Shown piece after piece: positions 1-64,000 of a stretch of DNA of 64,000 nt; positions within the stretch are counted from its first letter, which is position 1, and the number at the start of each line of letters is the position of its first letter. The stretch comes from Mobula hypostoma (Eukaryota), in NCBI RefSeq assembly GCF_963921235.1, contig NC_086108.1:32676001-32740000 (forward strand), written 5' to 3'. The position numbers and the translations under genes were made by a program. The notes below the pieces were generated by a model. It made no database searches and was not told where the DNA came from. It saw nothing but the letters and a program-made list of their open reading frames with translations.

Positions 1-301
1 TTGTTTGACTTTAATAACCGTGTATCTTTTGGCATTACTGTCTATGCAATGCGAATAGCAGTGGGTTCGTGTTGTGTTTTTCAGTTGAAAAGCCTGCATT
101 TGACGCTGATTGCGGGATTGGTGCATGATTCACGTTGTCCGCTGTTGCTCAGATGCTCTGTTTGTTTTTTTTGTTTATGCTCCATGTCACCCAGGTTGTC
201 TCCGATGCCGTTGACACTGTAACAGTTCACTTCTATGTTAGATCTATCAATTGCTGTTGCTTGTGAATCAACAGAGGCATTTATAGTAGGCACATAATGC
301 T

Positions 302-696
302 GCCCCACCACCGCCTCATACCCCATCCGTTATTTATTTATATACAAACATTCTTTCTCTCTGTCTCCTTTTTCTCCCTCTGTCCCTCTGACTATACCCC
401 TTGCCCATCCTCTGGGTTTTTCCCCCCTCCCCCTTGTCTTTCTCCCTGGGCCTCCTGTCCCATGATCCTCTCATATCCCCTTTGCCTATCACCTGTCCAG
501 CTCTTGTCTCCATCCCTCCCCCTCCTGTCTTCTCCTATCATTTTGGATCTCCCCCTCCCCCGCCCACTTTCAAATCTCTTACTAGCTCTTCTTTCAGTTA
601 GTCCTGACGAAGGGTCTCGGCCCGAAACGTCGACTGTACCTCTTCCTAGAGATGCTGCCTGGTCTGCTGCGTTCACCAGCAACTTTTATGTGTGTT
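302..696 (+). mobile_element. Non-autonomous Penelope-like (PLE) 3' fragment with hammerhead motif
   Basis: Near-identical to the 3' non-coding part of the GIY-YIG element at 43620-45299; flanked by 10-bp direct repeat ACATAATGCT (292-301, 697-706). Confidence 0.85.
600..635 (+). ncRNA. Minimal type-I hammerhead ribozyme motif
   Basis: AGTC-CTGACGA-AGGGTCTCGGCCC-GAAA-CGTC-GACT: stem I AGTC/GACT, core CUGANGA and GAAA, short stem II, palindromic ACGT in place of stem III, GUC cleavage triplet. Confidence 0.75.
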
Positions 697-829
697 ACAT
701 AATGCTTGAAACTGACTTTTTAACGCCTCATGTCTGGCCTTGCGAATACATATTACAATACAGTGCATCCCTCAGCACCATCACTGAATCATTTTGCCCC
801 TCCGTAGCACCAGCAAGAAAAAATCTCTG

Positions 830-987
830 GCGCTGCCACTGGTTTCCTCCCACAGTCCAAAGATGTACTGGTTGGCAGGTTAATTGCTCAGTGTAAATTG
901 TCCCGTGATTAAGCTAGGATTAAGTTGGGGGATTGCTGGGTAGTGCCGGTCAAAGCCTAATCTGTGCGGTATCTCAATAAATAAATA
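830..987 (+). mobile_element. V-SINE/HE1-like SINE, 3' part
   Basis: GGTTTCCTCCCACAGTCCAAAGATGT V-domain-like core and (AAAT)n tail; related copies at 4888-5160 and 14575-14810. Confidence 0.65.
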
Positions 988-3984
988 TTACACAGCACAG
1001 CATGAACTCTTTTTAGGGTTGATGACAAATTCCAAGTGGTTACACCAAGCTAATGGAAATGTTGGGCTCTTTTTGGTTTTAATTTTTGTTGAGTATTGTC
1101 CATGGTTGTTAAATAATAATAATGGATAAAATGTGGGGGTTCCTGTTACTAGCTGGTACACATTCTGTGTGACAACACTCACTACCACCCAAACCCCATA
1201 TGGATCAAACTCTAGGTTAAGTCTGCACAATGGCATTAATTATTTCCAATCAGCATGTCTGTCAGAAATGTGTCTAATTATCACCTGTTTTTAAAATCAT
1301 CAGACAAGAAGTATGTCCTTCGGAAACACAAACCCCTCCAGGATGACAGCTCTGGAAATTGTGACCTAACCTTTGCTCTGACTGCGAGATCCAGCAGTTC
1401 ATGTTTACTAAGCCTCTAACCCTGGTCTTTCCCTATACCAGGAAAAAAAAAGCATTTATATTTGTTTTTCCTGTTCTTATTCTAAATGCCTGCTTAATTT
1501 GCTGTTTTAGACAATACACTGTGTTAGCCCTTCATGTGAAAATAAAATCCAGCCATCATCTTTATTTTTCATTGTTCTATTCATTAACAATACATGTGCA
1601 ATGTTACCTGTGAGATTCTATTTCCATAATGTTAAATCAGACTTTGTATCCAAGTTCCCTTGAAGATTGAGATTAACATAGAATTAGTGACAGTGGATGG
1701 CTGATGGTCAGTACAGAATCGATGGGCCAAAGGGCTTGTCTCTATGCCAACTTGGAGCAATGACATTCCTCAGTTATTTACTGGAACACTAACTGTCCAT
1801 TTCCCTCTCATAGATGCTGTTTGACGAGCTGAGATCTTCCAGTGTTTAATATATTGGTGCTCGAGTGTCATTGGGGTCATAAACTGGAAACACTATAATA
1901 TTCTAAGCAACAGCTGTTCATTCAGTCAAACAATACATATTCCAAAGTGAAGACATTAAAGCTATAATGTTACCTTTCTTTAGTAAAAGCAAATATCTAC
2001 GTGGGTGGCATCATTTTCTGCTGATGAAGATGGACATTTAGACTTCAGCTGAGCACAGGAATTTGGTTTACTGGCAGATAGTCTCCATTGTGGTCTGGGC
2101 AAATAAATTTAGGATTCAACCTTCACTTAATCAAGAAATTTTACTTTACTTGCTTTACCAGACACTTTAGAACAGTTTTGGTATCGGGCAGCACTAGGTA
2201 TGAAATTTAATAGGTGTGTGAGAGTAGGCTCCCAGTTCTCTCAATGAACGGCTCATTCCTTGAGAGAACCACATTAAGTCACTGTATTTTTAAATTTAAA
2301 ATAAGAATCGAAGCAGTGATTTAAAACAATCTCCCAATTGCTCTTCTTAAATTTCAGCAATATTTTGGTTCTTTTGTATAATCAAACTAATTTATAACTA
2401 TAGGAAAAATAGCTCTGGCAGGAATTGAAGTTGATGTAACAAAGTTTGGCTTTGTGTATTCATTCTTAATCATGGCAAGTAAATAAAACATGGTTAGCGC
2501 AACTAATACAGATGTTTTTTTGGAATTTGCATAAATAGTACGGCAGCATCTTCAGATTAGTTTATACATCAGACTGCAATGAAAATTCTTGCTTGTGTGG
2601 AGCTTCTTAATTCCTTGCAGTTTTCCCTGGAAGTGAAAATTGTGCCGAATCCAATGCATATCTCTGAGAGATTGTAACTGACTAAATCACTCAGATGTCA
2701 GCTGATGCCATCAAATGACAGTTGACAAAAGAAAATCTTCTGTGTCCACTGTTAATAAATGCTGGAATCCTACAATATTAACTAGTTCAACGTGTTCAGT
2801 GTAAAACCTTGAAGTACACTTAGCTTGATGGTCTATCAATGAGTAATTTTTGTTCCCATTTATTTTATATACAGTTGGAGGGAGCACAAATTCTTAAACA
2901 TGTTACCATCAAAGGCATTTCCTGACAGATAGGCAGAGCGAGCTTATAATTGCCCTGCTCTGCTGCCAAGTGTTAAACTTGCATTGAGTCACTGTGCCAC
3001 CAGCCGTGATGTCGACAGAGCAGGTAGGTCATGATGTTAATCATCACAGCCTGTAACTAATGTACTCTCTTAATCACATGTGGCTGACGATACATTTGGC
3101 ACAGGAGGAATGTCATCTAACTGACCCATCCCCATGCTGGCTGGTAAACTGTTGGAGGGAATCAATGAACCTGTCAGATATTTGGATGAATGTCAAGCGC
3201 AGTGAGGATTTTAGAACCGGCAAATATTTTGGCAGCAAGAAAGATGGGGTGTTCAGTGTTTGAAAGGTGCAATAAAGTCAGGACTGGCAGCAAATTGGGG
3301 AGTTGGTTTGTGAAGAGCCGGGGAATTGAAACACGAGGGAACTGGCCCAGAGGAGTTCAGCTGAGATCAGCCGTGATCATATTGAATGATGGGGCTGGCA
3401 GGTTTGAGGGGTCAGGTAGCTTAATCCACCTCCTAGTGTTTTTGTGCAGATCGGCAGTGGGTAGAAAAACGAGAAGCAGTCAGGCTTGAGATCAGAGGAA
3501 AGTCGAGATTGTTGGTTAGAGTGAACCATGGTGAAGGATCCAGATTGAAGATGGCATCACCTTACAGACCTCCCAGCTGTTGCATTCCAATGATCAAGCT
3601 ATCCTGGAGTGTTCAACAACAGAGAACCCCCAAGCCAACCTGATCCAAGCTCCAAGCTATACTCCAGAGGGAAAAGGTGGGAAGGAGGGTGAATTTGTCC
3701 CATGTGTTTCATAGCTGGAAATCTCATTGGATGCACAAGTGTGCCTCACTTTGGGAAATGCCTGCTCATATTTTTTTCCCAAGTAACACACTATAATCCT
3801 GGAAATGGACGTCTCTGTGTGTTGGTCAGAAGCAAGACATATACAAAAGAGAGCTGGATGCAAGTATATCATAATCAGTTTAATATTGTTGGCATATGTT
3901 ATGAAATTTGTTGTTTCCAGCAGCAGTACAGAACAATACATAATAAAAACTCTATAAATTACAATAAGATATATTTATTTATAT

Positions 3985-4660
3985 TAGATTAGATTAGATT
4001 ATGAGGACACTCAGTCCTCATTTATTGTCATTTAGAATTGCATGTATTAAAAAATGATACAATGTTCCTCCAGAATAATATCACAAGAAAACACAGGACA
4101 AACCAAGACTAAAACTGACAAAACCACATAATTATAACATATAGTTACAACAATGCAAAGCAATACCATAATTTGATAAAGAGCAGACCATGGGCACGGT
4201 TAAAAAAAAAGTCTCAAAGTCCCGATCGACTCATCATCTCATGCAGGTGTAGAAGGGAGAAACTCTCCCTGCCATAAACCTCCAAGCACCGACAACTTGC
4301 CAAAGCATTGGAAGCACCCGACCGCAGCCGACTCTGAGTCCGTCCGAAAACTTCCTCTGACCAGCCCATCCAACACAGCCTCTCTGAACACCATCCTCTG
4401 CCAAGTGCTTTGACCCCGCCCCAGCCACTGAGCAACACGCAAAGTCGAGGACTCGGGGCCTTCTCCTCCCGAGATTCTGGACCATACAGTAGCAGCTACA
4501 GTGAAGCAGGCATTTCAGAAATTTCTCCAGCTGTTCCTCCATGCTCTCACATTTGTCTCTATCAAATCAGGATTGTGCACGGCACCCTACTTGACAAATA
4601 ACAGATATCACCACCAGAGTGGCCGCTGTGAGCTGCGTCGCGCCACCATTTTCTCCTCCC
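3985..4660 (-). mobile_element. Non-autonomous retroposon with (TCTAA)n tail inserted in a Rex1-type 3' end
   Basis: TTAGATTAGATTAGATT tail at ~3985-4001; GC-rich 5' end GGAGAAAATGGTGGCGCGACG on the minus strand; no ORF. Confidence 0.5.
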
Positions 4661-4674
4661 ACCTGATAGTAAGG

Positions 4675-7600
4675 CAGAAAAGAGAGCAAAAATAGTGTGA
4701 AAGTGTTCAAGGGTTTGTTCAGAAATCTGATGGTGGAGGGGAAGAGGCTGTTCCTAAAGCATTGAGTGTGTGTATTCAGGCTCTTGTACCTTCTCCCTGA
4801 TGGTAGCAGTGAGAAGAGGGCATTTCCTGGGTGATGTGGATGCATAATGATGGATGCTGCCTTTTTGAGGCATCGCCTTTTGAAGATTTTATTCACTTAG
4901 CGATACAGTTTGGAATTGGTCCTTCTGGCCCTTTGAGCAGTGCCGCCCCTATTTAACCCGAACCTAATCACAGGACAATTTATAAATGACCAATTAACCG
5001 ACCCGGTATGTCTTTGGACTGTGGGAAGACACTGGAGCACTGGGTGAAAACCCATGCATTCCATGCGAAGGACATAGAGTCTCCTTATAGAGGATGCTGG
5101 GATTGAACTCCAAACTCCCACATCCCAAGATGTAAATGCATCGTGCTAACCACTATGCCATCACGGTGACCTCGATGTCCTCAATGCTGTGGAGGCTGGG
5201 GCCCATGATGGAGCTGCCTGTGCTTGCAACCTTCTGCAGCTTTTTTTGATTACGTGCAGTGGCCCCTGGATACCAGATGGTGATACAACCATTTATCTCC
5301 ATTGTACACGTGTAGAAACTTTTCTGCAGTCTTTGGTGACACACCACATCTCCTCAATCTCCTAATGAAAGATAGCTGTTGTCATGTCTTCTTCGTATTT
5401 GCATCGATGTATTAGGTCCAGGATAGACCTTCAGCAACGTTGGCACCCAGGAACTTGAAACTGCTCACCCTTTCCGTTGCTGATCCAATGAGGACCGGTA
5501 TGTGTTCCCTTGACTGCTCCTTCCTGAAGTCCACAATCATTTCCTTGGTCTTACCGATGTTGAGTGCGAGGCTGTTGTTGCAAAACCGTCCAACCAGCTG
5601 ATCTATCCCACTCCTGAGCACTTCACCGCCATCTCACAACAACCGTTACACTTTTGGCAGATTGATAGATGGCATTTGGACTGTGCCTAGGCACACATTC
5701 ATGGGTTGGAGACAGTAGAGCTGTGGGTTAAGCACGCATCTTTTGCGGCGTCCTGGTATTTATGGTCAGCAAGGAGGAGATGCTTCTTCCGATCTGCACT
5801 GACTGTGGTCTCCGGGAGAAGGTCAAGGATCCAGTTGCAGTGGGAGGTACAGAAGCCCAGGTTTTGAAGCTTGTTGAATAGTACTGAAGGCCTAATGGTG
5901 TTGATCACTGAGCTGTAGTCAGTAAACAGCAGCCTGACATAGGTATTGCTATTGTCCAGATGATGCAAGGCTGAGAGAAGCGCCAGTCAGATTGCATCCA
6001 CTGTAGATCTACTGGGTGATAGGCAAATTGCAGTGGGTCCAGGTCCTTGCTTAGGCAGGAGTTGATTCTGGCCATGACCAACATTTCAAAGCACCTGATC
6101 ACCATAGCTGTGAGTGCCACTGAACAATAGTCATTGAGGCAGCTCACTCTGCTCTTCTTGGGCACTGGTATGATTGTCACCCTTTTGAAACAGGTGATGG
6201 GAACCTCCAGCTGCAGCAGGGAGAGACAGAAAATGTCCTTGAACTTTTCTGCCAGTAGGCTGGCACATATTTTGAGTGCTCTACAAAGTTTCACCTGCTT
6301 GAACGATGTCCTGATGTTGGCCTCTGAGACAGAGGTCTCAGAGCGGCCAGATGCTGCAGGGATTTGCACAGTTTAGATTTATTCACCCCTTCAAAGTATG
6401 CATAAAAGGCAATGAGCTCATCTGGAAGTGAAGCATCACAGAATTTCATGATGTTGGGTTTTGCCTTGTAGTAAGTAATGCCAGAGCTGGCATGCATCCA
6501 ATTCAGTCTCTAACTTCAATGGGAGTTGTTTTACCTCTCTTAAAATAGCCTTCGTATGGTGTACCTGGACTTCTTGCAGAGTTCTAGATCACTGGTCTTG
6601 ATCACCATAGGTCTAGACCTCAGCAACTGCAAATCTCCTGGGTTTTTTTTACTGAACTGAATTGAATTGATTTTATTATTTACATCCTTCATATACATGG
6701 AGTAAAAATCTTTACATTACGTGTCTGTCTAAATGTGCAATTTATAGTAATTTATGATAAATATTACGTACAACAGGATAGTCAATATAACAGAAGTACA
6801 GTTGCTGTGGTACCATTTTCTGGATGGTAGCAGCTGGTTCGGTGACTTGAGTCCCCAATGATCTTTCAGGCCCTTTTTACACACCAGTCTTTGTGCATGT
6901 CCTAAATCCACGGCTTTTGGTTTGGGTATGTCTGGTATGTTCTCAGAGGTACACACTGATCCCCACAGGTTTTGATGAAGTCAGTGACAACTGTAGCGTA
7001 TTCACTCAGAGTCAAAGATGAATCACTGAATATTGTCTGGTCTGCCGATTCGAAGCAGCCCTGCAATTGCTACTTTGCTTCCCTTCATCATACCGCTGTC
7101 GTCCTCACCGCTAGTGCTGTGGTCTTCACTCTCTGCCTGTAAGCCAAAAGTAGGAGTACAGCCAGATAATCGGACTTGTCAATGTACAGGCAGGTGATAG
7201 CAGGTAACTGTTCTTGATGGTGATAAAACAATGGTCAAGTGTGTTGGCTCCTCTGGTTCCACAGGTGATATGTTGGTGGTAGTTATTCAGAGACTTCTTC
7301 AAGCTGGCCTGGTTAAAATCCTCTGCAGCGACAGGGAAGGCATCGGGGTACATTGTTTCATGGCTGCTGATCACAGTGCTCAGCTCCTCCAGAGCAGGCC
7401 TGATGTTGCCCAGGGGTGGAATATACACTGCTACCAGGATGACAGTAGGAAACTCACTTGGCAGATAAAATGAATGACACTTGGCTGCTAGATGTTCCAG
7501 GTCTGGTGAGCAGAACTGAGATAGCACCGGGTCTGTGCACCACAATGAGTTAAACATGAAACACAGTCCACCCTCTCTACCTTTAAGAGTCTCTCCAATC

Positions 7601-7900
7601 TGTGCATGCAGTGAATGGTGAAGCCCTCGGGCTACAGCACTGCATCTGAAATGGTAGGAGCAAGCCATGTTTCCATGAGGCAAAGTACACAGCAGTCCCT
7701 GATGCCATTCAGTTACTGCAATCTTGCTCTAAAGTCTTCAGTTTTAATTTCCAGAGCAAAATGCAAGGGGATAGGGGTCTTAATCCTCCGTGTGTCAATC
7801 TTACTTGCAGCCCAGCATGCTTTCTGCATTTCCGTTTTCTTACAGGGAAACAGCACTGGTGACCTGAGTCTACAGTCCAGGGTCCGTCAATTTCGAGGAT
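4675..7900 (-). mobile_element. Rex1/Babar LINE, decayed (APE endonuclease + RT)
   Basis: ORF fragments GGLCFMFNSLWC..SPDLEHL..FYLPSEF..VAVYIPP (EN); [52 protein letters not shown] (RT); LFSLLPSGRRYKSL C-terminus; multiple stops and frameshifts. Confidence 0.85.
4888..5160 (-). mobile_element. tRNA-derived V-SINE-like SINE inserted in Rex1
   Basis: Minus strand shows B-box-like GGAGTTCAATCCC and V-domain TTCCCACAGTCCAAAGACAT. Confidence 0.65.
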
Positions 7901-8279
7901 TAACAGATTTTTTTAACTTATTAAAACAATGTTACTAACTGATGTACCCAAAGCTGTGAGTGTGAATTTTGTAACACGAACGGTTCTAAAGAAAAGTCCT
8001 TATCTACACCCATTGTCATATAGATATCACGCCGTAAAGCATCTTCCATTTGTTTTACTGATGATAGGATACAAAGGATAATTAAAGTAATTAATGGTTA
8101 TTTTTAAGTTGAAGATATGATCAATACACGTACTCACCATCCAACAAAGTGATTAAATCAGTAAAAGAGAAATACTTTACCTGCGGAATAACGTAGTACG
8201 TAAACCAATTGTAAAGATATCACTTCAGGTACGAAAACAATGTTGATATTGAATCCAAAAGCGTAACAAATTCAAATAA

Positions 8280-8707
8280 GAGAAAACCCGCAGATGCTGG
8301 AAATCCACGCAACACACACAGAATGCTGGAGGAACTCAGCAGGCCAGGCAACATCGATGGAAAAAAGTACAGTCGATGCTTCCGACCAAGACCCTTCGGT
8401 AGGACTGGAGAAAAAAAAGGTGAGGGGTAGCGTTAAAGGTGGGGGAGAGGAGGGAGAAACACAAGTGATCGGTGAAACCGGGAGGGGAGGGGAGGGGTGA
8501 AGTAAAGAGCTGGGAAGTTGATTGGTGAAAGAGATACAGGGCTGGAGAAGTAGGAGTCTGACAGAGGACGGAAAGCCATGGAAGCAAGAAGGGAGCAGCA
8601 GCGGCGGAGGAGATAAGGCGAGAGGGGGAAAGGGGATGAGGAATGGTGAAGGGGCGGGCGGTGCCATTATCGGAAACTCAAGAAATCGATGTTCATGCCA
8701 TCAGGTT
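8280..8707 (-). mobile_element. PLE 3' fragment (end of GIY-YIG coding region, degraded hammerhead)
   Basis: GATGTTCATGCCATCAGGTT matches the end of the GIY-YIG ORF at ~44033-44051; same tail. Confidence 0.75.
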
Positions 8708-8849
8708 CGATTGCTTATAAAATACATAATCCTGAAGCTTCAAACGTTGAAACTATTAACAAACGAAATCTTTGCATAATACACTTGCTGTGGGAAAGAT
8801 TTAGCTCCATTCTTCACTAGTAGTATGACCTCAAAGATGCGGATTTTTT

Positions 8850-9290
8850 CCAGTGGTGTTATATAATTATCCACAAGAAATCACAGCGAGTGTGAATGCA
8901 GTCCAGTCTATCAGACAAACCAGCCACCCCTCCACTGACTCAGTGTACACCACCCACTGCCTCAGGAAAGCGACTGACATGGTCAAGGATCCCTGCCGTC
9001 CCGCCATTCTCTCTTTCCCCCTCTCCCGTCAGGCAGAGGGTACACAACCTTGAGATCACCTGCCATCAAACTCTAGGACAGCTTTTATTTCATTCTTATC
9101 AGATCCTTGAAAAATACTAACTCGATCTCCCTTTCTTTGTACTTTACTTGTCGACCTGCAGTCTCTCTGTATCACGATATTGTTTTCCTATTACTAACTG
9201 GAAGTCGTGGTCTGTCGGCGTTGCACACAGCGGTTTATCGCTGTGTCTCAGTACATGCCACAGTAATAAAACCATCCACTAATTTTTTGA
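8850..9290 (+). mobile_element. Rex1-type LINE 3' fragment
   Basis: AQSI..DSVYTTHCLRKATDMVKDP..ILSFPLS resembles the Rex1 RT C-terminus. Confidence 0.6.
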
Positions 9291-9333
9291 TTTACTATTT
9301 TCAGGAGTTTTGTGGCGGATATCAGATTCTCCT

Positions 9334-9436
9334 AACAACATACATCAAAGTTGCTGGTGAACGCAGCAGGCCAAGCAGCATCTATAGGACGAGGTGCAGT
9401 TGACGTTTCAGGCCGAGACCCTTGGTCAGGACTAAC
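9334..9436 (-). mobile_element. 103-bp PLE mini-insertion (hammerhead motif + tail only)
   Basis: Flanked by 12-bp TSD TCAGATTCTCCT (9322-9333, 9437-9448); sequence matches the PLE terminus. Confidence 0.85.
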
Positions 9437-9849
9437 TCAGATTCTCCTTCTAGTTTTCACTGTCCAGTTTCACTTCCTCATTCTCTTGCAAATCTTTAAT
9501 CTCAGGGCAATTTCTGCAGTTGGAACGCTTGCTGCGAAGAGTGCAAGTCCATTCCCAACACTGACCAAATGACAGGCAGTGGCCAGAGTTTGTTCCGGTC
9601 CCAGTAGGTGGACGCGGTCTGGACTGCTTCCGCCCCACTTGATAGCCAGTCTGATCCAAGAATCAGAGACTTAAATGGAAACCGTTCATCTTGCTAGTGG
9701 CTATCAGGGTGCCTTCATGAGCTAGTCCCACTTACCTGCATCTGGCCCCACATCCCGCCGAACCTTTCGGACCCATGCACCTATCCAATGTCTTTTAAAT
9801 GTCTGATTCCCTCTAATGGCCAAGTTTTGGATGGAACCAGACGGGTCAT

Positions 9850-10480
9850 TGCGGCCCGGTCAACCTCGGGCGGGTGTGGAGATTATCGTCCAATGTGGGC
9901 CCATCTGGGGAATCGGGAATCTGACCAGGTTAAGACTGGTCTGCGTCGGACCTCGATTTAAATCACCAGTTACTCAGAGGTACTGAGTCACCAGCTCTTG
10001 AGCGGGACAACAGCCCACGACCTAGACTTCCCCGGCAGAATTAATAAAATTCAAATTCAAATTGGCCAGAGCGGCGGCTGGTTCTTCAAAGACCGGGGGG
10101 GGGAGGGGTGGGAGGCACACCTTGGTTATGGGTAATACTTTTCCGGGAGTTTTGAAATTGCTGAGTTAGAGAAAGTAGAGCAGGGTTGTCTAAAACAAAT
10201 AGTGGTCGCATTCCAAAACAGGTTGAAAAGAACATTCGGTTCAACTTCACCATTCCGTGTGATGTACTCACCCGTTCAATCACAGTTCACAACCTCGGCT
10301 GCCAGCGCAACTCACTGCAAGGACGAGCCAACGCCGCTCTCTTGACACAGTGGTGTAAAGCTGCAGCGAATCGGATATGATCCTTGCCCGGTTAGTGAGT
10401 GAGTGAGTGTTTGGTTGTACTTTCACCCTCTAAGGTGGGGTAGCTCCCAAGTGCGTATGGGTTGGTACATTCACTGGTGT
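9850..10480. promoter_or_regulatory. Candidate CpG-enriched promoter / first-exon region
   Basis: Non-repeat CpG enrichment; TTTGAA/TTCAAA (CHR-like) x4, ATTGG at 10061, TTTCCGGGAG..TTTGAA at 10140-10156; minus-strand donor GG|GTGAGT at 10266-10271. Confidence 0.35.
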
Positions 10481-11064
10481 GTACGTGAGGCAAAGTCAGT
10501 GGGTGGAATTGATGGAATCTTTGGAAAGAAAAAATGAGATTAGTGGCAACAACTCAGTTGCACGGTTCAACTACTGATTTGCCTTATTATTGAATTAAAC
10601 GTCTTAATTTTGAATTATAAGGGAAAAAAACTGCCCTTTCCAAATGCTACCCAACCCCCTTTCTAATCTACTGGTCACTAGTTTGTGTTGAGCTACTAAC
10701 ACAGTTTTATTGTTTGAGATAGGAGACACTTCCTTTTCCAACTGACTTACATTTAAAATTCTGTTCTCTGGTTAATAGATTCTGAAATGTACAAGATTAT
10801 ACTACAGTGAAAATTAAAAGTTCAAATAATAAAATGTACTGTATGGCAAACTTTGCATGTTTAATTCTCAATGCATAATCTTGTATATTTCAGAATATAA
10901 ATTGCTTTTAGAGTAGGCCCAACTGGTCTATACGAACCAAAGATGAGCGCATAATCTAGTCTTGTTTACCTTTATTTGCCCATTTCCCTCTAAAACTTGA
11001 TTATCAGTGTAAATTTTATTACTGTATCTGACAATGATTTCCTCTGTTGGCTCATTCTATATAC

Positions 11065-11897
11065 TGTGACGCCAAACCAAGTTATTGGACGATTGATGCT
11101 AATGAGAGAGATAAGAGAGACAATGGAGAAACATTCAAAATGTTAATAAGAGAGGAGAGAGGGATTAACAGAAAAGAAACACAATTCAGAATATTGACAG
11201 ACTGGCTGCTTTGAACCTGAACTGTTTGTAGTTTGATGGACAGCTGATACCCCAGCAGGAGGTACCCCAACAGGGGGATAAAAAGATACCCCAGCAGGGG
11301 GATAAAAAGAGCAGGTTTGCTAAGGCACGGGACACCACGAGACCACCAGACAACGAGACCCTGGAAAGAGCGGTGTGCCCCCACAAGTGGTGGGAGTTTG
11401 GAGGTCTAGTTTGCGGGAACCGACCATAGGCTCACAGGGTGTAAAGATACGATCGGTGGGAACCTGGTGTGTGTGTCCGCCCTTGCCTGGGTGCCGGGTT
11501 CACTGCGGAAGAACGATCGTATCTGGAACAGAGGGGTCACAGTCAGTGACCACAGCGAGATAGAAGACATCAAAGGTCTGCCTGAACCAAATTGCATCCC
11601 CCCCCCCAACGGTACAACAGCGATTACTGCGAACTGCACTAAGCTGAAATGAACTCTGCATCACTTGAGACTGATCATTTTACCCCTAGACTGCGATAGA
11701 GCTTGGTTGATTCCTATTACCCTAGTTCTGTGTATAGGTGTGTATTATCATTGCTAACCTGTTACATTTATATCTTTACGATTAGAGCACTGTATTATTT
11801 GTTTCTTTAATAAAACTTTATTAGTTCCTAGTAGTCCAGACTCCAACGAGTGTTCCATTTCTGCTGGTTTGTCAACCCAGTTATGGGCTACGTAACA
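11065..11897 (+). mobile_element. Solo LTR
   Basis: TG...CA ends (TGTGACG...CGTAACA), 4-bp TSD ATAC, TATA-like GATAAAAAG, AATAAA near the 3' end. Confidence 0.85.
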
Positions 11898-11975
11898 ATA
11901 CTAACCACCCTCTCAGTGAAAATGACTTTGCCCCTCAGAACCCTTTAAAAATTTTCCTCTCTCACTTAAACCTAT

Positions 11976-12856
11976 TGTTACGAGAATACACATAAAATTA
12001 AGATGTTTGCTGGCCTGGGCTAGCATCAGTGGCATCAGCAGTTGGTCTGCCACCTGCCCTCAGGGGAAGGAGAGATAAGGAACAATGGAGCAGCGTCTGG
12101 AGATGTGTAATGAAGGGATGTGGGAGGAAGAGCTGTCTGGAGCGGCTCCCCCCTTTGAACCCTGAACTGTTTGAAGTGATGGACAGGCGATACCCCAGCA
12201 GGGGGATAAAAAGGGACAGGTTCGCTAAGACAGACACACACGCCACCCGAGGTAACGAGACCCTGGAAGCGGTGCGCTTCTCACGAGTGGGTGAGAAGTC
12301 CCAGACAACGACAAGGGTGGAAAGGTACGATCAGCGGGAACCCGGTGTGTGTCCGCCCTTGCCTGGGTGCCGGGTTCACTGCAGAGGATCGACCGCATCT
12401 GGAGGAGGGGTCACAGTCGGTGACCTCAGGTGACATCACCAAGGACCCGCCCAAAAAGCTGTTTGTGAGCCATCTCGCTGGTCTGTGAGCCATCCTGCTG
12501 GTCTGTGAGTGAAGCCGTTCTGAATGATGAGTTGTTCCTATTCTATCTCTCTCTTCCCCCACATTGTCCACCGCCATGGCAACGATTACTGCGCACTGAA
12601 CTACTAAACTGGACTGAACTTTGAGTCATTTTGAAATTGGTCATTTACCCCTAGACAACGATAGAGCTTGATTGATGCTGTTATCTTAATTCTGTGCACA
12701 TGTGTGTTTATCATCACTGAACTGTTGCATTTATTATCCTTTCGATTACTGTGTTGCTTGTTTCCTTAATAAAACTTTCTTAGTTCTAGTACTCCAGACT
12801 CCAACTGAGTGATCCATTTCTGCTGGTTTGGCAACCCAGTTACGGGGTACGTAACA
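11976..12856 (+). mobile_element. Solo LTR related to 11065-11897
   Basis: TGTTACG...CGTAACA inverted termini, 4-bp TSD CTAT, internal blocks shared with the neighbouring LTR. Confidence 0.85.
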
Positions 12857-13254
12857 CTATGCCCTCCAGGTTCTGATTTCCCAACCCTGGGAATGAGAAT
12901 CTGTGCATAAGTTACTATTATGTTGCCTTTTGGTCTCCTCTGATCCAAGGAATGATGTCTTAGCCTGCCCAACCTGGGCTATAACTTGGGCTTCAAGTTT
13001 TATTCATTAGTAAGTCCTTTGCAAGGAAAACAAACTTGTTCTTTCCTTACCTAGTAATTTCTCCCTCTTTATCTCCCATTGTTCTATTTTCTGGAGCACA
13101 CCTGATCACATTCTTCCCCTGTCCATTTTTCTGCTGCCTGTTCTGACCCATGTGAATTCAGTACTTCATTTGCTGTGTTTTTCCTGGCTGAAAACACACA
13201 AATTGTCCCTAGTGTAGACACCAGTAATAGAACTGGCAGAGGCTGAGAGGAGAT

Positions 13255-13605
13255 CTGATAGAGGGTTACAAGGGTATGAGAAGCATAGATATAGCAGACA
13301 GACAGTATCTTTTTCCAAGGGTTGAAATATCTGATACAAGGGGGGCAATTTCAAAGGAGGTGTGAGGGATAAATTTTTTTACATGGAGGTGGGTGCCTGG
13401 GGTGGTGGTAGAGGCAGAAATATTAGAGTCTTTCAAGAGACATTTAGATAGGCACAAGGATGTGAGGAAAATGGAAGGATATGGACATTGTGTGGGCAGA
13501 GGGAATTAGTTAGGTTGCCTATCTGATTACTAATTTACTTGGATTAGCACAACATTGTGGGCCGAAGGGCCTGTTCCTGAGCTGTAATCTTCACTATTCT
13601 ATGCA
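13255..13605 (+). mobile_element. CR1 LINE 3' fragment
   Basis: GDLIE..MRSID-type RT C-terminus and CR1 3' UTR ending GGGCCGAAGGGCCTGTT. Confidence 0.65.
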
Positions 13606-14574
13606 GAGTCTGAGGGGAGTTGGTGGGAATGTGAAGAGAATATAAGATGATTAATAAAAGATTGTAGGGTGAGCTGAGCAGTCTGTATCCATGTTCTGTG
13701 ACCCAATGGCAGCATGTTGTCTCATTGTGCACACAAGCTAATTCTTATATTAAATTCCAAAGTCCAAATTCCTCCAACAGCTATCACCAGGCAACACTTA
13801 TATATAACAATTTGAAAGTTTAGGACTTGTATTTTCTTTTTGTTGAGCAATGACATAACAAAATACTTTAGACTGTGGCTCCGTGTGCTGGGTAAAGTCA
13901 GAAGTCAGAAGGCATTGTTAATTGTCTGCTTAACTACAATATATTACCACAGTTGCCCTTTGTTTGGTTTATTGAAGTGATTTACTCACCTGTCGCTGAA
14001 ATCAACAGTACCTTCAAAGTTTTCAAATTAGAGTGTTCTGGGCTGAAATGACTCCTAGCATTAATTTTAAGGGCCTTCGCAATCATCCAATATTTCTGAT
14101 TTATAGCAAATCATACACTACTCAACTGCAAAGAGGTAGTATCAACAGGAAGTGTAATGTTCCTATTGTTCCAACAGAGCAGAATAAATTTGCTGACGCA
14201 TGCATTAGAGTTATCATTAACATTATTTTAAAAGTTTTTGAGTTTTCTTGAATATTTACTGCATCTATAACTTGGCTCATTATCTGAAACTGTTGACTCA
14301 ATCTCCCCCCACCCCCGGACCCCACCTAGCTACGGATTTACAGGGCCAAACTTTGTATCAACCCTCGGACCCTCAATCAAATGAAAATGGAGAAAGCTGA
14401 TCACTGGTTGTTTTTCCATCTTGTAACTGCGCAAGTATACAGTAAATATTGGGGAAAAAAACAGTGTGGGAGGCAACAGCACCTATAATTTATATCGGTA
14501 GAGCCGGTAGACTTCTGGTTTTCTTTGCCATGTTTGTATGGTTCTTACGCACAGACCTTGGGTTTTAATTTCAT

Positions 14575-14810
14575 TTGTTTGTTTGTTTATTTATTTATTT
14601 ATTTAGAGATATAGTGAGGAACAGGCATCTCTAGCCGCATCTCCCAGCAACCCTCAGTTTACCCTGAGCCTAATCACAGAGCAATTCACAATGACCAATT
14701 AACCTACCGAGCGGTAACTTTAGACTGTGGGAAGAAACTGCAGCGCCCAGAGACAATCTGTGCATCCCATGGGGAGGACATATAAACACCTTACAGAGGA
14801 CAGGAACCGA
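14575..14810 (-). mobile_element. V-SINE-like SINE
   Basis: (TTTA)n tail on plus strand; minus strand TTCCCACAGTCTAAAG core, same family as 4888-5160. Confidence 0.6.
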
Positions 14811-15917
14811 TCCGAACTTTGGCCTCAGCTCCCATTTTACTCTTCAAATCTCAATAGCTGTGATTTTCCTGTTAATCAATAAAATTAAGAGCAGCATTGA
14901 AAACAGTTTGATCCAACCTCTACAGTTCTCTGAGTGGAAAATCCCAAAGATTCATTATTTGAGGAGAATAAATTTCCCTTCATCTTAGTCTTGAGTGGTG
15001 AACAACCTTTTTCCTGAGACTCTACCCTATTGTTCTAGACTTTGGACTGGGAGAAACATTCTTACAGTACCTATCCTGTCAAGAACTCTCGAAATTTTCC
15101 ATGTTTCAACAAGACTCTCATTCTCTAAAACTTAAGAGAGTTTTGGTCCCTATCACTCACCATTTCTTCATAAGGTAACCTCATGGCAGGAGTCTTCATT
15201 AACCTTCACCACAGAACCTGGCTATACATATGAACTATATGTTTCTGACCCAAATTGGTTTGTGGGTATATCCTTACGAACCAGTTGGGTTCAGTTGGAT
15301 TTGGCTAAGTTGTGATTTGAGAAATGGAAAAGAAAGAAAATGAGATGGGTAAATGGAGAAAGGCAAACAATGTACATGAAAGAGGTGGAGAGATGGGTTG
15401 GGGGATAGGCAAGCAGAGAGAAGGCACTGGGTCAGACTGATCTTATACCTATACAGAACTTTATTTAACTGCACTGCCTCCAAGTTGGTACATGTAGTTC
15501 TCCAGGTGTGACCATAAGTTCATAATGGTTAGGAAAAACAGCCTACTCTTATTTTCTGTTCACCCCACAATAAGGACCAACATTTAATCTGCCAATCGAC
15601 TACTTGCAAAGACTAATCTGACCTTTGGCCTCAGCTCCCATTTTACTGTTTGAATCTCATTATCCTTCATTTCCCATTGATCAATAAAATTAATTGCAGC
15701 CTTGAAGACACTGAACGATGCAACCTCCAGAGTTCCTCCATGCTAACTTTCTGCAATCCTAGCTGCACTGCACATTCTTTATAATTGCAACACTATGTTA
15801 TGCATTCTGCTTTTTTAAAAAAATCACCTTGATGTAATTGTGTATGGCATAGTCTACCTGGATGGTATGCACAACAAAAGCAACTCAGTTTATCTTAGCG
15901 CATGTGACAGTTCATTT

Positions 15918-16266
15918 GTTATGTGCCATGTCTATGATGTGGAAGATCATGATCTTTCCATGACCATGATTGTTCTTGGCAAACTTTTTTACAGAAGTAG
16001 TTTGCCATTGTATTCTGGGCAGTGTTTATACAAGACAGGTGACTCCTACCATTATTAAAATTCTTTAGCAATTGCCTGGCGTCAAGACTTGTGATATGCA
16101 CCAGTTTCTCATATAACCATTCATCACCTGCTCCCATGGCTTCACATGACCCTGATCAGGGGCTAAGCAGGTGCTACACCTTGCTCAAGAGTGAACTGCA
16201 GGCCAGTGGAGGGAAGGAGTGCCTTACTCCTTCTTTGGTAGGGACATATCTCTACCCCACCACCCA
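15918..16266 (-). mobile_element. RTE-type short non-autonomous element
   Basis: Hairpin-rich 5' end (GGTAGAGA..CTACC; AAGGAG..CTCCTT) and RTE-like 3' end (GCAAACTACTTCTGT..GCCAAGAACAATCATGG); no ORF. Confidence 0.45.
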
Positions 16267-16554
16267 ACTTGTGGCAGTAATAAACCAATATTGATTATCC
16301 TGTAGGACTTCTCTGAACAATAATCTTTATCAAAATCAGAAATGGGATTTCTAGAAATCTAAAATAATGGCAAAAAAGTGTCTGAAAGTCTCAGCAGCTC
16401 AGGCAACATCTGTGGAATGAGAAATAGTTAATTTTTCAGCTCTGGGATCCTTTGTCAGAACTGGGTATTTCATAAGTACACTTCTGACAGAGATAAATTT
16501 TCCATCAGTCATACTTCATTCCTATTTGGTATGTACAAAGATGTGATTGTAAGT

Positions 16555-17345
16555 CAAAATCAGAATCAGGTTTATTATCACTGTCTTACATAATGTTAAG
16601 TTTATTGTTTTGTAGAAGCAGTGCATGTATGGACATAAAATTACTATAAATGACAAAAAACATAGGAATAATAAGATAGTATTCATGGGTTCATAAGCCG
16701 GCTGGTGGCGTAATGGCATCAGCGCCGGACTTCGGAGCGAAGACTTCTGAGTTCGAATCCAGCCGGCTCCCTTGCACGTTTTCCATCCATGCTGGATTGA
16801 GCATTGAGCTAGCAACTCGGCCTCGTAAAAATAAGAAAGCCTGCTAAAAAAACGCCGTCATGATGGTGTCCCGATGACTCCACTCGGAGATAAGGGCTTT
16901 CTTCATCTTCTTCATTCATGGGCTCCTTGGCCTATTTAAAAATCTGATGATGAGGATAAGAAGCTGATCCTGAATCATTGAGTGCTCCTGTACCTCCTCC
17001 CCAATGGTTGTAATGGGAAGAGAGCATGTCCCGGATGGTGAAAGAATCTGCCTTCTTGAAACACTATCTCTTGAGGATGTCCTCAATGGTGGGGAAGGTT
17101 TTACCAGTGATTGAACTGGCTGAGTATACAACCCTCTACAGCCTATTGTGCTTCTGTGCATTGGAGCCTCCAGCCCTGAGTGTGATGCAACCGGTTAGAA
17201 TGTTCTCCACTGTACATCTGTAGGAATTTGCAAGTATCTTTGGTGGAATTCCAAATCTCCTTGAACTCCTAATGAAGCAGAATCTCTGGTGTGCCTTCTT
17301 TGTGACTGCATCCATGCGTTAGGCCCAGGACAGATCCTCGGAGAT
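16555..17345 (-). mobile_element. Rex1-type LINE 3' fragment, interrupted by a tRNA-SINE
   Basis: Similar to 4675-5430; (ATTCTG)n-type tail near 16560. Confidence 0.6.
16693..16913 (+). mobile_element. tRNA-Arg(TCG)-like headed SINE
   Basis: A-box TGGCGTAATGG, anticodon region GACTTCGGA, B-box GAGTTCGAATCC, (CTT)n tail, TSD ATTCATGGG(T/C)TC. Confidence 0.7.
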
Positions 17346-19514
17346 TGGCAGGCATGACTTTGTGGCTGAAAGAAGGTTATAGTTGAGAAACACATTGTAT
17401 CAAAAGGACTGGCAGGTAGGCAGAGGGGATGATGTGTCATATGATCAAAAAGGTGTAGAATCCTTGTGGGAAGAGTAAACTAACTGCAAGGGTGAAAAGA
17501 CCCTGATGGGAGTTACATATAGGCCTCTGAACAGTAGCTAGGATGTAAGCTACAAGTTACAATGGGAGATAGAAAAGACATGTTAAAAGGGCAATGTTAT
17601 GGTAGTCATGGGAAATTTCAATATGCAGGTAGATTGTAAAAATCAGGTTGATGCTGGATCCCAAGAGAGAGAATTTGTAGAAAGCTTATGAAATGGCTCT
17701 TTAGAGTAGCTTGTGGTTGAGCCCACTAGAGGAAAGGTTATTCTGGGTTCAGTGTTGTTTAATGAACTGGATTTGAGCAATGATTGTTATATGATGGAAT
17801 TCACCCTGCAATTTGAGAGGGAGCAGCCGAAGTCAGATGTATCAATATTACAGTGGAGTAAAGGAAAATATAGAGACGTGACAGAGGAGCTGGCCCGCGT
17901 TGAATGGAAGGGGACACTAGCAGGGCTGACGGTAGAGCAGCAATGGCTGGAGTCTCTGGGAGCAATTCAGAAGGTGTTGGATAGATATATCCCAAAGAAG
18001 AAGTATTCTAAAGGCAGGATGATGCAACTGTGGCTGACAAGGGAAGTCAAAGACAGCATAAAAGCAAAAGAGAGGACATGAAATAGAGCAAAATTAGTGG
18101 GAAGTTAGAGGATTGGGAAGGTTCTAAAAATGAACAGAAGACAACTACCTCTTGCCTGTCCTAACCTCAATGCCAGTGTGTGAGACCTTCGGGTCGCTGG
18201 ACTGTCTATATTGGAAAATTTCTCTTGCACAGGTGACCATGAACTCCTCAATCACACTGATGCTGGGGAGTTTCAGTCTCTTTTCTTTCTGTACAAGGCG
18301 ATGCTGCTTGGGGTCCTAGGCAGACACAGCCACCTCTGTAGATGTTGACTGATTCTGCTCTCAAAGGTCTCACTGTTGACATTGGGACATCATGAACAAT
18401 GAGAGGCACAGGTCTGAACTATATATATATATATATTATTCACATATAAAAAGAGTAAAAGAAGGGGAAGAATAGTTACCAGACCACTGGAAAATGATGC
18501 TGGAGAAGTAGTAGTAGGGGACAAGGAAATGTCTGACACATTGCAAAATACTTATTGCATCAGTCTTCACTGTGGAAGACACTAGCAGTATGCTGGAAGT
18601 TCAAGAGTGTTGGGGGCAGAAGTGAGAGCAGTTGCTAATATTAGGGAAAAGGTGCTTGGGAAGCTGAAAGGTTTGAAGGTAGTTGAGTTACCTGGACCAG
18701 ATGGACTACACCCCAGGGTTCTGAAAGAGGTAGCTGAAGAGATCATGGAGGCATTAGTAACGGTCTTTCAAGAATCAATAAATTCTGGCGGCATGGTTCT
18801 GGAGGACCGGAAAATTGCAAATCTCACTCTGAGAAGGGAGGGAGGCAGAAGAAAGAAAATTATAGGCCAATTAGCCTGACCTCAGTGTTTGGGAAGATGT
18901 TGGATTCAAATGTTGAAGATGAGATCTCAGGATACTCAAAATAGGCTAAGGTCAGCATGATTTCCTTAAGGGAAAATCTTGCCTCACAAATCTGTTGGAA
19001 TTTGAGGAAATAACAAGCAGGATAGACAAAGGAGAATTGGTGGATGTTGTGTACTTCGATTTTCAGATGGCCTTTGACACATGAAGCTACTTAACAAGAC
19101 AAGAGCCCGTGGTATGAGAGGAAGGATACTAGTGTGGATAGAGCAGTGGCTGATTGGCGGGAGGCATAGTGTTGGAATAAAGGGAACTTTTCTGTTTAGC
19201 CTGTGGTTTTCTGCAGGGGTAGGGGTTTGGCCGCTTCTTTTTACATTATATGTTAATGACTTGGATGATGGAACTGATGGCTTTGTGGCCATTTGCGGAT
19301 GATATGAAGATTGTTGGAGAGGCAGGTAGTGATTAGGAAGTGGGGAGGCTGCCAAAGGACTCAGATTAGGAGAATAGGCAAAGAGGTAGCAGATGGAGTA
19401 CAGTGTCAGGAGTGTATGATTGTGCACTTTGGTAGAATGAATAAAAGCGTAGCAACACACGTCAAAGTTGCTGGTGAACGCAGCAGGCCAGGCAGCATCT
19501 CTAGGAAGAGGTAC

Positions 19515-19550
19515 AGTCGACGTTTCAGGCCGAGACCCTTCGTCAGGACC
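19515..19550 (-). ncRNA. Minimal hammerhead ribozyme motif
   Basis: Minus strand GGTC-CTGACGA-AGGGTCTCGGCCT-GAAA-CGTC-GACT. Confidence 0.72.
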
Positions 19551-20142
19551 AACTGAAGGAAGAGTTAGTGAGAGATTTGAAAGTGGGACGGGGAGGGGGA
19601 GATCCAAAATGATAGGAGCAGACAGGAGGGGGAGGGATGGAGACAAGAGCTGGACAGGTGATAGGCAAAAGGGATACGAGAGGATCATGGGACAGGAGGT
19701 CCGGGAAGAAAGACAAGGGGGGGGGAACCCAGAGGATGGGCAAGGGGTATAGTCAGAGGGACACAGGGAGAAAAAGGAGAGTGAGAGAAAGAATGTGTGT
19801 TTTTTATTTATTTATAATTTACAATTTATTTATTTATTTATTTTTATCCCCCCCCCCCCGCCCCTCGTACCCCATCTGTTATTTATTTTTATACACACTT
19901 TCTTTCTCTCTCTCCTTTTTCTCCCTCTGTCCCTCTGACTATACCCCTTGCCCATCCTCTGGGTTTTCCCCCCTCCCTTGTCTTTCTCCCCGGACCTCCT
20001 GTCCCATGATCCTCTTGTATCCCTTTGCCTATCACCTGTCCAGCTCTTGGCTCCATCCCTCCCCCTCCTGTCTTCTCCTATCATTTCAGATCTCCCCCTC
20101 CCCCTCCAACTCTCAAATCTCTTACTAGCTCTTCCTTCAGTT

Positions 20143-20178
20143 AGTCCTGATGAAGGGTCTCGGCCTGAAACGTCGACT
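20143..20178 (+). ncRNA. Minimal hammerhead ribozyme motif
   Basis: AGTC-CTGATGA-AGGGTCTCGGCCT-GAAA-CGTC-GACT. Confidence 0.75.
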
Positions 20179-22445
20179 GTACCTCTTCCTAGAGATGCTG
20201 CCTGGCCTGCTGCGTTCACCAGCAACTTTGATGTGTGTTGCTTGAATTTCCAGCATTTGCAGAATTCCTGTTGTTTGCGTGAATAAAAGCGTAGACTGTT
20301 TTCCAAACATGAAGAAAATTCAAAAATCTGAGGTGCAAAATGACTTGGGAGTCTTCGTGCAGGATTTCCTAGAGGTTAACTTGCAGACTGAGTCAGTGGT
20401 GAGGAAGGCAAATACAATGTTAGCATTCATTTCAAAAGGACTAGAATTAAAAAAAAAGCAAGAATGTAATGCTAAGACTTTATGAGGCACTGGTGAGGCC
20501 TCACTTGGAGTGACGCAAGTATTTTTGGGCCCCGTATCTAGGAAAAGGTGTGCTAACGCTGGCGAGGGTTCAGAGGAGGATCACGAGAATGATTCCAGGA
20601 ATGAAAGGGTTATTGTATGAGAGCATTTGATGGTTCTTGTCCTGTACTGATTGGAGTTTAGAAGAGTGGTGGGGGGAAAGAGGGAAGGGGAGGACTCTCA
20701 TTGAAGCATATCAAATGCTGAAAGGCTGAGATAGAGCGGATATGAAGAGGACATTTTCTATAGTGGGCTGTGTAGGACCAGAGAGAGGGTGCAACCTCAG
20801 AACAGAGGGGGAACAGCCTCAGAATAGAGGGGGATTCCATCTAGAATGGAGATGAGGAGCAACTTCTTTAGCCAGAGTGTGGTGAATCAGTGTAATTCGT
20901 AGCCACAGGTGGCTATGGAGGCCAGGTCATTGGGTATGTTTAAGGCAGAGGTTGATAGGTTCTTGATTAGTCAGTGTGTGAAAGGTAATGGGGAGAAGGC
21001 AGGAGAATGGGGTTGAGAGAGAAAATGGATCAGCCATGATGAAATGGCAGAGCAGAGCAGACTTGCTCGGCTGAATGTCCTAATTCTGCACCTACGTCTT
21101 TTGTTCTTATTGTTGAATACTAAAAAAATTCCTACATACCATATCTTGGAAGTTGGCACCCATGTTAAGTCAGAGGACCTGGATATTCCTTTCTCAATAA
21201 TGGCTCAACACAGAAGTGTACTTCAAAATGTTACATCGAGCCACATTCTCTTGGTTCATTGCCCTGGTTTCTACATTTGGCTTCAGAAATGGAAGTTGTT
21301 GTTACAAGAGCAGTGGCAGATGGAATACAGTGTAGGAAACTGTATGGTCATCAATGAAAGAAGATCACTGCTGTGAGCTTAACACCCCAAGCTACACAGC
21401 AGACCAAAAGGACAGGCAGGCGGGAAGAGTGGTTGTGGTGGCTTTATTGTTAACAATGAAATCAAATCCTTAGAAAGAGATGACATCAGATCAGAAGATG
21501 TAGAATCCCTGTAGGTAGAGGTAAAAAACTGCAAGGGTAAAAAGACACTGTTGGGAGTTATATACAGATCTCCCAACAGTAGCCAGGTTGTGGGGTACAA
21601 ATTAAAATGGAAGACAGAAAAGACATTTAAAAAAGGACAATGTTATGATTGTCATAGTGGAGTTCAATATGCAAGTAGATTGGGTAAAACAGGCTGGAGC
21701 TGGATTGCAAGAAGGAGTTTGTATAATGCCTATGAGATGGCATTTTAGAGCAGCTTGTGGTTGAGTCCACTAGAGGAATGGCAATTCTTGATTGGATGTT
21801 GTGTAGTGAACCAGATTTAAATAGAGAATCCTATGAGGTAGTGATCATAACATGATAGAACTCACGCTGCAGAATTTATCTTAAACTTCCGGTTTAAAAT
21901 GGCCCGACTGAAGACGGGTGACAGTTTACTGGTGGTTCATAAAGCAAGAAATACAATTAAGTGCTTTATTAATGTGGGAAAATTGTGATACATGATCACT
22001 GCACCGCAAACAATGAAAAGCTGAATGAAGGTGAAGCTGACTCGAGGGTCGAGGCATGCAGGTGTAATGCAAAGTCAAAGCAAGATTGAGGAGAAGTGGT
22101 TGGAGTGAGGTGGAGGCATGTTCAAGACAGAGTTGGAGCAAGTGGAGTGGAGAAAAATCGGAGTAGAGGAGTTTCAGAGCACTTCCACCTAAATCGAGAG
22201 TGAGGTCTGATCGATTTAAACACCGGGCCGATTTGAAAAGGTTGGGTACGGGCCGGAATGTGGAGATAGAGTCCAGGCCCAGAGCATATCAATGCAACAG
22301 GGCCTGGGTCCTAGCATGGGGAGCAACCTGTTGTTTGGATAATTTAAGCGCTGGACCAGATGGTTTGAAAAGGCAGGGTGTTGGGGCCGGAGGCCAGGGT
22401 TGGGCTGGTTTTGCTTGCTGCTCCACGAAATTTACTCCACTCTCC

Positions 22446-22725
22446 ACTGAGGTGAGGCTGTGGGCCTGCTTTGGGTTTCATGTCTACAGGCTCCATGATG
22501 CTTTGTTCGGTTGTGTGATGAACTGAGGTGAGGCCGTGGGCCTGCTCTGGGTTTCGTGTCTACAGGCTCCATGATGCTTTGTTCGGTTGTGTGATGAACA
22601 GAGGTGAGGCTGTGGGCCTGTTCTGGGTTTGGTGTCTGCGGGCTTCATGATGTTTTGCTCGGCTGTGTGATGAACTGAGGTGAGGCTGTGGGCCTGCTCT
22701 GGTTGCTCCGGGCTTCGTGTCTATG
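22446..22725 (+). repeat. 76-bp tandem repeat, ~3.6 copies
   Basis: Units start at 22446, 22522, 22598, 22674 (ACTGAGGTGAGGCTGTGGGCCTG...). Confidence 0.9.
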
Positions 22726-22751
22726 GATTCTCTTTCATTCTCAATGCTGTT

Positions 22752-25700
22752 TGTTGTGTTCTGTATATGTACTGTGGGTTACTAAGAACAAACCATATTC
22801 TGGAAGAATTAAAACTAGAACTTTTATTTACAACAGCAAACAGCAACCATGTTTTTACCATACAGTTTCTAGATCATTCTGTCATTTCTGCGCATGCTCT
22901 GAACTCTGTCCAATCACATTCTTACATGTGACGCGTGATATCACCACTTCTTCCTTTCCTTAAAAATAAAAACAATTAGCAACAATAATTACAACAAATG
23001 CATTCTTTAACATGTCTCTATCAGCCTCTCTGGGGGTTTATGAACATGAGTAGACCTTTGAAGTGGTTCACACAGTTCTTGTGTTTCGTTGTTATTTTCA
23101 TGTGTTGTCTGGTCTGCAGCAGTTAACTGAAACTCTGAAGTTGGCTCTTTTTTGAGGTCTTTGCGATTTCTTCTTAACACTGCTCCTTCTTCTGTTTGGA
23201 CCATACATGATCTGGGTTGTATTTCTTCAAGTACTGTAGCTTTCTGTGTCCATGTTCTGTGTTCATTTTGTCTTGTAACCTCACTTCATCTCCTTGGTGC
23301 AGTTCAGGTAATGGACGAGAACATCTGTCAAAGTATGTTTTCTGCTTTGCTTTGTGTTCATCTTTCCATCTTTTCACTTGTTCACCTCCCTCTGTTCTCG
23401 GAAGACTCTCATCTATTGGCAGATTGGATCTTAAACGGCATCCCATCAAGAGCTGAGCAGGTGAAAATCCACATTCATGTAGAGTACTATGGTAGGCTAA
23501 CAAAGCTTTATAAAAATCACCTCCACTATCTTTTGCTTTGTGCATCAGTTTCTTGATTATCCCTACCGACTTTTCAACCAATCCATTGGACTGAGGGAAA
23601 AATGGACTAGATGTTGTATGAACAAAGCCCCATTCATGAGCAAAATGTCTCATACATTCACCATTGAATTGTGGACCATTGTCTGTGAAATCTTACCAGG
23701 TTCACCATGTCTGGAAAAAACTGATTTCATGCATGTAATTATGTTCTCTGTTGTTGTTCTGCTCAAACCGCACACTTTGGGATACAACGAGTAGTAATCT
23801 GTTATTAATAGATAATCTTTGTTGTCAGTTACAAAAAGATCAACGTCTACCTTCTGATAAGGTCTCTGAGGACTAGGATGTGGATGCAGTGGCTCCTTAG
23901 GGTTGTTAGGTTGGTATTTAAAGTATATTTAACAGGAAGACACCAGTTCTGCAATTTCTTAATTCATCCTGGGCCAAAACATCACTTCCCGCGACCTTCT
24001 CTTACACTTTTCGATACCTAGGTGGCCTTCATGAATTTTCCCAAGCATTTCTTTTTGGAGACTTTTAGGAATCACAATTTTGCTACCTTTGTACAATGTC
24101 CTATCCACAGCAGACAGTTCTGATCTGTGGTTCCAATAATCTTGTACTACTGAGGTACAGTCATGCCTATTATCTGGCCATCCATCCATCACCACTTGTT
24201 TTACCTGACTGAGAATTTTGTCCTCTGTCTCAAGACACAGCAGTCCCAACTTTTTGTGATTAACAGGTACAGTCTCTATGATCATATCAACGAATACCTG
24301 AACATCAATAGTGTCCCTGTGACCGTCTTTTGTTGTTGGATCCACGGCTCTGGAACGTGTCTCAGCCACGTACATGAATTTTCCAGGTGTGTATGACACA
24401 TTTCTTTGCAATTTGATCATCATTCTCTAAATTCGCAAAGGCCAGTCACTTAAAGGTTTGTGAAACAATGCAATCAGAGGCTTATGATAGGCTTCAACAT
24501 CAACACAAACTGATGAAATCTCTCACAAGCAAACATAATGCTGAGCAACTCTTTTTCAATGTGGGCATACGTTGTTTCTGGATCAGATAATGAATGAGGT
24601 GCATATGCCAGTGGTAGCTATTCCTGATCATGTTTTTGGAGTAATACTGCCCCTAAGCCTGCCTGAGATGCACACATGAGATTTTGATGTGTCTCTCAGC
24701 ATCACAGAATTTCAACACAGATTCCTTGGTGAGCACTTTCTTGAGATTTTGCCATGCCTTCTCCTGTTCATGATTCCAGTTCCATTCATTTTTCTTTTCT
24801 GTTAGCTACCTCAATGGAGCAAGCTGTTCCGAGAGATTGGATATGAATTTTCCCATATAGTTAACCATTCCCATAAACCTCTGAACATCCTTTTTACATT
24901 GCGGTCTTGGCATGTTCTCAATAGCAGAAACCTTCAATGGATCAGGACACACACCCTCATTGCTGATGATATCACCCACAAAGGCAAGTTCAGTCATCCC
25001 TAGCTGACATTTGTCTTTATTCAGCTTCAGGTTTGCATTGCGTGTTGCCTCTAAGACTTGTCTAAGTCTGGCTTCATGCTCTTGTTTAGATGATTCCCAA
25101 ACAATAATATCATCCATGGAAGTATCCACGCCCTCAATGTGCTCATACAGCATGTGAGTGGTTTTATGGTGCACTTCAGGAGCTGATGCAATTCCAAACT
25201 GAAGCCGAAGAAAACGGTATCTGGCAAAAGGAGTGTTAAGGGTACATAATTTTGAACTCGGTTCATCTAGTTTAAGTTGCTAGAATCCAGAGGATTCATC
25301 TAATTTACTAAAGTACTTTGCATTAGCAAACTGTGACATAATTCCTTCATGAGTAGGCAATTTGAAACACTCTCTTTTAATGGCTCGATTCAAGTCTCTT
25401 GGATCTAATCAAATCCTCAGTTTTCTATTTTTCTTATCAACAATAACAAATGAATTGACCCATTCAGTCGGGTTCATCAACTTTTTGTATGACTCCTAAC
25501 CGTTCCATTCTGTCAAGCTCTATTTTCAGTTGATCACGTAATGCAAAAGGTACTTTTCTACATGGATGTACTACGGGTGGCACTGTGTTGTCAATTTTAA
25601 TCGTGTGCTTTCCTGGAAGACAACCAAGCCCTTTGAACAAGTCCTCATACTCTTTCATCAAGTCACTTCTGATTCTGTGTCACCATCCAGGACTAAAACT

Positions 25701-27141
25701 CTTTTCACCAAATTCAGTCTCTCACAGGCAGATAAACCCAATATTAACTGTACATTCTTTGGCACCACCACAAATGAAAGCGTGTGCACCATATTTTTGT
25801 GTGATACTTTTGCCACACATGTTCCTTTAACTGGAATGCCCCTACCTGAATACCCAGTCACTTTCATATTTGTCTTACGTAACTTTGGTCTAGGCTTTAA
25901 TGCATCAAACTCAGATTCTGCAAGAACATTTGCTCGTGCTCCAGTATCCAATTTAAACAGAATAATGTTTTGGTTCACTTGTAATGGCATAGTCCAGTCA
26001 TTCTTACTTTGTTTGTTTTCACAAAGCACATCTATATAAAACTTCTCGCGTTCATTTTCAAGCACTGCATTTACGTGCTTTATTTCTTTCCTACTTCTGC
26101 AACAGCGTGAAAAATGATTACTCTTACCGCAGGTGTTTCACATTTTCCGATATGCTGGACACTTTTTTAGATGATGTTGCCATCCACAGCGATCACTAAG
26201 TTTTTTTTTCAGATGACGTCCTGCTCTCTGTCGGTTTCGTTGTCGCTGCATTATTTTTTCTAATATGTTCGCGCTTTACAGCGTCTAAACAGCCATTCTC
26301 GATAAAAAGTTCTTTTGCCTGTGACGTCACAGTCTCAGAAGCTTTGCACTGTGCCACAACTTTTTCCAAATTCTAATCTTGTTCTAACAGTCTTTCTCTC
26401 AGACCATTATCCAGAATGCCGCAAACAATTCTGTCTTTAACTAGAGAGTCTGTAAGCTCTGCAAACTCGCATCTTTTACTGTGGTTTCTCAACTCCGTAA
26501 CAAATTGATCAATCGTTTGACCAGGTCTCTGCCAACATTTGAAAAACCTATAGCGCTCATACGTCACATTACGCTTCGGTATACAAAATGCGTCAAATTT
26601 GTCAATTATCGCTTTTAGATTCAAATGATCTCCATTTTCAAAAGTAAAATGGTTATATACCTCAACTGCGTCGTCTCCTATTATGTGGAGTAGAATTGCA
26701 GCCTTAATTTTTTCTGTTTTATTATCTGCTTCTATTGCCGATAAATAAATTTCAAAACGCTGTTTAAATCTTTTCCAGCTTTCAGCTACGTTTCCAGTCA
26801 GCTGAAGCATCGATGGGGTTGCAAAACTTCCATTTTTAAAGCTGTTAGCAAACAATGAAAAAGTTTGCACTCTTTTTTTCGATTATCTTTGCTTCTCACA
26901 TGTTAGCAAAATGTATTATTCTTCCAGACCGACTTCTGACACCATGTTGTGTTCTTTATATGTACCGTGGGTTACTAAGAAGAAACCATATTCTGGAGGA
27001 ATTAAAACTAGAGCTTTTATTTACAACAGCAAACAGCAGCCACGTTTTCACCATACAGTTTCTAGATCATTCTGTCATTTCTGCGCATGCTCTGAACTCT
27101 GTCCAATCACGTTCTTACACATGATACGTGATATCACCACA
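22752..27141 (-). mobile_element. Full-length Ty3/Gypsy LTR retrotransposon, decayed
   Basis: 197-bp LTRs (22752-22948, 26945-27141), 5-bp TSD CTGTT, PBS TGGTGTCAGAAGT (26932-26944), polypurine tract beside the 3' LTR; gag (26373-26870), protease FKLDTGA, RT (SMDD for YMDD), integrase (HEGHLGIEKC; SSPFFPQSNGLVEK). Confidence 0.95.
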
Positions 27142-27646
27142 CTGTTGCTTGCTTTTATTGGTTGCACGATTTGTGTTTTTCTTCTCTCTCTGTGTTGTGG
27201 GTGCTTGTTGGTCCTTTTAAACATGGGTTCTTTCAGATTTCTTGTTTTTGTGGCTGCTTATAAGGAGCCGAATCCCAAGGTTGTCTAATTTACACATACG
27301 TTATTAATCGATGTAATTTGAACTTTGAAAGGGAGATATAAATTAGATCACAGTTCAGCAAAGGTAACTACAGAGGCATGAGAGAGTAGCCAGCCAGTTT
27401 TTTGGAAGGGAACGTTAGCAAGGATGATTGTGGAACTGCAGTAGCTCTGGTTTCTGTGAGTAATTTGGAATCAGGATTGGTCCATTGCAAAGAAGAAGTA
27501 TTCTAAGGGAAGGATAAGGGAAGGAAGTCAAAGAGAGGGTAAAAGAAATGGAGGGCATACAGTACAGTGAAAATTAGTGGGGTGCAAGAGGATTGGGATG
27601 CTTTTAAAAACCAATAGAAGGCAACAAAATAGCCATAAGGAGAGAA

Positions 27647-28315
27647 AAGACCATAAGACAGAGGTGCAGAATTAGGCCATTCAGCCCATTGAGTCTGCTC
27701 TGCCATTTCATCATGGCTGATCCATTTCCCTCAACTCCTTTGCTCTGCCTTCTCCCCGTAATCTTTCATGCCCTCACTAATCAAGAACCTATCAACCTTC
27801 CCCTTAAACACATGCAATGATCTGGCCTCCACAGCTGCTTGTGGCACTGAATTCCACGGATTCACCACTCTCTGGCTAAAGAAATTCCTCATCTCCGTTC
27901 CAAGTGGAAGTCCCTCTACTCTGAGGCTGTGCCATTTGGTTCTAGAGACCCCACAAAAGGAAACACCCTCTCCACTTCCACTCTATTAAGGCCTTTCAAT
28001 ATTTGATAGGTTTCAATGACATCCCCCCTTATTCTTCTAAATGTGAGCGAGTAAAGAACCAGAGCCATTAATCGCTCCTCATACGGCAAGCCTTTCATTC
28101 ACGGAATCATTCTTGTGAACATCCTCTGAACCGTCCCCAATGTCAGCACATCCTTTCTTAAATAAGGGGCCCACAACTGCTCGCAATACTCCAAGTGAGG
28201 CCTCATTGGTGCCTTTTAAATCTCAGCTTTACATCCTTGCTTTCATATTCTAGACTTCTCGAAATAAATGCTAACATTGCATTTGCCTTCCTCACCACCA
28301 ACTCACTGCAAATTA
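27647..28315 (-). mobile_element. CR1 LINE 3' fragment
   Basis: MKGLPYEERLMALVLYSL..RGDVIETYQILKG; (TCTTATGG)n-type tail. Confidence 0.85.
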
Positions 28316-28734
28316 AAGTGCTCCAATAGATGTTTCAAAATGCTGAACTGTTTAATTGTTATTACTGATATACATAAATTAAATGGATAGCAAATCCAAT
28401 AAAAAAATTCTTGTATATTGAGACCATATATCTTTAATTGAAATTTTCTACTTCTGTGTCCTTTCTTTCAAGGAAATCTTGCCCATCTACTAACTAGAAG
28501 ACCATACAGGAAATGGTAAAACATTGCTGATTGTATTGATAATCATATCGCAACTTCATAAAGCAGTACATTGATTATAAATGCAGAATTCAAGAGATAT
28601 AGAATAACAGCACATTATTTTCTGTGAAACATAGATAAACTTTATTATTAAAAAGTTCCAAAATAAGCTTTTATTGTAAAGGTTCATAGCAGAAATTAGA
28701 ATTAGTGAACATCTTGGGACTGGGTACGAATGCA

Positions 28735-29030
28735 GGAATGGCACAGTAGTGCAGGAGCTAGAACTGCTACCCTAGAGCTCCAGTAACCTAGGCTTAACCT
28801 TGACAGAGCTTTGTCAGTGTGGATCTCAGTCTCCCTATGACAAGATGGATTTCACACACACGTCCCAAATACCAAAGACAAGTTCATTGGCTACTATAAA
28901 TTGCCACTTTGCAAATCAGTGAGAGTTGATGGGCATGCAAGTGAGAATAGGTTAAAGATAAGTGGGGAGATTGGAATCAGGACCTAGAGACAGAACTGGG
29001 TCAAAGGACTGAATGGGCTATTTTGTGAAA
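28735..29030 (+). mobile_element. Old V-SINE-like SINE
   Basis: Degraded tRNA head (TGGCACAGTAG..), GTGGATCT..TCTCCCTATGAC, TAAATTGCC core. Confidence 0.45.
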
Positions 29031-29747
29031 TAAATAGACATGAAGTCAAGTCCTTCCAGATTTATAAAACAAATTTTATTAGATAAAATCTAAATCCCAA
29101 TTATTCCCTGTTTTATTTCTACTTTTACTCTTCAGAATAAATTTTGCCAATGATAACTTACATTAAATCTTAAAATCAAAGACAATCAAGAACCTCCCCA
29201 GCACCTTTACTTAATAACATTTTCCAATACTAGAACATTATTTGAATTCTACATTTCAATTTAACTGATTGACATGGTCATCAAATAAATAAAAATGTCA
29301 CAATTATTTTATATAGTTCAAAATCAAACCTTAAATCTGTACAACTATTCATAAAGTTGCTTTATACTCTGTTTATAAGGCCTTTTAACATAAAATGTTT
29401 AATTCAGAAACAGTTCAGAAATGTCAACATTTCTGCTGTATACTAGCCCCAATTCAATATTGTTTCAACCAGCCTCAATGTATTCTTTCCTGCTTCTTCT
29501 ATTCATATAGTTTCTCCTTACTTCACCTGTGCTGCCTCAAAGTGGAGACAAACAGGAGTAGATTGATGAGTAGAGTAGGAAATGGACCTTATCCATTTCT
29601 TTTACATAAATACCATAACCATTCCATATTTGTGAAACGTTAGACATAATAGCATACACTCCTCAGAAGATTGTGCATCTGCCCTATTTCAGAGACTAAA
29701 ACCTCAACACCACTGAAGTCTATCAGAATTAAAGAATGGGTGCAATG

Positions 29748-30845
29748 TCTTTCTTTTTCTTTTTCAATATTTTTATTAATTACTTGCATAGACGAATACA
29801 AAATACATTCTGGTATTATGGAAACAGAAACAAGATTGAATTTCCCCATAACTATGTATTGTAAATGAACCATAATATTGAAAAGGTATATTTTATTCTA
29901 ATCTAAAGCAAAATCAAAACCCCATAACAAAATAGAAACAAAAAAAGAGAGAAAAAAAACAGGAAAAAAAACCATCTGGTTAAAAGGAAAGAAAAAGAAA
30001 TCTCTGACATATAGTCATAAATTCAAACATATAATAGCCATCATCATTGCTGAACAAATCGAAAATTGTGAAAGTAGTTCCAAAAAGGTCCCCATAATGT
30101 GAAAAAATCTTGTCTAGGTATAGAAATAGAACACCTAATCTTCTGTAGATTTAAACATGACATAACATCAACCAACCAATGGGCATGAGTAGGCGGAGCG
30201 GCATCTTTCCATTTAAGCAACAAAACTCTTCTGGCTAAAAGAGAAATAAAAGCCAAAATATGCAAATCATTCGGCTTAAGAGTAAAATCATTTCCTCCAA
30301 CAATGTCAAATAAGGCAGTCAGAGGGTTGGGTTTAAAGTTTACTTTAAAATGCTCCGAGAAAGTTTGAAATACTTCTTTCCAAACTTTATCAAGCCATGA
30401 GCAGGACCAAAACATATGAATTAGAGAGGCCTCTTTGACATTACACCTACTACAGTATGGAGAAAAATCTGAGTAAAAACAAGAGAGCTTATCTTTAGTC
30501 ATATAGGCTCTATGAACCACTTTAAATCGTAAAAAAGAGTGACACGCACATGACGAAGAGGTGTGAACAAGTTTAAAATTTCATTCCAAGTATCCTCATC
30601 AATTGAAATCTGTAGGTCATGTTCCCAGAGGTTTTTAATTTTGTCTAACGGAATGTTTCTCAATGCCAACAACATATTATAAATATTACATATAGATCCA
30701 TTATGAAAAGGTTTCAAAGTAAAAATTGTACCAATTAAATTCTTATCTGGACATTTAGAAAATATATAAAGTTGAGAACACAAGAAGTCTCTAATTTGTA
30801 AGTATCTAAAAAAGTGAGGTTTATGAAGACTATATTTAATAGGTG
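29748..30845 (-). mobile_element. L1-clade LINE 3' fragment
   Basis: HFFRYLQIRDF and CSRC..EASLIHMFWSC (C-terminal CCHC knuckle); A-rich tail with AATAAA at the left end. Confidence 0.85.
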
Positions 30846-30859
30846 CAATGTCAAAGGCT

Positions 30860-32132
30860 AACTTCTTCAAATGAGATTAAACCAAGGCTCCATGAGTTGT
30901 AATACGAAAAATGAAGGTAAGCTAGCCAATCATATAAAAAGGTTTCCAAAAGGATTTTCATGTATGTAAAGACTAAGAGAGACATGACTGGACATTGGAC
31001 TGTTGACAAATGACATTGGAAAGGTAGTAATGGGGTACAAGGAAAGGATGGATGAAATGAGTAATTATTTTGCATTAGTCTTTACTGTGGAAGACACCAC
31101 CAGCATGTTAGAACTTCAAGAGTATTCAGGGGCAGAAGTGAGTGTATTTGCTCTTACTAAGGTGCTTGGAATGCTAAAAGGTCTGAAGATAGATAACTCA
31201 CTTGGACCAAATGGACTAAACTCCAGCGGTTTAAAAGAAGTAGCTGAAGTGATTGTGCAGGCATTATTAGTGAGATTCTGGAATGGTTCCATCGGACTGA
31301 AAATTTGCAAGTGTTTCTCCACTGTTTAAGAAAGGATGGAAGCAAAAGACAGGAAATTATAGGCCAGATGTTAACGTCCAATACTAACGATGAGGTTTCA
31401 GGGTACTTCAAGGCTTCCAATAAAGTAGGCCCAAGTCAACATGGTTTCCTTAAGGGGAATGCCTGACAAATCTGTTGCAATTCTTTGAGGAAATAACAGG
31501 CAGGAATAAAGGAGAATTAGTGAAAGTTATTTGTTTAGATTTTCAGAAGGCCTTTGACAAGGTGCCACAAACGAAGCTGCTAAATAAGATGAGTGCCCAT
31601 GGTATTACAGGAAAGATACTAGCATTGGCTGACTGGTAAGAGGCAAAGAGTGAGAATAAACTGGGCCTTTTCTGATTGGTTGCTGGTGACTAGAGCTGTT
31701 CCACAATGGTTGGTGTTGGGTCCATTACATTTCATGTTATATGGTAATGAACTGGATGACAGAACTGATGCTTTCTGGTCAAGTTTGTGAATGATACAAA
31801 TACAGGTAGAGGGGCAGGCAGTGTTGAGATAGCAGGTACTTTGAAAAAGACGTGGGCATATTAGGAGAATGGACAGAGAGGTGGCAGATGGAATACAGTG
31901 TCAGGAAGTGTATAGTCATCCACATCGGTAGAAGGAATAAAGTTGTGGACTATGTTCCAAGCTGGGAACAAATTCAGAAATCAGAAGTGCAAAGGACTTG
32001 GGAGTCCTTGTGCATATTCTTGCAAGTTAACTTGCAGGCTGAATCAGTGGTAAGGAAGGCAAATGCAATGCTAGCATTTATTTCAAGAGAACTAGAATAT
32101 AAAAGCAAGGATGCAATGCTGAGCCTTTATAA
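30860..32132 (+). mobile_element. CR1 LINE RT fragment
   Basis: NYFALVFTVED, LKEVAEVI, WQMEYSVRKCIVIHIG, SVVRKANAMLAFISRELEYK. Confidence 0.85.
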
Positions 32133-33400
32133 CGTCAGGTTTGCACAGACAGGCACTTCCCGATCTCCAGTCAACTGTCATGAGTCACCTACCATTTGTT
32201 TCCAGCTCATCACGTGCAGCCTATTTAAACCCAGCTCTCATCCACAGTCCTTGTTCACCAGTGAACCAGCCAGGCTCAATTAGTTGCACCTGACCTTCAG
32301 GTACCTTGTTGTCCAGTCATGTTCAGTATCTGTTCTCTCTTGTTTTGTGGCCCCACATGGCTTGATATTTTGGAGTTTATTATTAAAGTTATCACTTACT
32401 GCTAAGTCGTCTCTGCTGCTCTGCTTTTGGGTCAAGCCTTCTCTACGTTCCTTGAGAGGCTGAATGAACCAATGATTGACCCAACAGAGTTTGCCTGCCT
32501 AAAGGAAGTTGTTCATCAATGTGAGCACGTGATCTAGAAGGTGCAGGAAATCATTGACCAATGAGGAATTCACTGCTGAGATGCATCATGTTTTCAACCA
32601 TACGGGAAGTGGAATAGAGGCGGTGGATCAGATACTTCGCCTGCATTGAGGCTCATGCTCAGCGCTGGATTACACTGCGGAATTCAGGATCTTCATGGCA
32701 GAGTGCAGCTAGAACACAGACGTGCTGTGGCTTATTACTATCACGGACTCTTGGAGCACTTGAAAGATGAGCTGTCTACCCGGGAGATGCTCTCCGACCT
32801 CGAAAGCCTCATCACTCCGGCCCTCCATATTGACAGGTGTGTTGTGGAATGACCCTCCAGATTACCAGCCAGAATCCCAGTTCCATTCCCAGAACCATTC
32901 CAGGCTGCAGGCCCCTCATCAGCAATGCCCCTAGAACCCATGTAGTTAGGGAGAGTTCCCTTAACCCCAAGAGCGTGAGGACCAGAGAAGAAATAATTTG
33001 TGTGCCTACTGTGGAAAAATGCATCAAGTGCCCACTACATCCAGGAAATGGCACCACCAGGTAGACACAAGGACCTGCTATCTGGTAAGATTTCTCTGTC
33101 GCCTTCTTCCAGCTCCATAGCCCCACTCACTGTCTGTATCTTCCTCCACACCCCGACAGTTCTACGCACACAGGAGGCTCTGGTGGATTCCAGCTCAGCA
33201 GGCAATTTTCTGGATTCTTTGTGCGCAACTCTGACTCCCTACTGAGCCTATTTCTCACCCCTTCTTCTTCACAGCCATTAACAGATGTCCCTTGGCATCT
33301 GGGATGGCCAGAGCATGCATCAGTTTTGTTGACAGAACTTGGAACAGAATGGGATAGATGTCAAGGAGGCCTATCACCACATGGTCTTCACCACTGTACC
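32133..33400 (+). mobile_element. Sushi/chromovirus-like Gypsy remnant (LTR, gag, protease)
   Basis: LTR-like 32133-32455 with TATTTAAA and ATTAAA; gag-like LKDELSTREM..LESLI..IDR; CAYCG knuckle remnant; protease ALVDSSSAGNFLD. Confidence 0.65.
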
Positions 33401-35921
33401 TGACTGTAATTTCTTAAAAAGGACTATGAGAATAGTATGAAGCTCTGAAGATGTAGTAAAAGCATATTCATTAGCAACTTACTAGAAGGAATTAGCTTGA
33501 AATAAAAACTGTAGATCACAGTCAGTAAAAATGATTATGGAGTGTGATAAATTGGACAGCTCTTTCAGCATGCAAAATATGTAAATGTATGGGCTAGACA
33601 TGAGGGGTCTTATTTTAGATCACATCAATATCACCTAGCCAGCTTCCCTGAACAATGAGATACACCTTAATCTTCATTCTCATCATCACAGTCATGAGCC
33701 TCACTTGTAAAATTGCAACTCCTACACAGGAACGATGGGGAGGGTCGGGCCAGTTTTGTAAGGCTTTTTCTGCATTTAGATAGCACCTTTAATGTAGTGA
33801 AATATCTGTAGGTGTGATGGTTTTGGGATCCCTGTGCACAAAGTACTAAATTCAAAGGAAGATTTTAAGCCCTATCCAATGAAGATAAAAGGGTAACCCT
33901 CACTATAGGGAGGTAATACAATATCCACCTATTCTTCAAGGACTAACTACTTCCCTGTCTAGCCTCTGCAGTGAGAACTTAGAAGCCAATACCCACTGCG
34001 TGAGTAGTTGGTGCCCCCTCCCTACCAAGAACAAGATACTTCCAGCTAACAGAGTAGTTTAAACAGTTATTTTATTTTTAATGTTACATATTTAGATACA
34101 GACACGTCATTCTTAACACACATTCATAGAGGATTTCTAATTTATAAAAGATTTACAAATTACAAAGGATTTTCAAACATAGGTACAATTCTGTCCAACT
34201 AGAAGAACACACCAATGAATTACAGACGAACAAATTGTCTGATGCAGAGAAAGAAGGCTGTGCAAGAAAGCAGACTTTAGCAATAAGCCTCTTAGGTACT
34301 GGGAAGTGAATATTCATCACATAGGCACTACACTATTTTGTTATCAGTCTATTTCAAGAAGATTTAGCAAAAAAGAACTACATTTAATCCTTATAATCCA
34401 GAGCACGAAAGTGAAAGCGAATTTCCTGCAATCATAAACAATTTAGGCAAGAAGTTGCTAAGAATACTCAAATTAATAATATAAAATGAATTTGTACTAA
34501 AATTTGACATAATTTGCAAAGGATCATATTTGGAAACTAAAATAAACATATCAGGACAAGAAGTGCAAAAGATTTGATCTTACTTATATTATGGTCTTAA
34601 AAGACTATAGACTATATCTCAGTGTTTACAACATGTACATTTGCAAGTTATTGTGATGTTCCAATTCTTTGAGTATTTTCAAATTATTAATACTTCCCTA
34701 TCATAATCCTTGTTTGCTGAATTAATCTTCCTCTGTGGATTTCACTGGGTCAACATTTACATCTTGAATCACTCCCTGAAAGAATTCTTCAGTACGGCGA
34801 GTGTGGCAAACTCAACCAAACTGACAGTTTGTGATACAATCTGATAACTTCTGCTACTGGGATAAAGTACAACTTCAGTGAACAAATTTGTAAATCCTTT
34901 TCCCAGAGTCAAGTATGAAAATAGAAAACCAGCAATGTTTCTGCACTAACTACTACGATTATAGGTCAATTGTAGACTGCATATGCTTCAACTATCAATT
35001 TAGTCTAATCTTTAGAAAATTAAGTTAGAGTTTTAAAATATTTGTAAATCTGAATATTATTAGGTAAACATCTTTCAGAATTAGCTTAACAATTCACAGA
35101 AATAAATATAGTACACTATTATACCATTTTTCAGTAAAATATACAATTAAGTTCTGTACTTTTCAGTAAGATCCATATTTGTCAGTAAGATCACAGCAAA
35201 ATTCCCAATTACAAGAGAAAGGTCTGGGATAAAACTGCCTAACTGGGCATTAGTTGATGGAGAAATGTTGGTCAGGATACAAAATGAATCCATGGACCAT
35301 GCTCCAGCCTTGGTCTGGGATTTGAGATTTAACAGTGTCACGTATGACCAACGCCAGCCAAACTTCCACTTCTGGGATAAAGTACAACTTTTGTGGAAAA
35401 GTGTGCAATTGCTTCTGGCACATTCAGATCAGCTCATGCTTGTTCACCTCGTTCATTTCCAAATTGCAAACTGCAAATGGAGCGCAGATCCCTCAGTCAC
35501 TCGTAACAACTCAGACAACTGGCTATGTCTAAAGGGATTTATTCAATGAATGTTAGATATTAGAATACAAAATTAGAGTTGTCTGAACAGTTAAAATGTG
35601 AATACACAGTTATTAAATGCCCAGCTATATATCTACAGTTCCGAAATGATAAAAGGACAATTTTAAAATTAGTGATTATAAAAAAAAAGGCACATTTTGC
35701 TCATTGAATGAGCAAAGGCTGTTTCTTGGCAAGATATTCCATTCAATATAAACAATAGAACTACACCTCAGGTTTGTTTCATTCAAAGCACCTGAGTTCT
35801 TTCAAAGTATAATCAATAACACAATTAGTTACAATTCATTTGAAACAATTGGATGTGAAACAATCTCCATTATTATTTGGGCGACACAGAAGCTGAACTG
35901 AACTCCTCGTTGGACTTCTGA

Positions 35922-36270
35922 CTAATAGAGAAATAGATAAACGCCACAGAGGGCCACCAGTATGGGCAAGAATTTCAGCAGGATTGGCCTAGAGGCATTC
36001 TGCTGACCACTAGGAACCACGCGCGTTTTAGTGGGCTTGATAGTGCGGTGCCACTGTGTCAAGATGGTTTCCCGGGCTTTTGGCCATTTTCCAGGTCCCA
36101 TCAATCGAAACTGGTAAGGTGAGCAGGGGCCAAAGAAAACGTTAAATGCCAACTGTGGATCACTGAGGAGGAGGTGTTTGATGTTGGGTTTCACACCGAT
36201 CAGCTCAGCTATCTCATCCATGTAGGGTATGAAATCGACTTGAATGGTGTGTCTTTGGGAGGTGACGTAT
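35922..36270 (-). CDS. fmo5: FMO5-like, last coding exon (exon 9)
   Basis: Acceptor AG at 36271-36272; (R)[39 protein letters not shown]..; hydrophobic C-terminal anchor; TAG at 35922-35924. Confidence 0.93.
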
Positions 36271-37842
36271 CTTTTGCATGCAAAAAGAAACAGAGGGGAA
36301 TTAAAAAAGCCTTGCAGCATAAAACCAAAGGCAATACAATCTATATGTCTATAATCCAAAAATAGAAAAATAGTGAAAATCATCAGCATCAGCAGTTTAA
36401 CAGCAACTGCGGAGATAAACTGCATTCCTGTTAGCACCCTTTCATCAGAACTTCTTTGCTTCGTATGAAACTTCACCTACTTGGTGAGCAAGAAGTTTCC
36501 TTCTATAACGGGTTCAATTGCAACACTTGGGAGGCATTTAGATCTGCGCATGAAGGTTTGTAGCTTGGAGGGTTATGGGGTGAACGTGGGAACTGGGACT
36601 TGCGGGAGGAACACTGATCAGTATGGACCAATTGGGCTAAAGTGCAAGTTTGTGAGCTGTGTTACTTTAGGAATCTCTAGATTCTGCTTAGCCTTCTGAG
36701 TATTTCAAGTACTTCCTGTTTTACAAATCAAAACTGACTTGGCCTTGAATTTACAAGACCAAGTCTCGTCAGTGTTCAATGCAAAAAACACCCTTGCCGC
36801 ATGACAAATGAGGAATTAACTTTGTCTAGCGCCTCAGGATGACACTCAATATTGCATTTGCCCAGTGGTGAAGCTCGCACACTAAACAATACATTCATCA
36901 ACAGTCCCAACAAATTAACTACTCACTACCAGCAGCCAACTCCCATCATTATATCAACTCCAATGGAGAACATTTTGGATTATATAAACAGTGGAAGTCC
37001 CATAGGTCACACATGGAGATATGATTTACATTGAGATCTCATCTTTAAATGACAAAATACACAAAAAGAGTTCGAACAGATGGGGAATAAATAGGCCAGG
37101 CCCTGAAGTACAAGTTAATTACCATTTCAAAACTGTATATTCACTATTTATCTTATATAAATAGTCTCTCTTCCATAGCTTTTTTATAATAAATTATTTA
37201 CTGTCTCATTTTTTAAAATAACTATTAAATGCAGATGGAGCACTTGAGAAGCTATACAGGTCTCATCCTCATTTAAATCCTTTTAAATTAATTAATACTG
37301 TACTTGATTATTAGTTAAATCTGCACACTTCTAAGGGTGTTGTGAAATGTTGCTGCTGTAATGAAATGATTTCCCATCTGGGATTGATAAGTATTTATTA
37401 TTATTTTGGATTAGTCTGAAACAATGGGATTGAATGCAGTGTCTATTATGTCCTGAACACTGTGGTTTTAGTAGGGATTTCAGGTGGGCTAGAAGGTTAA
37501 GCTGAAGGAAAACTTAATGATAATGTACAAAAATTAAGGAGGTTAGTTGGTTTAAAGAAAGTGTTGGGAAAAAAATCCTTGGGTTCAGAGTCGACAATCA
37601 AAATGTACCACTTGAATGGACACAAAGAAAGTTGGAATACTGACAGTAACCAAATGGCTATAGTAAATGATTGTTTATGATACCTGAGGAAGGAGAATAC
37701 TGGCATTCACTGGAATTTGGATTGTTTACCTCTGGCTCTATGTATATTATTAACTAGACTTGTGGGTAGAAGCAATGAGAGTTAAATTTGCAGATGACAC
37801 AATAATGGCCATTAGTGTGAAACGTGAGTGAATAGTGATTAT

Positions 37843-38230
37843 AAACAAGAGATTTTGCAGGTGCTGGAAATTCAGAATAATCTGCAAAAAAAATACTGGG
37901 GGAATTCAGCAGGTCAGGCTGCATCTATGGAGAGGAATAAGGAGTTGATGTTTAGGGCCAAGAACTTTCATCAGCACTGGATAGGGAGGGACAAGAAGCC
38001 AGAATAAGTAGGTTAGGGGAAGGGAGGGAGTACAAGCTGGAAGGAGATGGGTGAAGCCAGGTAAGGAGGGAGGTAGGTGGGTTGAAGTGAGAAGTTGGGA
38101 GATGATAGGTAGAAAAATAAAGAACTGAAGAAGGAGGAATCTGGTAGGAGAGGAGAGTGAACCATGGGAGAAAGGGAAAGAGGGGCACCAGAGGAAAGTG
38201 ACAGGCAGGTGGGGAGAAGAGAAGGGGTAA
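37843..38230 (-). mobile_element. Older PLE 3' fragment (degraded hammerhead)
   Basis: Same tail architecture; minus strand CTGATGAAAGTTCTTGGCCCTAAACATC. Confidence 0.7.
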
Positions 38231-38730
38231 GATGCATAAAAATATGATAAAAGAATATAAAATGACAAGGGTTCGAGACAGGGTGGATAGTGGGAAGCTA
38301 TTCCCATTAGAATAAAGAGTAGCTCTGATACAGAACTAGCATGGACACAATAGGCCGAATGGCCTTTTTCTATAACTATTCAATGAAAATGAAGAATATT
38401 ATGAAAGGGTAGGTATAAAAAGTTGTAAAGCTATATTGTCTCAGAGCGAGGCCCTCCGGCCCAACTGGTTCATGCCGACTAACATGACTATCTGAGTGTG
38501 TCCCATTTACCTGCACTTATCCCGTATTTCTCTAAACTTTTCTTATCCATGTACCTATCCTAAAGCCTTTTGAATGTTGTCAATGTACCTGCCTTAACCA
38601 CTTCCTTTGGCAGTTCATTCCAATATACTGATCACCCTAAGGATGAAAAATATATGCCACTGGTAATCCAGCTAAATGAAATAGCCCATTTCTCTGCAGT
38701 CAATTGTGTATAACAATTGTTGTGTAATAC

Positions 38731-38803
38731 CTTTTAGTCATATTTTTCTTTTTCTCCAAAATGTCTGCCATCATGTTGTTAACAGAAGGTAGTTTAGCCA
38801 ACC
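38731..38803 (-). CDS. fmo5: FMO5-like exon 8 (73 bp, absent from the ORF track)
   Basis: ttttag|GG..AG|gtatta; (G)LAKLPSVNNMMADILEKKKNMTK(R); phases match both neighbours. Confidence 0.9.
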
Positions 38804-39713
38804 CTAAAAAAACCAAAACACCACATTAAAAGAATGGGGTTTACCTCAGTTAATGACTTAAATATAGTACAGTGCTAAATTAATTTGGGATGTGTTGCCG
38901 TAAATATACAGAGTGGTCCTGAGTGCCACAAGTGGCTAGCTGCAGACAGAATGGCTTTGACAGCCAGTGAGGTCCTCCAGTACCTCTCGTCACTCCCTTT
39001 CTCTTGCAGCCACCACAAGGCCACAGGATGATTATCACTGAACTGCCTTGTACAAGCTCAATGCACTGTGCAATGATTTGGTCCGTGGAACCACTATGCA
39101 AGGCAGCTATTCCTCTGTACCTCAGTACAACTGACAATAACAAACCAATTCCAATTTCACCTTGAGTGTCCGTGAATGTGTTTAACCACCTATGAATTAT
39201 TGAAATATTAAAATATTACGAAGTAATCAATAATTTTGAGCAAAGAAAAAAAACAGAAATCACAAATTTAATAATAATTGAACATATTTAAATTATTTGA
39301 AGTAAATGATAAGAGTCAACTAAGGATTGTCATGGCTGAGGTGGTGAGTGGCTTAGACCAGAATCCTTGATTAAATCCCTGGGGGTAGTTACTGTATTAA
39401 TATTTATTCTCTTTGTTTACTTCATTTTTCTTTGCCTTCTCAACTGTGTAACACTTTATAACATGCAATCTCCCCAAACAAGGGGAGAAATTATTTCTCC
39501 CAGAGAGCTGATAAATAATCTTTTAAGATGATGGTTTGATAGTTCTCATAGCAACCACATCTGCTAATTTGAGAGGCCATCCGAGGAGCTGCAGATTATC
39601 AATAAGAAATCCCCAAAATGATATCATGTCAACAACCAAGTTATGTTATCAATGAAAAATTCACACAATGCACATTATTGCTTTTTTCAGAAATGTCTGC
39701 ACTGCATAGGTAC

Positions 39714-40066
39714 CTTTAAAAACCCTTGTGGTCCAACGAGCCTGCATTTCAGATATTGGCATAATAGCTCCCACTGGCTGGATAAGACCAATGATGGCTA
39801 GTGTTGGCCGCTCCAGCTGAGGTGGAAAGACATTCTTATAAAGAGTGGCATGGTTTCTGTTAACTTTGATGACAGACTCATTCAGAAATGGGAAAGCAAA
39901 ACTGTATCCTGTTGCAAAAATAACCGCATCAATATCTTCCATGGTGTCATCTTCAAAGATGGCTGCTGATTCAGTTAACTGCTTCACATTAGGTTTCACA
40001 AGAACACGTCCGGACAAAATGCGATTTGGCAAATCGTCATTAACTGTTGGATGTTGGCTGAAAAAA
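39714..40066 (-). CDS. fmo5: FMO5-like exon 7
   Basis: [52 protein letters not shown] boundaries; FATGY motif. Confidence 0.95.
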
Positions 40067-41140
40067 CTGAAAAGAAAGATAAAATCCCATCTCCATCAAT
40101 TTGAGAGCATTAATATTTCAGAATTAATGCAGATGATTGATGAAATAATTAGATTGTACACTCTTACGGAGCGCTCTCATACAGCACTAGAGAATAATCA
40201 TTTCAGCAATGAGTGCAAAACTCAACTGCAGCATTTATCTGGTGAAAGATAGCCCTAACTGAATAAAAACATTTACATTGGTAACTATGTGCACAAGGTC
40301 ACATGAGTGTTTAACCAATAAAGAAAATGAGTTGAGATTCTGTTTAATTAGCTGATCAGAATCAAAATAAATATGACACATAAATGCACAGCAGTGATTT
40401 ATATGGGAAAGAGGAAAGAGTGGCCTGGGTGCCCATGGCATAGAAAATAAGTAAACGTCAGAGTATTGATTGGATTGGTCATCACTCAATGTTCCAATGA
40501 TTCTTGGTTCTTGAAGACAATTCAGGATCTGGGTCAGTCTTCCCCGGTATGGAACAAAGTTGCCCTAGTGAATGGTGCAGAGTAATAAGTAATGAAGAGG
40601 GCAAATGTCAGAATGAACTGGCCACAGATAAACTTGCGTTTAGGATTCTATCAACTCATTATTAAAAATAGAGTTAATCTTTCAGGTCAATGACTAGTCA
40701 TCAGTTCATGGGAATTCCTTCTGCTGGAGATAACCAGTTCAAGGGAACACAACTGAAAATAAACATGAAACCATTAAGGAGAAAAGCTAGGAGACACATA
40801 TTCACCCAGAATACAAGGGTTAAAAAATCTACAAAATGGAGGAAAAGATTGACTGGCAGTTGACTACCAAAGTGTATAGAGCTGATTTGAAATACTGTTG
40901 TTTCTCTCCCTTCACAAAGTCTGGCTGATATTTTGGGTACATCGAACATTGTCCATTTTATTTGCAATTCTCTAGCATTTGTTAAATACTAAATCATTCC
41001 TAAAGGCTTCACATATAAAATGTGAGATCCAGGCACATTCAAATGGGACACGTGGCCAAAAGAAAGCAAGGTATCAAAGAGCATTTTAAAAGAAGACTAA
41101 GATCAATTTCCTTTCCAGACAGGATGCTGGTATTACAGAC

Positions 41141-41328
41141 CTGTGGTTAGGTTGCAAACCATAATTTCCATGATCAAATCGATTGTTTATGGATTGTATA
41201 ACTAGCCAATTATTTATAGATGAACCAATTAGGCCATGAAAGCGACGGGTATACATCATGTCAGCAGGGAATCCTCTTTCAGCCACACGATTAACTATCC
41301 AGGCACCCCTTCTTGTACTCAGAAACAC
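41141..41328 (-). CDS. fmo5: FMO5-like exon 6
   Basis: ttgcag|GTG..CACAG|gtctgt; VFLSTRRGAWIVNRV..RFDHGNYGLQPNH. Confidence 0.95.
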
Positions 41329-41569
41329 CTGCAAGACATTTGAAGAAGTCAAGGATGGTCAGTTTTAATATTTGCTGCTGGGACAAACACCTAAAGACGC
41401 TATCAAAATTGCATTTATTTTTCTCTCGAGCAACAGTTACATATTTCGAAATCTGAATGATGAGGGGTAAGGAGACCAATTGCAATAGAATTTTTCACTT
41501 CTAATTAATAGCAGTTTATTCAGCTGAAACAATATGGTCCTTGAAATGCAAAGGAAACATTTCCGTGTA

Positions 41570-42925
41570 AACACAAGAGATCATTTAGATGCTGGAAATC
41601 CAGAGCAACACACACAAAATGCTGGAGGAACTCAGCAGATTAGGCAGCATCGGTGGAAATGAATGAACAGTCAACTTCGACTGAGACCCTTCTTCAGGAC
41701 TGAAATGGAAGGGGGAAAATACCAGAATACAAAGGTGGGCCGAGGGGAAGGAGGCTAACTGGAAAATGATGGGTGAAGCCAGGTGGGTGATGAAGGGCTG
41801 GAGAAGAAGGATTCTGATAGAAGAGGACCATTGGAGAAAGGGAAGAAAGAGGAGCAACAGGGGAGATGATAAGATGGAGAAGAAGAGGTAAGAGCCAGAG
41901 CAGGGAATAGAAGAGGAAAGAACAAGGGGAAAAGAGAAAAATATATCGGAAGGAGAAATACATGTTCATACCATCATATTGGAGGCTATCTAGATGGATT
42001 ATGAGGTGTTGAACCTCCACACAGAGTGGCTTCATCATGGCTAAAGAAGAGGCCATGGATCGACATGTTGGAACAGGAAAGGGAATCAGAATTAAAATGG
42101 TTGGTCACTGAGAAATTTTGTTTTTGGTGGATGGAGCAAAGGTACATCCCAATTTACATTGGGTCTCACCATGCAGGTAATAGAAATACTACACTTGCCC
42201 AACTACCTCCTCTCTGATCTCCATTTAGGGCTCCAAACAGTCATTCCAGGTGCAGCAATACTTTATCTGCAAATCTGTCGGGGCCGTCTATTGTATCTGG
42301 TGCTCTTGATGCAGCCTCCTCTAAAATGGTGAAACCCGACATAAATTGGGGGACCACTTCATCAAGCACCTCTGCTCCATCCTCCAAAAGCGATTATTTC
42401 CTGGTGGCTAACCATTTTAATTCCCGTTCCAACATCTCAGTCCATGAACTCCTCTTCTGCTATGATGAAACCACTCGCAGTGTGGAGGAAATACACCTCA
42501 TATTCCATCTGGGTAGCCTTCAACCTGATGGTGTGAACATCGACTTCTCCTCCTGGCAACTTCCCCCCTCCCCCTTCCCTCTTCTTCTATGCCCCACTCC
42601 GGCCTCTTACCTCTTCTCCTCATCTGCCTATCACCTGCCATTGGTGCCCCTCCTCCTTCCCTTTCTCCCATGGTCCACTCTTCTTTTCTACAAGGTTCCT
42701 TCTTCTCCAGTCCTTTTCCTTTTCCACCCACCTGGCTTCACATATCACCATCTACCTTGCCCTCCCTCCCTACTCCTCACCTTTTTATTCTGGAGTCTTC
42801 CTCCTTCCTTTCCAATCCCAATGAAGGGTTTCAGCTTGAAACGCCGACTGTTCATTCATTTCCATAGATGTTGCCTGATGTGCTGAGTTCACCCAGCATT
42901 TTGTGTGTGCGCTCAGGTTTTCCAT
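41570..42925. mobile_element. Older inverted pair of PLE fragments
   Basis: Minus arm ~41570-42170 and plus arm ~42190-42925; both carry GIY-YIG C-terminal remnants (HLIFHLGSLQPDGVNIDFS) and degraded hammerheads; no TSD found. Confidence 0.75.
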
Positions 42926-43681
42926 CTAAGTGTGTTTTGCGACGGACATGGACTGTGCCTTTAAAAGAGTGGGGGGAGAGAGAGAGAAGCTGACTACAGT
43001 ACTGCTGCCTGCTTCTGGGTCACTATGGTGACAGAGAGGCAGAGTTATGTGATGGACAGTTCGATGTTCATGGTTGCCGCACAGTGTGTTTATTTAAACA
43101 AGGTCAGATGACTCTCACGGACACAGTGGAACACCGATTAAGGCGACCGGTCAACGCGACACTGGGTGGAACTTTCGAGTGCCCACAAGGGTGGGTTGAG
43201 GATCGATCAGTGGCTATCACAGTGTGCAGAAGCGCTGACCCTGTGGAGGCTACCGCTGTGTCTACCCTTGCCTGGGTGGTAGCTTACCCTTGAAGACAGT
43301 CCCTTTTGTGATAAGCTACCGAGAGTGGATTCGGAGTCTGACGTTGGAAGACCAACGGCACCTGTTTACTTGTCCTTCTCCTATTGTGGATTTCACCTCG
43401 GCTCACAAACATCCCTCTCTCCCCCACCAAGTCCGTGCATTGAACCGAACTTTCTTACATTAGCATCGTAAGACTTTAAATCTTGCCACTTGAGCTTGAA
43501 GGAGTTTGGGAATTATATTTACCCACACACACACATATATATATATATATATACACATAACACTGCTAACTTTGGATTTACCTGGTTTAAGTTACTATAT
43601 TAAGTAGTTACTAATAAATCAACATACATCAAAGTTGCTGGTGAACGCAGCAGGCCAAGCAGCATCTATAGGAAGAGGCGC

Positions 43682-43717
43682 AGTCGACGTTTCAGGCCGA
43701 GACCCTTCGTCAGGACT
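43682..43717 (-). ncRNA. Minimal hammerhead ribozyme motif (sense to the FMO pre-mRNA)
   Basis: Minus strand AGTC-CTGACGA-AGGGTCTCGGCCT-GAAA-CGTC-GACT. Confidence 0.75.
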
Positions 43718-44010
43718 AACTGAAGGAAGAGTGAGTAAGGGATTTGAAAGCTGGAGGGGGAGGGGGAGATGCAAAATGATAGGAGAAGACAGGAGGGGGA
43801 GGGATAGAGCCGAGAGCTGGACAGGTGATAGGCAAAAGGGGATACGAGAGGATCATGGGACAGGAGGCCTAGGGAGAAAGACGGGGGGGGGGTGACCCAG
43901 AGGATGGGCAAGAGGTATATTCAGAGGGACAGAGGGAGAAAAAGGCGAGTGAGAGAAAGAATGTGTGCATAAAAATGAGTAACAGCTGGGGTACGAGGGG
44001 GAGGTGGGGC

Positions 44011-44337
44011 CTAGCGGAAGTTAGAGAAGTCAATGTTCATGCCATCAGGTTGGAGGCTACCCAGACGGAATATAAGGTGTTGTTCCTCCAACCTGAGTGT
44101 GGCTTCATCTTTACAGTAGAGGAGGCCGTGGATAGACATGTCAGAATGGGAATGGGATGTGGAATTAAAATGTGAGGCCACTGGGAGATCCTGCTTTCTC
44201 TGGCGGACAGAGCGTAGATGTTCAGCAAAGCAGTCTCCCAGTCTGCGTCGGGTCTCACCAATATATAAAAGGCCACATCGGGAGCACCGGACGCAGTATA
44301 TCACCCCAGTCGACTCACAGGTGAAGTGATGCCTCAC
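44011..44337 (-). pseudogene. PLE GIY-YIG endonuclease domain (5'-truncated element ORF)
   Basis: FTCESTGVIYCVRCSRCGLLYIGETRRRL..EHLRSV..PVASHFN..EEQHLIFRLGSLQPDGMN. Confidence 0.9.
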
Positions 44338-45164
44338 CTGGAAGGACTGTTTGGGGCCCTGAATGGTGGTAAGGGAGGAAGTGTAAGGGCATGTGTAGCA
44401 CTTGTTCCGCTTACACGGATAAGTGCCAGGAGGGAGATCAGTGGGGAGGGATGGGGGGGACGAATGGACAAGGGAGTTGTGTAGGGAGCGATCCCTGCGG
44501 AATGCAGAGAGAGGGGGGGAGGGAAAGATGTGCTTAGTGGTGGGATCCCGTTGGAGGTGGCGGAAGTTACGGAGAATAATATGTTGGACCCGGAGGCTGG
44601 TGGGGTGGTAGGTGAGGACCAGGGGAACCCTATTCCTAGTGGGGTGGTGGGAGGATGGAGTGAGAGCAGATGTACGTGAAATGGAACTCTGCTCTTAAAC
44701 GCATCTCCTCCATTTCACGTACATCTGCTCTCACTCCATCCTCCCACCACCCCACTAGGAATAGGGTTCCCCTGGTCCTCACCTACCACCCCACCAGCCT
44801 CCGGGTCCAACATATTATTCTCCGTACCTTCCGCCACCTCCAACGGGATCCCACCACTAAGCACATCTTTCCCTCCCCCCCCTCTCTGCATTCCGCAGGG
44901 ATCGCTCATTTTTATGCACACATTCTTTTTCTCACTCTCCTTTTTCTCCCTCTGTCCCTCTGAATATACCTCTTGCCCATCCTCTGGGTCACCCCCCCCC
45001 TTGTCTTTCTTCCAGGACCTCCTGTCCCATGATCCTCTCGTATCCCCTTTTGCCTATCACCTGTCCAGCTCTCGGCTCTATCCCTCCTCCTGTCTTCTCC
45101 TATCATTTTGCATCTCCCCCTCCCCCTCCAGCTTTCAAATCCCTTACTCACTCTTCCTTCAGTT

Positions 45165-45200
45165 AGTCCTGACGAAGGGTCTCGGCCTGAAACGTCGACT
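45165..45200 (+). ncRNA. Minimal hammerhead ribozyme motif
   Basis: AGTC-CTGACGA-AGGGTCTCGGCCT-GAAA-CGTC-GACT. Confidence 0.75.
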
Positions 45201-45394
45201 GCGCCTCTTCCTATAGATGCTGCCTGGCCTGCTGCGTTCACCAGCAACTTTGATGTATGTTGCTTGAATTTCCAGCATCTGCAGAATTCCTGTTGTTTGA
45301 GTTACTAATAAATGGTGGTTTTAACATCAAAACCAGTCTTCAGCTGTGTTCTGTTGCTGCTGGTTCTTTTAAACCATTGTGTTTACGTAACACT

Positions 45395-46740
45395 TTTCAA
45401 TGTTGTACCCACCTCTACCCTTTTTCTGGTAGCTCGTTCCAATTCAAGGGTATTGGTATTTCCATAGCAGGCTGTGAAGTAGCCAGTCAATGTGCTCTCC
45501 AGCACACATCTATTGATAACATGCCAACTCTTCACAGGTTCCTAAGGAAGTAGAGGCGCTGCTATGCTTTCTTCATAATTGCCCTTACTTGCAGGGCCCA
45601 GGACAGATCCTCTGAAATGACAGCACGGAGAAATTTGAAGTTGTTGACCCTCTCCACCTCTGATTCATGGATGAGGACTGGCTCATGGACCTAGGTTTCC
45701 TACTCATCAAGTCAATAAACAGTTCCTTGGTCTTGCTGACATTGAGTAAGAGGAGGTGGTTGTTGTGGAACCATTCAGCCAGATTTTCAACCTCCCTCCT
45801 GTATGCTGGTTCACCACCTTTACTTCGGCCAGTGACTGGTGTCATCAGCAAACACTGAGCTGTCCTTAGCCTCACAGTCAAAAGTATAAAGTGCGTAAAG
45901 CAAGGGGCTGAGCACACAGCCTTATGGTGCACCTGTGCTGATGGAGATTGTGGAGGAAATGTTGCTAACCCGAAATGACTGCGTTCTGCAAGTGAGGAAA
46001 TTGAGGATGCAGTTGCACAAGGAGCTATTGGGGCTGAGTCCTGAAACTTATTGATTAGATTATAAGAGGATGGTAGTACTGAATGCTGAGCTGTGGTCAA
46101 TGAAGAGCTCCCTGATAAATGCACCTTCGCTGTCCAGATGTTCCAGGGTTGAGTGAAGGACCAATGAGATGGCATCTGCTGTGGACCTGTTGTGACGGTG
46201 GGCAAACTGAAGTGGGTCCAAGCCGCTTCTCAGGCAGGAGTTGATATGTTCCATCAGCGTCCTCCCAAAACACTTCATCACCGTGGATGTAAGTACTACT
46301 GCACAATAGCCATTGAGACAGGTTTCCACGTTCTTCTGAGGCACTGGTGTAACTGAAGCTTGCTTGAAGCGGACTGCCAAATGAAGAGGTTAAGGATATC
46401 GCTGAACGTTCTAGCCAGTTAACCAGCACAGGCCTTTCTCGGCCAGGTACACCATATGGTCTGGATGCTTTCTGCGGGTTCATCCTCCTGAAGGATGCTC
46501 TCCCATCAGCCTCAGCGATTGAAATCACTGGGGCCTGTGTGAGTTTGTGAAGGTGTCACCAGCGAGCATGAAAGGCATTGAGCTCGTCTGGGAGTGCAGC
46601 CTTGTTGTCACCTAGTTCATTTGGTTTCACTTTGTAGGAGGGAAAAGCATTCAAGCCCTGCCACAGCTGTCGAGTATCCTTTCGTGACTCAAATTTGGTC
46701 CGGAATTGCCATTTTGCATGCCAGATGGCTTTCTGGAGAT
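45395..46740 (-). mobile_element. Rex1/Babar RT fragment
   Basis: CLNGYCAVVLTSTVMKCF..LDPLQFAHRHNRSTADAI..LFIDHSSAF; LNVSKTKELFID. Confidence 0.85.
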
Positions 46741-46744
46741 TGTG

Positions 46745-48430
46745 CAGTGCTGCGCAAAACTCTTAGATATACAGTACCTATAAAAATATTCACTCCCCAG
46801 GAAATTTTCATGTTTTATTGTTTTACAACACTGACTCACAGGGGATTTAATGTGGCTTTATTTGACACTGATCAACAGAAAAAGAATCCTTCGTGTCAAA
46901 GTGAAAACAGATCTCTACAAAGTGATCTAAATTAATTGCAAATATAAAACAAAATAATTGATTGCATAATTATTCACCCTGCCCTTTAATATGATACACC
47001 AAGTAATCACTGGTGCAGCCAATTGGTTTTAAAAGTCACATAATTAGTTAAATGGAGATCTGTTTTTGGAGACAAGGTGTTTCGATTGATTGTAGTAAAA
47101 GTACACCTGTATCTGAAAGGTCCAGCTGCTGGTGAGTCAGCATCCTGGCAAAAACTACACCGTGAAGACAAAAGATCGCTCCAAGCAACTCCATGAAAAG
47201 ATTATTGAAAAGCACAAGTCAGGAGATGGATAGGAGAAAATTTCCAAGTCACTGAATACCCCCTGGAGTACAGTTAAGTCAATCGTCAAGTAATGGAAAG
47301 AACATGGCACGGCAGTAAATCTGCCTCGAGCAGGCCGTCCTCAAAAACTGAGTGACCATGCAAGAGGGGACTAGTGAGGGAGGCCACAAAGAGAGCTATA
47401 ACAACATCTGGAGGAGTTACAGGCTTCAGTGGCTGAAATGGGAGAGATTGCATATACAACAACTGTTGCCCGGGTGCTTCACCAGTCACAGCTTTATGGG
47501 AGAGTGGCAAAGAGAAAGTCACCATTGAAAAAAATTCACATGAAATCTCAGCTGGAATTTGCCAGAAGGCATGTGGGAGAATCAGAAGTCAACTGGGAGA
47601 ACATTCTATGGTCTGATGAAATCAAAATTGAGTGTTTTGGCTGTCAGATTAAACACTACGTTTGGCTTAAGCCAAATACTGTACATCATCGAAAACACAC
47701 CATCCCTACCATGAAGCATGGTGGTAGCTGCATCATGCTGTGGGGATGCTTCACTGTAGTAAGCCCTGGAAGGTGTGTGAAGGTAGAGGGTAAAATGAAT
47801 GCAGCAAAATACAGGGAAATCCTGGAGCAAAACCTGATTCAGTCTCCCAAAGTCATGCAACTTGTTTTCCAGCAAGACAATGACTCCAAGCATAAAGCCA
47901 AAACTATACAGGAGTGACTTAAGAATAACAAAGTTAATGTCCTGGAACGGCCAAGTCAGAGTCCAAGCTTCAGTCCAATTGAGAAATTGTAGCTGGATTT
48001 GAAAAGGGCTGTTTGCTCACGATCCCCACGCAATCTGACAGAGCTTGAGCTGTTTTGTAAAGAAGAATTGGGAAAAATTGCAGTGTCCAGATTTGCAAAG
48101 CTGATAGAGACCTAGCCACACAGGCTCAAGGCTGTAATTGCTGCCAAAGGTGCATCTACTGAATACTGACTTGAAGAGGGTGAGTAATTTTGCAATTATT
48201 TTGTGTTTAATAACTGTAATAAATTTAGACCAATTTGTAGAAATTTGTTTTCATTTTGATACAAAAGAGTCTTTTCAAGTTGATCATTGTCAAAAAAGCT
48301 AAAGTAAATTCATTGTGATTCAATGTTGTAAAACAATAAAACATGAAAATTTCCATGGGGGTGGGGTGAATACTTTTTATAGGCACTGTATATATATCTC
48401 TAGAGTGCCTAAGACTTTTGTATAGTACTG
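46745..48430. mobile_element. Tiny Tc1-type MITE whose centre hosts the Tc1 insertion
   Basis: Left CAGTGCTGCGCAAAACTCTTAG (46745-46766); right CTAAGACTTTTGTATAGTACTG (48409-48430); imperfect inverted repeat. Confidence 0.6.
46772..48388 (+). mobile_element. Tc1 DNA transposon, full length, inactivated transposase
   Basis: TA TSD, ~210-bp imperfect TIRs starting CAGT; ILWSDEIKIE..PTMKHGGSCIMLWGCF..FQQDNDSKHK..PSQSPSFSPIE (DD34E type); stops and frameshifts. Confidence 0.95.
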
Positions 48431-48879
48431 TATTTGTCAATGTGGAGCAGAGAGCAAGTTTGTAAAGGTTCTTGGGAAATCGAGCATGAAGTGCTGTGAG
48501 GGAGGCGTGGAACAAATGGCTGAGAAGAAGTATCGGGGTGGGTTTGTGCAGATGCAGACACACTCAACCCTGAGACGCCAGGCAAGGTTGTTTGATTCCA
48601 AGCAATTGGTTTATTGATCATTACAGAATGTCTCTCTGGTGCTTCCCACTCCCTCCCCTCTCCCTTCCCCTTTTCCCAACCATAATTTCCACTCTCAGTT
48701 CAAAATAGAGACCCATATCAGAATCAGGTTTATCATCACTCACATGTGTCATGATTTTTTTGTGGCAGCAGTAGAGTGCAATCCTACGGTACAGTTCAAA
48801 AATCGTAGGCACCCTAGCCATTTGGGGACGGGTGAGTTCTGGGCTGGACGTCCTGCTCACTTAAGGAAGGTGAAGCGTC

Positions 48880-49165
48880 TTTCTTTCTTTTTAAATCTTT
48901 TCATTAATTTTTCCAAGATTATAAACAAAATAACAATGTTGATACAAACAGAATGGAAGAATCTTATTGATAATAAACATATATAGAAAAATTTTCAGAT
49001 AACACAGGTATAGTAGACTTCCAAACTCATGATGCTAATTAATCATAGAAAAAAAGAAATAAAAAGAAAAAAAAATACAAAGAAAACACTCCCAAAAAAA
49101 AACAAAAAAAAAGAGAACTAAATACTAAACCCAAAAAAAGCAAATGGAACAAAACAAGGCGAGAC
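48880..49165 (-). mobile_element. L1-clade 3' UTR fragment
   Basis: T-rich tail on plus strand followed by an A-rich UTR, like 29748-30040 and 59956-60250. Confidence 0.5.
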
Positions 49166-49171
49166 CAATAT

Positions 49172-49690
49172 AGTGTCTTTCATAGCCTCTCCTTTCTAGG
49201 TGTGGTGATCGCCACAGGACCACTGTTTGGCTTGCCAAGAGGTCACTCACATATGGCCTGTCCTACACTACTGTGTCCATAGCAACACCTTCACATGCTG
49301 TCTCTGTCTTCCTGCGTTTTCTATATCAAGGCGCGACCCAGTGACTGGCGGTACAACCAGGCGGGCAGGCTGGGCTCATCAGCCTTGGCTGGCAGCCGGT
49401 CTAGGAGAGGGACAGCTCCGATTCCAAACCCGGGTAGATGAGACTCATGAGCCTTACCAAGCAGTCTGTCTAGGAGAAGGAAAACTCCAATACTCAACCT
49501 GCAGCCTTGTGGGCGCCATAGTTGTCGCACCTTCCTGTACCTTTGAGGAACATCCCTCAGCTTAAAGAGTGGAATCGGTCTGCATTCACTGATCCTCACA
49601 ATAAACCTACAGGTGGGAAGAAAAGTCCTACAGCAATGGAGTTTTCCCTCCTGATCTTCGCAAGCGAAGAACCAGCCACCATCATCATCA
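49172..49690 (+). mobile_element. RTE-type non-autonomous element
   Basis: Duplicated GGCAGCCGGTCTAGGAGA(A)GG motif typical of RTE 5' UTRs; (ATC)n tail. Confidence 0.45.
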
Positions 49691-51871
49691 TACAAGGCTT
49701 TTGCACAGTACTGAACCTCAACCTCTTGTATTTTACTTGGTCGCCAGACCTGACTACCACTGATCTGGCCCTCAACACATTGCGGATCTCTGTGTCCATT
49801 CACTTTATTTATACCCCTCACTATTTTATATACCTCTATAATCTCACTACACTTCAGAGAAAAAGTCCTAGACCATCCGGTCTCTCTTTATTGCCCAAGC
49901 CCTTCAGTCCCGGTAAATGTGATTCTGTTTCATCAGAAAGTTACTGTTTCGTGGATTGGATTACAAGTGAAACCCTGCTAGTTTCCTTGGCTATGTAAGT
50001 CTAGGGAATACTCACTCCGATCCCGCCAAACCCACGAGACTGAGACAGCTCTCCCACCTCAAACCCCAGTGTGTGTGGATGCCCCAAATTCTTTATGAGG
50101 ACTCAGTCTCCAGGCATTAGGTGGGAGAACCTAACCTTTCGATCTTACCTCCTCTTATTTCCCTGATTCAGCTTGGTAGCCAAAACCTCTGCTACTTCAC
50201 AAGCCTTTTGCAGTTCCCTTCTCGTATCAGCCACATACTTCAGAAAAGTCTTCTGTTGTAGATCTCCCCTGCCAGTCCCAAAACACAGGTCAATGGGCAA
50301 CCTCGCCTCGCACCCAAACATCAGATAATACAGTGAGTACCCGGTAGCTTCATTCTGTGTACAGTTATACCAGTGAACCAGATGTCCAATACGTTGACTG
50401 CACTTGTTCTTTTTACTGATCTCCAAGTTTCCGAGCATGTCTAGCGAGGTCCGATTGAACCTCTTGGGCTGGGGATCACCTTGCGGATGATAAAGAGTAT
50501 TCTTCAACTTCGACTCCAAGCATGGTCAGTAACTCACGTATGAACCTACTCTCAAAATCCTGTCCCTGATAGCTATGTATTCACCTAGGGATGCCATAAT
50601 AAATGAAATACTTCTCCCGTAACATTTTGGCCACAATGGACACCTTCTGATCATTGGCAAGGAAGGCTTGTGCATATCTGGTGCTGGCATCAGGCTCTAT
50701 TGATAGGAAATCTATACACACCAGATCAAATAGCCCTGTGCTCTGCGTGGGATAACAGAGCGGCCCTTGTAGGCAGCGTCTTCCTCTGTATACATCAAAT
50801 GGATGACTTGCAGTACTCTTTGACTTCCTGCTTCATTCAGGGCAGGTAGATCCGATCTCTGAGCAATCCATAGGTCTTGTCAACCCCCAAATGACTGGAA
50901 TCATCACGAAGTGACTTCAACACAATCCTCCGATACTTCCCAGGCAGAACAAACTGGGAACGCCAAGGTCAGTCTGGGGGTGACGTGACCTGGCATAGAA
51001 TCTGGTTCCTCAACTCCAATCTGGGCCACTCTCTCAGTAGTAGAGACACCACAGCGTGTTTCAGCTTGTCCACTTGGGCCAGGTCCCCTTTTGCAACTGC
51101 TGACCAAACAATACCAATGCAAGGGTCATCTTGCTGGGCAGCGGCCACTTCCCCAGGACACAATTCCAGCAATTGCCTTGCCTTCAGAGCAGGCAGGTTG
51201 CAATAAGCTTGTGGAATGGTACCATCAAAAGCTCCTAAATGATCTACCTGACTTTTCTGTGCCTTCCCCATGATGGGAAATTGGCTTTGACTTTAGGGGC
51301 AGGAACGCTCTCTCACTCTCCGTCCCTGTCCAGCCCTTCATTTGCACGTCAGGACTACGCATCGGCACCAACGTTCGGGGTTCCCGGCCAGTACTTCAGG
51401 CTGAAATCATAGGCAGACAACGCCGCCAACCACCGATGGCCTGTGGCATCCACTTTCACCAAGGTCAGGATAGAAGTTAGAGGGTTGTTGTCCATCCTCA
51501 CCTCAAACTTGGCACCACATAGATAGTCGCAGCTTATCCACCACAACCCATTTTAATGCCAGGAACGCCAATTTGTGCGTAGGGTAGTTTCGCTCAGAGG
51601 GTGACAGACCTTGCCTGATGAAAGTGCCAAGTCTCAACCCCATGCCCTGATCCTGATACAGAACACCTCTAAGCCCTGTTTGCTGGCATCTGTATGCCAG
51701 ATATATGGCAACTGGAGGTCTGCAAAAACCAGCACTGGCGCTTTCATCAGCAGCTCCTTCAACAACTGAAAAAACCTCTTCACATTTTGCATCCCATCTT
51801 GCTCCAAAAGGCTCTGAAGGGCTAATATAGTCTTTACCATCCTCTCCTTTTGTTCTCCTTCCTTTCTTCCT

Positions 51872-52192
51872 TTCGGAGAAGGAAGTCTGAGAATCGGAGC
51901 GGGAGTGCAGAGGAAGCCATTTTTGAATTTTCCTGTTTTTTTTCCCATTGGCGTTCAGAGAGGCGGGACTGCACGGGTGTGTGACGTCGGGCAGTGAAGC
52001 GCGGAAGATTTAAAAGGACAGAAATCCTGCTTCGGGTTTAATTTGGAGAAGGAAGTCTGAGAATCGGAGCGGGAGTGCAGAGGAAGCCATTTTTGAATTT
52101 TTCGGTTTTTTTTCCATCGGCGTTCAGAGAGGCGGGACTGCGCAGGCGTGTGACGTTGGGCAGTGAAGCGCAGAAGATTTAAAAGGAACAGA
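51872..52192 (+). repeat. Tandem duplication (period 170 bp) in the CR1 5' UTR
   Basis: GGAGAAGGAAGTCTGAGAATCGGAGCGGGAG... starts at 51875 and 52045. Confidence 0.9.
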
Positions 52193-55100
52193 GCCTTATA
52201 CAGCGGGCAGCGTAGTTTGCGGGCTGCGGAGTGAGCTGGGAGCAGAGTGAAGGCTTAAGGGCTTCGGCTCAACGGGCTTAGGTGGAAACGGGTGAGGCGA
52301 GGAAGGTTTGGTATTCATTTTTTTTTGTTATTTGAGGAGAGGGGCAGTATGAGTGTGAGGGCAGCTTGTTGCTCTCGGTGTCGGATGTGGGAGGTCGTGG
52401 AGTCTCCAAGCCTCCCGGATGTCCACATCGGCGCCAGGTGCACCAAGATGCAGCTCCTAAGGGACTGCGTTAGGGAACTGGAGCTGCAGCTCGATGACCT
52501 TCGTCTGGTCAGGGAGAATGAGGAGTTGCTAGAGAGGAGTTACAGGCAGGTGGTCACACCGGGGGCACGGGAGGCAGACAAGTAGGTCACGGTTAGGAAG
52601 GGGAAGAGGAAGAGTCAGGTAATAGAGAGTACCCCAGTGGCTGTGCCCCTTGACAATAGATACTCCTGTTTGAGTACTGTTGGGGGGCACAGCTCACCTA
52701 GGGGAAACGACAGTGGCCGTGCCTCTGGCACAGAGTCCGGCCTTGTAGCTCAGAAGGGTAGGGAAAGGAAGAGGAGGGCAGTTGTAATAAGGGACTCAAT
52801 AGTAAGGGGGTCAGATAGGCGATTTTGTGGACGCAGTCCAGAAACCCGGATGGTAGTTTGCCTCCCTGGTCCCAGGGTCCGGGATATTTCTGATCGTGTC
52901 CAAGATATCCTGAAGTGGGATGGTGAGGAGCCAGAGATCGTGGTACATATAGGTACCAATGACATAGGTAGGAAAAGGGAAGAGGTCCTGAAAGGAGAAT
53001 ATAGGGAGTTAGGAAGGGAGTTGAGAAAAAGGACCGCAAAGGTAGTAATCTCGGGATTACTGCCTGTGCCACGCGACAGTGAGAGTAGGAATGCGATGAG
53101 GTGGAGGATAAATGCGTGGCTGAGGGATTGGAGCAGGGGGCAGGGATTCAAGTTTTTGGATCATTGGGACCTCTTTTGGTGCAGGTGTGACCTGTACAAA
53201 AAGGATGGGTTACACTTGAATCCTAGGGGGACCAATATCCTGGCGGGGAGATTTACAAGGGCTACTGAGGTGACTTTAAACTAGAATGGTTGGGGGGTGG
53301 GAATCAAATTAAAGAGACTAGGAGAGAGGAGGTTAGTTCACAACAGGGGGATGGGAACAAGTGCACAGAGACAGAGGGTGTAAAATAAGGGTAGAAGCAA
53401 AAAGTAGTAAGGTGAAAAGTAAAAGTGGCAGGCCGGCAAATCCAGGGCAAAAATCAAAAAGGGCCACTTTTCATCATAATTGTATAAGGGCTAAGAGTGT
53501 TGTAAAAGCGAGCCTGAAGGCTTTGTGTGTCAATGCAAGGAGCATTCGTAACAAGGTGGATGAATTAAAAGTGAAGATTGTTATTAATGAATATGATATA
53601 GTTGGGATCACAGAGACATGGCTCCAGGGTGACCAAGGATGGGAGCTCAACATTCAGGGATATCCAATATTCAGGAGGGATAGACATGAAAGAGAAGGAG
53701 GTGGGGTAGCATCGCTGGTTAGAGAGGAGATTAACGCAATAGAAAGGAAGGACATAAGCCGGGAAGATGTGGAATCGATATGGGTAGAGCTGCGTAACAC
53801 TAAGGGGCAGAAAACGCTGGTGGAAGTTGTGTACAGGCCACCTAACAGTAGTAGTGAGGTTGGGGATGGTATTAAACGGGAAATTAGAAATGTGTGCAAT
53901 AAAGGAACAGCAGTTATAATGGGTGACTTCAATCTACGTATAGATTCGGTGAACCAAATTGGTAAAGGTGCTGAGGAAGAGGATTTCTTGGAATGTATGT
54001 GGGATGGTTCTTTGAACCAACATGTCGAGGAACCAACTAGAGAGCAGGCTCTTCTAGACTGGGTTTTGAGCAATGAGGAAGGGTTAATTAGCAATCTTGT
54101 CGTGAGAGGCCCCTTGGGTAAGAGTGACCATAATATGGTGGAATTCTTCATTAAGATGGAAAGTGACATAGTTAATTCAGAAACAAAGTTTCTGAACTTA
54201 AAGCAGGGTAACTTTGAAGGAATGAGACGTGAATTAGCCAAGATAGACTGGCAAATCACACTTAAAGGGTTGACGGTGGATATGCAATGGCAAGCATTTA
54301 AAGATCGCATGGATGAACTATAACAATTGTTCATCCCAGTTTGCCGAAAGAATAATTCAGGGAAGGCAGTGCACCCGTGGCTGACAAGGGAAATTAGGGA
54401 TAGTATCAATTCCAAAGAAGAAGCATACAAATTAGCCAGAAAAAGTGGCTCACCTGAGGACTGGGAGAAATTCAGAGTCCAACAGAGGAGGTCAAAGGGC
54501 TTAATTAGGAAAGGGAAAAAAGATTATGAGAGAAAACTGGCAGGGAACATAAAAACTGACTGTAAAAGCTTTTATAGATATGTGAAAAGAAAAAGAATGG
54601 TTAAGACAAATGTAGGTCCCCTACAGACAGAAACAGGTGAATTGATTATGGGGAGCAAGGACATGGCAGACCAATTGAATAACTACTTTGGTTCTGTCTT
54701 CCCTAAGGAGGATATAAATAATCTTCTGGAAATAGTAGGGGACAGAGGGTCCAGTGAGATGGAGGAACTGAGGGAAATACATGTTAGTAGGGAAGTGGCG
54801 TTAGGTAAATTGAAGTGATTAAAGGCAGATAAATCCCCAGGGCCAGATGGTCTGCATCCCAGAGTGCTTAAGGAAGTAGCCCAAGAAATAGTGGATGCAT
54901 TTGTGATAATTTTTCAAAACTCGTTAGATTCTGGACTAGTTCCTGAGGATTGGAGGGTGGCTAATGTAACCCCACTTTTTAAAAAAGGAGGGAGAGAGAA
55001 ACCGGGGAATTGTAGACTGGTTAGACTAATGTCGGTGGTGGGGAACTGCTGGAGTCAGTTATCAAAGATGTGATAACAGCACATTTGGAAAGCGGTGAAA

Positions 55101-55447
55101 TCATCGGACAAAGTCAGCATGGATTTGTGAAAGGAAAATCATGTCTGACGAATTTCATAGAATTTTTTGAGGATGTAACTAGTAGAATGGATAGGGGAGA
55201 ACCAGTGGATGTGGTATATTTGGATTTTCAAAAGGCTTTTGACAAGGTCCCACACAGGAGATTAGTGTGCAAACTTAAAGCACACGGTATTGGGGTTAAG
55301 GTATTGATGTGGATAGAGAATTGGTCGGCAGACAGGAAGCAAAGGGTGGGAATAAATGGGACCTTTTCAGAATGGCAGGCAGTGACTAGTGGGGTACCGC
55401 AAGGCTCAGTGCTGGGACCCCAGTTGTTTACAATATATACTAATGAC
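51872..55447 (+). mobile_element. CR1 LINE with intact 5' end, 3'-truncated
   Basis: ORF1 from ~52329: CxxC + leucine zipper, SGNH esterase (IRDSIVRG, HIGTND, DGLHLN); ORF2 APE (NARSIRNK, GITETWL, MGDFN, SDH) and RT up to GVPQGSVLGPQLFTIYTND; few stops. Confidence 0.95.
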
Positions 55448-56748
55448 CACAGAACCCGAGGAATAATTGCAGGGGCCTTGGACATGTGGTCACATGAGGC
55501 CACATGGTTCCTTAGCTATTCTTCTCACGAGACTACCTGCCGACCCCTGCAGCGTCTATAACCATGTATCTCAATCACTGCACTAGACAATAGTTTAAAC
55601 ACAGGCTTAAAAACACAACCCACTGGATCAATGCTCAGGGCAATCACACAGCATCCAACGAAATCAATCTGGGATGATACCCCCATAAGTGAAACCCCGC
55701 TGGTTTCCTTGGCTGTATGAGATTGAGCTGGCTCTCCCATCCCAAACCTCGGTTTTGGTGGATACTGTGTAATTTGCAACCCTGTAACAACTCAGTGCCA
55801 AGAAACAACAGGCCGTACACTGCATACGATTAAAGGAATCATTTTATGAATCTTAACTTAAGGATTAGTAAAGAAAAGAAAGGAAAAAACCTAAAAGAGC
55901 CCATTATAATTGGACGGTCAAATATGGACAAGTTGGAGTTCAACTCTTCCCATCGCATCAAAATTCATATTCACCGATTCTCAGTCGATCTCGGTGCCTG
56001 GCTCCATTGAATCACCAGGTCTTATCCTACGCCCAGTTCTCCCCAGTGTCTTCTCTGTTCATCTCCCGCCGAACAAAAGACCCAGCTCACATTCCAAAGC
56101 ACCCGTTACCTCTACTATAACCCAAACACTGCTTCTATAGAAAGATGATTACATTAGCAGTGAAACCTTTACACAAGGAGAGAATGTAAACTTGGCCATT
56201 TATTCAAAATTCAAGGATGATTTTATTTACGTTTATTGTTTTTAAGGTAATTGGTCAGGAGAGAGAAACTGCTTTTGCTGGTGGGGAATGTCAAATGCCA
56301 TTAAAGAGAGAAGGTAAAAGGTTTCATCCAGTCAGTTATAAGAAATTATCAGAGAACTGCAGTAAATGCTTACTGAATCTTAAACTTGAAACTTGACTGG
56401 ATCTTAATCTGCTGGAGCACAGAAGGAAACATATGGATGAAACAGACATGGATCATTGTAAGGGAGAACATGCTGAAGTGACTAGCGGACCTCCCCATGT
56501 CCTCATGTAATCATTCGTTGTATCCATTGTCACATCAGAGGCATTAATATTTTTTTATACAAATTTGTGTCATTTGATTAGAAAGTGCTGATGCAATGGG
56601 TGGTGAAGAGGAGATGTTTTTGTAACATCATATAACAGATGAGGCTTGGAACAGCACTTGCCAGGCAGATACAGACAGGTGGAAGTTTACTTTTACGCAC
56701 ACAGTATTTAAAAATCGATTTAGATTCTATTGTCTATGTTCTCCTCAC

Positions 56749-56891
56749 CTGTTTTGCTTGTTGACTGATTTCAACTGCAAGGTCACTCCCAGAGTTTCCA
56801 ATTCCGACTATTACCACTCTTTTCCCTTCGAATTGTTGGGGTCCTTTGTAATCTTTACTATGCATGTATTGACCCTTGAACTTTTCTATAC
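56749..56891 (-). CDS. fmo5: FMO5-like exon 5 (143 bp, absent from the ORF track)
   Basis: ccccag|GT..CAG|gtgagg; [48 protein letters not shown] contains the FMO signature FxGxxxHxxxY and NADPH-binding GxGxxG. Confidence 0.96.
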
Positions 56892-58667
56892 CTGGGGAAA
56901 ATTAAGACAGTCAGTGTTAGAGCATTTTGCTTGGTGAGTATACAATACAACTCTGTAATTATAGTCAGTATACATAACACAGTAGGCTAAATAAGTTGTA
57001 TATTTATGCCTTGTGGATAAATAGTTAAAGCATCATTGAAATTTCAGCAGAGTTATTATTTACCCTAAATCTATGGCTGGTTTATTGTCAGTCTTTTCCC
57101 ACTGCCTTAATTTTTCCTGCTCAATTTCTACAACTAATCAGCTTCAATGTACCAGTTGTAGACTGAACCTGGGGACTCAATAATCACAAAACCCATCAGT
57201 ATTTTTTAGCCATACTAAATACGACCATGCTCCCCAATCCCACTTCAAAGTTACCATTCTTTCCCCTTTCACATTTCTATCAAAGATGTTTTACAGGCTA
57301 AATATTTTCCTCCTATAATGATGTTTTATCTTCCCTACCTCTTAAAATATTCTTTAATTTTCAAAACCCTTTCAACTAACCATTAAGCCGATACATTCTT
57401 TTAAATCAAAGAGTACCAAAAATAGCACACATTGAAGAATTGCTCCCTTATTCATTCTTTCAGATAATTACATTATAAATTTTTTGCTAATGTCAGAGTT
57501 TAAATAATGAAAGGCATTATTTTAATTGAGTTCAGAAAATAATTGAAATTGTCCAAAGCTTCCAAAGCTCCATGTCAAATGGAGATATCAGAGAACATGC
57601 ACAACTAAAGTATAGGACCAATGTTCAGCGTGCTGGTGGGAGGCGGGGTTAGTGGGGTGGCTAGGAACGGGGAAATAGCAGAACCCAGGGCTACTTTCAC
57701 AAATCACTATTGTTGTAGCAGTGCACAATGCTTCTCTTTTCTAAACGTGCAACTTCAGGAACTGCTGGCAAGATTAATGCTCAGGGCTTATTGACTCACA
57801 GAAAGCAGGAGCTAATTTCTAGGAGCTGTTGGCAAAACGAATCCAGGGATCATTACCTCTGATTATGACCTATGCAATGCTGGAAAATTGCTTCAACTTT
57901 CTGAGTAGTCAAGAAGAGAAAATGAACAGATAATACCTTTGTTTTACAAAATAAAATATGGAGTATGCACCTTTTTGCTTGATGAAAACATTTAGTGATA
58001 TAAATATTTGCTCTTAAAGTACTCTTTGATCTACTTCTTCATTTAGACTCCTTTCTTTCCAGGTAAGATATGGCTTCTTATTTTTTCCTACTAAATGTGA
58101 TACTTTGAAGTTGTCTATTTTTAGAACAATTTTCCAATTACACATCCATTGCATATGCACCGAATTACAAAAAGAGTCATGGTCATTAACCAAGCTGAGC
58201 ATTCATATATGGTCTACAAATTTTTAAATTATCATTGATTCTGAAGTATCATATTGTTTCATATAAAATGTCAGTAGTGGTGCCATCTCTCATCCTTGAG
58301 GGATCACAATTCTTTGTTCTTGCCACTTTGGAAACTACTCATTCTACCAGCTCTTTGTCTTCCATCAAGTACCCAGCAAGCTACTTCACTACTTGTCTCC
58401 AAACGCCAGATGTACTGAATTTTTCAAAAGGCTTGGTCATTATCACTTTGCACTTTGGGCGGCATTGCTAACCATAGATCTGCATCAGGGTAGATATGAA
58501 AAATTGTAAACAAAAATATATTTATAGTATTTGGCATACAGAGGTTGCTTCACGAAACACTGCAAACTGAAATCCTTCTTATTAATGTCTTACACTGTAG
58601 AGAAAGTGTTTTCATCTTAATCCCCTCAAACTGTGCTTTAACTGATGAATATACTCCTTTTACTCAC

Positions 58668-58833
58668 CAGGAAATGTATCCAGAGGTAAATGAGGATTAG
58701 CGTGATGACCGATACAGACCAAGATAGCATCAAAGGTAGTTGTTTCCAAATTTCCCTCAGCGTCTCTTGCCACTACATCCCACTGTCCAGTGGTGGAGAA
58801 ATCTGCCCGCTGTGTAATACTGCATACACTGGT
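58668..58833 (-). CDS. fmo5: FMO5-like exon 4 (166 bp, absent from the ORF track)
   Basis: ctgtag|ACC..CCTG|gtgagt; TSVCSITQRADFSTTGQWDVVARDAEGNLETTTFDAILVCIGHHANPHLPLDTFP(G). Confidence 0.95.
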
Positions 58834-59955
58834 CTACAGCAAGAACCAAAAAGACCATAAGACATAGGAGCAGAATTATCAAGTCTGCTCCGCTATTCAA
58901 TCATGGCTGATCCTTCTTTTTTCCTCCTCCTCAACCCCGCATCCCAGCCTTCTCTCTATAACCTTTGATGCCATGTTCAATCAAGAACTTATCAATCTCT
59001 GCCTTAAATACAGCCAACGACCTGGCCTCCACAGCTGCATGTGGGAACAAATTCCACAAATTCAACATCCTTTGGCTAAAGGAATTTCTCCGCATCTCTG
59101 TTTTGAAAGGGCGCCCTTCTATCCTGAGGCTGTGTCCTCTGGTTCTAGAATCTCCCACTATGGGAAACATTCTTTCCACATCTACTCTGTCTATCAACAT
59201 TCGAAAGACTTCAACAAGGTCCCCCCTCATCCTTCTGAATTCCAGCAAGTACAGACCCAGAGCCATCAAACGTTCCTCGTATAATAACTCTTTCATTCCT
59301 GGAATCATCCTTGTGAACCTCCTCTGGACCCTCTCCAATGCCAGCACATCTTTTCTAAGATGAGAGACACAAAACTGTTCACAATACTCAAGGTGCATCA
59401 CCAGTGCCTTATAAAGCCTCAGCATCACATCCTTGCCCTTGTATTCTAGACCTCTTGAAATGAATGCTAACATTAAATTTGCCTTCCTCACCACCTACTT
59501 GGCCTGCAAGTTTAGGTGTTCTGCACAAGGACTCCCAAGTCTCTTTGCATCTCAGGTTTTTGGATTTTCTCCCCGTTTAGAAAACAGTCCACACATTTAT
59601 TTTTCCTACCAAAGTGCATGACCATGCATTTTCCAACATTGTATTTCATTTGCCACTTTCTTGCCCATTCTCCTAATCTGTCTAAGTCCTTCTGCATCCT
59701 ACCTCTTTCCTCAACACTATCTGCCCCTCCACCAATCTTCGTATCATCTACAAACTTGGCAACAAAGCCATCTATTCCATCATCTAAGTTATATACGGCA
59801 TAAAAAGAAGTGGTCCCAACACCAACTCCTGCGGAACATCACTAGTCACCGGCAGCCAATCAGAAAAGGATCCTTTTATTCCCACTTACTGCCTCCTACC
59901 AATCAGCCAATGCTCTAACCATGTTCGTAACTTTCCTGTAATACCATAGGCTCTT

Positions 59956-61622
59956 CTTTTCAATATTTTTATTAGTTTCTACATAGAAGAAAACAGAGTA
60001 CAAGAAAGTATATAAAGGTCGAAAAAAAAACAACTACCAATTACATTATATCTATTCATAACAACAATCTCTTACCCTGTATTCATGTAGGTTAGTCAAA
60101 GTTATATTGAAATATACTAATTTATTACAACAAAAAGAATCTAATGCCTACCAAGACCGATGCTGTTTATTAAAGAGAAAAAAAGGTAAAATACCTTCTC
60201 GTATAATAAAAATTAATAATAGCCAACATCTAAATTTAAGCAACGAATTAAGGGTTTTGGAAGTTTTGAAAATAATTCAGAAAGGGTCCCAACAATATTT
60301 GAAAGTCTTGACAAGATTCAGAAATTGAACAATGAATCTTCTCTAAATCTAAGCATGACATAATATTGCATAACCATTGAGCATGAGTAGGGGGAGAAAC
60401 ATCTTTCCATTTAAACAAGAGCGCCCTCCTAGCTATAAGAGAGCTAAAGGCCAAAATATCTAAATCTGATGTCTTCAACTTGATCTCTTGTCCTGCAACA
60501 ATACCGAATAGGGCCGTCAGAGGATTAGGCTTCAAATTGACTTTGAAAAGTAAAGAAAAAGTTTGAAAAACTTCCTTCCAATATTTTTCAAGACATGGAC
60601 AAGTCCAAAACATATGAATTAATGAAGCTTCTCCATTACTGCATCTGTCACAGTAGGGGGATATATCTGAATAAAAACGAAATAGCTTATCTTTAGTCAT
60701 ATGGACTCTATGTACCACCTGGCACTCAGCTCTCACCTGTGGCACCCTGTAGCTGTTTGCATGCGACAGTGACCACACCCTGGGCAACGGCTTCAACAAG
60801 CCGGCTAAACCAGGTGAGGGTAGCCGATGGGTCTCAAACCCTCGGTGAGATAGGGAGTTGTCTATCCCAACATGTGAAGACAGACTCCGGTGGATTGAGC
60901 AGACGATACCAATGGAAGGTCCAACAGTCAAGAAGGCGGTCTCTGCAAGCGGCGTGGAACGTGTAGAGCAGGACAAGACACAGAAGACGTCCTGGTCATC
61001 CACTGCACCTAGTCCCATCTCCAGCCGTCTCGACTCTGTCTTGCCACTGGATCCAGATGGGAATTGGGAAGAGAGAGTGAGGCTGACGCTGCGCAACTCT
61101 CCCTCCAAATCCAAATCACGTGCTAGTCTGGACACCATCAAATGGTGTCGAGGTCCTTATCGGTGTCGATGATGGACGAACACGTATGTACCACCTTAAA
61201 TTGTATGAAGGAGTGGCAAGCACATAGTGAGGACGTATTAACTGGTTTAAAAATTTCATTCCAAGTTTCCTCAGATATTGATGTCTGTAAGTTTTGTTCC
61301 CAGAGATTCTTAATTTTGTCTAAAGGAACATACCTCGTCTCCAGTAACATACCATAAATATTAGATATTGAACCATTATAAAAAGGTGTCAAATTAAAAA
61401 TTACATCCAGTAAGTTCTTATCTGAGCTTATAGGAAATGTGCATAATTGAGATCTTAGAAAGTCTCTAATTTGTAGATATCTAAAAAAGTGAGTTTTGGG
61501 TAGGCTATATTTAGCTGACAATTGCTCAAATGAAAAAGGATTTCCTCCAACAAACAGATCCCCAAAACATTTAATAGCTAGCCTGTCCCATTCTTTAAAA
61601 ACTAAATCAGTCATGGAAGGTT
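59956..61622 (-). mobile_element. L1-clade 3' fragment inserted in CR1
   Basis: THFFRYLQIRDFL; CDRC..EASLIHMFWTC; TSD AT(A/G)GGCTCTT at 59946-59955 and 61623-61632; same family as 29748-30845. Confidence 0.88.
60721..61184 (+). mobile_element. 464-bp non-coding retroposon (RTE 5'-UTR-like) inserted in L1
   Basis: 12-bp TSD TATGTACCACCT (60709-60720, 61185-61196); orientation and family are inferred. Confidence 0.75.
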
Positions 61623-63366
61623 ATGGGCTCTTAACTTGGTAAGCAGCCTCATGTATGGCACCTTGTCAAAGACCTTCTGAAAGTCCAAATATACAACATC
61701 CACTACATCCCCTTTATCTATACTACTTGTAATCTCCTCGAAGAATTCCTATAGGTTCATCAGGCAGGATTTTCCCTGAAGAAAACCATGCTGACTTTGT
61801 ACAATCTTATTATTTCTCCGGCCTCATTTTCTAGCAGTCCTACATCCACTCTCATTTCTCTTTTATTTTTAACATACTTGAAAAAAAACGTGTACTATCT
61901 ACTTCGATATTATTTGCTAGCTTGCTTTCATATTTCATCTTTTCCTAATGATTATTTTAGTTGCTCTCTGTAGGTTTTAAAAAATTCCCAATTCTCTATC
62001 TTCCCAGTAATTTTTGCTTTGTTGTATGCCCTTTCTTTTGCTTTTACAATAGCTCTGACTTCCCTTGTCAGCCACGATTGTACTACTTTACCATTTGAGT
62101 ATTTCTTCATTTTTGGAATACGCATGTCCTGCACCTTACTCATTTTTCCCAGAAACACACACCATTGCAGTTCTGCTGACATCCCTGTCAGCAGCTCCTT
62201 CCAATTTACTTTGGCCAACTCCCCTCTCACACTGTAATTTCCGTTACTCCACTGAAATACTGCTACATCAGACTTTACTTTCTCCCTATCAAATTTCAAA
62301 TTGTACCCAATCATATTGTGATCGCTGGTTCCTAAGGGTTCTTTTACCTTAAGCTCCCTATCGTCTCCAGATCATTACATAACACCCAATCCAAACTGGA
62401 TTGACAAACTGCTCTGAAAAGCTATCTCTTAGGCATTCAACAAACTCACTCTCTTGAAATCCATTACCAACCTGATTTTTCCCAATCGACCTGCATGTTA
62501 AAGTCTCCCATGATTACCATAACATTGCCCTTTTGACTTGCCTTTTCTGTTTCCTTTTGTAACCTGTGGTCCACCTCCCAGCCACTGTTGGGAGGTCTGT
62601 AAACAACTGCCAACAACGTCCTTTTACCCTTGCAGTTTCTTAACTCAACTCACAAGGATCAAAACATCCTCCAATCCTATGTCACATTCTTCTACCGATA
62701 TGACAACATTCTTTACCAGCAGAGCCACACCAACCCCTCTGCCTACCTTCCTGTCCCTATGATATAACGTGTAGCCTTGGACATTTAGCTCCCAACTACA
62801 ACCATCCTTCAGTCCTAATTCAATGATGGCCACAACATCATACCTGACAAGCTGTAATATTGCAACAAGATCATCCACCTTATTTCTTATACCAAGTGCA
62901 TTTAGATACAACACCTTGAGTACCATATTTGCCGACCTTTCTGATTCTATATCCCTAATGATTTGATACTCAGCCTGTTGGCTACAACTAAGTCCCATCA
63001 CCTGCCTGCACTTCCTAACAGTCTGACTGCACACTACCTTTACTTTTTTACCATCCATCCTATCCTGAGTCCCTTCACTCTGGTTCCCACCCCCCTGCAA
63101 AATTAGTTTAAACCCTCCCCAACAGCTCTAACAAACCTGCCCGTGAGAATATAGTCAGGAAAAGGAAAATAGTTAGACAGTCATTACCAAGCAGAGTTTT
63201 CAGAGATGGGGTCAAGATGCAGGAAAGCGATAATTTCAACATTACTGACTTAAATAATATTACTTTCTCTTTCCAGAATTCTGGATTATTTCAATGACCC
63301 ACAGAATACACTATTAAGTACCTTGTTTAGACTGACCAGATCTTTGCACATCTTCTGTGTTGATTA

Positions 63367-64000
63367 CAGGTATCTCCCACTTTTCGAAAGTTTGCTTTAC
63401 GCCACTTCGCTTTTACGAAAAACCTACATTAGTAGCTGTTTTCGCTAACTGAAAGAAATCCGAAGAGGATTTTCGCTTTTACAAAAAAAGGCGAAAAGCG
63501 AAAATAGCGTTCAGTGTTTGTTTTGCAGCAAGCCGTTATAGAGGCAGCGCGCACCCCGAGCAGCGAGAGTGGCGCCGCCAAGCGCCTTCCCCGGGAACTA
63601 CACTCAGCATCTCAGCATCAAGCCGCCACAGCTTTGAACTGTGTCTGTGAGCATCTGTGCTTTAATCTTGTGCATCCGTTAGCAAGATGTGTCCTAAGAT
63701 ATCAGAAAAGCCTAAGAGAGCTCGTAAGGGTGTTACGCTTAGCGTAAAACTGGACGTAATTAAGCGTTTCGATCGTGGTGAATGAAATAAAGACATTGTG
63801 CGTGCGTTTCAACCTTCCAGTGTGCTCGCTGTCTTCCTGATTCTGGTAAGTGAAACTACACTGTACATACATTATTTCTACTTTATATAGGCTGTGTATT
63901 CATCATATCATTCCTGCTTTTACTATATGTTACTGTTATTTTAGGTTTTATGTGTTATTTGATAGGTTATTTTTTGGGTCTGGGGACGCTCAAAAATTTT
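63367..64000 (+). mobile_element. Tigger/pogo-like DNA transposon, internally deleted, runs off the window
   Basis: TA|CAGGTA start; MCPKISEKPKRARKGVTLSVKLDVIKRFDRGE*NKDIVRA from ~63687 resembles the CENP-B-type HTH N-terminus. Confidence 0.7.

Follow-up and report, generated by a model that had tools for sequence, protein, structure and literature searches.

The window, that is, the whole 64,000-nt stretch of Mobula hypostoma DNA analysed here, contains a flavin-containing monooxygenase gene (35922-56900, minus strand, with exons near 56880, 41307, 39661-40095 and 35922-36476) together with the remains of several mobile elements. A long terminal repeat (LTR) retrotransposon remnant occupies 22752-27140, and its 196-nt direct repeats, at 22752 and 26945 and 93% alike, enclose gag-, protease-, reverse transcriptase (RT)- and integrase-like frames. 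A LINE remnant at 52586-55561, consisting of a GDSL-esterase ORF1 and an AP endonuclease frame, is preceded by a 170-nt tandem duplication (51875-52192), and a Tc1-like transposase fragment lies at 47402-47917. The feature studied in this work is a minimal type I hammerhead motif located at 600-635 of the plus strand, which was detected both by pattern search and by a structural descriptor. Helix I is formed by nucleotides 600-603 and 632-635, and it is followed by the core CUGACGA (604-610), an extra A at 611, helix II (GGGU/GCCC, 612-615/620-623) with a 4-nt loop, the GAA triplet (624-626) and a palindromic ACGU (627-630). Cleavage is predicted after C631, the position already given in the first-pass annotation.

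In order to count the copies of this motif, the window was searched with a 25-nt core pattern allowing one mismatch at most. Six matches were found (604+, 9405-, 19522-, 20147+, 43689- and 45169+), whereas the expected number from 100 shuffles was 0.00. A structural descriptor that is blind to the family (helix I of at least 3 bp, the core, helix II of at least 3 bp and a palindromic helix III) recovered exactly five copies, at 600, 19515(-), 20143, 43682(-) and 45165, compared with 0.05 per simulated window in 40 simulations. These are the same five copies that had been described as intact in the first-pass annotation, and the six listed there as degraded all align with them. The total is therefore 11 motifs per 64 kb, five with a complete core and six decayed, and the description of the family as dense was borne out. 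The type I topology (helix I enclosing the core CUGANGA, helix II, GAAA and the NUH triplet) is present in five of the 11 copies. All five intact copies carry the extra A that corresponds to position 611 of the first copy, and in all five the palindromic ACGU takes the place of a helix III proper. The motif is the minimal variant and not the canonical type I form with contacts between loop 1 and loop 2.

Three variable positions had been noted among the intact copies (the N of CUGANGA, a G.U in stem I and the edge of stem II). They vary as described, but the change at the edge of stem II turns the normally conserved pair G10.1-C11.1 into G.U in four of the five intact copies; G-C is kept by the fifth, at 600, and by the distant relatives described below. 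The predicted energy of helix II is -2.0 kcal/mol with G.U and -3.7 kcal/mol with G-C. C>T at a CpG accounts for two of the three changes, among them the one that gives G.U at 10.1-11.1. In the search with Rfam models, no family reached the gathering threshold in the window and none of the 24 matches up to E 10 was a hammerhead. The microRNA-like matches returned by Rfam were discarded, since they correspond to inverted arms of the insertions. No match to the motif was found in viral contigs.

Six young copies of the sequence carrying the motif form four insertions, each flanked by a target-site duplication (10, 15, 14 and 12 bp); by chance, a duplication of 10 bp was reached in 5 of 1993 random zone pairs. 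The first insertion (302-696, plus strand) is a solo terminal repeat (pLTR) of 395 nt that is tailless and starts at the position of the ORF stop, with its 10-bp duplication at 292-301 and 697-706. The second (19453-20279) is composed of two inverted arms, a tailless left arm (19453-19800, minus strand) with the hammerhead at 19515-19550 and a G.U in helix I, and a right arm (19846-20279, plus strand) with the hammerhead at 20143-20178 and a 39-nt tail at about 20241-20279. The 15-bp duplication (19438-19452 and 20280-20294) surrounds both arms. The arms are separated by about 45 nt of AT-rich, TTTA-like repeats (19801-19845), a filler that is absent from the other copies. The third insertion (43620-45299) includes the longest young copy (43620-44685, minus strand), which is 5'-truncated and contains the end of the ORF, the UTR, the hammerhead (43682-43717) and a tailless end. 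Its inverted arm (44686-45299, plus strand) comprises 222 nt of the ORF, the UTR, the hammerhead (45165-45200) and a 37-nt tail at about 45263-45299, and it has lost about 500 nt through an internal deletion at 44907/44908, with a 3-nt common word at the junction. The two arms are 99% alike in their ORF pieces (BLAST) and 97% in their repeats, and a 14-bp duplication (43606-43619 and 45300-45313) surrounds both. The inverted arm begins 23 nt further upstream than its partner (44686-44708). The fourth insertion is a 103-nt mini copy (9334-9436, minus strand) with a 12-bp duplication (9322-9333 and 9437-9448), which starts 3 nt before helix I and whose hammerhead (9398-9433) shows a G8>C change in the core.

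Two classes of 3' end were distinguished in the young copies, ending 65-68 nt (four copies) or 103-105 nt (two copies) past the predicted cut, and in each inverted pair one arm bears the extension of 37-39 nt. The 5' ends are ragged, lying 3, 250, 297, 298, 479 (the arm with the internal deletion) and 968 nt before helix I. The predicted cut site is internal in all six young copies, 65-105 nt from their 3' ends. Hence, the proposal of the first-pass annotation that these copies were processed by the ribozyme found no support in their structure: with their ragged 5' ends, duplications, inverted partners and tails, they have the anatomy of truncated Penelope-like elements (PLEs).

The coding remains upstream of the motif are best preserved in the longest young copy, where an open frame at 44014-44685 (minus strand) encodes a PLE linker of the CX4CxxC type (CKRNKCYTC) and a GIY-YIG endonuclease with CCHH-type residues (VIY-CxxC-YIG and two later histidines), as judged from the translation, Pfam and its relatives. 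The Pfam GIY-YIG match had an E value of 0.026 and was below the cut-off. Helix I of the hammerhead sits 294 nt behind the stop of this frame on the same strand, and the intervening UTR of about 294 nt is pyrimidine-rich. The best relatives of the frame were 93% identical in Mobula hypostoma itself, 76-78% in Hypanus, 66% in Rhincodon and 56% in Chiloscyllium, and those of rays and sharks extend upstream into RT motifs. A protein search without profiles gave 7,560 clusters, and 158 related proteins were taken for motif counts. Among these, all 16 relatives of at least 750 aa had DKG, the RT motif [YF]IDD and the linker zinc finger. No relatives of the endonuclease were found in viral and prokaryotic genome collections. 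The copies within the 64-kb window are truncated and include neither a reverse transcriptase nor a full-length element, for which reason we infer a master element. A CX2-5CxxC linker is a mark of Neptune and Nematis, is common to Naiad and is absent in Penelope and Poseidon (Craig et al. 2021, PMC8557442); by its linker motif, the carrier is likely to be a Neptune-type PLE. Two public ray gene models (P0002 and P0005), which bear the names of a kinase-domain and a chitinase-domain isoform, consist almost wholly of the PLE ORF and are likely chimeric annotations.

The motif had been described as always lying near the 3' end of a GIY-YIG element or its derivatives. Endonuclease-coding remains were indeed found upstream of five of the 11 copies (43682, 45165, 42817, 41669 and, weakly, 8371), but the other six have only the terminal repeat or part of it. 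Among the older copies, one of an older subfamily (8270-8714, minus strand) retains the last ORF codons, the UTR, a decayed hammerhead at 8371-8406 and the tail. Two others are inverted with respect to each other: 41587-42144 (minus strand), with an endonuclease remnant at 41944-42144 and a decayed hammerhead at 41669-41701, and 42163-42909 (plus strand), with a remnant at 42163-42559 and a decayed hammerhead at 42814-42850. A further decayed hammerhead (37943-37978, minus strand) was recognized by its alignment to the intact copies, and in the most decayed one (16426-16462, minus strand) the similarity appears to begin at helix I. No convincing target-site duplication was found at the four older sites.

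The young copies cover 3,005 of the 64,000 nt, or about 4.7% of the window. They are 88.5-97.2% identical, which makes the earlier description of the family as recently active a weak one and indicates that the burst was not very recent. Substitution is slow in sharks and rays, and this would make the burst older still. Abundance was assessed in one DNA run, possibly the source of the window, in which 295,121 contigs fell on positions 43600-44700 (1.1 kb). The summed contig depth, which is no copy number and pools other subfamilies, averaged about 4.6 million over 8 UTR bins and about 4.1 million over 17 ORF bins, dropped toward the 5' end and reached its maximum (10-12 million) over the hammerhead. 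Loose ends of contigs occurred at 44016-44017, where the ORF stops, and at 43717, the outer edge of helix I; this is compatible with subfamilies that have a common ORF and hammerhead block and different UTRs in between. No depth step was seen at the end of the ORF in this run. At the level of this depth, which pools subfamilies, no family that lacks the ORF and has one fixed 5' end predominates. As a rough estimate, the 11 motifs per 64 kb and the summed depth, set against 8-18 for single contigs, suggest a copy number of about 10^5 or more.

One important question is whether the short copies represent a retrozyme-like system, as the first-pass annotation held, in which a non-autonomous unit is transcribed, excised by its hammerhead, circularised and re-inserted by the PLE protein. 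Six of the 11 copies have no coding remains, and non-LTR retrozymes have been reported in one chondrichthyan with a mean consensus of 363 bp, close to the 395 nt of the solo repeat (Li et al. 2026, 10.64898/2026.07.22.740005). Under a published model (PMC4209133), a ligated circle would likewise give rise to copies spanning the cut site. A run guessed to be RNA is also rich in this stretch (17,770 contigs, of which 84 reach into the tail), which is no proof of transcription. However, none of the 11 tandem-repeat rows (periods up to 500) contained the motif and the spacings between copies are dispersed; in the paired copies the arms are inverted, so that a transcript holds one sense hammerhead. 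No copy begins or ends at the cut site, and the depth of the ORF in the DNA run is about that of the UTR. Moreover, described retrozymes bear canonical type I hammerheads (PMC7229834), while the motif found here is the minimal PLE type. As the copies form no tandem array and are not delimited by the cut site, and as the depth does not change abruptly where the ORF ends, a retrozyme-like origin appears very improbable, and this part of the earlier proposal was abandoned in favour of truncated PLE insertions.

The catalytic competence of the motif was then considered. The pattern of variation among intact copies does not testify to selection: the motif varies as much as its flanks (5 of 36 columns among young copies, compared with 44 of 256 in the upstream flank and 9 of 61 in the downstream flank), and the five copies had been chosen for their intactness. 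The variation among the young copies is neutral decay, as expected after insertion. With the window copies alone, pair counts for covariation were not above those of shuffles. A wider comparison was made with 16 metagenome loci carrying a related endonuclease, in which the downstream region was examined. The motif was present near the endonuclease in five of them, with a whole core in three and decayed in two, all from one related cluster; seven of the 16 had nothing nearby and four had less than 190 nt downstream. Loci L001 (3500-3535) and L002 (1678-1713) carry the core, the extra A and the ACGUC of the window motif unchanged, 130 nt downstream of the endonuclease, with helices that differ in sequence but pair; L015 has an inverted hammerhead pair (841-872 and 269-300) with a helix I of 2 bp, and the hammerheads of L004 and L010 are decayed. 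In these distant relatives, with 43-44% protein identity, both sides of helix I pairs are changed. After the addition of three metagenome rows, 88% of the cells pair and the covariation score was 0.42, compared with 0.18 in shuffles (0 of 500). Since the five metagenome loci with the motif form one related cluster, the covariation reflects about two independent lineages. At the sequence level, the fold thus appears to be supported by compensatory changes in a distant relative, over about two lineages.

The folding stability of the motif was no better than that of shuffles (z from -0.96 to +0.52), so that energy lends it no support. The predicted monomer fold is an inactive rod in which the core GACG/GAUG pairs with the CGUC of the cut triplet, a conformation that in the folding model could act as a built-in off switch. 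The predicted optimum for two strands is not a double hammerhead, the ACGU duplex contributing just -1.7 kcal/mol. These inactive predicted shapes of both monomer and dimer, together with the G.U at 10.1-11.1 in four of the five intact copies, are what would be expected if the motif no longer cleaves and has been retained at the beginning of the ORF in another role, as a promoter, a coding segment or a site of protein binding. In agreement with this, an uninterrupted frame extends from helix I across the tail; in Anolis, hammerhead mutants insert unimpaired in vitro and the ends of RNA reads do not fall at the cut (PMC11167929), and just one of nine Xenopus dimers was cleaved (Li et al. 2026, 10.64898/2026.07.22.740005). 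But the open frame through the hammerhead lacks an ATG and had no match among the 158 related proteins, and the Anolis motif cleaves once protein is added (PMC11167929). In addition, the catalytic core and the cut triplet are identical in the lineage at 43-44% protein identity, in which the helix strands are different. A motif that has lost cleavage altogether is therefore rather improbable, and a weak hammerhead that depends on conditions is preferred. The insertion at 43620-45299 lies inside an intron of the flavin monooxygenase gene, with the intact hammerhead at 43682 in the sense orientation of the gene. That an intact sense hammerhead is tolerated in that intron fits a weak, conditional ribozyme.

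Another question is whether some of the short copies reflect the 5' ends of RNAs rather than premature arrest. Synthesis primed internally on the 5' pLTR could run off at helix I or the ORF stop, if one of these marks a transcription start or the boundary of an exon, and would yield SINE-like mini copies and solo repeats. The beginning of the mini copy (9334-9436) is 3 nt away from helix I, where the copy at 16430 seems to begin, and two other copies begin within about 5 nt of the ORF stop. Two copies at each place may mean defined boundaries rather than random truncation, although there are only two cases of each, the copies are not independent and chance is possible. In nine of the 11 copies, the first base of helix I falls on the A of a YYANWYY word, after a pyrimidine tract ending in YAG (584-603 and equivalents). 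YYANWYY is the initiator consensus, and a pyrimidine tract followed by YAG is the consensus of a 3' splice acceptor. The word is present five times in the 394-nt repeat, however. Loose ends at 43717 were found in 586 contigs, but their sequences are purine-rich on the plus strand with an agreement of 0.39, as the UTRs of other subfamilies would be, and no splice-like joint fell at the edge of helix I among 15 of 1,023 joints. The inverted copy in the distant locus L015 starts about 15 nt upstream instead. The intron of Penelope in Drosophila virilis reaches as far as the 5' edge of helix I (PMC4209133) and lies close to an internal promoter (PMC2377424). The possibility that the window copies hold an intron between the ORF stop and helix I was considered as well; an acceptor-like end is present, but the donor GT was missing in the copies examined by eye, leaving a weak lead. 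An RNA boundary at these positions is a tentative explanation for some copies, somewhat less improbable than the loss of cleavage, and early arrest of a truncated PLE remains the preferred origin.

Taken together, the motif is very probably a minimal type I hammerhead located in the pLTR of an endonuclease-bearing, likely Neptune-type PLE, and the window copies are 5'-truncated and most likely dead on arrival. The identification as a minimal type I hammerhead of a PLE, made in the first-pass annotation, agrees with the published consensus and with the location behind the endonuclease frame. By analogy with the Anolis PLE work, the protein of the element would nick AT-rich DNA, and reverse transcription would start inside the element RNA at two nearby sites, giving the tailless and the tailed ends. 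Synthesis would then pass back through the uncut hammerhead and usually stop early, producing copies of 0.1-1 kb, sometimes with an inverted partner; every copy would thus carry the ribozyme passively and decay neutrally afterwards. In the master element, the hammerhead would be a weak, conditional ribozyme, with no helix III of its own and a predicted misfold of the monomer, and its cleavage would require either a dimer, formed in a pLTR-ORF-pLTR transcript, or the protein of the element.

A bolder reading can be considered, in which the ray genome holds some 10^5 or more hammerheads, among the largest loads of any vertebrate, a protein-assisted cut removes the capped leader and so acts as a switch between translation and template, and the mini insertions map two internal priming sites and an RNA boundary. 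We regard this reading as speculative and improbable, more so than either the RNA boundary or the loss of cleavage taken separately. This kind of system has been known since 2014, and the present results therefore change little; the residual interest lies only in the very high copy number and in the possible RNA boundary at helix I. For annotation, it matters that young copies could be labelled as SINEs and that this ORF has found its way into gene models of related rays. With its many natural copies, the family also offers a very large body of data on whether PLE hammerheads cut in vivo and on the origin of the tail and of the inverted arm. In the literature searched, no paper was found on hammerheads in rays or sharks or on this ray family.

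Comparison with known systems places the family among the PLEs. It resembles non-LTR retrozymes (Cervera and De la Pena 2020, PMC7229834; Li et al. 2026, 10.64898/2026.07.22.740005) in the non-coding unit of 300-400 nt, the type I hammerhead and the kinship to PLE terminal repeats, but retrozymes are head-to-tail tandems released as circles, whereas the window copies are single or inverted and truncated, and keep pieces of the ORF. The C-terminal GIY-YIG domain with CCHH and the CX2-5CxxC linker are shared with Neptune-type PLEs (PMC8557442, PMC3846280), and in the same sources PLE insertions show the pLTR, the inverted 5'-truncated partner, the 30-40 bp tail at one end, the duplication, the internal deletion and the solo pLTRs. 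The differences are that the window has no full-length copy or partial tandem and that its duplications are of 10-15 bp, compared with 8-10 bp in rotifers (Arkhipova et al. 2013, PMC3846280; Craig et al. 2021, PMC8557442).

PAc, a Poseidon element of Anolis carolinensis (Frangieh et al. 2024, PMC11167929), is similar in its terminal hammerhead, AT-rich targets, retention of the uncut hammerhead and two 3' ends that lie one tail-length apart. In PAc, the tail was traced to two internal start sites of reverse transcription, uncut RNA was the main template and cleavage occurred only with protein (PMC11167929). PAc is a member of Penelope/Poseidon with an ORF that begins inside the hammerhead, where no usable ATG frame was found in the window family; the mechanism was tested for PAc, and for the window family we only infer it (PMC11167929).

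The closest likeness is to the minimal hammerheads of PLEs (Cervera and De la Pena 2014, PMC4209133), with which the motif shares the type I topology, CUGANGA with an extra base between 9 and 10.1, GAAA-C-G-U-C without loop 3, the palindromic 15.2/16.2, a helix I of 4-5 bp and a U-rich 5' flank. These hammerheads also occur mostly as single dispersed copies or opposite-strand pairs, by the thousands in each vertebrate genome (PMC4209133). Helix II is short in the window (4 bp) and closed by G.U in most young copies, in which it differs from that consensus (PMC4209133). The searched part of the PMC4209133 supplement has no entry for shark, skate, Callorhinchus or Leucoraja. Judged by the density in the window, the family would be far more numerous than the 4,000-9,000 copies reported from coelacanth and Xenopus (PMC4209133).
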